Source: Pristiophorus japonicus | Taxonomy: Eukaryota | DNA: 64,000 bases | Reading direction: 5' to 3' | NCBI RefSeq assembly: GCF_044704955.1 | Contig: NC_091980.1 | Coordinates: 11,160,001 to 11,224,000 of the forward strand | Shown here: positions 1 through 64,000 of the stretch, one piece after another | How the letters are laid out: the number at the start of each line of letters is the position of its first letter | Position numbering within the stretch: the stretch's first letter is position 1 | Made by a program: the position numbers and the translations under genes | The notes under the pieces: model-generated | Database searches by the model: none | Told to the model about the DNA's origin: nothing | What the model saw: the letters and a program-made list of their open reading frames with translations, nothing else

Positions 1-85
1 AGCCTTTGGAAACCGTTTCTCTTTATTTACTCTATCTAAACCATTCATGATTTTAAATTCCACTAATAAATATCCTCTTAACCTT

Positions 86-985
86 CTCCACTCCAAGTCT
101 GGAGGTGACAATGGATGGCTGCAGGATTTTGGTGGTGGGTGGGCTGAGGCTGGGGCAGAGATGGGTGATGGAAGCGATGGGCTTTGTAATGGAGAGAACA
201 TGGGGTTGGAAGGTAAGCTTGGGCAACAATCATCTTCAGCTTGAGATAGTGGCCAGAATGGGGATGGAATTTCTGGTTAAGGCATGGTATTTATGGCAGG
301 GTCAGAGATTATGGCTTCGGTCTTCCAATTGTTTAAGTGGAGAAAATTGAGCCTCATTCAGGACTGATCGGACAAGCAGTCTGACAGCACAGTGGCATAA
401 GAGATATGTTGGAGAGGTAGAGGTGGCTATCATCAGGATCAATGTGGCCATTAACCCCCATGTCTATGAATGATGCCACCAAGAGACAGCATGTAGACGA
501 TGAAGAAGAGGGGGACCAGGATAGATCACTGAGGGACTGCAGTGGTAACCTTGCGGGGATGGGAAGAGAAGTCATAATGACATGCTCGAGCTATGATTGG
601 ATAGACAAGAGTTGAACTAAGTGAAGGTAGTCCTACTCAGCTGGACAACAGAAAGAGGCATTGGAGGAGAGGATGGCATGGTTTATTGTGTGAATGGCTG
701 CAGAAAAGCTGAGAAGAATGGGAAGAGATAGTGAACCATGGTTACGGAGGATATCATTTGTGACTTGGATTAGGGCCATTTCAGGTCTGTGGCAGGGGAC
801 AAAATCAGATTGGACACTTTCAAACATGGAGTTGCAGGAAAGATGGGCATGGGCGTAGGGGACTACAGCAGATTCAAGGATTTTGGAATGGAAAGGAAGT
901 TTAGAGATGGGTCAGTAGTGTACAAGAACAGAAAGGTTGAGGTGAGTTTTTTAAAGATAGATTGATGTTGGTGATTTTGAGCAGA
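86..985 (-). mobile_element. Degraded L2-type LINE fragment (RT region)
   Basis: ORF 633..827(-) FESVQSDFVPCHRPEMALIQVTNDIL resembles the L2 RT segment (QSGFR..HSTETAL.KVTND); no long ORF. Confidence 0.5.
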
Positions 986-1049
986 AACTATCCAGTGCCA
1001 GCCCCTTGAATTCACCATCTTCTATCTTTCTACTGCCATGGTGTAGACC

Positions 1050-2430
1050 ACCAACAAGGTGATATCTGATCACTTTCTTATATTCCTCACCATCCATATT
1101 GCCCACTTTCTTTCATCCCCACTATATTCTGAAACTTCCCTTGTGGAGGAAAACAAACTTTCTCTTCAAGTCACTTCTAAATACATACACAAACTCTCAA
1201 CTCCCAACTGCCTAGTTATAGCCCACTATTCGACACAATGCCTCTGAAGCTGTTGATTTGCTCAATCATTCTTTCACTGACAATGTCAATTCTCTCATCC
1301 CCAGAATAACCTTTAGATCCCCATTGCTATTGTTGCCCCAATGCAGCTACTAACCTCAATCTTTCAGTTCAATGTGCAGCAATTGAACAAACCTGGTGCC
1401 ATTATTGTTATATTTGGCTCAAACACATCAAGTTATATTGGACCTTGTTCTCCTCTAATAAAACTACCCATTTATCCACAATAATATTGGAAAACAGGAA
1501 TAACTCCTCGTCCCCTTTTGGCACTACCAGTTGCCTTCTCAAGACCTTCTCTCTTGCCACCTCCATTTTCATCTCTAACTACAAGTGAAAGGAGCCAGAG
1601 ATAGAGACCATCCATTCAGCTGCCTTCACTGCTTCCCCTTCCCTATATCCCCCAAGCCAAAGCTTGCTCCAATCTACCTCCTACTTTAGTCCTTAGCTTT
1701 CATATCTCTCTAATTTTTCCCCATTTCTTCCTTACTCTCTCCAAGTTCATCTTGGGCATAAGAATGATCTTCTGTTCTCTGAACCCCATTCCAACTAAAT
1801 TCCTGACCACCGAACTTACATTATTGACCCACATGCTAGCTAGCATTGTAATTGGTCCATCTTCTCAAACACTAGCCCCCTCCCATTGTAAACCCCTGCC
1901 ACCAAACTTCTTCATGAAATAAGCACCATAACCGCTCTGTGTTTGCTAGCTATTAGTCAATTTCTAACCTCCCTTTCATTGCCAAGATTCTTGAATGTGT
2001 TATTGCCTCTAAGATCCATGTCCACTTTTTTCTATAACTCCCTGTTTAAGTCCCTCCAATCAGCTTTCTACCCCTCCAATAACACCAACGTCGCCCTAAT
2101 CAAATTCATGAACAAAATTCGCCTTCCTTGTCATCATTAATCTTCATACAGTGTTTGACAAGTTTCATCACACTTTTCTCCTTCAATGTCTCTTGCCTAT
2201 CGTGCAGCTTGATGGGACTGCCATAGCTTGGTTCCACTTTTACCTATCTGTTCAAATCCAGAACTTCTAGCAATGGCTTGTTTCCTTCTCTTCTTCATCT
2301 ATATGCTGTCCCTTGATAATATCATCTGGTCAGCTTCCATGGATATGCTGATAACGTTGAGCTCTATTTCTCCAACATTCCACTTGACCGCTCCACTCCC
2401 TCTGTGCTATCAGGCTGTTTTCTAACATCT
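1050..2430 (+). mobile_element. Degraded L2-type LINE fragment (end of endonuclease to RT)
   Basis: ISDHFLI (APE SDH motif) at 1059; FKSLQSAFYPSNNTNVALIK at about 2045; many stops and frameshifts. Confidence 0.5.
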
Positions 2431-3239
2431 AATGATAAATCTTTTCCTTTAAGTTCGTGCTGTCATGTTTATACATGCAACTCTGGTTCATGCTGGTAGC
2501 CTTCTTCCTCTCAGTGAGTTTATATTAGCACACTTCTCTCTGCCCTGTATATTCTGATGCTATTTTCTCTCCAGTGGCTGTTGACACTGCTCCCTTCTAC
2601 ATTTGATTCAAGGCATTTTGATCTCCATTCTCAGTTCTTGCTAGAAATTACCTCCCTTTCTTTAATCAAATGTTGGCAATCTTCTCCCTTCTCCCCATAC
2701 AAACTGACACTCTCATTTTGCTTCTCACTCAATTCAAGGTGATACTTCAAGGTCGTCTCCCCTCTGCAGATGTTGGCACTCTTGCTCCCTGATTTATGTT
2801 GGAATTTTCCCTCCCATGCCAGAACTCTTCGCTGCCCCAAACTCATATTACCAATATTTTCTCCTCTCTTTCCAATTCACTTCAAGTTATCAAGCTTCTG
2901 CCTTTCCCCATTTCTTTCCAGTATTTAGCTCCCCTTGCCCATTCCAATCAGTTTATTCCACATTCATCTCTTCTTTCTCATCTTTACTCTAAGTTCACAA
3001 TCCCTTCTTGTTTATGCTGGGAAGCTCCTCCCATTCTAGTTTATGTGGCCAAGTTTATTTCTGGTTCATTTCATGTTAGCAATGTTCATCTCCCTCAATG
3101 GCACTATAAACCCCTCCCAGATCACACAGGCACTCCTATTTCTTCCCCTTCATTGGCATTCCTTGATCCTGTTTGAAGTTGCTCCTGTTCTTGGTGATGG
3201 AACATTGATGCATGCTATCAATGGGGATTCCTGATGTCA

Positions 3240-3391
3240 TACAATAAAAACAAATTTATATAGCACCTTTAACATCCCAAGGTACTTCACAGGCATATTA
3301 TAAGAAAAACAAATTGACACCAAGCTATATAAGGAGCAATTAGGACAGATGACCAAGGCTTGGTCAAAGAGGTAGGTTTTAAGAAGCGTCT
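3240..3391 (-). mobile_element. L2 LINE 3' end (host element split by CR1 copy A)
   Basis: Reverse complement matches the L2 3' ends at 23040-23207 and 49085-49253; the sequence resumes at about 7515. Confidence 0.7.
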
Positions 3392-3489
3392 TAGAAACAT
3401 AGAAACATAGAAAATAGGTGCAGGAGCAGGCCATTCAGCCCTTCTAGCCTGCACCGCCATTCAATGAGTTCATGGCTGAACATGAAACT

Positions 3490-6275
3490 TCAGTACCCCT
3501 TCCTGCTTTCTCGCCATAACCCATGATCCCCCGAGTAGTAAGGACTTCATCTAACTCCCTTTTGAATATATTTAATGAATTGGCCTCAACTACTTTCTGC
3601 GGTAGAGAATTCCACAGGTTCACCACTCTCTGGGTGAAGAAGTTTCTCCTCATCTCGGTCCTAAGTGGCTTACCCCTTATCCTCAGACTGTGACCCCTGG
3701 TTCTGGACTTCCCCAACATTGGGAACATTCTTCCTGCATCTAACCTGTCTAAACCCGTCAGAATTTTAAACGTTTCCATGAGGTCCCCTCTCATTCTTCT
3801 GAACTCCAGTGAATACAAGCCCAGTTGATCCAGTCTGGTGAATCTTCGCTGCACTCCCTCAATAGCAAGAATGTCCTTCCTCAAGTTAGGAGACCAAAAC
3901 TGTACACAATACTCCAGGTGTGGCCTCACCAAGGCCCTGTACAACTGTAGCAACACCTCCCTGCCCCTGTATTCAAATCCCCTCGCTATGAAGGCCAACA
4001 TGCCATTTGCTTTCTTAACAGCCTGCTGTACCTGCATGCTAACCTTCAATGACTGATGTACCATGACACCCAGGTCTCGTTGCACCTTCCCTTTTCCTAA
4101 TCTGTCACCATTCAGATAATAGTCTGTCTCTCTGTTTTTACCACCAATGTGGATAACCTCACATTTATCCACATTATACTTCATCTGCCATGCATTTGCC
4201 CACTCACCTAACCTATCCAAGTCACTCTGCAGCCGAATAGCATCCTCCTCGCAACTCACACTGCCACCCAACTTAGTGTCATCCGCAAATTTGGAGATAC
4301 TACATTTAATCCCCTCGTCTAAATCATTAATGTACAATGTAAACAGCTGGGGCCCCAGCACAGAACCTTGCGGCACCCCACTAGTCACTGCCTGCCATTC
4401 TGAAAAGTACCCGTTTACTCCTACTCTTTGCTTCCTGTCTGACAACCAGTTCTCAATCCACGTCAGCACACTGCCCCCAATCCCCTGTGCTTTAACTTTG
4501 CACATTAATCTCTTGTGTGGGACCTTGTCGAAAGCCTTCTGAAAGTCCAAATATACCACATCAACTGGTTCTCCTTTGTCCACTTTACTGGAAACATCCT
4601 CAAAAAATTCCAGAAGATTTGTCAAGCATGATTTCCCTTTCACAAATCCATGCTGACTTGGACCTATCATGTCACCATTTTCCAGATGCACTGCTATGAC
4701 ATCCTTAATAATTGATTCCATCATTTTACCCACTACTGAGGTCAGGCTGACCGGTCTATAATTCCCTGTTTTCTCTCTCCCTCCTTTTTTAAAAAGTGGG
4801 GTTACATTGGCTACCCTCCACTCCATAGGAACTGATCCAGAGTCAATGGAATGTTGGAAAATGACTGTCAATGCATCCGCTATTTCCAAGGCCACCTCCT
4901 TAATTACTCTGGGATGCAGTCCATCAGGCCCTGGGGATTTATCGGCCTTCAATCCCATCAATTTCCCCAACACAATTTCCCGACTAATAAAGATTTCCCT
5001 CAGTTCCCCCTCCTTACTAGACCCTCTGACCCCTTTTATATCCGGAAGGTTGTTTGTATCCTCCTTAGTGAATACCGAACCAAAGTACTTGTTCAATTGG
5101 TCTGCCATTTCTTTGTTCCCCGTTATGACTTCCCCTGATTCTTACTGCAGGGGACCTACGTTTGTCTTTACTAACCTTTGTCTCTTTACATACCTGTAGA
5201 AACTTATGCAATCCGCCTTAATGTTCCCTGCAAGCTTCTTCTCGTACTCCACTTTCCCTGCCCTAATCAAACCCTTTGTCCTCCTCTGCTGAGTTCTAAA
5301 TTTCTCCCAGTCCCCAGGTTCGCTGCTATTTCTGGCCAGTTTGTATGCCACTTCCTTGGCTTTAATACTATCCCTGATTTCCCTAGATAGCCACGGTTGA
5401 GCCACCTTCCCTTTTTTATTTTTACGCCAGACAGGAATGTACAATTGTTGTAATTCATCCATGCGGTCTCTAAATGTCTGCCATTGCCCATCCACAGTCA
5501 ACCCCCTAAGTATCATTCGCCAATCTATCCTAGCCAATTCACGCTTCATACCTTCAAAGTTACCCTTCTTTAAGTTCTGGACCATGGTCTCTGAATTTAC
5601 TGTTTCATTCTCCATCCTAATGCAGAATTCCACCATATTATGGTCACTCTTCCCCGAGGGGCCTCGCACAATGAGATTGCTCATTAATCCTCTCTCATTA
5701 CACAACACCCAGTCTAAGATGGCCTCCCTCCTAGTTGGTTCCTCAACATATTGGTCTAGAAAACCATCCCTTATGCACTCCAGGAAATCCTCCTCCATCG
5801 TATTGCTTCCAATTTGGCTAGCCCAATCTATGTGCATATTAAAGTCACCCATTATAACTGCTACACCTTTATTGCATGCACCCCTAATTTCCTGTTTGAT
5901 GCCCTCCCCAACATCCCTATTACTGTTTGGAGGTCTGTACACAACTCCTACTAACGTTTTTTGCCCTTTGGTGTTCTGCAGCTCTACCCATATAGATTCC
6001 ACATCATCCAAGCTAATGTCTTTCCTAACTATTGCATTAATCTCCTCTTTAACCAGCAATGCTACCCCACCTCCTTTTCCTTTTATTCTATCCTTCCTGA
6101 ATGTTGAATACCCCCTGAATGTTGAGTTCCCAGCCCTGATCATCGTGGAGCCACATCTCCGTAATCCCAATCACATCATATTTGTTAACATCTATTTGCA
6201 CAATTAATTCATCCACCTTATTGCGGATACTCCTTGCTTTAAGACACAAAGCCTTCAGGCTTGTTTTTTTAACAC
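3490..6275 (-). pseudogene. CR1 ORF2 (APE endonuclease-reverse transcriptase), disrupted
   Basis: YRPP, GDFN, SDH, GVPQGSVLGP and KFADD motifs; +1 frameshift in the C-run at 6111-6115; TAA at 5142-5144; 39-bp in-frame deletion at about 3835 between AGACTG repeats (removes IPGMAGLTYQERL). Confidence 0.9.
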
Positions 6276-6436
6276 CCTTTGTCCTTTTAGAATTAAGATG
6301 TAGTGTGGCCCTTTTTGTTCTTTGCCTTGGGTTTCTCTGCCCTCCACTTTTCCTCATCTCCTTTATGTCTTTTGCTTTTGCCTCTTTTTTGTTTCCCTCT
6401 GTCTCCTGCATTGGTTCCCATCCCCCTGCCATATTA

Positions 6437-7382
6437 GTTTAAATCCTCCCCAACAGCACTAGCAAACACTCCCCCTAGGACATTGGTTCCGGTCCTGCCC
6501 AGGTGCAGACCATCCGGTTTGTACTGGTCCCACCTCCTCCAGAACCGGTCCCAATGCCCCAGGAATTTGAATCCCTCCCTGCTGCACCACTGCTCAAGCC
6601 ACGTATTCATCTGCGCTATCCTGCGATTCCTACTCTGACTATCACGTGGCACTGGTAGCAATCCCGAGATTACTACTTTTGAGGTCCTACTTTTTAATTT
6701 AGCACCTAGCTCCTTAAATTCGTTTCGTAGGACCTCATCCCTTTTTTTTATCTATGTCGTTGGTACCAATGTGCACCATGACAACTGGCTGTTCTCCCTC
6801 CCATTTCAGAATGTCCTGTACCTGCTCCGAGACATCCTTGACCCTTGCACCAGGGAGGCAACATACCATCCTGGAGTCTCGGTTGCAGCCGCAGAAACGC
6901 CTATCTATTCCCCTCACCATTGAATCCCCTATCACTATTGCTCTCCCACTCTTTTTCTTGCCCTCCTGTGCAGCAGAGCCAGCCACGGTGCCATGAACTT
7001 GGCTGCTGCTGCCCTCCCCTGATGAGTCATTCCCCTCAACAGTACTCAAAATGGTGTATCTGTTTTGCAGGGGGATGACCACAGGGGACCCCTGCAGTAC
7101 CTTCCTTGCACTACTCTTCCTGCTGGTCTTCCATTCCCTATCTGGCTGTGGACCCTTTCCCTGCGGTACGACCAACTCGCTACACGTGATACTCACGTCA
7201 GTCTCAGCATCGTGGATGCTCCAGAGTGAATCCACCCTCAGCTCCAATTCCGTAACGCGGACCGTCAGGAGCTTGAGGTGGATACACTTCCCGCACACTT
7301 CGTCGTCAGGGACACCGGAAGCATCCCTGAGTTCCCACATGGTACAGGAGGAGCATAACACCCGACCAAGCTCTCCTGCCAT
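6437..7382 (-). pseudogene. CR1 ORF1 (zinc-binding CxxC..CxxC, coiled coil, SGNH esterase), frameshifted
   Basis: ORFs 6735..7382 and 6434..6661: CSSC..CGKC, IGDS, GTND, DGLH; frameshift in the A-run near 6742. Confidence 0.88.
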
Positions 7383-7514
7383 GACTTAACCCTTAGATAC
7401 ACTTAAATTGGCAACAACAATGCTAAAAGTTACTGACTAAAATAAGAAGAAAAAGAAAAACTGCTCACCAATCACCAGCCAATCACTTACCCCCTAGGCT
7501 GTGATGTCACGTTT

Positions 7515-8900
7515 GTGGCAAATGAGGTGGAGAAGCAGAGAGGTTTAGTGACAGAATTCCAGAGCTCAGGACCTAGGCAACAGAAGGTTCAGCCACCAAT
7601 TTTGAGAGAATATAATCAGGGATGCTGAAGAGGGCAGAATTAGAGGAACACCGATATCTTGGGGGTTGTGGGGCTGCAGGAGATAGGGAGGGGCGAGGCC
7701 ATGGAGGGATTTGAAAACAAGGATGAACAATTTGAAATCGCGTTGTTGCTTAACCGGGAGCCAATGTAAGTCAGCGAACACAGGGGTATTGGATGAATGG
7801 GACTTGGTGTGCGTTGGGATACAAGCGAATTTTGGATGACCTCAAGTTTGTATATGGTAGCAAGTGGGAGTACAGCCAGTATCGCTTTGGAATAGTCAAG
7901 TCTGGAGGTAACAAAGGCATGGATGAGGGTTTCAGCAGTGGATGAGCTAAGGCAACGGCAGAGGCGGGTGATGATACGGTGGTGGAAATAGGATCTCTTC
8001 GTTATAGCATGGCTGTAGGCTTATTTCAAGGTCAAATATGACACCAATATGCAAACAGTATGGTTCAGCCTCAGGCAAATGTTAGCAACAGGGATGGAGT
8101 CAGTGGCTACAGAATGGAGTTGGTGATGGGGACCAAAACCACTGGCTTCAGTCTTCCCAACATTTAATTGGAGAAACTTTCTGCTCGTCCAGAACTGGAT
8201 GTTGGAAAAGCAGTCTGATCATAGCGAGGTTGAGAGAAATAGTGGTGAGGTACAGCTGGGTGCCATCTGCGTATATGTGGAAACTGATGCTGTGTTTTTG
8301 GAGGATGCTGCCCAGGGGCAATATGTAGATGAGAAAGAGGAGGGGGCCAAGGACAAATCCTTGGGGTAATTCCAGACGTCATGATGCGAGACCGGGAAGA
8401 GAAGCCATTGCAGATGCTTCTCTGGCTACAATTAGATAGATAAGAATGGAACAAGGTGAATCCAGTCCCACCCAACTGGACGATGTTGGAGAGGCATTGG
8501 AGGAGGATGGGTTGGCCAAGTCAAGAGGGATGAGGGAGGAAACTTTACCTCTGTCACAGTAACAATGAATGTAATTTGTTATGTTGAAGAGAGACGTTTC
8601 ATTTCTTTGGAGGGGTGGACACCTGTTTGGAGGGATTCAACGATGTGAAAAAGATGGGCACCGATTTCGGAGGTGACAACATGTTCAAAGATTTTGGAGA
8701 GGAAGGAAAGATTGGAGATTGGGTGGAAGTTTGCAATGATTGAGGGGTGAAATGTTGTTTTTTTGAGGAGAGGATTGATGATGGTAGATTTGAGAGAGAG
8801 GTAACACTACCTGAGTAGAGAGCACTGTTAACAATGTCAGCTAACATGGGAGCCAGAAAAGGAAGGTGGGTGATCAGTAATTTGGTAAAACAAATCCACA
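7515..8900 (-). mobile_element. L2 LINE body (continuation of 3240-3391)
   Basis: ORF 7566..7781 ADLHWLPVKQQRDFKLFILVFKSLHGLAPPYL is the typical L2 ORF2 C-terminus. Confidence 0.8.
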
Positions 8901-9319
8901 CCCACAGTGTGCAGCTGATATCTATCACTAGAGCAGCAGTGCCATTAAGAAGCACTAGCAATGAAGGATAGCGTTGGGGGTGGTGGTGAGGGACAGTGCT
9001 AAGAGTTGTGTTGGTTTCCAACTATGGATGTGGATAAGCAGATGCTGATGACATAATACATGGATAGTTAGCTTATATGCTGCAAAGTTGAGCAAAATGT
9101 TTGAGACTTTTAATGTGTATGTTATGTTTTGAATTGTTTTTAACCCTTCTTATCCCGAGACACTTTGGTTTCTGTATTTTGTATTGCTCACTGATGGAAA
9201 TGAAGAAAAGCGAAAATTCGAATCTTAGTATAAGATTAATTTTATATCGCATTTCAGAGCGGATTAAGAACCAACACCATGGATAGACCTTTTATTTTAG
9301 AATTCCTTTATTATTTGAA

Positions 9320-11292
9320 TAGAAATTGGGAGAACAGAAGAATGGGAAGCTTTTAAAAGCAAGCAAATGATGACAAAAAACAATGATTAAGAAAGGGAAG
9401 ATAGTCTATGAAAGTAAACTAGCACAAAATAATAAAACAGATAGCAAGAGGTTCTATAGGTATATAAAAAGGAAAAACGTGGATAAAGTAAATGTTGGTC
9501 CCTTAGAGGACAAGACCGGGGAATTAGTAATGGGAAATATGGAGATGGTAGAAACTCTGAACAAATATTTTTTTATCAGTCTTTACTGTAGAGGACACTA
9601 ACAATATTCTGACAATGAATAGTCGAGGGGCTATGGGGGGGGGTGGGGGTCGGGGGGTCGGGAAGGAACTTAACACAATCACAATCACTAAGGAGGTGGT
9701 ACTCAGTAAGATAATGGGATTAAAGGCAGATAAATCCTCTGGACCTGATGGTTTGCATTCTAGGGTCTTAAGAGAAGTAATGGCAGAGATTGTGGATGCA
9801 TTGGTTGTAATTTACCAAAATTCCCTTGATTCTGGGGAGGTCTCAGAAGATTGGAAAACTGCAAATATAATGTCCCTATTTAAAAAATGAGGCAGGCAAA
9901 AAGCAGGAAATTACAGACCAGTTAGCCTAACATCTGTGGTTGGGAAAATGTTGGAGTCCATTATCAAAGAAGCAGTAGCAGGGCATTTGGAAAAGCAAAA
10001 TTCGGTCAGGCAGATTCAGCATGGTTTTATGAAGGGGAAGTCATGTTTGACAAATTTTCTGGAGTTCCTGGAGGATGTAACGGACAGGATGGATAAAGGG
10101 GAACCAGTGGATGTGGTGTATTTGGACTTCCAGAAGGTATTTGACAAGGTGCCACTTAAAAGGTTACTGCACAAGATAAAAGTTCACGGGGTTGGCGGTA
10201 ATATATTAGCTTGGATAGAGGATTTGCTAACTAACAGAGAACAGAGACTCAGGATAAATGCTTTATTCTCTGCTTGGCAACCAGTAAATTGTGGGGTGCC
10301 ACAGGGATCGGTGCTGGGACCCCAACTTTTTACAATCTATATTAATGATGTGGAAGAAGGGACTGGGTGTCGCCAAGTTTGCTGCTGATACAAAGATGGG
10401 AGGAAAAGCAATGTGTGAGGAGGGCACAGAAAATCTGCAAGAAGACATAGACAGGCTAAGTGAGTGGGCAAGAATTTGGCAGATGGAGTATAATGTTGGA
10501 AAGTGTGAGGTCATGCACTTTGGCAGAAAAAAATCAAAGAGCAAGTTTTTAGTTAAATGGAGAAAGATTGCAATGTGCCGCACTACAGCGGGACCTGGGG
10601 GTACTTGTGCATGGAACAAAAAAGGATAGTATGCAGGTACAGCAAGTAATCAGGAAGGCCAATCATATCTTGGCCTTTATTGCAAAGGGGATGGAGTATA
10701 AAAGCAGGGAAGTCTTGCTACAGAGATAAAAAAGTATTGGTGAGGCCCCACCTGAAATACTGTGTGCAGTTTTGGTTTCCATATTTATGAAAGGATATAC
10801 TTGCTTTGCAGGCAGTTCAGATAAGGTTTGCGAGGTTGATTCCGGGGTTGAGGGCATTGACTTATGAGGAGAGGTTGAGTTGGTTGGGCCTCTACTCATT
10901 GGAATTCAGAAGAATGAGAGGTGATCTTATCGAAATGTATAAGATTATGAGGGGGCTTTACAAGGTGGATGCAGAGAGGATGTTTCCACTGATGGGGGAG
11001 ACTAGAACTAGGGGGCATGATCTTAGAATAAGGGGCTGCCCATTTAAAACAGAAATGAGGAGAAATTTCTTCTCTCAGAGGGTTGTAAATCTATGGAATT
11101 TGCTGCCTCAGAGAGCTGTGGAAGCTGGGACATAGAAATAGACAGTTTCTTAACCGATAAGGGGATAAGGGGTTATGGGGAGCGGGCAGGGAAGTGGAGC
11201 TGTGTCCATGATCAGATCAGCCATGATAGTGAATGGCAGAGCAGGCTCGAGGGGCCCTATGGCCTACTGCTGTTCCTATTTCTTATGTTCTA
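9320..11292 (+). mobile_element. 5'-truncated older CR1 LINE (copy B)
   Basis: Broken RT ORFs 9383-11135 (YLDFQK, GVPQGSVLGP, KFAAD); TTCTTATGTTCT tail at about 11280-11291. Confidence 0.9.
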
Positions 11293-11865
11293 AATTGAAA
11301 ATACAAGAGCTCTTCAGGAACACATTTAACTGTCACGACAAGTATTGATCAGTGGGAGATGTTCCCCACAAAGAATCGAGGCATTTCGCTGCAAACTGTC
11401 GCTGTTATTTATGTCTACTTTGCAGAACTTTCCTCCATGTTTTCTACCAATGTGAACATTCATTGATGATGCGCGTCATCATGTTGACGTCAACAAGTAG
11501 ACCAAGGTCACTGGTAGGCGCATGCCCATGAAATGAGTAACATGTTTCGGAGTGCAACATGTTCACATGAATAAAGGGACAGTATAACTCTGCTCTATCT
11601 GAAATATGTACAGTCCTGAGGCATAACTACACCCTAACAGTTAAAAGGGGAATGGATAAGGCTTGATAAAGATTCTGCTGATCAGATCTCTATTCTAATC
11701 ATGGCATCAACGAATGGGTGACTGAATAATGCTGGCCAATGTTTTAGTGCAAATTAATTATGTGCATCCAATTTTTCCAAAGTAGTAGTGTTGACAATAT
11801 CGATGGAGCCGACTCTGCTTGTTATTGATGAGTTTGAATAGTGTCACTGCATGAGATAAATATTG

Positions 11866-14168
11866 TCCCTTGGGGAAGAGTGATCATAATATGGTGGAAT
11901 TCGACATTAGGGTGGAGAAATAAACAGTTAAGTCAGAGACCATGGTCCAAAACTTAAAGAAGGTATGAGGCATGAATTGGCTTTGATAGATTGGTGAATG
12001 ATACTTAAGGGGTTGACAGTGGATGGGCAATGGCAGACATTTAGAGACTGCATGGATGAACTACAACAATTGTACATCCCTGTCTGGCGTAAAAATAAAA
12101 AAGGGAAGGTGGCTCAACCATGGCTATCAAGGGAAATCAGGGATAGTATTAAAGCCAAGGAAGTGGCATACAAATTGGCCAGAAATAGCAGTGAATCTGG
12201 GAACTGGGAGAAATTTAGAACTCAGCAGAGGAGTACAAAGAGTTTGATTAGGGCAGGGAAAATAGAGCACGAGAGGAAGCTTGCAGGGAACATTAAAATG
12301 GATTGCAAAAGCTTCCATAGACATGTAAAGAGAAAAAGCTTAGTAAAGACAAACGTAGGTCCCCTGCAGTAAGAATCAGGGGAAGTCATAACTGGGAACA
12401 TAGAAATGGCAGACCAATTGAACAAATACTTTGGCTCGTTATTCACTAAGGAGGACACAAGCAACCTTCCGATATAAAAGGGGTCAGAGGGTCGAGTAAG
12501 AAGGAGGAACTGAGGGAAATCCTTATTAGTCGGGAAATTGTGTTGGTGAAATTGATGGGATTGTATGCCGATAAATCCCCAGGGCCTGATAGTCTGCATC
12601 CCAGAGTAGTTAAGGAGGTGGCCTTGGAAATAGCGGATGCATTGACAGTCATTTTACAACATTCCATAGACTCTGGATCAGTTCCTATGGAGTGGAGGGT
12701 AGCCAATGTAACCCCACTTTTTAAAAAAGGAGGGAGAGAGAAAACAGGGAATTATAGACCGGTCAGCCTGACATCAGTAGTGGGTAAAATGATGGAATCA
12801 ATTATTAAGGATGTCATAGCAGCGCATTTGGAAAGAGGTGACATGATAGGTCCAAGTCAGTATGCATTTGTGAAAGGGAAATCATGCTTGACAAATCTTC
12901 TGGAATTTTGTGAGGATTTTCCCCGTAGAGTGGACAAGGGAGAACCAGTTGATGTGGTGTATTTGGACTTTCAGAAGGCTTTCGACAAGGTCCGACACAA
13001 GAGATTAATGTGCAAAGTTAAAGCACATGGGATTGGGGGTAGTGTGCTGACGTGGATTGAGAACTGGTTGTCAGACAGGAAGCAAAGAGTAGGAGTAAAT
13101 GGGTACTTTTCAGAATGGCAGGCAGTGATTAGTGGGTACCGCAAGGTTCTGTGCTGGGGCCCCAGCTGTTTACATTGTACATTAATGATTTAGACAAGGG
13201 GATTAAATGTAGTATCACCAAATTTGCGGATGACACTATGTTGGGAGGCAGTGTGAGCTGCAAGGAGGATGCTATGAGGCTGGAGAGTGACTTGGATAGG
13301 TTAGGTGAGTGGGCAAATGCATGGCAGATGAAGTATAATGTGGATAAATGTGAGGTCATCCACTTTGGTGGTAAAAACAGAGAGACAGACTATTATCTGA
13401 ATGGTGATAGATTAGGAAAAGGGGAGGTGCAACGAGACCTGGGTGTCATGGTACATCAGTCATTGAAGGTTGGCATGCAGGTACAGCACGTGGTTAAGAA
13501 AGCAAATGGCATGTTGGCCTTCATAGCGAGGGGATTTGAGTACAGGGGCAGGGATGTGTTACTACTATTGTACAGGGCCTTGGTGAGGCCATACATGGAG
13601 TATTGTGTACAGTTTTGGTCTCCTAACATGAGGAAGGACATTCTTGCTATTGAGGGAGTGCAGCGAAGGTTCACCAGACTGATTCCCGGCATGGCGGGAC
13701 TGACATATCAAGAAAGACTGGATCAACTGGGCTTGTATTCACTGGAGTTCAGAAGAATGAGAGGGGATCTCATAGAAACGTTTAAAATTCTGACGGGTTT
13801 AGACAAGTTAGATGCAGGAAGAATATTCCCAAAGTTGGGGAAGTCCAGAACCAGGGCTCACAGTCTAAGGCTAAGGGGGTAAGCCATTTAGGACCAAGAT
13901 GAGGAGAAACTTCTTCACCCAGAGAGTGGTGAACCTGTGGAATTCTCTACCACAGAAAGTTGTTGAGGCCAATTCACTAAATATATTCAAAAAGGAGTTA
14001 GATTTAGTCCTTACTACTAGGGGGATCAAGGGGTATGACGAGAAAGCAGGAATGGGGTACTGAAGTTGCATGTTCAGCCATGAACTCATTGAATGGTGGT
14101 GCAGGCTCGAAGGGCCGAATGGCCTACTCCTATAGGTGCTATTTTTCTATGTTTCTATATTTCTATGT
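11866..14168 (+). mobile_element. 5'-truncated CR1 family 1 (copy C)
   Basis: ORFs 11998-13882 nearly identical to copies A and D; TTCTATGT-type tail at 14145-14168. Confidence 0.95.
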
Positions 14169-15060
14169 ATTGCACAAGGATGCATCAACCTTCTTCAGCT
14201 AGAGCATGTTATGATACAATGAATATAAGACCTTCTATGGTTACACCCTCGGGGCAGGGAGTAGGCAGAGGTGGAGGAGAATTGAATACTCTTTGAAGGA
14301 GCCCACACAACACAAAGTGAGCACAGGTTGATACCTCACATGAAATCGTTTGGATATACTAGAACCTACATTCACGCTATAGTGACGAGACGTGTAATTA
14401 TATTGCAGGCTGAGTTTCTTGAAGAGACAGATTAGTACATATATCCTCATAGTCAGAAGGATGTTTAGCCGCTTACTGTCAGGATACATTTACATCGGTA
14501 CCATACCTAAATGAATGCACCAATTAAGACCATTTATTTCCTGTAACTACTGAGCAGCAACAGTCTGCAATTGTTAACATGCTACAGCTGGACTTATCCA
14601 ATTCCGAGCCCTGATGTGTGGTCGTCTCGTGCCGAGTCCGATTGTTGCATGATCAAACTTCCTGTGCAAGTTACAATAAATAACTTCAGCATACCTGGAA
14701 TATTTGAATCAATCATAAATTGGATGTAAGGGAAATAGAAGAATAAAATAAGAATTTTCAATTTGGGACTTAGATAAGAAATATAGTGCAACTGAAACGC
14801 CATGTTTTTATCGTTAGCTAAGCGTGCCACTGTATATAGAGGTTTTCCTTCAATTAATTCAATCAGGCTCTCATGCCTGTCATTTTGTTACCTATTCAAA
14901 CTGAAGATGTCAAGATTTTAATGTCAAGAGGCACCTGAATCAATAGAATGTTCACCACGGTGAAAGATCCTGCAATGATGTTACTTCATTGAACGAACGC
15001 TAGGGCTGAAATTGTGTGACGTGATAGTAGTAGACGGCGCATCACCAGTTACGCAGCGTA

Positions 15061-16393
15061 GTTGGAAAGCAGTGACAGGATCGGTCCAAGTCAGCATGGA
15101 TTTATGAAAGGTTAATCATGCTTGACAAATCTTCTAGAATTTTTGAGGATGTAACTAGTAGAGTGGACAACGGACAACCGGTGGATGTGGTGTATTTGGA
15201 CTTTCAAAAGGCTTTTGACAAGGTCCCACAAAAGTGATTAGTGTGCAAAATTAAAGCACACGCTATTGGGGGTAATGTATTGACGTGGATAGACAACTGG
15301 TTGGCAGACAGGAAGCAAAAAGTAAGAATCAATGGCTCCCATTCAGAATGGCAGGCAGTGACCAGTGGAGTACCGCAAGGTTCAGTGCAGGGACCCCAGC
15401 TATTTACAATATACGTTAATGATTTAGACAAAGGAATTGAATGTAATATCTCCAAGTTTGCAGATGACGCTAAGCTGGGTGGCAAAATGAGCTGTGAGGA
15501 GGATGCTCAGAGGCTGCATGTGACTTGGACAGATTAGGTGAGTAGGCAAATGCATGGCAGATGGAGTATAATGTAGATAAAAGTGAGATTATCAACTTTG
15601 GTGGAAAACACAGGAAGGCAGAATATTATCTGAATGGTGACAGATTAGGAAAAAGGGAGGTGCAACAAGACCTGGGTGTCATGGTACATCAGTCACTGAA
15701 GGTTGGCATGCAGGTACAGCAGGTGGTGAAGAAGGCAAATGGCATGTTGGCCTTCATAGCGAGAGGACTTGAGTATAGAAGCAGGAAGGTCTTACTGCAA
15801 TTGTACAGGGCCTTGGCGAGGCCACACCTTGAATATTGTGTACAGTTTAGATCTCCTAATCTGAGGAAGGATATTATGGCTATTGAGGGAGTGCAGCGAA
15901 GGTTCACCAGACTGATTCCTGGGATGGCAGGACTGACATATGAAGAAAGACTGGATCGACTAGGCTTATATTCATTGGAATTTGAAGAATGAGAGGGGAT
16001 TTCATAGAAACATGTAACATTCTGACAGGATTGGACAGGTTGGATGCAGGAAGAATGTTCCCGATGTTGGGGAAGTCCAGAACCAGGCGTCACAGTCTAA
16101 GGATAAGCGGCAAGCCATTTAGGACCGAGATGAGGAGAAACTTCTTTACTCAGAGAATTGTGAACCTGTGAAATTCTCTACCACAGAATGTTGTTGAGGC
16201 CAGTTTGTTAGATATATTCAAAAGGGAGTTAGATGTGGCCCGTACAGCTAAAGGCTCAAGGGGTATGGAGAGCAAGCATGAATGGGTACTAAATTTGCAC
16301 AATCAGCCATGATCATATTGAATGGTGGTGCAGGCTCGAAGGGCAGAATGGCCTACTCCTGCACCTATTTTCTATGTTTCTATGTTTCTATGA
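15061..16393 (+). mobile_element. 5'-truncated CR1, sister subfamily (copy H)
   Basis: RT fragments 15241-16171; (TTCTATGT)n tail at 16370-16392. Confidence 0.92.
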
Positions 16394-16597
16394 GAGAGGG
16401 AGCAAAATCAGGGTAACTGTACGAAATGTATTTTTCTAACTATGCACGCTCTGTTTCATCAAGCTAATCCTACGGAGGTTGTAGTTTCTTGATGTCCTGT
16501 CTGTTGTCCCTCTCTTAATCGTGATGTTATCAAATAATGCAGCACGTCAAGGACTATCTTGAACACAAGAAATAACGGAAACTGCTTGGTACCATAG

Positions 16598-16945
16598 TGT
16601 CAGCCATGGCTTAGTGGTAATACGCTAGCCTCTGAGCTCGAAGGTTGTAGGTTCATACATTAAAACAGTAACAGACTGCAAAGGTTCTTAATTGAGTTCT
16701 GAAGTGACATCTTGAAGTCGCAAAACAAATGTGTTATAAGTGCAAGTTATTTTAGTAATGTTTGGGTTGACATCATAAAAAGATTATCTGGTCATTTCTG
16801 TCATTGCTGTTCGTGGAATCTTGCTGTTCACAAATTGGCTATTGCGTAGCCCTGCATTACAACATTGATTACACTTCAGTGTAAGTCGTTGGTTGTAAAT
16901 CAATGTGGAATGTCCTGAGGCCGGGAAAGGTGCAAGTCTTTTCCT
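16598..16945 (+). mobile_element. DeuSINE-type SINE fragments (tRNA-like head plus 3' parts)
   Basis: TGGCTTAGTGG A-box and GGTTCA B-box-like at 16607-16655; AGATTATCTGGTCATT and the following tail are shared with 17615-17790. Confidence 0.6.
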
Positions 16946-17351
16946 TTCCATTATGATATATTGCCTGCATATCGAATGCCATCAGCTTAGAAATTATTGC
17001 TGGTGATATGCGCAAATCAAGCCTTACCGTGTTTGTCTGGCATTCCATTATCTGCTACTTTGATAGATAAACCAAATAATTAAACTTAAATGGACGGTGC
17101 CGCCATTAAAATGGTGAACCGAGGAATATTACATGAATGCACTAAATGTACATCGGCCGATTTCCAGCCTATCATTTTCAATGGCTATGAGAAAAAAAAC
17201 AACTTTCATTTACATAGCACCTTATCACATTGCTGAGAAACATTTCAAACCCATACGATTACTTACTTTGAACTACAGCCACTGTAGAGGGGTAGGCAAA
17301 AGAAACAGTCGAAAGTCCCATAAGCAGCAGCGAGTTGAATGCTCCTGCTGT

Positions 17352-17790
17352 GGCAGCTGTGGCTCAGTGGGTAGCTCTCGTGTCTCTGAGTCAGTAGGTG
17401 CTGGGCACGTAGTCCCCCTCCAGAGATATGAACAAAGAAATCTAGGCTGACACACAGGGAGCGCTGCACTGTCGGAGGTGCTGTGTTTTGGATGAGATGT
17501 TAAACCGAGGCCCTGTTTGCTATCTCTCGGATGGAAGTAAAAGATCTCACGTTCCTAGTTTGAAGAAGAGCAGGGTAATTATCCCCGTTGTTCTGGCCAA
17601 ACAACATCACAAACAGATTATCTGGTCATTATCACATTGTTAAATGTGGGAGCTTACTGTACGCAAATTGCCTCCCGTGTGTCCTTCCTTACAACAGTGA
17701 CTACACTTCAAAAGTGTTTCATTGCATGTAAAGCGCTTTGGGACATCAGGTGGTCATGAAAGGCGCTGTGGAAATGCAATCTTTCATTTT
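17352..17790 (+). mobile_element. tRNA-derived DeuSINE (SacSINE1/AmnSINE-related Deu domain)
   Basis: TGGCTCAGTGG A-box head; Deu-like core GCTGCACTGTCGGAGGTGC..GGATGAGATGTTAAACCGAGGCCC..GTAAAAGATC..GAAGAAGAGCAGGG, recognised from the family consensus by memory. Confidence 0.8.
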
Positions 17791-17904
17791 TAATCTATTT
17801 ATGCTGGTCTTGGCCCTGAGGAGAATACTGACCAGGGTCAACTCGTGTTTCCAGCTTTCTTTTGAAAATAAACTATGCCATATCAGCTTTAACTGTTCAG
17901 ACTC

Positions 17905-18184
17905 TTCGCAAACTTGGTGTCATATTTGACCCTGCAATTAGCTTCTGGCCATATCCACATCATAACTAAATCTGTCTATTTCCACCTCTGTAACATTGCC
18001 CTTCTCAGCCCTTGCCTCAGGTCATCTGCTGCTGAAACCCTCATCCATGCCTGTGTTATCTCTAGATTTGACTATTCCAATGCACTCCTGGCAGGTCTCA
18101 CAAATTCTACCCTGTGTAAACTTGAGATCATATAAAATTCGGCAGCCCATGTCCTAACTCCACCAGGTCCTGCTCAACCATCAC
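17905..18184 (+). mobile_element. L2 LINE 3' ORF fragment (left half; split by CR1 family 2)
   Basis: AAETLIHACVISRFDYSNALLAGL (L2 SRLDYCN motif); continues at 22765. Confidence 0.8.
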
Positions 18185-21100
18185 AGTTCACTCATCATGA
18201 GAAGTCGAGAGTTCGGGAGTTCCGGGAGAGTCGGAGAGCAGGAAAGTCCGAGTTCGGGAGTGTCCGAGTTCCAGGGGAGTCCGAGTTTAGGAGGTCGGTG
18301 AGTTTGGTAGGCGGCAGAGGTCAGTGATTCGGGAGGTCGCAGAGGTCGGTGAGTAGATAAGTGAGTTGGTAGGCCCTGAGCTCGGCGCGTAGGTAGGCCC
18401 TGTGAGGTCGGCGAGTCGGTAGACCCTGTGAGGTAAGCGAGTTGGGAGTTCAGAGGCCAGGAGTTTGGAGGCCTTGGAGTTTGGTGAGGTGAGTTGGTAA
18501 GTAGCTCTCTTTTCTCTATTTCTGTTTAATTAGGTCTGGAGTTCGGAGGCTGATAGGTCGGGAGGCCACAGAGGTTGGTGAGTTCGGGAGGCCACAGAGG
18601 TTGGTGAGGTGAGTTGGTGAGTAGCTCTCTTTTCTCTATTTCTTTTTAAATATATTTTAAACTAGATAAGGCTAACTAGAGGGATGGCAGAGCAGCTCAG
18701 TCCCATGGAGTGCACATCCTGCAGCATGTGGGAAGTCCTGGATGCTTTGCGCAGCCTACACAACCATGTGTGCTGGAGGTGTTTCCAGTTTCAAATGCTT
18801 GAGCTCCACATTTTGGAGCTGGAGCAGGGGGTCGACTCAATGCGATGCATCCATGAGGCTGAGAGCTACGTGCATAGCACGTTTCAGAAGGTGGTCAACC
18901 CACAGCTTAAAGGCGTGCAGGTAGAGCACCAGACATAGTAAGTATGCTAGGCAGATAGCTCAGGAGTACCCCCATGAATCCATCTCGCTTTCAAACTGAT
19001 ATTCACTTCTCAGCATCGGCAAGGACGATGGTGCCTCTGGGGGGTGCAGCCAGAGCCAATTCCAAGCCACCACGGGTGGCTCAGCTGCACAGGGGGGAGG
19101 GACGAAGAATAAAAGAGCCTAGTGATAGGGGATTCTATAGTTAGGGGAACAGACAGATGTTTCTGTGGCCGTAGACGGGACTCCCGAATGGATTTCTGCC
19201 TCCCTGATGCCAGGGTCAAGGATGTCACAGAGCAGACTCAGGGCATCCTGGTGGGAGGGGGGGGGGAGGCTAAACAGCTGGAGCTCATGGTCCATATCAG
19301 GACCAACGACATAGGTAAAATGAGGGATCAGGTCCTAAAGGAAGAATTCAGGGAGCTAAGAAGAAAATTAAAGCGTAGGACCTCAAAGGTAGTACTCTCC
19401 GGGTTACTACCAGTGCCACGTGCTAATAAATATAAGAATAGAAGGATAGATAGGATGAGCACGTGGCTGGAAATTTGGTGTAGGAGGGAGGGCTTTAAAT
19501 TCTTGAGGCATTGGGACCGCTTCTGGGGAAGATGTGACCTGTACACTCCGGATGAGTTGCACGTCAACAGGATCAGGACCAATATCCTCGTGGGGAGTTT
19601 GGCTAGTGCTGTTGGGGAGAGTTTAAACTAGCTTGACAAGCAGATGGGAACCTGAGAACAAAATTCAAAAGGGAAGGAAGTAAGCAGAAATAATACAGCA
19701 AGAATCTAGAAAGCGAATCTGTAAGACAGAGGAAACAGGGTTAGTATGTAGTAAGCAAGGAGGTCTTCCTGTGCTGATTGGTATATACATTAATGCAAGG
19801 AGTATAGCGAATAAGGCGGATGAACTAAGAGCACAGGTAAACACTTGGGAATATGACATTATAGCCTTTACAGAAAAATGGCTGAGAGAGGGGCAGGTTT
19901 GGCAAATCAATATTCCTGGCTACAAGATTTTTAGACAAGATAGACAGGGGGGTAAAAAGGGGGTGGGGGTTTTGTAGTACTGATTAAAGAAACTATTACA
20001 GCGGTGAGGAGGGATGATATGTTAGAGGGATCATCAAATGAGGCCATATGGGTCGAATTGAAAAATAAAAAAGGGGTGATCACACTGCTGGTCATGTATT
20101 ATAGACCCCCAAACAGTGGGAGGGAAATAGATGAGCAAATATGTAAGCAAATTGCTGTGAAGTCAAAAAACCATAGGGTATTAATATTAGGGGATCTTAA
20201 GTATCCATATATTGACTGGGACAAATTTAGTGTGAAGGATATTAAGGGTGCGGAATTCTTGAAATGCATTCAAGAGAACTTTTTTAGTCAGTATGTAGCA
20301 AGCCCAACACAAGAGGGGGCGGTCTTGATTTAGTTTTGGGGAATAAAGCTGAGCAGGTTGAAGGGATATTAGTAGGGGGGGGGCACTTGGGTGCCAGTGA
20401 CCATAATTAAGTTAGATTCAATTTGGTTATGGATAAGGACAAGAATACGCTTGGAATAAAAGTTCCGAAATGGGAAAAAGCTAATTTTGCTAAGTTAAGG
20501 AGTGATTTGGCCAATATGGACTGGAAACAGCTACTTGTGGGTAAATCAGTGTTGGAACAGTGGTAGCCAATCAAGGAGGAGATCTGGAAGGCTCAGGCCA
20601 AACATGTGCCCTTAAAGAAAATGGCTGGGAAAAATAATTCTAGAGCCCTCTGGATGTCTAGGGACTTAAAGGGGAGGATTAAGAAAAAAAGAGACGCTTA
20701 TACTAATGGCTAAATACTTTAGAATCTTTAGAGGAAAAGAGAAAGTTAAGAGGGAAAAGTGAAAAGGATATTAGGAATGCTAAGAGGGAGCACCAGAAAT
20801 TCTTGGTCAGTAAAATTAAGGAAAACCCTAAGATGTTTTATAAATATGTTAAGATTAAGAGGACAACTAAAGGAAGGTTCGGGCCTATTAGAGACCTTGA
20901 GGGTAATCATTGTGTGGAGTCGGAAGATGTTAATAGGGTTCTTAATGAATACTTTGCATCTTTTTTCCACAAAGGAAAGGGGTAATGCAGATACTGCTAT
21001 CGAGTAGGAGTATGATATTCTGGATGAAATAAATATAGCGAGAGAGGAAGTTTTAAGGGGTTTAGCTTTGAAGGTAGATAAGTCCTCAGGCCTGGATGAA

Positions 21101-22764
21101 ATGCATCCCAGGCTGTTGAGTGAAGTAAAGGAGGAAATAGCAGAAGCCTTGACAATCATTTTCCAGTCCTCTTTGGATCTGGGGATGGTGCAGGAGAATT
21201 GGTCGTGTAGTACACGTGTTTAAGAAGGGAAAAAGGGAAAAGCTGAATAATTACAGGCCTGTCAGCCTAACCTCACTGCTGGAAAAATTATTGGAAAAAA
21301 GGTTAATGCCCATGGGAGACAGGGCAAAATGTCAAGTTGGATCCAAAATTGTCTTGGAGGTAGGAAGCAAAGGGTAATGATTGATGGATATTTTTGTGAC
21401 TGGAAGGATGTTTACAGTGGGATTACGCAGGGCTCAGTACTGGGTCCCTTCCTTTTTATGGTATATATCAACAATTTAGATTTGAATCTAGGGAGTATGA
21501 TTAAGAAGTTTGCAGACAACACTAAAATTGGCTGTGTGGTTGATAATGAAGACGAAAGTCATGGGTTGCAGGAGGATATCAATCTACTGGTCAGGTGGGT
21601 AGAGCAGTGGGAAATGGAATTTAATTCGGAGAAGTGTGAGGTGATGCACTTTGGGAGGGCTAATACGGAAAGGTTATACATATTAAGCGGTAGGCCACTT
21701 AATAGTGTAGATGAATAAAGGGATCTTGGAGTGCTTGTTCACAGATCCCTGAAAGTAGCAGGCCAGGTGGATATGGTGCTTAAGAAGGCATACGGAATGC
21801 TTGCCTTCATTGGCCGAGGCATAGAATATAAGAACAGGGAGGTTATACTTAAATTGTATAATACTTTGGTTAGGCCACAGCTGGAGTACTGCATGCAGTT
21901 CTGGTCACCATATTATAGGAAGGATGTGATTGCACTAGAGAGGGTGTGGAGATTTATTAGGATGCTGCCTGGAATGGAGAATCTTAGTTATGAGGACAGA
22001 GTGGATATGCTGGGTTTGTTCTCATTGGAACAGAGAAGGTTGAGAGGAAACCTCATCAAGATGTACAAAATATTGAGGGACCTGGACATAGTGAATAGTA
22101 AGTGTCTATTTCCTTTGTTGGAGGGGTCTATTACAAGGCGGCATAGTTTTAAAGTGGTTGGTGGAACATTTAGAGGGGATTGATGGGGCGCTACTTTATG
22201 CAAATGCTTATGGGGATCTGGAACTCGCTGCCTGGAGGAGTGGTGGATGCAGAAACCCTCACCACTTTTAAGAGATGTTTGGATGGGCACTTAAAATGCA
22301 GTAACCTGCAGGCTTATGGGCCTAGAGCTGGTAATTGCGATTAGACTGGATGACCTTTTGTTGGATGGCGCAGATATAATGGCAAGTACTGCAGGGAATA
22401 GAATACGTCCAGGGTGATCTCCTGGACTAGTGTCGATCGCCTGGATGGGTTGGAGAGGAAATTTCCCAGATATTTTCTCCGTAAATTGGCCTGAGTTTTT
22501 ATCTGGTTTTTGCCTCTCCCAGCAGATCACATGGCTCCGGTTGGGGTGGAGTGTAGATGTTTTCAGTGTAAGGGGTGAAGCAGTTGTGTGAGGTGGATTG
22601 GTTGGGCTGGGTGCTCTTTGCCTTTCCGTCATTGTTCATAGAGTTATAGGTAAACTTGAGGGCTGCTGACCATGGGTGGTGCAGCTCTTTGTTGGCCGGC
22701 TCGGACAGGATGGGTTGAATTGGTCTCCTTCTGCACTGTAAATTTCTATGTTTCTATGTTTCTG
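18185..22764 (+). mobile_element. Near-full-length degraded CR1, family 2, with long 3'UTR
   Basis: G-rich repetitive 5'UTR; ORF1 remnants 18684-19631 (CTSC, IGDS, RTND); ORF2 remnants 19771-22183 with part of RT deleted at about 21300; TTCTATGT tail; TCAC at 18181-18184 and 22765-22768 is a possible TSD. Confidence 0.92.
18200..18645 (+). repeat. Degenerate G-rich tandem repeats in the CR1 family-2 5'UTR
   Basis: GAGTTCGGGAG and GAGGTCGGTGAG units; about 42-bp duplication GGTGAGGTGAGTTGGTRAGTAGCTCTCTTTTCTCTATTTCT at about 18483 and 18603. Confidence 0.75.
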
Positions 22765-23207
22765 TCACCCCTGTGCTCGCTGACCTAATTTGGCTCCTGG
22801 TTAATCAACACCTCGATTTCAAAATTCTTATCCTTGTATACAAATCCATCCATAGCTTCACTCCCTCCCTATTTCTGTAATCTCCTTGCAGCTCACAATC
22901 CCCAAGATATCTGCACTCCTCAAATTATGCTGTCTTAAGTATCCCTGATTATAACTGCTCATCGGTGGCCGTGCCTTCAGCTGCCTAGGCACTAAGCTCT
23001 GGAATTCCCTCCCTAAACGATTCCGTCTCTCTACCTCTCTTTCCTCCTTCAAGACGCTCCTCTTTGACAAATCCATTGGTCATCTGCCATAATTTATCAG
23101 GCTCGGTGTCAAAAAGTGTTTTGCCTCATAACACTCCTATGAAGCGCCTTGGGACGTTTTATTACGTTCAAGGGTCCATATAAATAAAATTATTGTAGTT
23201 GTTATTA
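22765..23207 (+). mobile_element. L2 LINE 3' end (right half)
   Basis: Homologous to 7515-7790 (reverse complement) and 48790-49253. Confidence 0.8.
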
Positions 23208-23250
23208 AGGACGGCCTTAACAGGCAGCTAAGGCGTCAGTTTCACAATTA

Positions 23251-23268
23251 CCCCAACAGATGGCGCAC
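23251..23268 (+). promoter_or_regulatory. Candidate forward CTCF site
   Basis: CCCCAACAGATGGCGCAC versus CTCF core CCASYAGRKGGCRS (one mismatch). Confidence 0.5.
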
Positions 23269-23761
23269 TTGATTATGGATCGCTCCCACATTACTGCACA
23301 GAAGCGTTCGCCGAAATTTTTACTCAAAATCTGGAGGCTGGTAGGAAACAACAAACTTCTGAATCAGAGGTCAAAGTGCTACCAGGTGAGTCAAGGCGGC
23401 ACATAATATTGCACGTGTGTCACCTGACACTATGATGTTTATTGCGAGAATACATGACACGAAAATAAGACCGAAAATGTAAAATAACCCCACCCCTTGG
23501 ACAATGATGCTTTCACCCACCAGATAATTTCTCTTTCAACTGAATCTACTGTTTCCACAGAAGAACGTGAACAATATACCAAATGGTAAGTGAAACAAAT
23601 GAAATGAACTGGTAGCTATTAAAAACATTACTGGACAAAATATTTACGAACGGCACAATTGCTGGACTAGTGATTGAATTGAGACGCTCAGATCTGTATT
23701 GTCCCTGATCTAGTTGTCAGCAGTTCCATATTTCTTGCATTTTCCAGTCTTTTACACATAA

Positions 23762-24100
23762 TTTTTTACTCGTTCATCGGATGTGGGCGTCGTGCCAGCT
23801 TTGATTGCCGATCCCTAATTGCCCTTGAGAAGGTGGTGGTGAGCAACCTTCTTGAACCTCTGCAGTCCCTGTGGTGAAGGTAATCCTATAGTACTGTTAC
23901 GTGGGGAGTTCTAAGCTTTTGATCCAACGATAATTAAGGAATGGCGATACATTTCCAAGTCAGCATGGTGTGTGACTTGCAGGGAAACTTGGAAGTGATG
24001 GTTTTCCCATGCGCCTGCTGCCCTTGTCCCCTAGGTCGCGGGTTTGGGATATGCTGATGAAGAAGCCTTGGTGAGTTGCTGCAGTACATCTAATAGATAA
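23762..24100 (-). mobile_element. 3' end of an older non-CR1 LINE family
   Basis: Clearly homologous to 54415-54770 (ATTGCCGATCCCTA..GAGAAGGTGGTGGTGA). Confidence 0.65.
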
Positions 24101-25320
24101 TTTTATGTTCAGTGCATTATCGAAGTAGCTGGCTAGTGCTAAAGCTAGGTGGACCTAAAATTCCTTAAATTAGATGGCATATTCAAATTCTATCCACACT
24201 AATCATCATCCTCAAAATGGGTGCCTCCAACCTCACTTGCGCCCTATTCCATCACTCCAGTCTTTCCTACTCCCAATTAATATCTCCTGTATTCTGGCAA
24301 CGTGTCGTTGTTCATTCTGGGTAAGAAAGATAACTTATTTTACCCTTCTAATCTTCGCCTTTTGTTTCCACATATACTTTCTAAAATTATGGAATTACCA
24401 TTAACCCTCAAATAAATACACCAAATTTGAAAGTTTTGACCTAAGTCATGGTGGGCGCTATAGTTTCCAGTATAGCAGGCCAATGGCGATCTCCTTTCTG
24501 TGTTAAACATCTTGGGAACTCTGCAGTTAAGCACTTTGTTGACTGTTTGCAATCTTGGCCATCTGCATAGTTTTGGTAGTACCACGCCCCATGACTTGAT
24601 TGTCTTCTGCCAATGGTGGCTGCCAGGTTTCCATCGAAGTCAGCTGAAGTTGGCTCACCCTCTGACATATTTTCTCTCAAATCAGATATCTCAAGGCTGC
24701 ATTACTTCTCTTGCCCTATACTACCTGCTCCCTTCGTCATACCAGTTTATCTCTTCTTGTGCCATTGTGCTATGCACCCATGAATTTGCTTTCCATCTAT
24801 GTCTGCAATGCATACAACCTTCATTTGTTTTGTCATCATCATCATACCAGTCCCTCGGAATCGAGGAAGACTTGCTTCCATACTTAAAATGAGTTATTAG
24901 GTGGCTGAACAGTCCAATACGAGAACCACAGTCTCTGTCACAGGTGGGACAGATAGTCGTTGAGGGAAGGGGTGGGTGGGACTGGTTTGCTGCATGCTCT
25001 TTCTGCTGCCTGCGCTTGATTTCTGCATGCTCTTGGTGATGAGACTCGAGGTGCTCAGCGCCATCCCGGATGCACTACTTAGGGTGGTCTTTTGCCAGGG
25101 ACTCCCAGCTGTCAGTGGGGATGTTGCACTTTATCAGGGAAGCTTTGAGTGTGTCATTATAACTTTTCCGCTGCCCACCTTTGGCTCGTTTGCCGTGAAG
25201 TCATTCAAAGTAGAGCGCTTGCTTTGGGAGTCTCATGTCTGGCATGCAAACTATGTGGCCTGCCCAGCGGGGCTGATCAAGTGTGGTCAGTGCTTCAACG
25301 CTGAGGATGTTGGCCTGGTC

Positions 25321-25757
25321 AACACTCTTGTATTCACTGGAGTTCAGAAGAATGAGAGGGGACCTCATAGAAACGTTTAAAATTCTGACGGGTTTAGACA
25401 GGTTAGATGCAGAAAGAATGTTCCCAATGTTGGGGAAGTCCAGAACCAGGGGTCACAGTCTGAGGATAAGGGGTAAGCCATTTAGGACCGAGATGAGGAG
25501 AAACTTCTTCACCCAGAGAGTGGTGAACCTGTGGAATTCTCTACCACAGAAAGTAGTTGAGGCCAATTCACTAAATATATTCAAAAGGGAGTTAGATGAA
25601 GTCCTTACTACTCGGGGGATCAAGGGTTATGGCGAGAAAGCAGGAAGGGGGTACTGAAGTTTCATGTTCAGCCATGAACTCATTGAATGGCGGTGCAGGC
25701 TAGAAGGGCTGAATGGCCTGCTCCTGCACCTATTTTCTATGTTTCTATGTTTCTATG
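25321..25757 (+). mobile_element. CR1 family 1 3' fragment (copy G)
   Basis: ORF2 C-terminus plus tail; TGGTC target-site duplication at 25316-25320 and 25756-25760. Confidence 0.93.
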
Positions 25758-26022
25758 GTCGAGGACGCTAATGTTGGTGCATTTGTCCTCCCAGGGGATT
25801 TGTAGGATCTTCCGGAGACATCGTTGGGGGTGTTTTTCCAGCGACTTGAGGTGTCTACTGTACATGGTCCATATCTTTGAGCCACACAGGAGGGCGGGTA
25901 TTACTGCAGCCCTGTAGACTATGAGCTTGATGGCAGTTTTGAGGGTCTGGTCTTCAAACACTCTTTTCCTCAGGCTGCCGAAGGCTGTACTGGTGCACCA
26001 AAGGTGAGGTTGGATCTCGTCT

Positions 26023-26856
26023 TAGAAACATAGAAACATAGAAACATAGAAAATTGGTGCAGGAGTAGGCCATTCGGCCCTTCTAGCCTGCACCGCCATT
26101 CAATGAGTTCATGGCTGAACATTCAACTTCAGTACCCCATTCCTGCTTTCTCGCCATACCCCTTGATCCCCCTAGTAGTAAGGACCTCATCTAACTCCTT
26201 TTTGAATATATTTAGTGAATTGGCCTCAACAACTTTCTGTGGTAGAGAATTCCACAGGTTCACCACTCTCTGGGTGAAGAAGTTCCTCCGCATATCGGTC
26301 CTAAATGGCTTACCCCTTATCCTTAGACTGTGACCTCTGGTTCTGGACTTCCCCAACATTGGGAACATTCTTCCTGCATCTAACCTGTCTAACCCCGTCA
26401 GAATTTTAAATGTTTCTATGAGGTCCCCTCTCATTCTTCTGAACTCCAGTGAATACAAGCCCAGTTGATCTAGTCTTTCTTGATATGTCAGTCCCGCCAT
26501 GCCGGGAATCAGTCTGGTGAACCTTCGCTGCACTCCCTCAATAGCAAGAATGTCCTTCCTCAGGTTAGGAGACCAAAACTGTACGCAATACTCCAAGTGT
26601 GGCCTCACCAATGCCCTGTACAACTGTAGCAACACCTCCCTGCCCCTGTACTCAAATCCCCTTGCTATGAAGGCCAACATGCCATTTGCTTTCTTAACCG
26701 CCTGCTGCACCTGCATGCCAACCTTCAATGACTGATGTACCATGACACCCAGGTCTCTTTGCACCTGCCCTTTATCTGTCACCATTCAGATAATAGTCTG
26801 TCTCTCTGTTTTTACCACCAATGTGGATAACCTCACATTTATCCACATTATACTTC
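26023..26856 (-). mobile_element. CR1 family 1 3' fragment (copy F)
   Basis: ORF 26129..26785; (AGAAACAT)n tail at 26024-26051. Confidence 0.93.
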
Positions 26857-27949
26857 AATGCCTGCTCTTGTTAATAAGAGGCTCCCAAGGTATGGGAAGT
26901 GGTCCACGTTGTCCAGGGCCGTGCCATTGATCTTGATGATTGGAGGGCAGTGCTGTGCGGGAGGAGAAGCTGGTGGAGGACCTTTGTCTTATGGATGTTT
27001 AGCGTAAGGCCCATGCTTTCATATGCCTCAGTAAATACATTGACTATGTCGTGTTTTGTCGCACAATGGTGAAACACATCTTGATCTTCTACATGCTCTT
27101 CCACGGAGAAACAAGAGTCTAATTTCAATGTTACTAATAAAAATATCTTCAGCTGCTCTGCTTGTTCAACTAACTGGTACCTCTGATAACGTCTATATCT
27201 TCATCTTATGTTGTCTTGCATCACTAGCTCCCCTGAGCTAAAAAAAAAGGCTTCAATTTCAGTTCCTTTGCCAACACAGCATTTAAGAAGCCTGGTGCCC
27301 GCTATTTTTCTGAACAGTTCTTTCCATTCCAACAATGCCTAATTCTCTAAAGAGCCTAATTATGTTCAAGTCTTGAACAGTAACTCCATATCTGTGAATT
27401 TGCTTCTAGGAAATCTCTGCCACTCCTGGACAGGGTACAACAAATATTTTCCATTTGACGATATATTTAGCATTCATTATCTCCCTTTAGTATTACTTTA
27501 CCTTGCCCTAATTTATCGATGCTAATATGTTCAATTTTGCATTGAATTTTCATATTTTATTCTTCTTAAGTTGCAGACATACGATGGCAGTTATTATTCT
27601 TCCTCATTACAATTTCATTGCAAAACTCGCTATCTTATTCAACCTTCACCTTATCCTACAATCTATTGGTTTCTGACTCACAAGCTTAGCTAACCATTAC
27701 TTCTTAGGTTAATATATTTTTCTTTATACCCATGTGTTGTACTTTAAGCTTTATTGATTGAAATATATGAATGGCAAGGGATAAAGTTTGTAGAAGAATG
27801 GGCAGTATTTACAATCATTAACAGTATTAAAACATGCCTATCTAAATTAACTAATACTACTTTCAATGATACGTTGAATTTCCATATTTGGATTTAAAAA
27901 AACCTGTCAGTTATTTCGAAACCACAATTCTATCTGATATTAAGCAGTA

Positions 27950-28152
27950 AAAATCTGGAATTCTCTGGCCCTAAAAGGCCGCGGATGCTGGGATAATTAG
28001 ACTGAGAGCATAGATTTGGGTTAGGTAAGTGTATCAAGGGATATGAAGTTAAGGTGTGTAAATGCCATTGAGGTACAGAGCAGCCAGGCTCGACTTGAAT
28101 GAGTGAGCAAGCTCGAAGAGATTAATGGCCTACTCCTGGTCTTATGTTCCTA
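27950..28152 (+). mobile_element. Old CR1 3' end fragment
   Basis: TGGAATTCTCT..GGCCTACTCCTGGTCTTATGTTCC resembles the 3' end of copy B. Confidence 0.6.
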
Positions 28153-28459
28153 AAAGTTGGACTCGATTTTTAAATCGTTCGATTACAAGAATCATTAATA
28201 AATATACAAAGAAGTTAAAATGTTAAAAAGTTAAAATCTCCTCAGTAATATCTGGCGTGGGAAAAGTCCTTTTGTAGCTACCAGGGGCATAACATTTACC
28301 TGAAATGTTTTTGCTGTTGTAAGTTTTGAAAATAAAAGCAGAAGAATATCAAAATACCAAACGAGAAAATTACAAATCTTTGAAGTGTTTGTACAGATTT
28401 TGAAGAATATATTTCAAAGCATACAATGACGCTGGTTATGTCAATCTCTATGTATTTTG

Positions 28460-28600
28460 ATTGCACACCAATAAATCGCCCGTTCCTGGAAGGGTCCAGC
28501 TTTAAGAATTGCAATATTTAATTATTGACAGGAACTCGCTGTGTCACTGTCTACCAATAAGGAGCTCAGATGCAACAAGAGATCCATTGCCCCTCCCCAA
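28460..28600 (+). promoter_or_regulatory. Protocadherin promoter block 1 with variant CSE
   Basis: TTGCACAC..AGCTTTAAGAA..TTATTGACAGG..CTCGCTGTGTCACTGTCTACCAAT..GAGATCCATTGC; aligns with blocks 2-4. Confidence 0.85.
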
Positions 28601-28791
28601 CAGAGAAGGAGCAGACTGAAAGAGAACGATCGGTTGCATCCATTTAGATTGTGGAGTCACGTTCGGAGGGATCAAGGTCGATTTTCTGTGCATTCGGCAT
28701 TTAGATGTATGGAGCAACGCATTTTGTGATCAAGCCAGCTCTTGCGCTGAAACGATTTTGTAGATTTGCACAATAATCCGGCGAGGGTACA

Positions 28792-31176
28792 ATGGCGAAT
28801 TCACAGAGCAACAACGCCTTGATGCTGGCTGTTATTTTCCTGGCTTGTACATTGAACCTGGGTTTTGGAGAGATTCGCTATTCTATTCCTGAGGAATTGG
28901 AACGTGGTACTTTTGTGGGGAATGTCGCTGAAGATTTGGGACTAAACGTTCGACAACTATCAGCTCGGAAATGTCGTCTGGTTTCTGCTGACGGACGGCA
29001 GTATTTGGAGGTAAATTTGGAGACTGGCGTCTTATTTGTTAACGAAAGAATAGACAGAGAACTGCTTTGTGCACAAGCCCCAACATGTATCCTCGCTTTC
29101 CAAATAATAATAGAAAACCCTCTCGAAATGCACCGCGGGGAAGTGGAGATACTCGATGTAAATGATAATTCGCCCGGTTTCCCGGAGAGCGCGATTGTCT
29201 TGCAGATGGCCGAATCCATTGCAGCAGGCTCTCGCTTTCCGCTAGAGAGCGCGCTCGATCCAGACGTGGGGACAAATACAGTCACCGATTACAAGATCAG
29301 TCCTAATGAACACTTCGGTCTAAAAGTGCGAACCAGAGAGGATAGCACTAAAATTGCAGAGTTGCTGTTGGAGAAACCCTTGGACCGCGAACGGCAGGCG
29401 TCCTTTCAGCTTATACTGACGGCCCTCGACGGTGGGATACCGCACAGATCTGGGACGATTCAAATCAGTATTATTGTGTTGGACATCAATGATAACGCGC
29501 CTGTATTCGAGCATGAAGTATACAGGGCCAGCCTGATGGAAAACGCACCCCTAGGTACATTGGTGATGAGAGTCAACGCTGTGGATCGAGACCAAGGCAC
29601 GAATGCTGAGCTAAAATATTCTTTCACCAATCTTGTCTCTCAGAGAGCGCGTGAATTGTTCATTTTGGATCCGGAAACTGGAGAGGTCAGAGTTCAAGAA
29701 CTGCTGGATTTTGAAGAAGCAAACAATTATGAACTTGATGTTCAAGCTGTGGATAATGGTTCACCAGCAATTGCAGGACATTCCAAAGTGCTGATCAAAC
29801 TAATTGATATGAATGATAACGCCCCCGAGATAACGTTGACCTCGTTGTCGAGCAAGGTCTCCGAGAATGCTGCGCCCGGGACAGTAATAGCTTTGATCGA
29901 TGTAATGGATCGCGATTCTGGAGCGAACGGACAAGTTCACTGTCAGATCCCTACCGAAATGCCTCTTAAACTTCAGTCCATTTTGAAAGGCCATTATAAA
30001 TTGATTACCAGTGGTGTGTTGGATCGTGAAACCGCCCCTCTGTATAATATACCTGTCTTAGCCAGGGATTCGGGGTCTCCTCCACTATCAACAAATAAAA
30101 CCATCCAGATTTTGGTTTCTGATGTAAATGATAACGCCCCAAGGTTTTCCCGACCCGTCTACACCGTGTATGTGATGGAGAACAACGCTCCAGGAGCTTC
30201 TATTTCCGTAGTGACTGCGTTCGATCCTGATCTGGACCAGAATTCCTATGTTTCTTATTCTTTAAAAGGGAATCTACAAAACTCTCCAGTGTCCACCTAC
30301 CTCAATGTTAATTCCATGAATGGGACCATTTACGCGCTGCGCTCTTTTGACTACGAGCATCTCAAAACCTTCCAGGTCCAAGTTCAAGCCCGAGACGCTG
30401 GAGTGCCACCACTGAGCAGCAGCGCTACAGTGAATGTGATTATCCTGGATCAAAATGACAATGCTCCCCTAATTGTTTCACCTTCAGCACGGAGCGGATC
30501 AGCAGCAGGGGAGGTCGTGCCCCAGTCAGCGGATCAGGGGTACTTGGTCACCAAGATAATCGCAACTGACGCAGATTCTGGTCAGAACGCAAGGCTTTCC
30601 TACCAGATACTTCAAGCAACCGACCCCACTCTCTTCGCCGTAGCGCGCCATTCGGGTCAAATCAGAACAATGCGAAGCATTTCGGAGCAGGATGAGACCA
30701 CGCAACGTCTAGTCGTCGTGGTGAGGGACAACGGACAGCCGAGCCTCTCGAGCACGGTTACAATCTTCCTATTAATCTTGGCCAATGTTACGGAAAAAAT
30801 CTCTGAAACTAGTAATTTAGTCAGTAATCCTGGATATTCCTCCGATCTAAATCTTTACTTAATCGTCGCATTCGGCTCAACTTCGTTTATATTTCTTGTA
30901 ACCATCGTTTTGTTGGTTGGCGTGAAGTGCCATCAGGACAGAAACATTATTCAAGGTCACTGGGCCCCAGTTTGCTGTTGCCGGCCGATGAATTCGAAGG
31001 ACATCTTTACTCGGGCACCTGCACCAACAGACCCTTTAAATTATACTGGAACTGCTCAGAATATCCCCTTCCCCGAGTCTTATCATTACTCGGTTTGTTT
31101 GTCTCCCGAATCATCGAAGAGCGAATTTCTGTTCCTGAAGCCCTACAATCCACCCGCGCCTCAAGGGCAATGCTGA
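28792..31176 (+). CDS. Clustered-type protocadherin 1 (794 aa; signal peptide, EC1-6, TM, short tail; apparently single exon)
   Basis: Intact ORF; ACAATGG start context; DxNDN/LDRE/DxD cadherin motifs; EC1 C-X5-C; TM LYLIVAFGSTSFIFLVTIVLLVGV; tail YSVCLSPESSKSEFLFLKP. Confidence 0.95.
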   Translation: MANSQSNNALMLAVIFLACTLNLGFGEIRYSIPEELERGTFVGNVAEDLGLNVRQLSARKCRLVSADGRQYLEVNLETGVLFVNERIDRELLCAQAPTCILAFQIIIENPLEMHRGEVEILDVNDNSPGFPESAIVLQMAESIAAGSRFPLESALDPDVGTNTVTDYKISPNEHFGLKVRTREDSTKIAELLLEKPLDRERQASFQLILTALDGGIPHRSGTIQISIIVLDINDNAPVFEHEVYRASLMENAPLGTLVMRVNAVDRDQGTNAELKYSFTNLVSQRARELFILDPETGEVRVQELLDFEEANNYELDVQAVDNGSPAIAGHSKVLIKLIDMNDNAPEITLTSLSSKVSENAAPGTVIALIDVMDRDSGANGQVHCQIPTEMPLKLQSILKGHYKLITSGVLDRETAPLYNIPVLARDSGSPPLSTNKTIQILVSDVNDNAPRFSRPVYTVYVMENNAPGASISVVTAFDPDLDQNSYVSYSLKGNLQNSPVSTYLNVNSMNGTIYALRSFDYEHLKTFQVQVQARDAGVPPLSSSATVNVIILDQNDNAPLIVSPSARSGSAAGEVVPQSADQGYLVTKIIATDADSGQNARLSYQILQATDPTLFAVARHSGQIRTMRSISEQDETTQRLVVVVRDNGQPSLSSTVTIFLLILANVTEKISETSNLVSNPGYSSDLNLYLIVAFGSTSFIFLVTIVLLVGVKCHQDRNIIQGHWAPVCCCRPMNSKDIFTRAPAPTDPLNYTGTAQNIPFPESYHYSVCLSPESSKSEFLFLKPYNPPAPQGQC
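29239..29252 (+). promoter_or_regulatory. Candidate exonic CTCF site (eCBS position), gene 1
   Basis: CCGCTAGAGAGCGC encoding (F)PLESA; identical at 36437 and 42804. Confidence 0.4.
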
Positions 31177-31359
31177 GTTACAAACATGTGGTAAATTCGA
31201 GGGCAATCGTTTCGTCCTCTTGATAAAATGTTCTGATTTACTTAAGTTCGGCTGGAAGTACTACATTTTATTTCCCTTCAACCAACTCTATCGCTTTACA
31301 GAAGAAGGTTAATGCTGTAATGGGGCGGGTAACGTTTTAAAGAAAATAACATGGCACCC

Positions 31360-31365
31360 AATAAA
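31360..31365 (+). terminator. Candidate poly(A) signal, gene 1
   Basis: AATAAA 184 nt after the stop; gene 2 has the same spacing. Confidence 0.5.
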
Positions 31366-31814
31366 ACGGTCTAGTTACATGGCAAATATCGGTGCCTTTG
31401 AATTGCAATGTGGAGCCGGTAGACCAGAGAAATACCGCTCACTGTAAATCGGTCCAATTAGTAGTTAGCTCGCCAAAGCATTGCTCTGAATATGTTTGCT
31501 GGGCACGAGACCAGAGCTCTCATTCCGAGCCACTAATTTTTAGTTAGAAAATGATTGGCGAAATGTCCTTCTCTCTTGATATTAAAAATATTCCATAGAA
31601 AGTTATTTTAAGTTACAGGCAGTTCAATGGACTTATACTGGCCCCTTTGTATCAAAGGGATGCCTAAATGTTTAGTTGGAACACTAACGTAGAAGTAGAA
31701 ATGGAGGCAAAGATACATTGTAAACTACTCCGAGCAGAAGACCGTTAATATGGTATTGATAGCGATTCATAGTCTCGGATCTGTAATTCCTTTCACCTCA
31801 GTTGTTTCTTCGAG

Positions 31815-34620
31815 TTACATCGAGTCTACAACACAGAAACAGGCCATTCGGCCCAACTTGTATATGCTAGTGTTTATGCTCCACACGAGCTTCCTCCCAC
31901 CGCTCCTCATTTCACCCGATAACCATATCCTTCAATTGCTTTCTCCTTCATATGGTTATCCAGCTTCCCCTTAAGTACAGCTTCCACATTCTTACCATTT
32001 TTGTGCAAACAAGTTTCTCCTTAATTCCTATTTGGATTTATTCGTGACTATCTTATATTGATGACCTCTAGTTTTCGACACCCCAACGGTGGAATCTTTC
32101 TCTGAAACCCTTTCAATATCAGGTCACCTCTCAGCCTGCTTTTTTTTTAAAGGAATAGAACCCCAGACGGTTCAACCTTTCCTGATGAGTGTATCCTCTC
32201 AAACAAGAATACAATACTGTGGATGCTGGAAATCTAAAATAAACTCCTGCTGAATATTTCCAGCATTTCTCTTTTTATTTCAGTTGATCCTCCAGTTTTG
32301 ATGAATCTTCATGAATCTGTTGTGCACCTTCTCCAGTGCCTCTACACCCTTGTTATAAGAAAGTAACCAGAACTGTGCACAGTACTCACACAAATATAGA
32401 AACTGAAAATAGGTGCAGGAGTAGACCATTCGGCCCTTCGAGCCTGCACCATCATTCAATATGATCATGGCTGATCATGTAACTTCAGTACCCCATTCCT
32501 GCTTTCTCTCCATACCCCTTGATCCCTTTAACATGCTCCATATTCTTACCATTTTTATGTAAACAAGTTTCTCCTGAATTCCCATTTTGATTTATTCGTG
32601 ACTATCTTATATTGATGACCTCTACTTTTCGACACCCCAATGGTGGAAACTTTTTCTCTAAAACACTTTCATTATCAGGTCACCTCCCAGCCTGTTTTTT
32701 TTTTAGGGAAAAGAGCCCCAGACGGTTCAACCTTTCCTGATGAGTGTATCCTATACAAGAACAAAATACTGTGGATGCTGGAAATCTAAAATACTCCTTA
32801 CTCACCAAGGTTCTATACAAGTTGAACATCACATCTATGCTTTTCCATTTTTTCACCGTAGAAATAAACCCCAGTGCTTGCTTTGCATTTTATGGCCTTA
32901 TTAACCTGCGAAGCTACTTTTAGTGATTTATCTATCTATACCACTCGATAACTTTATTACTCTACCCCATTCAAACTCTTATAATTTAAGCAGTATGTGA
33001 CCTCATTATTCTTCCCAGCAAAATGACCATCTCACACGTGTCACGTGTCTGTATTGAAACTCATTTGCCAATTGCACCCCCATTCTGCAAGTTTATTAAT
33101 GCCTTCCTGTATTTTGTCGCATTCTTCCTTTGTTTTAACTACACATCCCACATTTTCTCATTTTAAACTTTGAAATTGTACTTCCGATTTCTGAGTCCAG
33201 GTCATTGATATAAATTCTGAACAGTGCTCCCAGCACCGATCCCTGTGGAACATTAGTTCCCATCTTTTGCAGTCTGAGTAGCTGCCCTCATCCCCTACTC
33301 TCTGTTTTATGTTTTCTAGCGACATTGCTGTCCATTCTGCTACCTGCCCCCTGACTCTACATAAGCCGACCTTAGTCACGAGTGTACTATGCAGTACCTA
33401 TCGAAGGCCTTTTGAAAATCCAAATATATTGCATCTTCTACATTAACCGTTTCTACTCTTTCAGTTACTTCTTCAATTAATTCGGTAAGGTTGGTCCAGC
33501 ACGAACTTCCCCTTTGAAATCAGTGCTGACTACTCTTTATTATATTTTTGGTTTCTAGGTATATTTCTATTATATTTTTGCTTAAACATTCCATTATCTT
33601 TTCTATTGCTGACGTTAGCCTTACTGGTCTTTAGTTCCGTGGACTTGTTCTCAGTCCTTTTTTAGATAAAGGACTAACTTTAGCTGTCCGCCAGTCTTCT
33701 GGTACTATTCCCTTTTCTAATATGTGTAATATTACCTTTGCTATCTCTTCCCTAACTACTTGTATTATGCACAGATGCAATCTATTGGGACAAGAGCTTT
33801 TATCCTCTTTAATTTTGATTAGTTTATCAGTTATCTTCCCCTTTCTATTTTAAATGTCTTTACATATTTTTTGATTTCTTCTAATATCATGCCCCCTTGA
33901 AGTCTCCCTCGTAAATACTGAGGCAAAGTAACTATTAAATATTTCTGCCATTTCATTGTCATTACCTGTGAGTTTATCTTATACATCCGTTAGTTTCCCT
34001 ATCCATATCCTGACTTTTCTTTTGTTAATTATATGTCCGTCGAATACCTCACTATTTATTTTTATATTCCTCGGTAATTACATTTTGTAGTTCCTTTCCA
34101 CTTCTATTATTTTTTTGGCATTTGTTCCTAAACTCTCCATATTCCCATTTGTCATCCTCTCCTTCATTGTCTATGTACTTACCATAACTCATTTGCTTTA
34201 GTTTCAATTTTAGCCTTATCTATTTATTCAGCCATGGTATTTCATTATTGGCTATTAGGTTTTTGTGTGTCTTTGTCTTACTTAGGTCTTTTTCAATCAA
34301 TATTTTAACCTTATTATATTATAATCGCTATACCCTAGATGTTCCCATGTGCTTACTTTTCTTGTCTGTTCTGGTTCATTTTCCATTACTAGATCCGGTA
34401 ATAATTTCTCTCTAGTTGGGATTCCTAATACGGAGTAAGGAGAGTCCCGAACACAATGTGAAAACTACATTTCCTTTTCTGCTTTACATACTTATTCTTG
34501 CAAGTTTATTTGGGAATAGTTGAAATCTCCCATTATTATTATTCAATCCAATTTAATAATTTCATAGATTTGCCAACACATTTCCTCCTCCACTTCCCTT
34601 CCACTTTTAGGTGATCAATT
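31815..34620 (-). mobile_element. Old degraded CR1 with nested short insertions
   Basis: Tail-side GAAACAGGCCATTCGGCCC at about 31836; GATTTTCAAAAGGCCTTCGAT (DFQKAFD) at about 33400-33420 on the minus strand; young CR1 3' piece at 32394-32530. Confidence 0.75.
31982..32800. repeat. About 260-bp local direct duplication (31982-32250 and 32536-32800)
   Basis: Both copies carry GATTTATTCGTGACTATCTTATATTGATGACCTCTA..CCCCAGACGGTTCAACCTTTCCTGATGAGTGTATCCT..AATACTGTGGATGCTGGAAATCTAAAATA. Confidence 0.85.
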
Positions 34621-35619
34621 GCTATTAGTTAATTTTTTATACATCACCTAGTCTACTTTAAGCCCCATTTGTCGTTATGAAACTGGTTTAATATTATAAA
34701 GTGCATGCACATTGGAATTTCTGAAATTCATTAATAATGCTGCATTGTAGGGAGGAGTTGCATTGACACTTTTTACAACTACTTCCATTTTGTACCAATG
34801 CTCAAGTGAAAGCATAACTCCAAACTTGATAGCCAATGCTACGATATAGTTTCCAGGCTGGCAATTTCTTTTGCATACTGCTTGTCTGCTGTCTGATTCT
34901 GCTTGGAATTCTCGTGGTCTGTGGAGAGCTCTGTGGATACACACATGTGTGCAAGTGCACAGCTCCACTAAATGTTTTAGGATCACAGATATGATCATCC
35001 ACGTTGGCAATACATGCGAAAATATCATGGATGAGCTGTAAGATTCCATTGGAACCGCTCAACACTTTTCAATCGAGGTTTGGCACTGCATTGTACTCTA
35101 TATGGAGGCAAACACAAGCGGTGTGACACGATACCACTCAAGGAGCTCCCTCACATTTTTCCCTCCACTCGACACCACACTAATATGAAAATCAATATAA
35201 AATGGAAACTAAATTATACCTCCATAAATCATAGTGATTCTCCAAATACGTACTTTTACTAGTGCGAGGACTAGAAATATGATAACATGTTTTGAAATAC
35301 TGCTTCTGTTGCGTAGGAGTTGAGTAAGGATGCTTATCTTTATACAGAAATAAATCAATAGTTGGGTTGTAGGAAGAGTAGTTGAGGGCAAGGCACTAGA
35401 CACAGTTAAGAAGTTAACTGCTTCCACGCAGAGAAACTTGATATCCAGAACGAGGAGACCAAGTAGGCATTTTTTTAATATAGATTTGGCTTCTGATCTA
35501 GTGGATAGGGACACAGAAAATCTTAACCCAACTCACATTTCGAAGCATTGGCGACGACCTTGAAGAGAAATGTTACAAAATCAATTGAGCAGCGGCGTCT
35601 ATAATTGCCTTGGTATTAT

Positions 35620-35775
35620 GGTTGCACACCATAAAAACGCTCATTGCGACCGCCAGTATTCCGGGAACAGCCCAGCTTTAAGAAGGTTGCGTGTCATTAT
35701 TGACAGGGGCTCGCTGTGTCGCTGTCCACCAATAAGAATCACAAATGCAGCCAGAGATCCATTGCTCCTCCCCCA
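35620..35775 (+). promoter_or_regulatory. Protocadherin promoter block 2 with CSE
   Basis: CTCGCTGTGTCGCTGTCCACCAAT; CGCT core at 35720-35723, 261 bp before the ATG. Confidence 0.9.
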
Positions 35776-35980
35776 TCACGGAACGAGAGCAGAATCAGAG
35801 AGAAAGAGAATCAGTGCTTGCGATTAGGTTATGCGACCAACTGGTGAAGCGCAGAGGGCAATACTTTGCAAAGTCCACAGTTCGAGGTATTGGGAGAAAT
35901 ATTGGAAATACTGGCTCGTGAAATTCACCCGACTACTACCTTACATTTGTGCCTCTGCGAAATAATCCAATCCGGTAACA

Positions 35981-38374
35981 ATGGCGTCTTCACAGAGCAA
36001 CAGCGCCTTACAATTCATGGTGCTGGTTTTCATTTTCCTGAATTGTGCATTTGATGTGGTTTCCGGACAGATTCGCTACTCGGTCCCCGAAGAACGGGAG
36101 CAGGGCGCTGAAATTGGTAATATCGCTGAAGATTTGGGACTGAACCTTCGCAAATTGTTAGCAGGGAAAGGTCGGCTGGTCTCTGACTACAAAATGCGGT
36201 ATTTGGAGATAAATGTGGAAAACGGGATTTTATTTGTCAATGAGAGGATAGACAGAGACCAGCTTTGTGGATCAATCACTACTTGTGTTCTTTCTTTCCA
36301 AATAGTGATTGAAAATTCTCCAGAAATGTACCGGGGTGAAGTGGAGATTCTCGATATAAATGATAATTCACCCAGTTTCCCTGAAAGCACCATTCTCTTG
36401 CAGATGGCGGAGTCCATTGCACCAGGCGCCCGCTTTCCGCTAGAGAGCGCGCTCGATCCAGACGTGGGGACAAACACAGTCACCGGTTACAAGATCAGCC
36501 CTAATGAATACTTCGGTCTGAAAGCGCAGACTGCAGAGGACGGCACTAAAACGGCCGAGTTGCTGTTGGAGAAACCCTTGGACCGCGAACGGCAGTCTTC
36601 CTTTCAGCTGATACTGACCGCCACTGATGGAGGGGATCCTCAAAGATCTGGGGCAACTCGGATTGTCATTACTGTGCTGGACAGCAACGATAACGCGCCT
36701 GCATTCGATCACGAGGTCTACAAAGTAAGTCTGGTGGAAAACTCACCCAGGGGTACGCCGGTGATTAAAGTCCATGCCTCTGACCCAGACGAAGGTCCGA
36801 ATGCTGAGGTAACATATTCCTTCAGTAACCGCGCTTCACAAAAAGTGCAAGAATTGTTCAGTCTCGATCCGCGAACAGGAGAGATTAGAGTTCAAGGAAT
36901 GCTCGATTTTGAAGAAGCAAGCAGTTATTCAATTGATGTTCAAGCTGCGGACAGTGGTTCACCAGTAATTGCAGGACATTCCAAGGTCCTGATCAAGGTA
37001 ATTGATGTGAATGATAACGCACCTGAGATAAAGGTGACCTTGGTATCTAGCAAGGTCCCCGAAGATGCTGCGCGCGGGACAGTGATAGTCTTGATCAACG
37101 TAATCGATCGCGATTCTGGAGAGAACGGACAAGTTAACTGCCAGATTCCCCAGGATGTTCCCTTTAAGCTGCAAACATCTTTGAGTAACCATTATAAATT
37201 GATTACAAGCGCCTTGTTGGATCGTGAAACCGTCGCTCTGTATAACATACCTATCGTAGCCTGGGACTCGGGGTCTCCTCCACTATCAACAAATAAAACC
37301 ATCCAGATTTCGGTGTCTGATGTGAATGATAACACCCCAAGGTTTTCCCGACCCTCGTATACCGTGTATGTGATGGAGAACAATACTCCGGGTGCTTCAA
37401 TTTTTGCAGCGACTGCATTCGATCCTGATCTGGAGCAGAATTCCTATGTTTCTTATTCTTTCAAAGGGAATCTTCAAAACTCTCCAGTGTCCACCTACCT
37501 CAATGTTAATTCCATGAACGGGACCATTTACGCGCTGCGCTCCTTTGACTACGAGCATCTCAAAAACTTCCAGGTCCAAGTTCAAGCCCGAGACGCTGGA
37601 GTGCCACCACTGAGCAGCAGCGCCACAGTGAATGTGATAATCCTGGATCAAAATGACAACGCTCCCTTAATTGTTTCCCCTTCAGCACGGAGCGGATCAG
37701 CAGCAGGGGAGGTCGTGCCCCAGTCAGCGGGTCAAGCGTACTTGGTCACCAAGATAATCGCAACTGATGCAGATTCTGGTCAGAATGCACGGCTCTCCTA
37801 CCAAGTGCTGAAAGCAACTGATCCCAGTCTGTTCAATGTTGGACTGAACTCTGGAGAAATCAGAACAGCCCGAGGTATTTTGGAGCAAGATGCCACCAAA
37901 CAAACTCTGGTGATCTTGGTGAAGGATAATGGGCAGCCGAGCCTCTCAAGCACGGTTACAATCCTCTTTTCAATTTTGGATAATGTTACTGATAGTTTCT
38001 CTGAAAGTAGCAACTTGATGAGAAATCCTGGATATGTCTCTGATGTAAATCTCTATTTAATCGTCATTTTAGGTTCAACTTCCTGTATCTTTCTTTTAAC
38101 CATCATTTTGCTGATTGGCATCAAGTGTAAACAGGACACTAACATCTCCGAAGAATATAACTCCCCAACTTGTTGCCACAGACTGGGAGATTCTAGCGAT
38201 GCGTTTAATCGAGGATCTGCACTGAAGGAATCTTTAACCTATACTGGGGCTGGTGAGATTGTTCGCATGCCTGACGCATACCATTACTCGGTTTGTCTGT
38301 CTCCAGAATCAGCGAAAAGCGATTTTCTGTTTTTGAAGCCCTGCACACCACCCATGTCTCTAGCCCAATGTTAA
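35981..38374 (+). CDS. Clustered-type protocadherin 2 (797 aa)
   Basis: Intact ORF with the same architecture; ends DFLFLKPCTPPMSLAQC*. Confidence 0.95.
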   Translation: MASSQSNSALQFMVLVFIFLNCAFDVVSGQIRYSVPEEREQGAEIGNIAEDLGLNLRKLLAGKGRLVSDYKMRYLEINVENGILFVNERIDRDQLCGSITTCVLSFQIVIENSPEMYRGEVEILDINDNSPSFPESTILLQMAESIAPGARFPLESALDPDVGTNTVTGYKISPNEYFGLKAQTAEDGTKTAELLLEKPLDRERQSSFQLILTATDGGDPQRSGATRIVITVLDSNDNAPAFDHEVYKVSLVENSPRGTPVIKVHASDPDEGPNAEVTYSFSNRASQKVQELFSLDPRTGEIRVQGMLDFEEASSYSIDVQAADSGSPVIAGHSKVLIKVIDVNDNAPEIKVTLVSSKVPEDAARGTVIVLINVIDRDSGENGQVNCQIPQDVPFKLQTSLSNHYKLITSALLDRETVALYNIPIVAWDSGSPPLSTNKTIQISVSDVNDNTPRFSRPSYTVYVMENNTPGASIFAATAFDPDLEQNSYVSYSFKGNLQNSPVSTYLNVNSMNGTIYALRSFDYEHLKNFQVQVQARDAGVPPLSSSATVNVIILDQNDNAPLIVSPSARSGSAAGEVVPQSAGQAYLVTKIIATDADSGQNARLSYQVLKATDPSLFNVGLNSGEIRTARGILEQDATKQTLVILVKDNGQPSLSSTVTILFSILDNVTDSFSESSNLMRNPGYVSDVNLYLIVILGSTSCIFLLTIILLIGIKCKQDTNISEEYNSPTCCHRLGDSSDAFNRGSALKESLTYTGAGEIVRMPDAYHYSVCLSPESAKSDFLFLKPCTPPMSLAQC

Positions 38375-38557
38375 CTTACAAAGATTTGGTAACATCAAGG
38401 CAGGAAGATGTTGCTTGCAACCTTTTGCTATCTATTTACGTGTAGCAGTTCGGGTTGAAGTACCGAAAATTCGTTCCGTTTAAGGATTTTTTTTGGCAGC
38501 AGGAGATGGTTCTTGTAATATAACTGTCAGTGTTGTTAATCAAAGGAAATATTGCAA

Positions 38558-38563
38558 AATAAA
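38558..38563 (+). terminator. Candidate poly(A) signal, gene 2
   Basis: AATAAA 184 nt after the stop. Confidence 0.5.
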
Positions 38564-39489
38564 AGGCTCCATGATACCACAGCAACATGGCTGATACTGG
38601 CATCTGTTCACTGTGAAGGGAAGCCGGCAGACAAGTCATTCTACGAACTACACAATTCAGTTTGTTGTAAGGCCAGTTGCACAAAGGACAAGGGGCATGG
38701 GTACCTGAACGCATGGGCAGAATTCCGCTTTAAAGTCTCTTTTTTTAATGGCAACACAAGTTGCCGGAGGCCCCTGTTCCCCCGTACCACTGAAAAGGAT
38801 TTTGAGTGAAGTTTTAAAAGTTCATAGATTGTCCAACGGAGTCTTATCGCGATTTCCGCATTGATGCGCACCTGATATTGCTTAGCAAAGACACGAAGTT
38901 GACAGTATAACTGCTGCCAAAATATTAAATATTAGTAACATAAAGTATAAAATAGTAGTATAATAAAGTATAACATATTTGGGGAGCAGGACAATTGGTA
39001 TATAACAACGTTAATATGTAAGGGATGAGAAAAGGGTATTTGGCCTTCATAGATCACCCATTTATTACTCCAAATTAACACTGGTTCGTGCAGTGATAGA
39101 TTACACAGAATTATACAATTTACATAGAAAGCACAACACAGACACAGGCCCTGTCTGTGTTTATGCTCCACAATACCCAACTCCCACCTCTCGTCATCTA
39201 ACCACATCAGCATAATATTTTATAAATATTATTCGGAAACGGTTGATTTGGCACTGACGCTAAACTGATTGTAAATCGGGGGTTAAGACAGAAGGCCAGC
39301 AAAGACTCAATGAGATTTATCGCTTCCAAAATAATTTCAAAAAAGCCGCGATTTTCTGCCCATTAAAATGAGTTGGACCAAAACCACGCCGGCTGGCGCA
39401 GAAGCAGAAAACCTACGGTCCAAATGTTATTCAGGGTCTTTACAATTCACTGGTCAGGACACACTAGTCAACATTTACTGTTTGCGTTA

Positions 39490-39583
39490 AAAAGAAAACA
39501 TACTGGAACTGCTCAGCAGACCAGGCAATATCTGTGGAGAGAGCAACATCAGTTCGATGACCGATGACCTTTTGTCAGAATTG
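39490..39583 (-). mobile_element. Degenerate copy of the short hammerhead-type element
   Basis: Reverse complement aligns to 53096-53190; TTCTGACAAAAGGTCATCG retained, GAAA box lost. Confidence 0.6.
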
Positions 39584-40771
39584 TTTGGGACCATATTTGG
39601 CATGTTCGTGTGACCTTTAGCTGGTTGTTACTTTATTGGCGGTGTTAACACATTGATATTAGGTAGGGCGGTGTCTCCGTTTGAGGAGTCAACAGATGAA
39701 CATTGTGCGAGGGTTTTGCTCATTTACGATTGGTGCTGGAGGGGTGGGCTCTAGACTTGAAGTATGGAAAGTACGAAGTTGGTAAGGTATCCGTGCAGAC
39801 GCTTCAGGTCCACAGTGCAGAAAGAATGTAGTTGTAGGAGAAATCAAAATGTACAATGGTACAGATTAAACAGAGGGTGACTTTAAATTAAGCCTGCAAA
39901 GTAATAGCAGGGGACATATATTTGAATTAGTGTGAAACTGTTTTAAGGTTTTTAGTAGAAAGGACTTTAGCCAACCAACGTGAAGCATGGATGTGAAGCG
40001 GGTTTGATTCTCCCAGAGGCTCAGTGCAGCCTGATATCCCATTGGGGATCTCACCTCCAATTTCATGGTACATTTACTTAATAACTATAGTAGCGGCGTG
40101 CAATACTTTCAAACCAATGCTAATGTTCGTTGATGAATAAATACTTCCTAATGTCGCTTTAAAATCACTTCATATTAATTTGCAGCTCTGTTCAGGTTTA
40201 ATTTCCGTTGCATATTTTGTTTTTCTCTAAAACCACATTTTGTTCTAGGGATGAAACTTCAGTCACCTTATGTCATAGCTCATTCCATTGATATTATGTT
40301 GCTCTTTGCGCCTTCATTAATGGTTGTATATGTTCCTCGTGGCTTGTGATCAGCCATAAACACAACCAGAATCTAGAAATTCAATTTGTAGCACCAATCC
40401 ATAAATCTATACTCATACCACATTCCTCTGTAACAATCACATGGAGGGACCGACCTACCTAAAATAATTTGGTTAAGATTACAATCAAAGTAACCAGCAG
40501 GGAAATGCCACAAAACGTGCCAATTATTCGTACACCAACATAGGAAATGACATTTATTTTAGGATCGAATGTGTTCTGACCAGTACATTGTAAAGTTAGA
40601 ACATTGGTTTATTTGCTTACCTTAGCATTCTTTTTACTTTTATTAAGAAAAGTATTTTGTAAGTATATGCGTGCGTTTCCATATCTGACCAGCATGGACA
40701 TAATGAGATTTATGTTCTCATTTTTATTTTTACATATCAGGTGTCATTATAGCCTTTTAGTCACACAAGTC

Positions 40772-41411
40772 CACACGTCAAATCCGTTGAAGTGCAGCTG
40801 AACGCTACTATGAGAATTATCACCGGTATGCTTTTAGGGACACCAACACATTGGCTGCCCGTGTTTGAAAACATCACACCTATGCCGTGGATATGTAGTC
40901 ACCAGAGAATACAACTGTTCCACCAGCAAAGATATGATGATCCAGGCCAACCTGATCAACGTACCACAAACCCCTTTCAAATCTAGAAGGCCATTTTGGA
41001 CCATCACTGACGAACTTAAGCCATCCCCCCTCAGTCTTGATGACTGCTGGCGAAATGTTTGGATGAACTGCGACATACCAAATGGATTCCATGTAAAGGA
41101 TCCCACAGTACAACCTGAATGAATGAACAAACGTTCCTCGCAAACAGTGGACAACTATCAATCACCTCTGAACCAGTCATGGTAGTTGCTGCCAGCTTCT
41201 CCATAGATGGGAGATTAAAGCACCCCCATCATGTAAATGAGGAGCTCCTAATCAGACCTTGGAGTACAACAACGAACAATGCCCTCAGAGGAAATCCGCA
41301 GGCAGCTTACAAGATATCCACGCTGTTATACTGAAAGCTTTGGACTGGATATCTGCATTAGATATTGATACTTAATTTGCTTTTTTGCGACTACAATACG
41401 AAAGACGAAGC
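40772..41411 (+). mobile_element. Vingi/Ingi-like LINE 3' fragment
   Basis: VEVQLNATMRIITGMLLGTPTHWLPV resembles the Ingi/Vingi ORF C-terminal region; ends ATACGAAAGACGAAG; degenerate TSD AGTCACACAAGTC (40759) / AGTTATACAATTC (41412). Confidence 0.6.
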
Positions 41412-42002
41412 AGTTATACAATTCACCTCCTATTTATAACCGAAAGCCTTGGCTAAAGCTATAAGCCAAGTCAACTTAGAGTATCTATAATTCGCTCACA
41501 CAAGTGTGTCATAGAGCAAATGCTTGTTTGCAGAATCAGTGATTTCACAAGACAGAAGATAACTGGTCTACTATTCTTGAAAGAAGCTTAAAATATTCTG
41601 ATCAAAATAATTAAGGTTGCATTCAAAAGTAATGTTCGATTTCAGTCTCTGGGGAAGGAATACTGAAAGACTTTCACAACGAATGTTCTTTCCGGTAGCA
41701 GTTGAAAAATCGGTCATAATTTGAAAATAATTAAGTTAAGACAGTCATTAATAAATTATATTTAAAGGTACAGAACTTCTTCCTTCCCAAACTAAGACGA
41801 TCACCCAGTGATACGTGAAAAAAAGTATGCTATCGAGGTGATAAAAAATGAAATGGTTTCGTCACATATTTTATACAAGAGAAACGGATGGAAAGTCTCA
41901 ACATTATAACATAAATTGCCCTTTAAATGATTAATGACGACCTTTAGGCGAAAGATTGTGAAAGGAAATTGACCTTCGCTTATGCCAATATGTGCGTATT
42001 AT

Positions 42003-42162
42003 AGTTGCACACTATTAAAAGGCTCATTGTGGTCGATGGCCCTCACATCAGGAAAAATGCAGCTTTAAGAATAACTGATGCAGTTATTGACAGGGACTCG
42101 TCGTGTCGCTGTGCACCAATGAGGATCCGAAATACAAGGAGAGATCTATTGCTCCTCCTCCA
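42003..42162 (+). promoter_or_regulatory. Protocadherin promoter block 3 with CSE
   Basis: GTGTCGCTGTGCACCAAT; CGCT at 42107-42110, 241 bp before ATG 42348. Confidence 0.9.
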
Positions 42163-42347
42163 GCATAAAACGAGAACGGAAAAAGGTCAATCGTTGTCTG
42201 CGTTCAGTTTGCGGAGACAACTGTATCAATTCTTTCCGCATTTGGATGTATCGGTCGATATATTTTGTGATTGGGAAGCTCTTGACCTGAATAGACTGCG
42301 GGTTGAATTCTGTGGGTCTCCGAAAATATCCCGGTCCGTTAGTAAAA

Positions 42348-44729
42348 ATGGCGAATTCATTGAGAACCAACGCCTTGAAATTCAAGCTGTTGGATATAAT
42401 TTTCCTGCTTTCCGCGTCGAATCTGGTTTTCGGACAAATTCACTATTCTATTCGCGAAGAAATGGATCCTGGCACTTTTGTTGGCAATGTCGCCGAAGAT
42501 TTGGGCTTGAACATTCGGAAATTGTCAGCTCGAAAATTCCGACTGACCTCTGCTGACAGAAGGAAGTGTTTGGAGGTGGATTTAGAAAAAGGGATTTTAG
42601 TTGCTAATGAAAGGATAGATAGAGAACAGCTCTGCGGACAGATGCCTGCTTGTGTCCTTTCTATTGAAATTGTAATAGAAGAGCCTCTGGAGATGTACCG
42701 CGGTGAAGTGGAGATTATCGATATAAACGATAATTCTCCCAGGTTCCCGGAGAGCTCCATTCTCTTGCAGATGGCTGAGTCCATTGCAGCAGGTGCCCGC
42801 TTTCCGCTAGAGAGCGCGCTTGATCCAGACGTGGGGACAAACACAGTCACCGATTACAAGATCAGCCCTAATGAACACTTCGGTCTGAAAGTGCAGACTG
42901 CAGAGGACGGCACTAAAACTGCTGAGTTGCTGTTGGAGAAACCCTTGGACCGCGAACGGCAGTCTTCCTTTCAGCTGGTGCTGACGGCCACTGATGGAGG
43001 AGATCCTCAAAGATCTGGGACAGCTCGGATTGTCATTACTGTACTGGACAGCAACGATAACGCGCCTGCATTCGAACACGAGGTCTACAAGGTCAGTCTG
43101 ATAGAAAACTCACCCAAGGGTACGCCGGTGGTTACAGTGCATGCCTCTGACCCAGACGAAGGTCCGAATGCTGAGGTAACATATTTTTTCGGTAACCGTG
43201 CTTCACAAAAAGTGCAAGATTTGTTCAGTTTGGATCCGCGAACAGGAGAGATTAGAGTTGAAGGATTGCTCGATTTTGAAGAAGCAAGCAGTTATTCACT
43301 TGATGTTCATGCTGCGGACAGTGGTTCACCAGTAATTGCAGGACATTCCAAGGTCCTGATCAAGGTAATTGATGTGAATGATAACGCCCCAGAGATATTA
43401 TTGACGTCCGTGACCAGCAGGGTACCTGAAAATACTGTTCCCGGCACTGTGACAGCTTTGATCAATGTAATCGATCGGGATTCTGGAGAAAACGGTCAGG
43501 TGCAATGCCAGATCCCTAAGAACATCCCTTTTAAACTTCAAACACTTTCGAATAACCATTATAAATTGATTACCAGTGGCCTGTTGGATCGTGAAACGGT
43601 TCCAAAGTATAACATACCTGTTTTAGCCTGGGACTCAGGGTCTCCTCCACGATCAACAAATAAAACCATCCAGATTTCGGTTTCTGATGTGAATGATAAC
43701 GCCCCAAGGTTTTCCCGACCCTCGTACACCGTGTATGTGATGGAGAACAACGCTCCGGGTGCTTCTATTTTCAGGGTGACTGCGTTCGATGCTGATCTGG
43801 ACCAGAATTCCTATGTTTCTTATTCTTTCAAAGGTAATCTTCAAAACCCTCCAGTGTCCACATACCTCGATATTAATTCCATGAATGGGACCATTTACGC
43901 GCTGCGCTCTATTGACTATGAACATCTCAAAAACTTTCAGATCCAAGTTCAAGCCCGAGACGCTGGAGTCCCACCACTAAGCAGCAGCGCTACAGTGAAT
44001 GTGATAATCCTGGATCAAAATGACAACGCTCCCTTAATTGTTTCGCCTTCAGCACGGAGCGGATCAGCAGCAGCGGGGATCGTGCCCCAGTCAGCAGGTC
44101 AGGGGTACTTGGTCACCAAGATAATCGCAAGTGACGCAGATTCTGGCCAGAACGCACGGCTCTCCTACCAAGTGCTGAAAGCAACTGATCCCAGTTTGTT
44201 CACGGTTGGACGGAGCTCTGGCGAAATCAGAACAATCCGAGGCATTGTGGAGCAAGATGCCACAACGCAAACTCTGGTGATCTTGGTGAAGGACAATGGA
44301 CAGCCAAGTCTCTCCAGCACTGTTACAATTCTCTTTTCAATCTCAGCCAATGTTACTGAAAGCTTCTCTGAAAGTAGTAACTTGGTCAGAACTCTTGAGA
44401 CTGTCTCTGATCTAAATCTTTATTTAATCATCGCTTTGGGGTCAACCTCCATTATATTTCTTGCAATCATCATTTTCCTGATTGGCATCAAGTGTAAACA
44501 GGATGGAAACATCACTGAAGGCTACAACTCCCCAATATGTTGCTACAGACTAGAAGATTCGAATGATGTCTTTACTCGGAATTCGGTGCCTAAAGATTCT
44601 TCCAATTATTGTGGTCAAACTGTCCCCGATACGTCACGTTACATGGTCTGTCTGTCACCAGAATCATCCAAGAGCGATTTTTTATTTCTAAAGCCTTGCA
44701 ATCCAGCCCTGTCTCAGGAGCAGCGCTAA
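42348..44729 (+). CDS. Clustered-type protocadherin 3 (793 aa)
   Basis: Start placed at AAAATGG (MANS), homologous to the paralogue starts, rather than the TTG at 42303; ends DFLFLKPCNPALSQEQR*. Confidence 0.93.
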   Translation: MANSLRTNALKFKLLDIIFLLSASNLVFGQIHYSIREEMDPGTFVGNVAEDLGLNIRKLSARKFRLTSADRRKCLEVDLEKGILVANERIDREQLCGQMPACVLSIEIVIEEPLEMYRGEVEIIDINDNSPRFPESSILLQMAESIAAGARFPLESALDPDVGTNTVTDYKISPNEHFGLKVQTAEDGTKTAELLLEKPLDRERQSSFQLVLTATDGGDPQRSGTARIVITVLDSNDNAPAFEHEVYKVSLIENSPKGTPVVTVHASDPDEGPNAEVTYFFGNRASQKVQDLFSLDPRTGEIRVEGLLDFEEASSYSLDVHAADSGSPVIAGHSKVLIKVIDVNDNAPEILLTSVTSRVPENTVPGTVTALINVIDRDSGENGQVQCQIPKNIPFKLQTLSNNHYKLITSGLLDRETVPKYNIPVLAWDSGSPPRSTNKTIQISVSDVNDNAPRFSRPSYTVYVMENNAPGASIFRVTAFDADLDQNSYVSYSFKGNLQNPPVSTYLDINSMNGTIYALRSIDYEHLKNFQIQVQARDAGVPPLSSSATVNVIILDQNDNAPLIVSPSARSGSAAAGIVPQSAGQGYLVTKIIASDADSGQNARLSYQVLKATDPSLFTVGRSSGEIRTIRGIVEQDATTQTLVILVKDNGQPSLSSTVTILFSISANVTESFSESSNLVRTLETVSDLNLYLIIALGSTSIIFLAIIIFLIGIKCKQDGNITEGYNSPICCYRLEDSNDVFTRNSVPKDSSNYCGQTVPDTSRYMVCLSPESSKSDFLFLKPCNPALSQEQR

Positions 44730-45417
44730 TTTGTTTGAAATTGGCGAAAATGAGGAACAGAAGCTATTTGTAATAATATATGTTTTAAGATGAAGTGTAA
44801 TAATAGGTTTGTGTGCGCCTCAATCGCCTTTACCATGCCTGAAAAAAGTGCAAACTGCCAGTGTAACAAGTGGCAGCAAATGCAAAATTGCTATTCTCGT
44901 AGAGATCTGTTTCAATTTCCAGATATTGAAATTGAAATTAAACATTTTTTCGAATTTGATGTCACCTATTCTTGAAGCAGATAAAAAAACAACTAAAAAC
45001 ACTCCTCGCACAAGTAGGGTTCGGTACTAACGACTGTTAACGAAGGTATGAAACAGACACACTTCCAAAACACGTTTCCTTCTATCGTTGATCTTGGTTG
45101 CCATGGCGTGAAAACATGTTTAATTTTAGTCCCCATAATAATTAATTGTGCTTGACTTATGAAGACACTGTTTTTAGAGTCTGTGACTCTCTTTTATTAA
45201 TAATTCCCATGACCGAGATTCACGATGGCCTACACAATATGTTGGGTCACAGAAAAATTGAGGACATATTTTCGTTGCTTATTACGTTGAAGGAGAATCG
45301 ATGTGGAATCTCAACATTTTTGCCTAAATTACACTCTAAAGTGGTCTTAACGATTTTGAAAGAGAAATGCTGCAAGAGAATCTACACAGTGGAATTTTTT
45401 CAATTAGTACATTTTAT

Positions 45418-45555
45418 GGTTGTACACTATTAAACATCTACGAGAACAGTCTAGCTTTAAGAATTGCTGATGTAATTATTGAAGAGGACTGCTTGTGTCG
45501 CTGTGCACCAATGAGAAGCTCAAATGCAGCGATGGATCCATTGCGCCGCCCCCTT
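45418..45555 (+). promoter_or_regulatory. Protocadherin promoter block 4 with CSE
   Basis: GTGTCGCTGTGCACCAAT; CGCT at 45499-45502, 238 bp before ATG 45737. Confidence 0.9.
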
Positions 45556-45736
45556 CACAGACATAGATCGGAATGAACCAGAAAGGCGAGCAGTCCCTGC
45601 GTTTCGGTTGTGGAGGCAAGTTCAGAAGGATAGAGATCGCGTCTTTGTAGATTCGGCATTTAGACATATTGGGGCACGTATTTTGAGATTTAATCGACTA
45701 CAGGCCTGGTTTTGGAAAAGATTCAAGTCCGGAACA

Positions 45737-48133
45737 ATGGCGAGCTCGCAGAGCAGCAACGCCTCAGCATGCAAGACGTTCGCTTTTATTTTTCTGCTAT
45801 GCACGGCGCATCTGATTTGCGGACAACTTCGCTATTCTATTCCCGAGGAAATGGAGCAAGGCGCTTTTGTTGGGAATATCGCTGGAGATTTGGAATTGAA
45901 TGTACGGCAGTTGTCAGCTCGTAAATTTCGGCTAGCCTCTGACGACGGAAGGCAGTACATGAAGGTTAGTTTGGATAATGGGGTTTTATCTCTTCGTGAA
46001 AGAATCGACAGGGAGCATATTTGCGGACCATTATCTTCGTGTATTCTTCCTTTCGAAATACTAATAGAAAACCCTTTGGAGATGTATCGCGGTGAAGTGG
46101 AGATTTTGGATCTGAATGACAATTCCCCCAGCTTTGCGGACAGCATCATTTCCTTAGAGATGGCCGAATCAATTGCACCAGGGGTCCGCTTCCCTCTCGA
46201 CAGCGCGCAGGATCCGGACGTTGGAGCAAACACAGTGGCAGCTTACAGAATCAGTACAAACGCGCACTTCGGCCTAGCAATGCAGACATCGGAAGATGGT
46301 ATTAAAAGCGCCGAGTTATTGTTGGAGAAGCCTTTGGACCGCGAGCAGCAGTCGTCCTTTCAACTGGTGCTGACGGCGATTGATGGTGGGATCCCTCCCA
46401 GATCCGGCACAGCTCAGATACTCATCACCGTGCTGGACAGCAACGATAACCCGCCTGTATTCGATCAGGCGATTTACAGGAGCACCTTAACAGAAAACGC
46501 AGCCCTAGGTACCTTGGTGATCAAAGTCAGCGCCAATGATTTGGACGAAGGTCCGAATGCCGAGGTAACATATTCTTTCAGCAAACTTGCTTCGCCAAGA
46601 GTGCGTGAACTGTTCAGTTTGGACCAACACACCGGTGAAATTAGAGTTGAAACAACGCTAGATTTTGAAGATGCAACCAGTTATTCACTTGACGTACAAG
46701 CTGTGGACAACGGTTACCCAGTAATTGCAGGACATGCCAAGGTTCTGATCAAGGTAATTGATGTAAACGACAATGCCCCCGAGATAAAAGCGACATCAGT
46801 GTCGAGCATGGTTTCCGAAGATGTTTCGCCTGGAACTGTGATAACTTTGATCAATGTAATCGATCGTGATTCCGGAGTAAACGGAGAGGTTCACTGTCAG
46901 ATTCCAAAGAACCTCCCCTTTAAGCTTCAAAAATCTTCCAGTAACCGTTACAAATTGGTTACCACTGGATTGCTGGATCGTGAAAATGTCCCTATGTATC
47001 ACATACCCGTTTTAGCCAGGGATTCGGGGTCTCCAGCACTATCAACAAATAAAACCATTCAGATATCGGTTTCTGACGTAAATGATAACGCGCCACGATT
47101 TACCCAAATGTCGTATACCGTGTATGTGATGGAGAACAATGCTCCTGGTGCCTCTATTTTTGCTGTTGCTGCTTTGGATCCCGATACGGATCAGAATTCC
47201 CATGTTTCCTATGCCATGATGGCGAATCTGATCCAAGATCTGCCGACGTCTCATTACATCAATGTTAACTCCAAAAATGGGGAAATTTACGCGCTGCGCT
47301 CTTTTGACTACGAGCAACTGAAGACCTTTCAGATCCAAGTTCAAGCCCGAGACGCCGGAGTCCCCTCACTGAGCAGCAGCGCTACAGTGAATGTGATTAT
47401 CCTGGATCAAAATGACAACGTTCCCGTAATTGTTTCACCTCCAGGATCGAGCGGATCAGCAGCAGTGGAGATCGTGCCTCAGTCAGCGGGTCAGGGGTAC
47501 TTGGTCACCAAGATAATCGCAACTGACGCTGATTCTGGCCAGAACGCACGGCTCTCCTACCAAGTGCTGAAAGCAACTGATCCCAGTTTGTTCAATGTGG
47601 GGCTTAACTCTGGAGAAATCAGAACAGCCCGAGGCATTTTGGAGCAAGATGCCACCACACAAAGTCTGGTGATCCAGGTGAAGGATAATGGGCAGCCAAG
47701 CCTCTCCAGCACCGTTACAGCTCTCTTTTCAATTCTGGATAATGTTACTGAAATATTCTCTGAAAGTAGCAACTTGGTCAGAAATCCTGAATATGTCTCT
47801 GATCTAAATCTCTATTTAATTATCGCTTTGGGTTCGACGACCTTAATATTTCTTGTAACAATAATTTTCCTGGTTGCCATCAAGTGTACACAGGACAGAA
47901 ATCTTATTGAAGGCTACAACTCCCCAATATCTTGCTACAGACGGGAGGATTCCAATTATACCTATACCGGGAGACCTACGCCGACTGAACCTGTAAATTA
48001 TACTGGTGTTGGACAGATGGTTCCCGACGCTGAACCTTATCATTATACGGTTTGTTTATCCCCGGAATCATCCAAGACAGATTTTTTGTACTTGAAGCCC
48101 TATATTTCACCGTTGCCTCAAGAGCAATGTTAG
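45737..48133 (+). CDS. Clustered-type protocadherin 4 (798 aa)
   Basis: Start placed at ACAATGG (MASSQS), followed by the signal peptide; ends DFLYLKPYISPLPQEQC*. Confidence 0.93.
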   Translation: MASSQSSNASACKTFAFIFLLCTAHLICGQLRYSIPEEMEQGAFVGNIAGDLELNVRQLSARKFRLASDDGRQYMKVSLDNGVLSLRERIDREHICGPLSSCILPFEILIENPLEMYRGEVEILDLNDNSPSFADSIISLEMAESIAPGVRFPLDSAQDPDVGANTVAAYRISTNAHFGLAMQTSEDGIKSAELLLEKPLDREQQSSFQLVLTAIDGGIPPRSGTAQILITVLDSNDNPPVFDQAIYRSTLTENAALGTLVIKVSANDLDEGPNAEVTYSFSKLASPRVRELFSLDQHTGEIRVETTLDFEDATSYSLDVQAVDNGYPVIAGHAKVLIKVIDVNDNAPEIKATSVSSMVSEDVSPGTVITLINVIDRDSGVNGEVHCQIPKNLPFKLQKSSSNRYKLVTTGLLDRENVPMYHIPVLARDSGSPALSTNKTIQISVSDVNDNAPRFTQMSYTVYVMENNAPGASIFAVAALDPDTDQNSHVSYAMMANLIQDLPTSHYINVNSKNGEIYALRSFDYEQLKTFQIQVQARDAGVPSLSSSATVNVIILDQNDNVPVIVSPPGSSGSAAVEIVPQSAGQGYLVTKIIATDADSGQNARLSYQVLKATDPSLFNVGLNSGEIRTARGILEQDATTQSLVIQVKDNGQPSLSSTVTALFSILDNVTEIFSESSNLVRNPEYVSDLNLYLIIALGSTTLIFLVTIIFLVAIKCTQDRNLIEGYNSPISCYRREDSNYTYTGRPTPTEPVNYTGVGQMVPDAEPYHYTVCLSPESSKTDFLYLKPYISPLPQEQC

Positions 48134-48278
48134 GTACTGCCACTGTGATATTAAAATAGGCAGAATGACTTAGTTCTGGTTACATATACCGACTTACTGC
48201 TATAAGAACTGAGTTGGAATACAAAGTCTTGCTTTAATGTAAATTGTATGGATATCGATAAATAAGCACTCAATCACA

Positions 48279-48312
48279 AATAAATAATTAATTGAACGAA
48301 TGAATAAATAAA
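48279..48312 (+). terminator. Candidate poly(A) signals, gene 4
   Basis: AATAAA at 48279, 48303 and 48307, then a U/GU-rich tract at about 48338-48353. Confidence 0.5.
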
Positions 48313-48789
48313 TAGTGAAATGATCTGGGTTCAACCTCTTTTTGTTTTATTTCAGTGATCTCTTGCCACTTATCTAAGAAACCAATGCATTTATTTAACA
48401 TATTTGATGGTTTAAGCTAGTGCACCTTCACATATTATTGCACACCTCGACGTGATATGGACAGCAAATATGTAGTACTAATTTGTAGTGCTAATATTAC
48501 AAGTAAATTTTGAGATTTAGCCACACTAACATTTTTCTTTCATTTACTCTTGTAGCATAACTCTCATCCTTTAACTAAATGGACCCGAAATAGTTGTAAT
48601 ATAAAACTGCATTAATTGTACCGAGGTCATATACACAGGTTCTTCCCCCCGATCTGCCAGGTTGCTGGCCATAAGGACATTTTAAGCAGTTCGCATGATG
48701 AAGTTGAGCTGGAATTTGTACCATTCTTAAACAAGAAAACAAACCTCTTTCACTTCCAAGGTATTTCGAGAATAAACTCACAACTAGTC

Positions 48790-49253
48790 CCGTTCACCCA
48801 TCAGCCCTGTGCTCCCTGGCCTCCTTTGACTCCCGGTTAAGCAACACTTGGAATGCAAAATACTCATCCTTGTTTTCAAATCCCTCCATGTCCTGGCCCC
48901 TCCTTATCTCTGTAATCTCCTTCAGCCGCAGAACCCCTAGAGATGTCTGCGCTCAGCAAATTATGGCCCCTTGAGCACCCTGATTATAATCACTCAACGA
49001 TCCTGACAGACCTTTCAGCTGTCTAGCCCCTAAACTCTGGAACACCCTCCCTAAACCTCTTTGCCTCACTACCCCTCTTTGCTCCCTTAAGACGCTCTTT
49101 AAAGCCTACCTATTTAACCAAGCTTTTGGCTATCTGCCCTAATTTCTTATGTGGCTCGATGTCAAATATTGGTCTTAGAACTCTTTTGTGAAGGGCCTTG
49201 GGATGTTTCACTTCATTAACAGTGCTATGTAAACACAAGTTATTGTTGTTGTA
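48790..49253 (+). mobile_element. L2 LINE 3' end
   Basis: Homologous to 22765-23207; TTGTTGTTG tail. Confidence 0.8.
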
Positions 49254-49489
49254 GCATAAATTGCCAATTGTGGAAAAAAGTTCCAAACTTTTACCATCCT
49301 TTGCGTGTAGAAGTATTCCCTAATTTTACTCCTGAAAGGTCTGCCTCTAATTGTTAGACTATGCCCCATAGTCCTGGAATCCCCAACCAGAGGATCACTT
49401 ATTAAACTTCTAAATTCTAGGGAATACAACTCTAAATTGTTTAACCCTTGAAGTCCAGTTATTATTTGGTAAACCCAGATTGTGGTGAT

Positions 49490-49898
49490 CAGAAACTCCC
49501 AAAGCAAGTGCTCTATGCTGAGCTCCTTCTTGGAAAACGAGCCAAAGGCGGGCAGCAGAAACATAACAAGGACACCCTCAAAGCCTCCCTGATAAAGTGC
49601 GACATCCCCACTGACACATGGGAGTCCCTGGCCAAAGAACGTCCTCAGTGGAGAAAGTGCATCAGAGAGGGCACTCAGCACTTCGAGTCTCAACGCCGAG
49701 AGCATGCAGAAATCAAGATCAGGCAATGGAAAAGCGTGCGGCAAACCAGTCACACCGAACAGTTCCCTCAACGACTATCTATCCCACCTGTGATAGAGTC
49801 TGTGGCTCTTGTATTTGACTTTTCAATCACCAAGGAAATCACTTCAGGAGTGAAAGATTGTCTTCCTCGATTCTGAGGGACTGCCTATGATAATGATG
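49490..49898 (+). mobile_element. RTE LINE 3' fragment
   Basis: KLPKQVLYAELLLGKRAKGGQQKHNKDTLKASL; ATGATAATGATG tail. Confidence 0.85.
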
Positions 49899-50309
49899 GT
49901 GGTGTTGCTCAGAAATGCTCACAGTACTCCAGGTGTGGTCTAACCAGGGTTTTGTATAGTTTTGTATAACATAACTTCTACCTCCTAGTAATTTAGATAT
50001 CTACATATAAAAGCCAGCATCCTATTAGCTTTTAAAATTATTTTCTATATTTGTTCATGACATTTTCTTGATCTATGTACCTGGACCCCCAAAACTCCAC
50101 TGTTTTTAAGCTTTTCACCATTTAGAAAATATACCATTCTATCCTTTTGCGGTCCAAAGTGGATTACTTTGCATTTGCCTACAGTAAAATCCATTTGCGA
50201 TAGTTTTGCCCATTCACTTAATCTGTTGATAAACCTTTCATATTTGATGCATTCATCTGCACTGCCTACAATTCAGCCTATCTTTGTGTCATCAGAAAAT
50301 GTGAATAGG

Positions 50310-51872
50310 TAACCTATTTGAGGTGGTAACCAAGAGGGTCGATGAGGGTAGTGCATACAATGTAGTATAGATGGACTTTAGCGAGATTTTTGATAAGGCC
50401 CCACATGGAAGGCTGGTCATGAAGTTTATAGCCCATGGACTATAGGGCAAAGTGGTAAGTTGGATCCAAAGTTGGCTTGGAGGAAGGAAGCAAAGGCTAA
50501 TGATTGATGGATGTTTTTGTGACTGGAAGGATGTTACCAGTGGGGTTCCACAGGGCTCAGTACTGGGTCACTTGCTTTTTGTGGGATATATCAACGATTG
50601 AAATCAACGATTTAGATTTGAATACAGGGAGTATGATTAAGAAGTTTGCAGATGACACTAAAATTGGCTGTGTGGGTGATAATGCAGAGGAAAGTCATAG
50701 GCTGCAGGAGGATTTCAATCTACTGGTCAGGTGGGCAGAGCAGTCACAAATGGAATTTAATTCAGAGAAGTGTGAGGTGATGCACTTTGGGATGGCTAGT
50801 AAAGAAAAGGTTTACACATTAAGCAGTAGGCCACTTAATAGTGTAGCTGAACAAAGGAGTGCTCGTCCACAGATCCCGGATAGTAACAAGTCAGGTGGAT
50901 AAGGGGGTTAAGAAGGCATATGGAATGCTTGCCTTTATTTGCTGAAGCATAGAATATAAGAGCAGTAAGGTTATGCTTCAATTGTATAACACTTTGGTTA
51001 GGCCACAGCTGGAGTAATGCGTGCAGTTCTGGTCGCTGTAGTATAGGAAGCATGTGATTGCACTAGAGAGGGTGCAAAGGAGATTTGCTAGTATGCTGCC
51101 TGGAATGGAGAATCTTAGTTATGCGGACAGATTGGATAGGCTGAGTTTGTTCTCATTGGAAAAGAGGAGATTGAGAGACCACATTGAGGTGTGCAAAATA
51201 TTGAGAGACCTGGACATCGTGGATAGTAAAGGTCTATTTCCATTGATGGAGGAATCTATTACGAGAGACATAGTTTGGAGGTGGTTGGTGGAAGGTTTAG
51301 AGGGGATTTGAGGGGGGGGGATCTGGAACTCGCTGTCTGGAAGAGTGGTGGATGCAGAAATCAGCACCACTTTTAAGAGATGGTTGGATGGGCACTTTAA
51401 ATGCAGTAACCTGCAGAGTTATGGACCTAGAGCTGGTAATTGGGATTAGACTGGATGACCTTTTGTTGGATGGTGCAGATATAATGGTAAGTATAGCAGG
51501 GAATAGAGTATGGCCAGGGTGATCGCCTAGACTAGCTTCGATCGCCTGGATTGGTCGGACAGGAATTTTCCCAGATATTTTCTCCCTAAATTGGCCTGAG
51601 TTTTTATCTAGTTTTTGACTCTCACAGGAGATCACGTGGCTCCGGTTGGGGTGGAGTGTAGAATTTTTCAGTACAAGAGGTGTCGCAGTTGTGTGAGGCG
51701 AACTGGTTTTTGGGCTGGGTGCTCTTTGCCTTTTCATCATTGTTCATAGGTTTATATATAACCTTTAGGGCTGCTGACCAAGGGCCGTGCAGCTCTTTGT
51801 CACCGTTGTGGACACGATGGGCCGAAATAGTCTCATTCTGTGCTGTAAATTTCTATGTTTCTATATTCTATA
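50310..51872 (+). mobile_element. 5'-truncated CR1 family 2
   Basis: KFADDTK; long 3'UTR homologous to 22290-22764; TTCTATGT-type tail. Confidence 0.9.
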
Positions 51873-53092
51873 TGACTTTATACGCCATTATCTAAGTCAT
51901 TAATAAACACTGTGAGTAGCTGAGGCACCAACACATGTTCCTGCAGGAAATCACTAGTCACATACTGCCAATTTAAGTACATTCCCATTATCCCTACTGC
52001 CTGTCTCCTGCTGCTCAGCCAAATTTCTTAACCAGGTCAATCATTTTCCCTCAATACCATGGGCTTCACTTTAGTTAATAAAATCTTATGTGGGACTTTA
52101 TCAAATGTCTTCTGGAGGTGAATATAATTATATCCATCGTCATTCCCCTGTCCACTACTTTAGTCACCTCGTCAAAAAAATTAATCATGACCTACCTGTC
52201 ATAAATCCATGCTGGCTCTCTCTGATCAAATGAAAATTTTCGAGGTGTTCAGTCACACTGTCCTTAATTATAGACTTCAGCAATTTCCCGGCGACAGATG
52301 TTGGGCTATCTGGTCTATAATTCCTAGTATCCCTCTCTCGCCATTCTTAAAAAGAAGAATGACATGAGCCATTTTCCAATATAAAAGAATGGTTCCTGAA
52401 ACAAGAGAGCACTGGAAGATTATAGTTAGGGCATCTTCAAAATGTATACCATCTTCCTTTAATCTCTGCGATGGAAACCATCTGGTCCTGTGGATTTGTC
52501 ACACTTTAGTGCCATTATTTTCTGCATATCTGTTAATTTACTTACGTTAATTGTATTGAGTCCCTGTCCCTGATATAATATAATATTAGTTGCTTTATGA
52601 TTTCTGGCATCTCTTTCTCTACTGTAAATACTGCCGCAAAGTAATTATTTAGCATGTTCGCCTTTTCCTTATTATCTTTGATAATATCATCACTATCAGT
52701 TTTTATTGGGCCAACATTGCTTCTGACTACACTTTTTTCCTGATTTTATAAAAATTCTTTGTGTTGATTTTGATATCCCTTGAAAATTTATTTTCATATT
52801 CCCTTTTTGTAGTTCTTAGTATCTGTTTTGCGGTTCTTTGCTGTTCTTGTATCTTTCCCATTCGCCAGGATTTGTGCTATTTTTTGCATTTTAGTGTGCT
52901 TTTTCTTTTTGGCAAATAGAGCTCTTGCCCCTCAGGGGTGTCATCTAGTCCTGTATCACCTTACATTATTTATTGAACATCTCCCACTGATCATCTGTCG
53001 TTTTACCCGAATAGGGTTAAATTACTTTATGCATTTTAGCAAGCGGGAGAAGTTAACGGTAGCTATGCTAACATCACACAATGCAATGTAAT

Positions 53093-53231
53093 CCTAGTTC
53101 TGATTCAAGATCATCGATCTGAAACGTTAACTCCGTTTCTTTCTTCACAGATGCTGCCTAACCTGCTAAATATTTCCAGGATTTTGTGTTTTTATTTCAG
53201 ATTTCCAACATCAGCAGTATTTTGCTTCGGT
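53093..53231 (+). mobile_element. 139-bp short retroelement starting with a degenerate minimal hammerhead ribozyme; 12-bp TSD
   Basis: ATGCAATGTAAT at 53081-53092 and 53232-53243; AGTT-CTGATTC-A-AGATC(ATC)GATCT-GAAA-CGTT-AACT at 53096-53132. Confidence 0.75.
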
Positions 53232-54414
53232 ATGCAATGTAATTCATTAACTCCCGAATACCAAGTCCGGTATTGATTTGTCTACTTCCACATAATTTGT
53301 TAAGAATCTTGGTGCCAATTTCTGTCTCGATTTGTGAATAGAACACCACATTTGACTAGAAATGAAAACACCAATTAACAGGGCGAATGAGGGGAACTGC
53401 TGTAAATCTGATTTACAATTTCAATACTTGACCCGAAATATTACAATTCGTGCATTCTTCTGACGTTACATTATTTATATTTAGCCAATCAAACAAAAAC
53501 ACTTTGGAAGACCTTGTTATGAAATGGCTGTAACATTCATTTGAAAAAAACTATATTCATCAAAAATGTTCTTTATGTTGATTTGTTGAATAAACCGCAC
53601 TGTGAATACGTCATATTGTGAATAGGGAAGGGTGCAGAGTTTTTAACGTTTTTACCCATGTAAATGCTGCTCCTGCCAGTATCAGACAGCTCAACTTGCG
53701 AAATATAAAACTTGAAACCACACAAGGCAGTTGGATTTAATGAGAATTTCAAATCTACGACGGCCCAATTAACTGTCATAAAATGCACAGAATAGCTGAA
53801 ATCGTTTTGTTTTCCTGAAAGAATGGTGGGAATAATTATAACTCAATAATCGTTTAGGCATGAGAATTGTTACATTGTTGAATAAAAGACAAGACAAATT
53901 ACGGCTGCATCTAGTGCGTAATTAAAGTTAACACAAGATTGATGCAATGTTTTGAAGGAATGTTAATACCAAAAACTGCATCTCGCTGGTACGAAGCATT
54001 TCAAGATAATCCAAAAGGGTTTTGGACTCTGCAGCAATTGAGTCCATTAAAGAATAACTTGAGTAGAACAATTACAGATGAACAAGATGTGGTAGATATA
54101 TAACATTTACTTTTGGCATCAGTAATCACAAAAGAGAACTGCCCACTAACTTCAATCACAGTAAATTGGGATAAACTATCGATACATAAATGAAAGTTGA
54201 TGAAATATGAGGTATGCAGGAATTGGACGGATTAATCATCCACAAGGGTGCGGAACCAAATGAGATACACCCTGGAATCTTCAAGAAATTAAAGGAAGAA
54301 ATTGATATTGCCTTCCCATATATTTCAGAATTCTGTAAATATCCGAGTAGCACACGAAGGCCGGAATATAGCCAGTGTAGTTGCAAGATTCAGTAAAAGA
54401 CTCAGACATACACC

Positions 54415-57400
54415 TTTAAAAAAATCGTTCTCGGGACATGGGCATCGCTAGCAAGGCCAACATATATTGCCGATCCCTAGCTGCGCTCGAGAAGGTGGTG
54501 GTGAACCACCTTCTTGAAACTTTGCCGTCCCTATAATGAAGGTACTCACACAGTACTGTTAGAGAGGGAGTTCCAGGATTTGACCAAGCGACAATGAAGG
54601 AACAGTGGTATGTTTCCAAATAAGGCTGGTGTGTGACTTGGAGGGGACGTTTCAGGTAGTTCCCATGAGCCTGCTGCACTTGTACTTCTAGTTTGTAGAT
54701 GTCCTGAGTTTGGGAGATGCAGTCGAATAAGCCTTGGCGAGTAGCTGCAGTGCAACTTGTAAATGGTACACATTGCAGCGACGGTGTGCTGGTGGTGGAG
54801 GAAGTGAATGCTTAAGGTGGTGGAGAATGGGAGTAATCATGCCAGCTTCTTTGTCATGGATGGTGTCCAGCTTCTTAACTGTGGTTGGAGCTGCACTCAA
54901 CCAGGCAAGTAGAGATTATTTCATAACACTCCTTGTGCCTTTTAAATGGTGGAAAGGCTATAGGAAATCATGAGGTGAGTCACTCGCCACAGAATTACCC
55001 AGCTTCTGACCTGATCCTGTAGCTAAGTATTGATGTGCCTGGTCCAGTTAAGTTTCTGGTCGATGTTGACCCCAAGGAAGTTGATGTTTGGGATTCGAGA
55101 ATGGAAATGCTACTGAAAATTTTGGGGAGGTGTTTAGACTCTCTCAATTTGGAGATGGTCATTACCTGGCAATTGTGTGGCGCAAATATTACTTGCCACT
55201 TATCAGCCCAAGAATAAATGTCATCAAGGTCTTGCTGTATGTGGGAACGGAGAGCTTCATTATCTGATTTCTTGTGAATGTAATGGAACGCTGTGCAATC
55301 ATCAGCAAATATCCCCACTTCCGACCTTATGATGGAGGGAAGTTAATTGATGAAGCAGCTGAAGATGGTTGGGTCTAGGACAATCCCCTGAGGAACTGCT
55401 GCTTTGAAGTCGTGGGGCTGAAATGATTTTGCCTCCAAGAACCACAACCACATTCCATTGTGCTACGTATGAAAACCTGCCAGTTGAAAGTTTTGCTCCG
55501 ATTCGCATTGACTTCAATTTTGCTCGGGCTATATATGTGTATGGAGAAAATAAGTGTTAATAGACAAATTAACAAGTAAATTAATTATCTTACAGGGGCC
55601 CTTGATGCCACACTCAGTCAAATGCATCCTTGATGTTGAGGGAACTCACTCTCACTTCACCTCTGGAATTCAGCTTCCTTGTCCATGTTTGGACCAAGGC
55701 TGTAATCAGGTTTAGAGCTGAGTGTTCTTGGCGAATTCCAAACTGAACATGTTATTGGTGAGTAAGTGCCGCTTGATAACACTGTAAACGACTCCTTCCA
55801 TTAATTTGCTGATGATTGAGAGTATACTGATGAAGTGGTACTTGTCCCGATTGGATTTGTCCTACTTTTTGCAGACTGTACATTACTGCTTAATTTTCAC
55901 TTTGTCACATAGAGGCCAGTGTTCTAACTGTACTCGAACAGCTTGGGTAGAGGCACCGAAAGGTGTGGAACACAAGTGTTCAGCAATACAGCCGGGAGGA
56001 TGTCGTGGCCCATTGCCTTTGCTGTTCCAGTGCGCTCAGCCATTTCTTCATATCACGTGGAGTGATTTTAATTGGCTGAAGACTGGCTTCTGTGATGGTG
56101 GGGACCTCAGGAGGAAACAGAAATGGATCATTAACTCGGCATTTCTGGCTGAAGAGCTTTACAAATGCTCTAGTTTTGTCTTTTGCACGTGTGCTGGGCT
56201 CCACCATCATTAAGCATGGGGATGTTCATGGAGCCTTCTCCTCCCATTAGGTGGCTAATTGTCACCACCATTCACAACAGGATGTGGCAGGACTGCAGAT
56301 CTTTGATCTGATCTATTGGTTGTGGGATCGCTTAGCTCTGTCTATAGCATGCTGATTCCACTGTTTATCTTGCATGTAGTCCTGTGTTGCAGCAGCCCCA
56401 GGTTGTAACCTCGATTTAGTTATGCCTGGTGCTGTTCTTGGCGTGCTCTTATACACCCCTCATTGAACCAGGATAGCTCTCATGGTCTGCTTGCAAGAGT
56501 AAAATGAGGTACATGCCAGGCCATGAGATTACAGATTGTGGTGGAATAAAATTCTTCTGCTGCTCGTCATGTATGTCTACTTTTGAGTTGTTAGATTTGT
56601 TTTGAATCTATCACGTTTACCATGGCGGCAGTCTCAGACAACACGTAGAGGTTGTCCTCAGTATGAAGACTGGACTTTGTCTCCACAAGGAGGTGGTCAC
56701 TCGTAAAAATAATGTCATGGACAGATGCATCTTCGAAAAGTAGATTGGTGAAACATAGAAATATAGAAAGATAGAAACATAGAAAATAGATGCAGGAGTA
56801 GGCCATTTGGCCCTTCGAGCCTGCACCGCCATTCAATGAGTTCGTGGCTGAACACAGAAACATAGAAGCATAGAAAATAGGTGCAGGAGTAGGCCATTCG
56901 GCCCTTCTAGCCTGCACCGCCATTCAATGAGTTCATGGCTGAACATGCAACTTCAGTACCCCATTCCTGCTTTCTCGCCATACCGCTTGATCACCCTAGT
57001 AATATTGACTAAATCTAACGCCTTTTTGAATATATTTAGTGAATTGACCTCAAGAACATTCTGTGGTAGAGAATTCCATAGGTTCACCACTCTCTGGGTG
57101 AAGACGTTTCTCGTCATCTTGGTCCTAAATGGCTTACCACTTATCCTTAGACTGTGAGCCCTGGTTCTGGACTTCCCCAACATTGGGAACATTCTTCCTG
57201 CATCTAACCTGTCTAAACCCGTCAGAAATTTAAACATTTCTATGAGATCCCCTCTCATTCTTCTGAACTCCAGTGAATACAAGCTCAGTTGATCCAGTCT
57301 TTCTTGATATGTCAGTCCCGCCATGCCGGGAATCAGTCTGGTGAACCTTCGCTGCACTCCCTCAATAGCAAGAATGTCCTTCCTCAAGTTAGGAGAACAA

Positions 57401-58450
57401 AACTGTACACAATACTCCAGGTGTGGCCTCACCAAAGCCTTGTACAACTATAGTAACACTTCCCTGCCCCTGTACTCAAATCCCCTCGCTATGAAAGCCA
57501 ACATGCCATTTGCTTTCTTAACCGCCTGTTGCACCTGCATGCCAACCTTCAATGACTGATGTACCATGACACCCAGGTCTCGTTGCACCTCCCCTTTTCC
57601 TAATCTATCACCATTCAGATAATAGTCTGTCTCTCTGTTTTTACCACCAAAGTGGATAACCGCACATTTATCTACATTATACTTCATCTGCCATGCATTT
57701 GCCCACTCACCTGACCTATCCAAGTCACTCTGCAGCCTCATAACATCCTCCTCACAGCTCACACTGCCACCCAACTTAGTGTCATCCGCAAATTTGGAGA
57801 TACTACATTTAATCTCCTCGTCTAAATCATTAATGTACAAAGTAAACAGCTGGGGCCCCAGCACAGAACCTTGCGGTACCCCACTAGTCATTGCCTGCCA
57901 TTCTGAAAAGTACCCATTTACTCCTACTCTTTGCTTCCTGTCTGCCAACCAGTCCTCAATCCACGTCAGCACACTGCCCCCAATCCCATGTGCTTTAACT
58001 TTGCACATTAATCTCTTATGTTGGGACCTTGTCGACAGCCTTCTGAAAGTCTAAATACACCACATCAACGTTTTGTCCTCGAGTTGGTGCTCTCACCAAC
58101 TGCCACAAGTCTAGGCTAGCAGTATGTCCTTCAGGACTTAGCCAGCTCGGTCAGTAATGGTGCTACCGACCACTCTTGATGATGGACATTGAACGCCCCC
58201 ACCTAGAGTGCATTCTGTGCCCTGTGGTGAAAGTGCTCCCAGAGTGCTCTTGGATAAGGAGATTCCAGGACACAATAAAATGAATGAATGGCAATATATG
58301 TTCAAGTCGGCTTGGTGTGTGATTGACGGGAAGTTGTAGGTGTTGGTGTTCCCATGTATCTGCTGCGGTGGTGTAGATGCTGACGTATTGCTGCACTGCA
58401 TCATGGTGATAGTGTACACTGCAGTTTCGGTATACTGACCGTGGATGGAT
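54415..58450 (-). mobile_element. Older non-CR1 LINE (clade not resolved), degraded and interrupted by CR1 copy E
   Basis: GIFADDCT..QQDLDDIYSWADKWQV in ORF 54995..55318(-); 3' end shared with 23762-24100. Confidence 0.65.
56750..58069 (-). mobile_element. 5'-truncated CR1 family 1 (copy E) with an extra tandem 3' end
   Basis: ORFs 57448..58008 and 56953..57447; the 3' terminal 90 bp or so is present twice (56750-56853 and 56855-56945). Confidence 0.93.
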
Positions 58451-59324
58451 TGTTGATGAATGTGATATGACAATGATAACGGGGTTATTGACGAATCATA
58501 CCAATCAATCTATATCAGTTAGACTGTATCAGGACCCAAAATGACACGAGCAAAATACCAGTGGTGAAGAGCTTTTGCAACCTAACTCACATTTTAGCTC
58601 CCACTTACCACACAATGTCTTAAGTTACTTACGGACTTTATCCCAAAACCTTATTCTATTTTGTATTAGGAGCAATGATATCAGCTATATATCTACTTTT
58701 TACCAAACACATTTAAACTCATTGATGAGTTGGTTGCAAAGTAATTTTAATCAATTTCAGTAACTCTGCCACTGTTTTGTAGTACCAGCACCTCTCAGAA
58801 TTCGACTTGCGACCATTTGTGCTATTCACGTCATGTTGTAGAATTATCCCACTATAATACACTCAACATGAAAGTAAAGGCAAGCTCTTCTGGATGTAGG
58901 GGATGCTAAAATCTATCATTGGTTAGAAATATTGCAAGAGATTGGAATCTAAAGTATTTATTTGTCGTAACTTCAACACTTTTGTCTTTGTTTCCTCGCA
59001 AACGTACATAGATGACATACAATATACAGCACAAAAAACAGATGTTCGGTCCAACAGTGCATGCTGGTGTTTATACTCCACTTGAGCCTCCTGCATTCTT
59101 TTCTTATCTAAATCTATTACCATTACTCTCTATTCCTTCCGCATCATATGATTATCTAACCTCCGTTTAAATGCATCTAGACTATTCCACTCAAACATTC
59201 CCTGTGGTAACGGGTTCCACATTCTCACCACTCTCTGGGTTATTGATGACGATCTTATATTGATCTAATTATGCTCATCCCTACAAATGGAAACATTCTC
59301 TCTGTATAAAAACCTTTTTAATGG

Positions 59325-60014
59325 TAGACTATAGTATGGTAGAATTAAGATAGAGAGTGACACAGTTAATTCAGAGACGAGGGTCCTGAACTTAAGGAAA
59401 GGTAACGTTGATGGTATGAGATGCGAATTGGCTAGGATCGACTGGCAAATGTTACTTAAAGTGTTGACGGTGGGTAGGCAATGGCAGACATTTAAAGATC
59501 ACATGGAAGAACTTCGACAATTGTACATCCCTGTCTGGCGTAAAAATAAAACGTGGAAGGTGGCTCAACCATGGCTAACAAGGGAAATTAGGGATAGTGT
59601 TAAATCCAAGGAAAAGGCAAATAAATGAGCCAGAAAAAGCAGCAAACCTGAGGAATGGAAGAAATTTAGAAGTCAGCAGAGGAGGACAAACGGTTTAATT
59701 AGGAGGGGGAATATAGAGTATGAGACTAAGTTTCCACGGGACATAAAAATGACTGCAAAGGCTTCTATAGATATCCGACGTAAAACAAATTAGTGAAGAC
59801 AAATGTAGGTCCCTTGCAGTCAGAAACAGAGGAATTTATAATGGGGAACAAAGAAATGGCAGAGCAATTGAACAAATACTTTGGTTCTGTCTTCATGAAG
59901 GAAGACACAAATAATATTCTGGAAATACAAGGGGACCGAGGGTCTAGCGAGAAGGAGGATCTGAAGGAAATCCTTATTAGTCAGGGAATTGTGTTAGGGA
60001 CATTGATGGGATTG
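59325..60014 (+). mobile_element. Older CR1 ORF2 fragment; host of copy D
   Basis: ORFs 59416 and 59793 (ELARIDW, AEQLNKYFGSVF); breaks at GGGATTG where the copy D 5'UTR begins. Confidence 0.85.
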
Positions 60015-60110
60015 AGCGGCAGTTGGTGAGAGGCGGGAGCGGCCTATAAAAGGCCCAGCGGGAGATCGAGAGCCAGCGGCAGTTGGTGAGAGGCGGGAGC
60101 GGCCTATAAA
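60015..60110 (+). repeat. 36-bp perfect direct repeat, 60-bp period, containing a GC box and TATAAA
   Basis: AGCGGCAGTTGGTGAGAGGCGGGAGCGGCCTATAAA at 60015-60050 and 60075-60110. Confidence 0.9.
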
Positions 60111-60301
60111 GGCGGAGCTTGTGCAGCTACAGCGGGAGAGAAAGCAAAATAGAAGTAGAAAGGAATCAAAAGGTGATGTCACAACCAATGGGGTAAGTGA
60201 TTGGCTGGTGATTGGTGAGTAGCTTTTCTTTTTCTTTTTTATATCAGTAAGTGAACTGTAACATAGGTATTACCAATTTAAGGGTATCTAAGGGTTAAGG
60301 C

Positions 60302-61239
60302 ATGGCAGGAGAGCTCGGACACGTGATATGCTCCTCCTGTACCATGTGGGAACTCAGGGACACTTCCGGTGTCCCTGATGACTACGTGTGTGAGAAGTGT
60401 ATCCGCCTCGAGCTCCTGACGGTCCGCGTTGCGGAATTGGAGCTGAGGGTGGATTCACTCTGGAGCATCCACAATGCTGAGAATGACATATCACGTGTAG
60501 TGAGTTGGTCTTACCGCAGGAGAAGGGTCCACAGCCAGATAGGGAATGGAAGACCAGCAGGAAGAGCAGTGCAAGGACAGTAGTGCAGGGGTCCCCTGGG
60601 GTCATCCCCCTGCAAAACAGATACACCGCTTTGAGTACTGTTGGGGGGGATGACTCATCAGGGGAGGGCAGCAGCAGCCAAGTTCATGGCACCGTGGCTG
60701 GCTCTGCTGCACAGGAGGGCAGGAAAAAGAGTGGGAGCGCGATCGTGATAGGGGATTCAATGCTGAGGGGAATAGATAGGCGTTTCTGCGGCCGCAACCG
60801 AGACTCCAGGATGGTATGTTGCCTCCCTGGTGCAAGGGTCAAGGATGTCTCGGAGCGGGTGCAGGACATTCTGAAATGGGAGGGAGATCAGCCAGTTGTC
60901 GTGGTGCACATTGGTACCAACGACATAGGTAAAAAAAGGGATGAGGTCCTACGAAACGAATTTAAGGAGCTAGGAGCTAAATTAAAAAGTAGGACCTCAA
61001 AAGTAGTAATCTCGGGATTGCTACCAGTGCCACGTGCTAGTCAGAGTAGGAATCGCAGGATAGCGCAGATGAATACGTGGCTTGAGCAGTGGTGCAGCAG
61101 GGAGGGATTCAAATTCCTGGGGCATTGGTTCTGGGGGAGGTGGGACCAGTACAAACTGGACGGTCTGCACCTGGGCAGGACCGGAACCAATGTCCTAGGG
61201 GGAGTGTTTTCTAGTGCTGTTGGGGAGGAGTTAAACTAA
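60302..61239 (+). pseudogene. CR1 ORF1 (zinc-binding motif, coiled coil, SGNH esterase), frameshifted
   Basis: CSSC..CEKC, IGDS, GTND, DGLH; small deletion near 60488 shifts the frame. Confidence 0.88.
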
Positions 61240-61398
61240 TATGGCAGAGGGATGGGAACCAATGCAGGGAGACAGAGGGAGACAAAAAGGAGGCAAAAGC
61301 AAAAGACAGAAAGGAGATGAGTAAACGTTTCGGGCAGAGAAACCCAAGGCAAAGAACAAAAAGGGCCACTGTACAGCAAAATTCTAAAAGGACAAAGG

Positions 61399-63900
61399 GT
61401 GTTAAAAAAAACAAGCCTGAAGGCTTTGTGTCTTAATGCTAGGAGTATCCGCAATAAGGTGGACGAATTAACTGTGCAAATAGATGTTAACAAATATGAT
61501 GTGATTGGGATTACGGAGATGTGGCTCCAGGATGATCAGGGCTGGGAACTCAACATCCAGGGGTATTCAACATTCAGGAAGGATAGAATAAAAGGAAAAG
61601 GAGGTGGGGTAGCATTGCTGGTTAAAGAGGAGATTAATGCAATAGTTAGGAAAGACATTAGCTTGGATGATGTGGAATCTATATGGGTAGAGCTGCAGAA
61701 CACCAAAGGGCAAAAAACGTTAGTGGGAGTTGTGTACAGACCTCCAAACAGTAGTAGTGATGTTGGGGAGGGCATCAAACAGGAAATTAGGGGTGCATGC
61801 AATAAAGGTGCAGCAGTTATAATGGGTGACTTTAATATGCACATATATTGGGCTAGCCAAACTGGAAGCAATACGATGGAGGAGGATTTCCTGGAGTGCA
61901 TAAGGGATGGTTTTCTAGACCAATATGTCGAGGAACCAACTAGGGGGGAGGCCATCTTAGACTGGGTGTTGTGTAATGAGAGAGGACTAATTACCAATCT
62001 CATTGTGCGAGGCCCCTTGGGGAAGAGTGACCATAATCTGGTGGAATTCTGCATTAGGATGGAGAATGATACAGTTAATTCAGAGACCATGGTCCAGAAC
62101 GTAAAGAAGGGTAACTTTGAAGGTATGAGGCGTGAATCGGCTAGGATAGATTGGCGAATGATACTTAAGGGGTTGACTGTGGATGGGCAATGGCAGACAT
62201 TTAGAGACCGCATGGATGAATTACAACAATTGTACATTCCTGTCTGGTGTAAAAATAAAAAAGGGAAGGTGGCTCAACCGTGGCTATCTAGGGAAATCAG
62301 GGATAGTATTAAAGCCAAGGAAGTGGCATACAAATTGGCCAGAAATAGCAGCGAATCTGGGGACTGGGAGAAATTTAGAACTCAGCAGAGGAGGACAAAG
62401 GGTTTGATTAGGGCAGGGAAAATGGAGTAAGAGAAGAAGCTTGCAGGGAACATTAAGGCGGATTGCAAAAGTTTCTATAGGTATGTAAAGAGAAAAAGGT
62501 TAGTAAAGACAAACGTAGGGCCCCTGCAGTCAGAATCAGGGGAAGTCATAACGGGGAACAAAGAAATGGCAGACCAATTGAACAAGTACTTTGGTTCAGT
62601 ATTTACTAAGGAGGACACAAACAACCTTCCGGATATAAAAGGGGTCAGAGGGTCTAGTAAGGAGGAGGAACTGAGGGAAATCTTTATTAGTTGGGAAATT
62701 GTGTTGGGGAAATTGATGGGATTGTACGCCGATAAATCCCCAGGGCCTGATGGACTGCATCCCAGAGTACTTAAGGAGGTGGCCTTGGAAATAGCGGATG
62801 CATTGACAGTCATTTTCCAACATTCCGTTGACTCTGGATCAGTTCCTATCGAGTGGAGGGTAGCTAATGTAACCCCACTTTTTAAAAAAGGAGGGAGAGA
62901 GAAAACAGGGAACTATAGACCGGTCAGCCTGACCTCAGTAGTGGGTAAAATGATGGAATCAATTATTAAGGATGTCATAGCAGCGCATTTGGAAAATGGT
63001 GACATGATAGGTCCAAGTCAGCATGGATTTGTGAAAAGGAAATCATGCTTGACAAATCTTCTGGAATTTTTTGAGGATGTTTCCAGTAAAGTGGACAAAG
63101 GAGAACCAGTTGATGTGGTATATTTGGACTTTCAGAAGGCTTTCGACAAGGTCCCACACAAGAGATTAATGTGCAAAGTTAAAGCACATGGGATTGGGGG
63201 TAGTGTGCTGACGTGGATTGAGAACTGGTTGTCAGACAGGAAGCAAAGAGTAGGAGTAAATAGGTACTTTTCAGAATGGCAGGCAGTGACTAGTGGGGTA
63301 CCGCAAGGTTCTGTGCTGGGGCCCCAGCTGTTTTCATTGTACATTAATGATTTAGAAGAGGGGATTAAATGTAGTTTCTCCAAATTTGCGGATGACACTA
63401 AGTTGGGTGGCAGTGTGAGCTGTGAGGATGATGCTATGAGGCTGCAGAGTGGCTTGGATAGGTTAGGTCAGTGGGCAAATGCATGGCAGATGAAGTATAA
63501 TATGGATAAATGTGCGGTTATCCACTTTGGTGGTAAAAACAGAGAGACAGACTATTATCTGAATGGTGACAGATTAGGAAAAGGGAAGGTGCAACGAGAC
63601 CTGGGTCTCATGGTACATCAGTCATTGAAGGTTGGCATGCAGGTACAGCAGGTGGTTAAGAAAGCAAATGGCATGTTGGCCTTCATAGCGAGGGGATTTG
63701 AGTACAGGGGCAGGGAGGTGTTGCTACAGTTGTACAGGGCCTTGGTGAGGCCACACCTGGAGTATTGTGTACAGTTTTGGTCTCCTAACTTGAGGAAGGA
63801 CATTCTTGCTATTGAGGGAGTGCAGCGAAGATTCACCAGACTGATTCCCGGGATGGTGGGACTGACCTATCAAGAAAGACTGGATCAACTGGGCTTGTAG
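61399..63900 (+). pseudogene. CR1 ORF2 (APE endonuclease-RT) with in-frame stops
   Basis: NARS, YRPP, GDFN, SDH, PQGSVLGP and FADD motifs; TAA at 62428-62430, TAG at 63898-63900. Confidence 0.9.
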
Positions 63901-64000
63901 TCACTGGAGTTCAGTCGAACGAGAGGGGACCTCATAGAAACGTTTAAAATTCTGACAGGTTTAGACAGGTTAGATGCAGGAAGAATGTTCCCAATGTTGG

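Follow-up and report, generated by a model that had tools for sequence, protein, structure and literature searches.

Four genes lying in tandem in the 64-kb window, the whole stretch of DNA that was analysed, are here identified as protocadherin-epsilon genes of a shark, every one coding for a self-contained receptor; the probability of this reading is put at roughly 0.85. As a discovery this amounts to little, because the elephant-shark study had already placed constant-free protocadherins of cartilaginous fishes in GenBank under the name 'epsilon', and dozens of deposited shark and ray models resemble the window genes but bear automatic names that mislead. The feature itself is real, the four genes are probably unremarkable members of an established family and, by analogy, they would work like protocadherin-beta genes without being beta genes.

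Four self-contained genes

The window holds four intact ORFs of 793-798 aa, all on the + strand (Table 1), with the layout of clustered-protocadherin variable exons, in which one large frame encodes a signal peptide, six cadherin repeats, a membrane-spanning segment and a short variable tail, and such units follow one another in tandem. Each product matches one PF08266 domain, five PF00028 domains and the membrane-plus-tail family PF16492, and pairwise identity among the four is 69-79%. All four stops are aligned, exactly 11 residues past FL[FY]LK, and the last three residues before the stop are GQC, AQC, EQR and EQC in genes 1 to 4. The first-pass annotation, made from the sequence alone, had described four tandem ORFs sharing one aligned stop codon and had read them as self-contained shark clustered protocadherins of beta-like architecture; ORFs, domains, tail alignment and trees agree with it on both counts. 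The tabulated start codon of gene 4 aligns with those of genes 1-3. Its frame stays open for 71 codons 5' of this ATG (45524-45736), through promoter-homologous DNA, and if an upstream in-frame ATG is counted the ORF becomes 45524-48133, 869 aa. A 1-nt insertion behind 45548 in one contig of sequencing run X1, a run of unrecorded type that may be DNA, would break the extension, which is therefore probably unused.

Table 1. Features of the four-gene array, in window coordinates
Feature	Position	Strand	Remarks
Gene 1	28792..31176	+	Epsilon-type ORF, 794 aa: signal peptide, EC1-6, membrane span, short tail
Gene 2	35981..38374	+	Protocadherin-epsilon-type ORF, 797 aa
Gene 3	42348..44729	+	Protocadherin-epsilon-type ORF, 793 aa
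Gene 4	45737..48133	+	Protocadherin-epsilon-type ORF, 798 aa counted from aligned ATG
CSE-like motif, gene 1	28542..28558	+	250 nt before ATG; CACT replaces CGCT
CSE-like motif (CGCT box), gene 2	35717..35733	+	264 nt before ATG
CSE-like motif, gene 3	42104..42120	+	244 nt before ATG
CSE-like motif, gene 4	45496..45512	+	241 nt before ATG
Likely 3' UTR, gene 1	31177..31365	+	AATAAA at 31360 (+184)
Likely 3' UTR, gene 2	38375..38563	+	AATAAA at 38558 (+184); homologous to that of gene 1
Candidate poly(A) signal, gene 3	44937..44942	+	ATTAAA, +208 after stop
Candidate poly(A) signals, gene 4	48279..48312	+	AATAAA at 48279, 48303 and 48307 (+146/+170/+174)
Candidate gene-conversion tract, EC2-EC3 of genes 2 and 3	36350-37010 and 42720-43380 (approximate)		

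Apart from the four genes with their promoters, the window contains no other protocadherin piece (28 kb upstream, 16 kb downstream) and no neighbour gene, and a search of it against Rfam gave 0 matches at the gathering score. Sequence repeated within the window makes up 57% of both flanks, compared with 0-16% between the genes. Young non-LTR retrotransposon pieces, which we take to be of CR1 type, lie at 3444-7382 (-), 12450-13882 (+) and 60487-63900 (+), along with many fragments, and carry RVT_1, endonuclease and a GDSL-like ORF. A short high-copy repeat with very high summed X1 contig depth occupies 31785-33120, between genes 1 and 2, and includes an internal 268-nt duplication (31983-32248 and 32537-32798).

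Each gene is preceded, 241-264 nt before its ATG, by one copy of a 17-nt CSE-like pattern that matches four times in 64 kb against 0.19 matches expected; the pattern was derived from the gene 2 copy, which leaves three independent copies. Every copy is embedded in a longer conserved promoter block, and the CSE-type promoters proposed from the sequence alone are thereby upheld. Excerpts of PMC7811963 define the CSE by its CGCT box and place CTCF at the CSE in clustered protocadherins, and a CGCT element had been found previously in the elephant-shark cluster, according to an extract of PMC2926608. Five matches to an NRSE-like motif occur in the window, all with 3 mismatches and none in the promoters.

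At the other end, a poly(A) hexamer lies no more than 210 nt 3' of each stop, in the positions given by the first-pass annotation, and gene 4 has an extra ATTAAA at +17. Either hexamer is found by chance in 27-35% of 250-nt non-coding windows; for 4/4 genes p is about 0.005-0.016, or 0.02-0.04 if genes 1 and 2 are counted once, and the hexamer positions thus give modest support, at the level of sequence, to poly(A) ends of the genes' own. Blocks that had been noticed in both the gene 1 and the gene 2 UTR reflect true homology of the two 3' regions (z=8.6 against 300 shuffles), while the remaining five of the six gene pairs score between -0.5 and 2.6 on the same measure. Gene 2 is covered by X1 contigs at 35806-37816 and 37877-38568. 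X1 contigs cross the stops of gene 2 (by 194 nt) and gene 4 (by 159 nt) with no joint, an observation that is meaningful only if X1 is RNA; the stop of gene 1 is passed by just 25 nt and the end of gene 3 is not spanned. All X1 joints among those listed (15 of 25) begin at 31857-33842, outside the ORFs. Two X1 contigs end 5 and 8 nt past an AATAAA (38568 and 48292 respectively), although one contig run cannot prove ends. X1 cover is absent from several unique intergenic bins and from most of gene 3; no inference about expression is drawn from it.

Variable exons of this kind can be spliced to constant exons, and neither a shared donor nor a constant exon had been recognised in the first-pass annotation. 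Both observations hold. Scored with an untrained matrix of presumed donor weights, no GT donor is common to the aligned positions before the four stops. Within the ORFs, gene 2 has private donor-like sites at 38253 (strong, CTG/GTGAGA, 8.4) and 38045 (weaker, 5.3), gene 1 has one weak site at 30956 (4.8) and genes 3 and 4 have none scoring above 4. A donor-like TG/GTAA lies 15 nt past the stop in gene 1 (31191, GTG/GTAAAT, 6.6) and gene 2 (38389, 4.0) and is missing in genes 3 and 4; it falls within the homologous 3' regions of the two genes, corresponds to the TGGTAA block singled out in the first-pass annotation, and could be a relic of a former splice to constant exons or a chance match. 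Constant exons were sought in the window with queries of mu/nu/gamma type, which included no delta constant domain and no identified alpha one. Searches by tblastn with 18 constant tails and with four mu/nu/gamma queries reached best E values of 0.37 and 0.88, and HMMs of 106 mu/nu/gamma constant domains and of their first 20 residues had no match below E 1 among the 3136 six-frame segments; the positive controls were recovered in 4/4 cases at E below 2e-9. At the genomic level the four are thus constant-free single-ORF genes, as in beta and epsilon.

It is very improbable that the ORFs are instead variable exons joined by splicing to constant exons beyond the window, with stops that merely lie in read-through intron. 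The view downstream extends just 16 kb, gene 2 does possess a strong in-ORF site, genes 1 and 2 have the post-stop GT in common and in some fused automatic models the tail breaks off a few codons short. However, the position of the stop codon is kept across 18 species among the matches listed, which read-through would not preserve. Furthermore, the genes share no donor before the stop, a donor located after the stop cannot add protein, and none of the relatives found among the matches listed carries a constant domain of mu/nu/gamma type.

Kinship with elephant-shark epsilon

Relatives were sought with residues 560-794 of gene 1, admitting proteins of up to 1390 aa; of 429 matches the best 120 were examined. 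Among these best 120 of 429, nearly all are shark or ray models of about 790-800 aa, and the entries named by subcluster are C. milii epsilon 8, 9 and 14. A cluster look-up yielded C. milii epsilon 4, 6, 7 and 10-13 as well, bringing the named proteins to 10, and further searches brought C. milii mu6 and nu8, 9, 13, 15 and 17, all with constant domains. Compared over their full length, the window proteins share 57-62% of residues with all 10 epsilon proteins, as against 47-53% with mu6 and the five nu. All 10 named epsilon (4, 6-14) end 24-29 residues past FL[FY]LK without a constant domain. Among the matches listed, the mu/nu/gamma constant domain occurs in 0/116 relatives (120 minus the window's four), as against 86/113 matches of a nu-type search, a share inflated by the restriction of that search to proteins of at least 844 aa.

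A maximum-likelihood tree (56 rows, 637 columns, LG+G4) was built from ectodomains only, which keeps the tail from influencing the grouping. It unites the window genes and epsilon in one branch (100/100), apart from mu (98/97), nu (98/95) and the beta-type rows (100/99), with mu and nu the nearest other groups (100/99 with epsilon). Delta is not represented in the sample and alpha by one alpha-like row at most, the beta, gamma and elasmobranch mu/nu labels were assigned from tail motifs of automatic models, and unit 1 of P0050, not being a full unit, was dropped. Membership of mu or nu was rejected: the window genes stand apart from mu6 and nu8/13/17 and have no joined constant domain. In one skate model (P0173), a mu-type unit is fused with an epsilon unit of the long-tail kind. 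After a common repeat-rich constant part, the shark and ray nu-type models P0265 and P0350 have a different C-terminal end from P0314 and P0345, a hint of alternative last exons.

The first-pass annotation had proposed a novel constant-exon-free subcluster of cartilaginous fishes. This novelty is lost, because the phylogeny places the genes, at 100/100, with C. milii epsilon, a described group whose 10 named proteins are themselves constant-free. Yu et al. 2008 is cited for elephant-shark epsilon in extracts of PMC2764143 and PMC4978886, the latter of which restates four elephant-shark subclusters, and the constant-exon tree of the anole paper is limited to alpha, gamma, delta, mu and nu. This tree and the deposited proteins together suggest that Yu et al. 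2008 treats epsilon as constant-free.

The same architecture, a shared PF16492 and a tail motif resembling the beta-type EFKFLKP of marsupial models would also fit an orthology of the shark genes with the protocadherin-beta genes of tetrapods, which would push back the origin of beta, but such descent is extremely unlikely. Forcing the short-tail group, the branch that contains the window genes, together with three beta-type rows, so labelled here from a presumed beta tail motif, lowers the log-likelihood by 140.9 (AU test, p=0.00025), in keeping with the first-pass view that the genes are not beta by descent. Against solved structures, EC1-4 score 362 bits with beta6/beta8, below gammaC4 (449) and alpha4 (412). 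Since the genes are built like beta and group with epsilon, the constant-free state probably arose separately in the two. Protocadherin-10 heads the PDB search but was set aside, being a gene outside the clusters; the tandem array, the promoter motif and the tree all speak against such an identity.

A short-tail branch of sharks and rays

In a quick tree of 119 rows from the matches listed, the window genes fall in a short-tail branch of 82 rows (support 99), which the 56-row tree recovers at 100/100. It consists of the four window genes and 78 rows from 18 elasmobranch species, with no C. milii among the retrieved proteins. Among the matches listed, 77/78 of these relatives have tails of 7-17 residues past the motif and 55/78 stop at the codon used by the window genes, 34 of them ending on Cys. 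The 119-row tree gives gene 1 a lineage of 13 rows (sharks and rays), gene 2 one of 10 rows (sharks and two rays) and gene 3 one of 12 rows (sharks only), and gene 4 belongs with 7 shark rows that are sister to 40 ray/skate rows; genes 1 and 4 are placed beside shark, not ray, rows, which points to a shark as the most likely source of the DNA. The window genes are accordingly taken, from sequence, to represent four old lineages of the short-tail subgroup. Catsharks have several gene-2 and gene-3 copies, and the ray/skate and catshark expansions are hidden by automatic names such as 'protocadherin-10-like' and 'gamma-C5-like'.

How this branch joins epsilon bears on its name. The fork that links the window group to named epsilon has support of 82/85 in a free search; holding the 12 long-tail epsilon rows together is not rejected and gives a tree 6.5 log units better than the free-search one (p-AU 0.58), and on these sequences the short-tail group may be sister to named epsilon and not nested in it. 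Nine scanned C. milii models contain no close match to a window gene, the best stretches reaching 73% or less. In UniProt, epsilon14 is B0YN69 and mu6 is B0YN82; if these are numbered consecutively, up to 21 epsilon exist, and the comparison by name covers 10 of possibly 21, with 11 (1-3, 5, 15-21) outside it.

It is conceivable, though unlikely, that the four genes belong to a distinct constant-free subcluster without a name of its own, confined to sharks and rays, sister to epsilon and absent from or lost in chimaeras. The branch's own support and its want of C. milii rows among the matches listed, its short tails, the better score of a monophyletic long-tail epsilon, the scanned C. milii models and the isolation of the array within 28 kb upstream and 16 kb downstream all speak for it. 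Against it, tail motif and architecture are common to the window genes and epsilon, which form one 100/100 branch, about half of the possible epsilon complement is unseen by name, and whether a sister branch counts as a 'subcluster' is mainly a question of nomenclature. It is similarly doubtful that the window presents the complete four-gene ancestral set of such a sister subcluster, with the fourth lineage expanded in rays (40 rows); if it did, tail-less neuronal identity tags would, counting beta, have evolved at least twice in jawed vertebrates. A literature search, with most subscription papers outside its reach, found no paper on elasmobranch epsilon genes, and the short-tail elasmobranch subgroup is apparently undescribed. 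For the evolution of the cluster, the assignment of the four genes to epsilon favours the view that constant-free subclusters arose independently in cartilaginous fishes and in lobe-finned vertebrates, and the trees add four orthologous lineages, with expansions specific to rays and to catsharks.

Predicted function and comparison with known protocadherins

Mean identity among the four genes is 64% in EC1, 70% in EC3, 84% in EC5 and 82% in EC6. Genes 2 and 3 depart from one another unevenly, with protein identities of 92% in EC2 and 89% in EC3 against 62% in EC1, and fourfold sites differ at 13/99 positions in EC2-3 versus 30/57 in EC1+EC4 (p=2e-7, for a contrast picked after viewing 6 pairs by 7 regions). 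The pattern suggests gene conversion across EC2-3 between these two genes, in which case any difference in their binding specificity would rest mostly on EC1:EC4.

In mammalian clustered protocadherins, as set out in excerpts of PMC7811963, promoters are chosen via CTCF at the CSE, like isoforms pair in trans through EC1-EC4 and cis pairing through EC5-EC6 is promiscuous. By analogy, each window gene would likely be chosen through its own CTCF-bound promoter and transcribed as one unspliced message. The protein would then pair with identical isoforms on facing membranes through EC1-EC4 and with other isoforms on its own membrane through EC5-EC6, so that each isoform is predicted to give neurons an adhesive label of its own; on the mammalian model, from which the neuronal barcode role proposed in the first-pass annotation also derives, the four genes probably help to label nerve cells. 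If they behave like mammalian beta, the isoforms would widen the recognition code and, having no constant domain, would rely for constant-domain signalling on cis partners of the mu, nu and delta types.

Among known systems the closest is C. milii epsilon (GenBank ABV59322, ABV59324-ABV59332), whose deposited proteins are constant-free like the window genes, share with them 57-62% identity and a 100/100 branch, and carry the same tail motif, LSPESSK[ST][DE]FL[FY]LK. The two differ past this motif, where the window genes have 11 residues, usually ending Q-x-Q-C, and C. milii epsilon has 24-29. The mu and nu genes of cartilaginous fishes follow the same ectodomain plan, but at 47-53% identity they have other tail motifs and constant domains that start Q-x-N-x-D-W. 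Meanwhile, the beta genes of mammals, anole and coelacanth, as portrayed in parts of PMC7811963 and PMC2764143, are also tandem, single-exon genes with their own CSE promoters, short variable tails and no constant exons. Beta and the window genes are nevertheless separate lineages by the AU test, and the design common to both is likely convergent.
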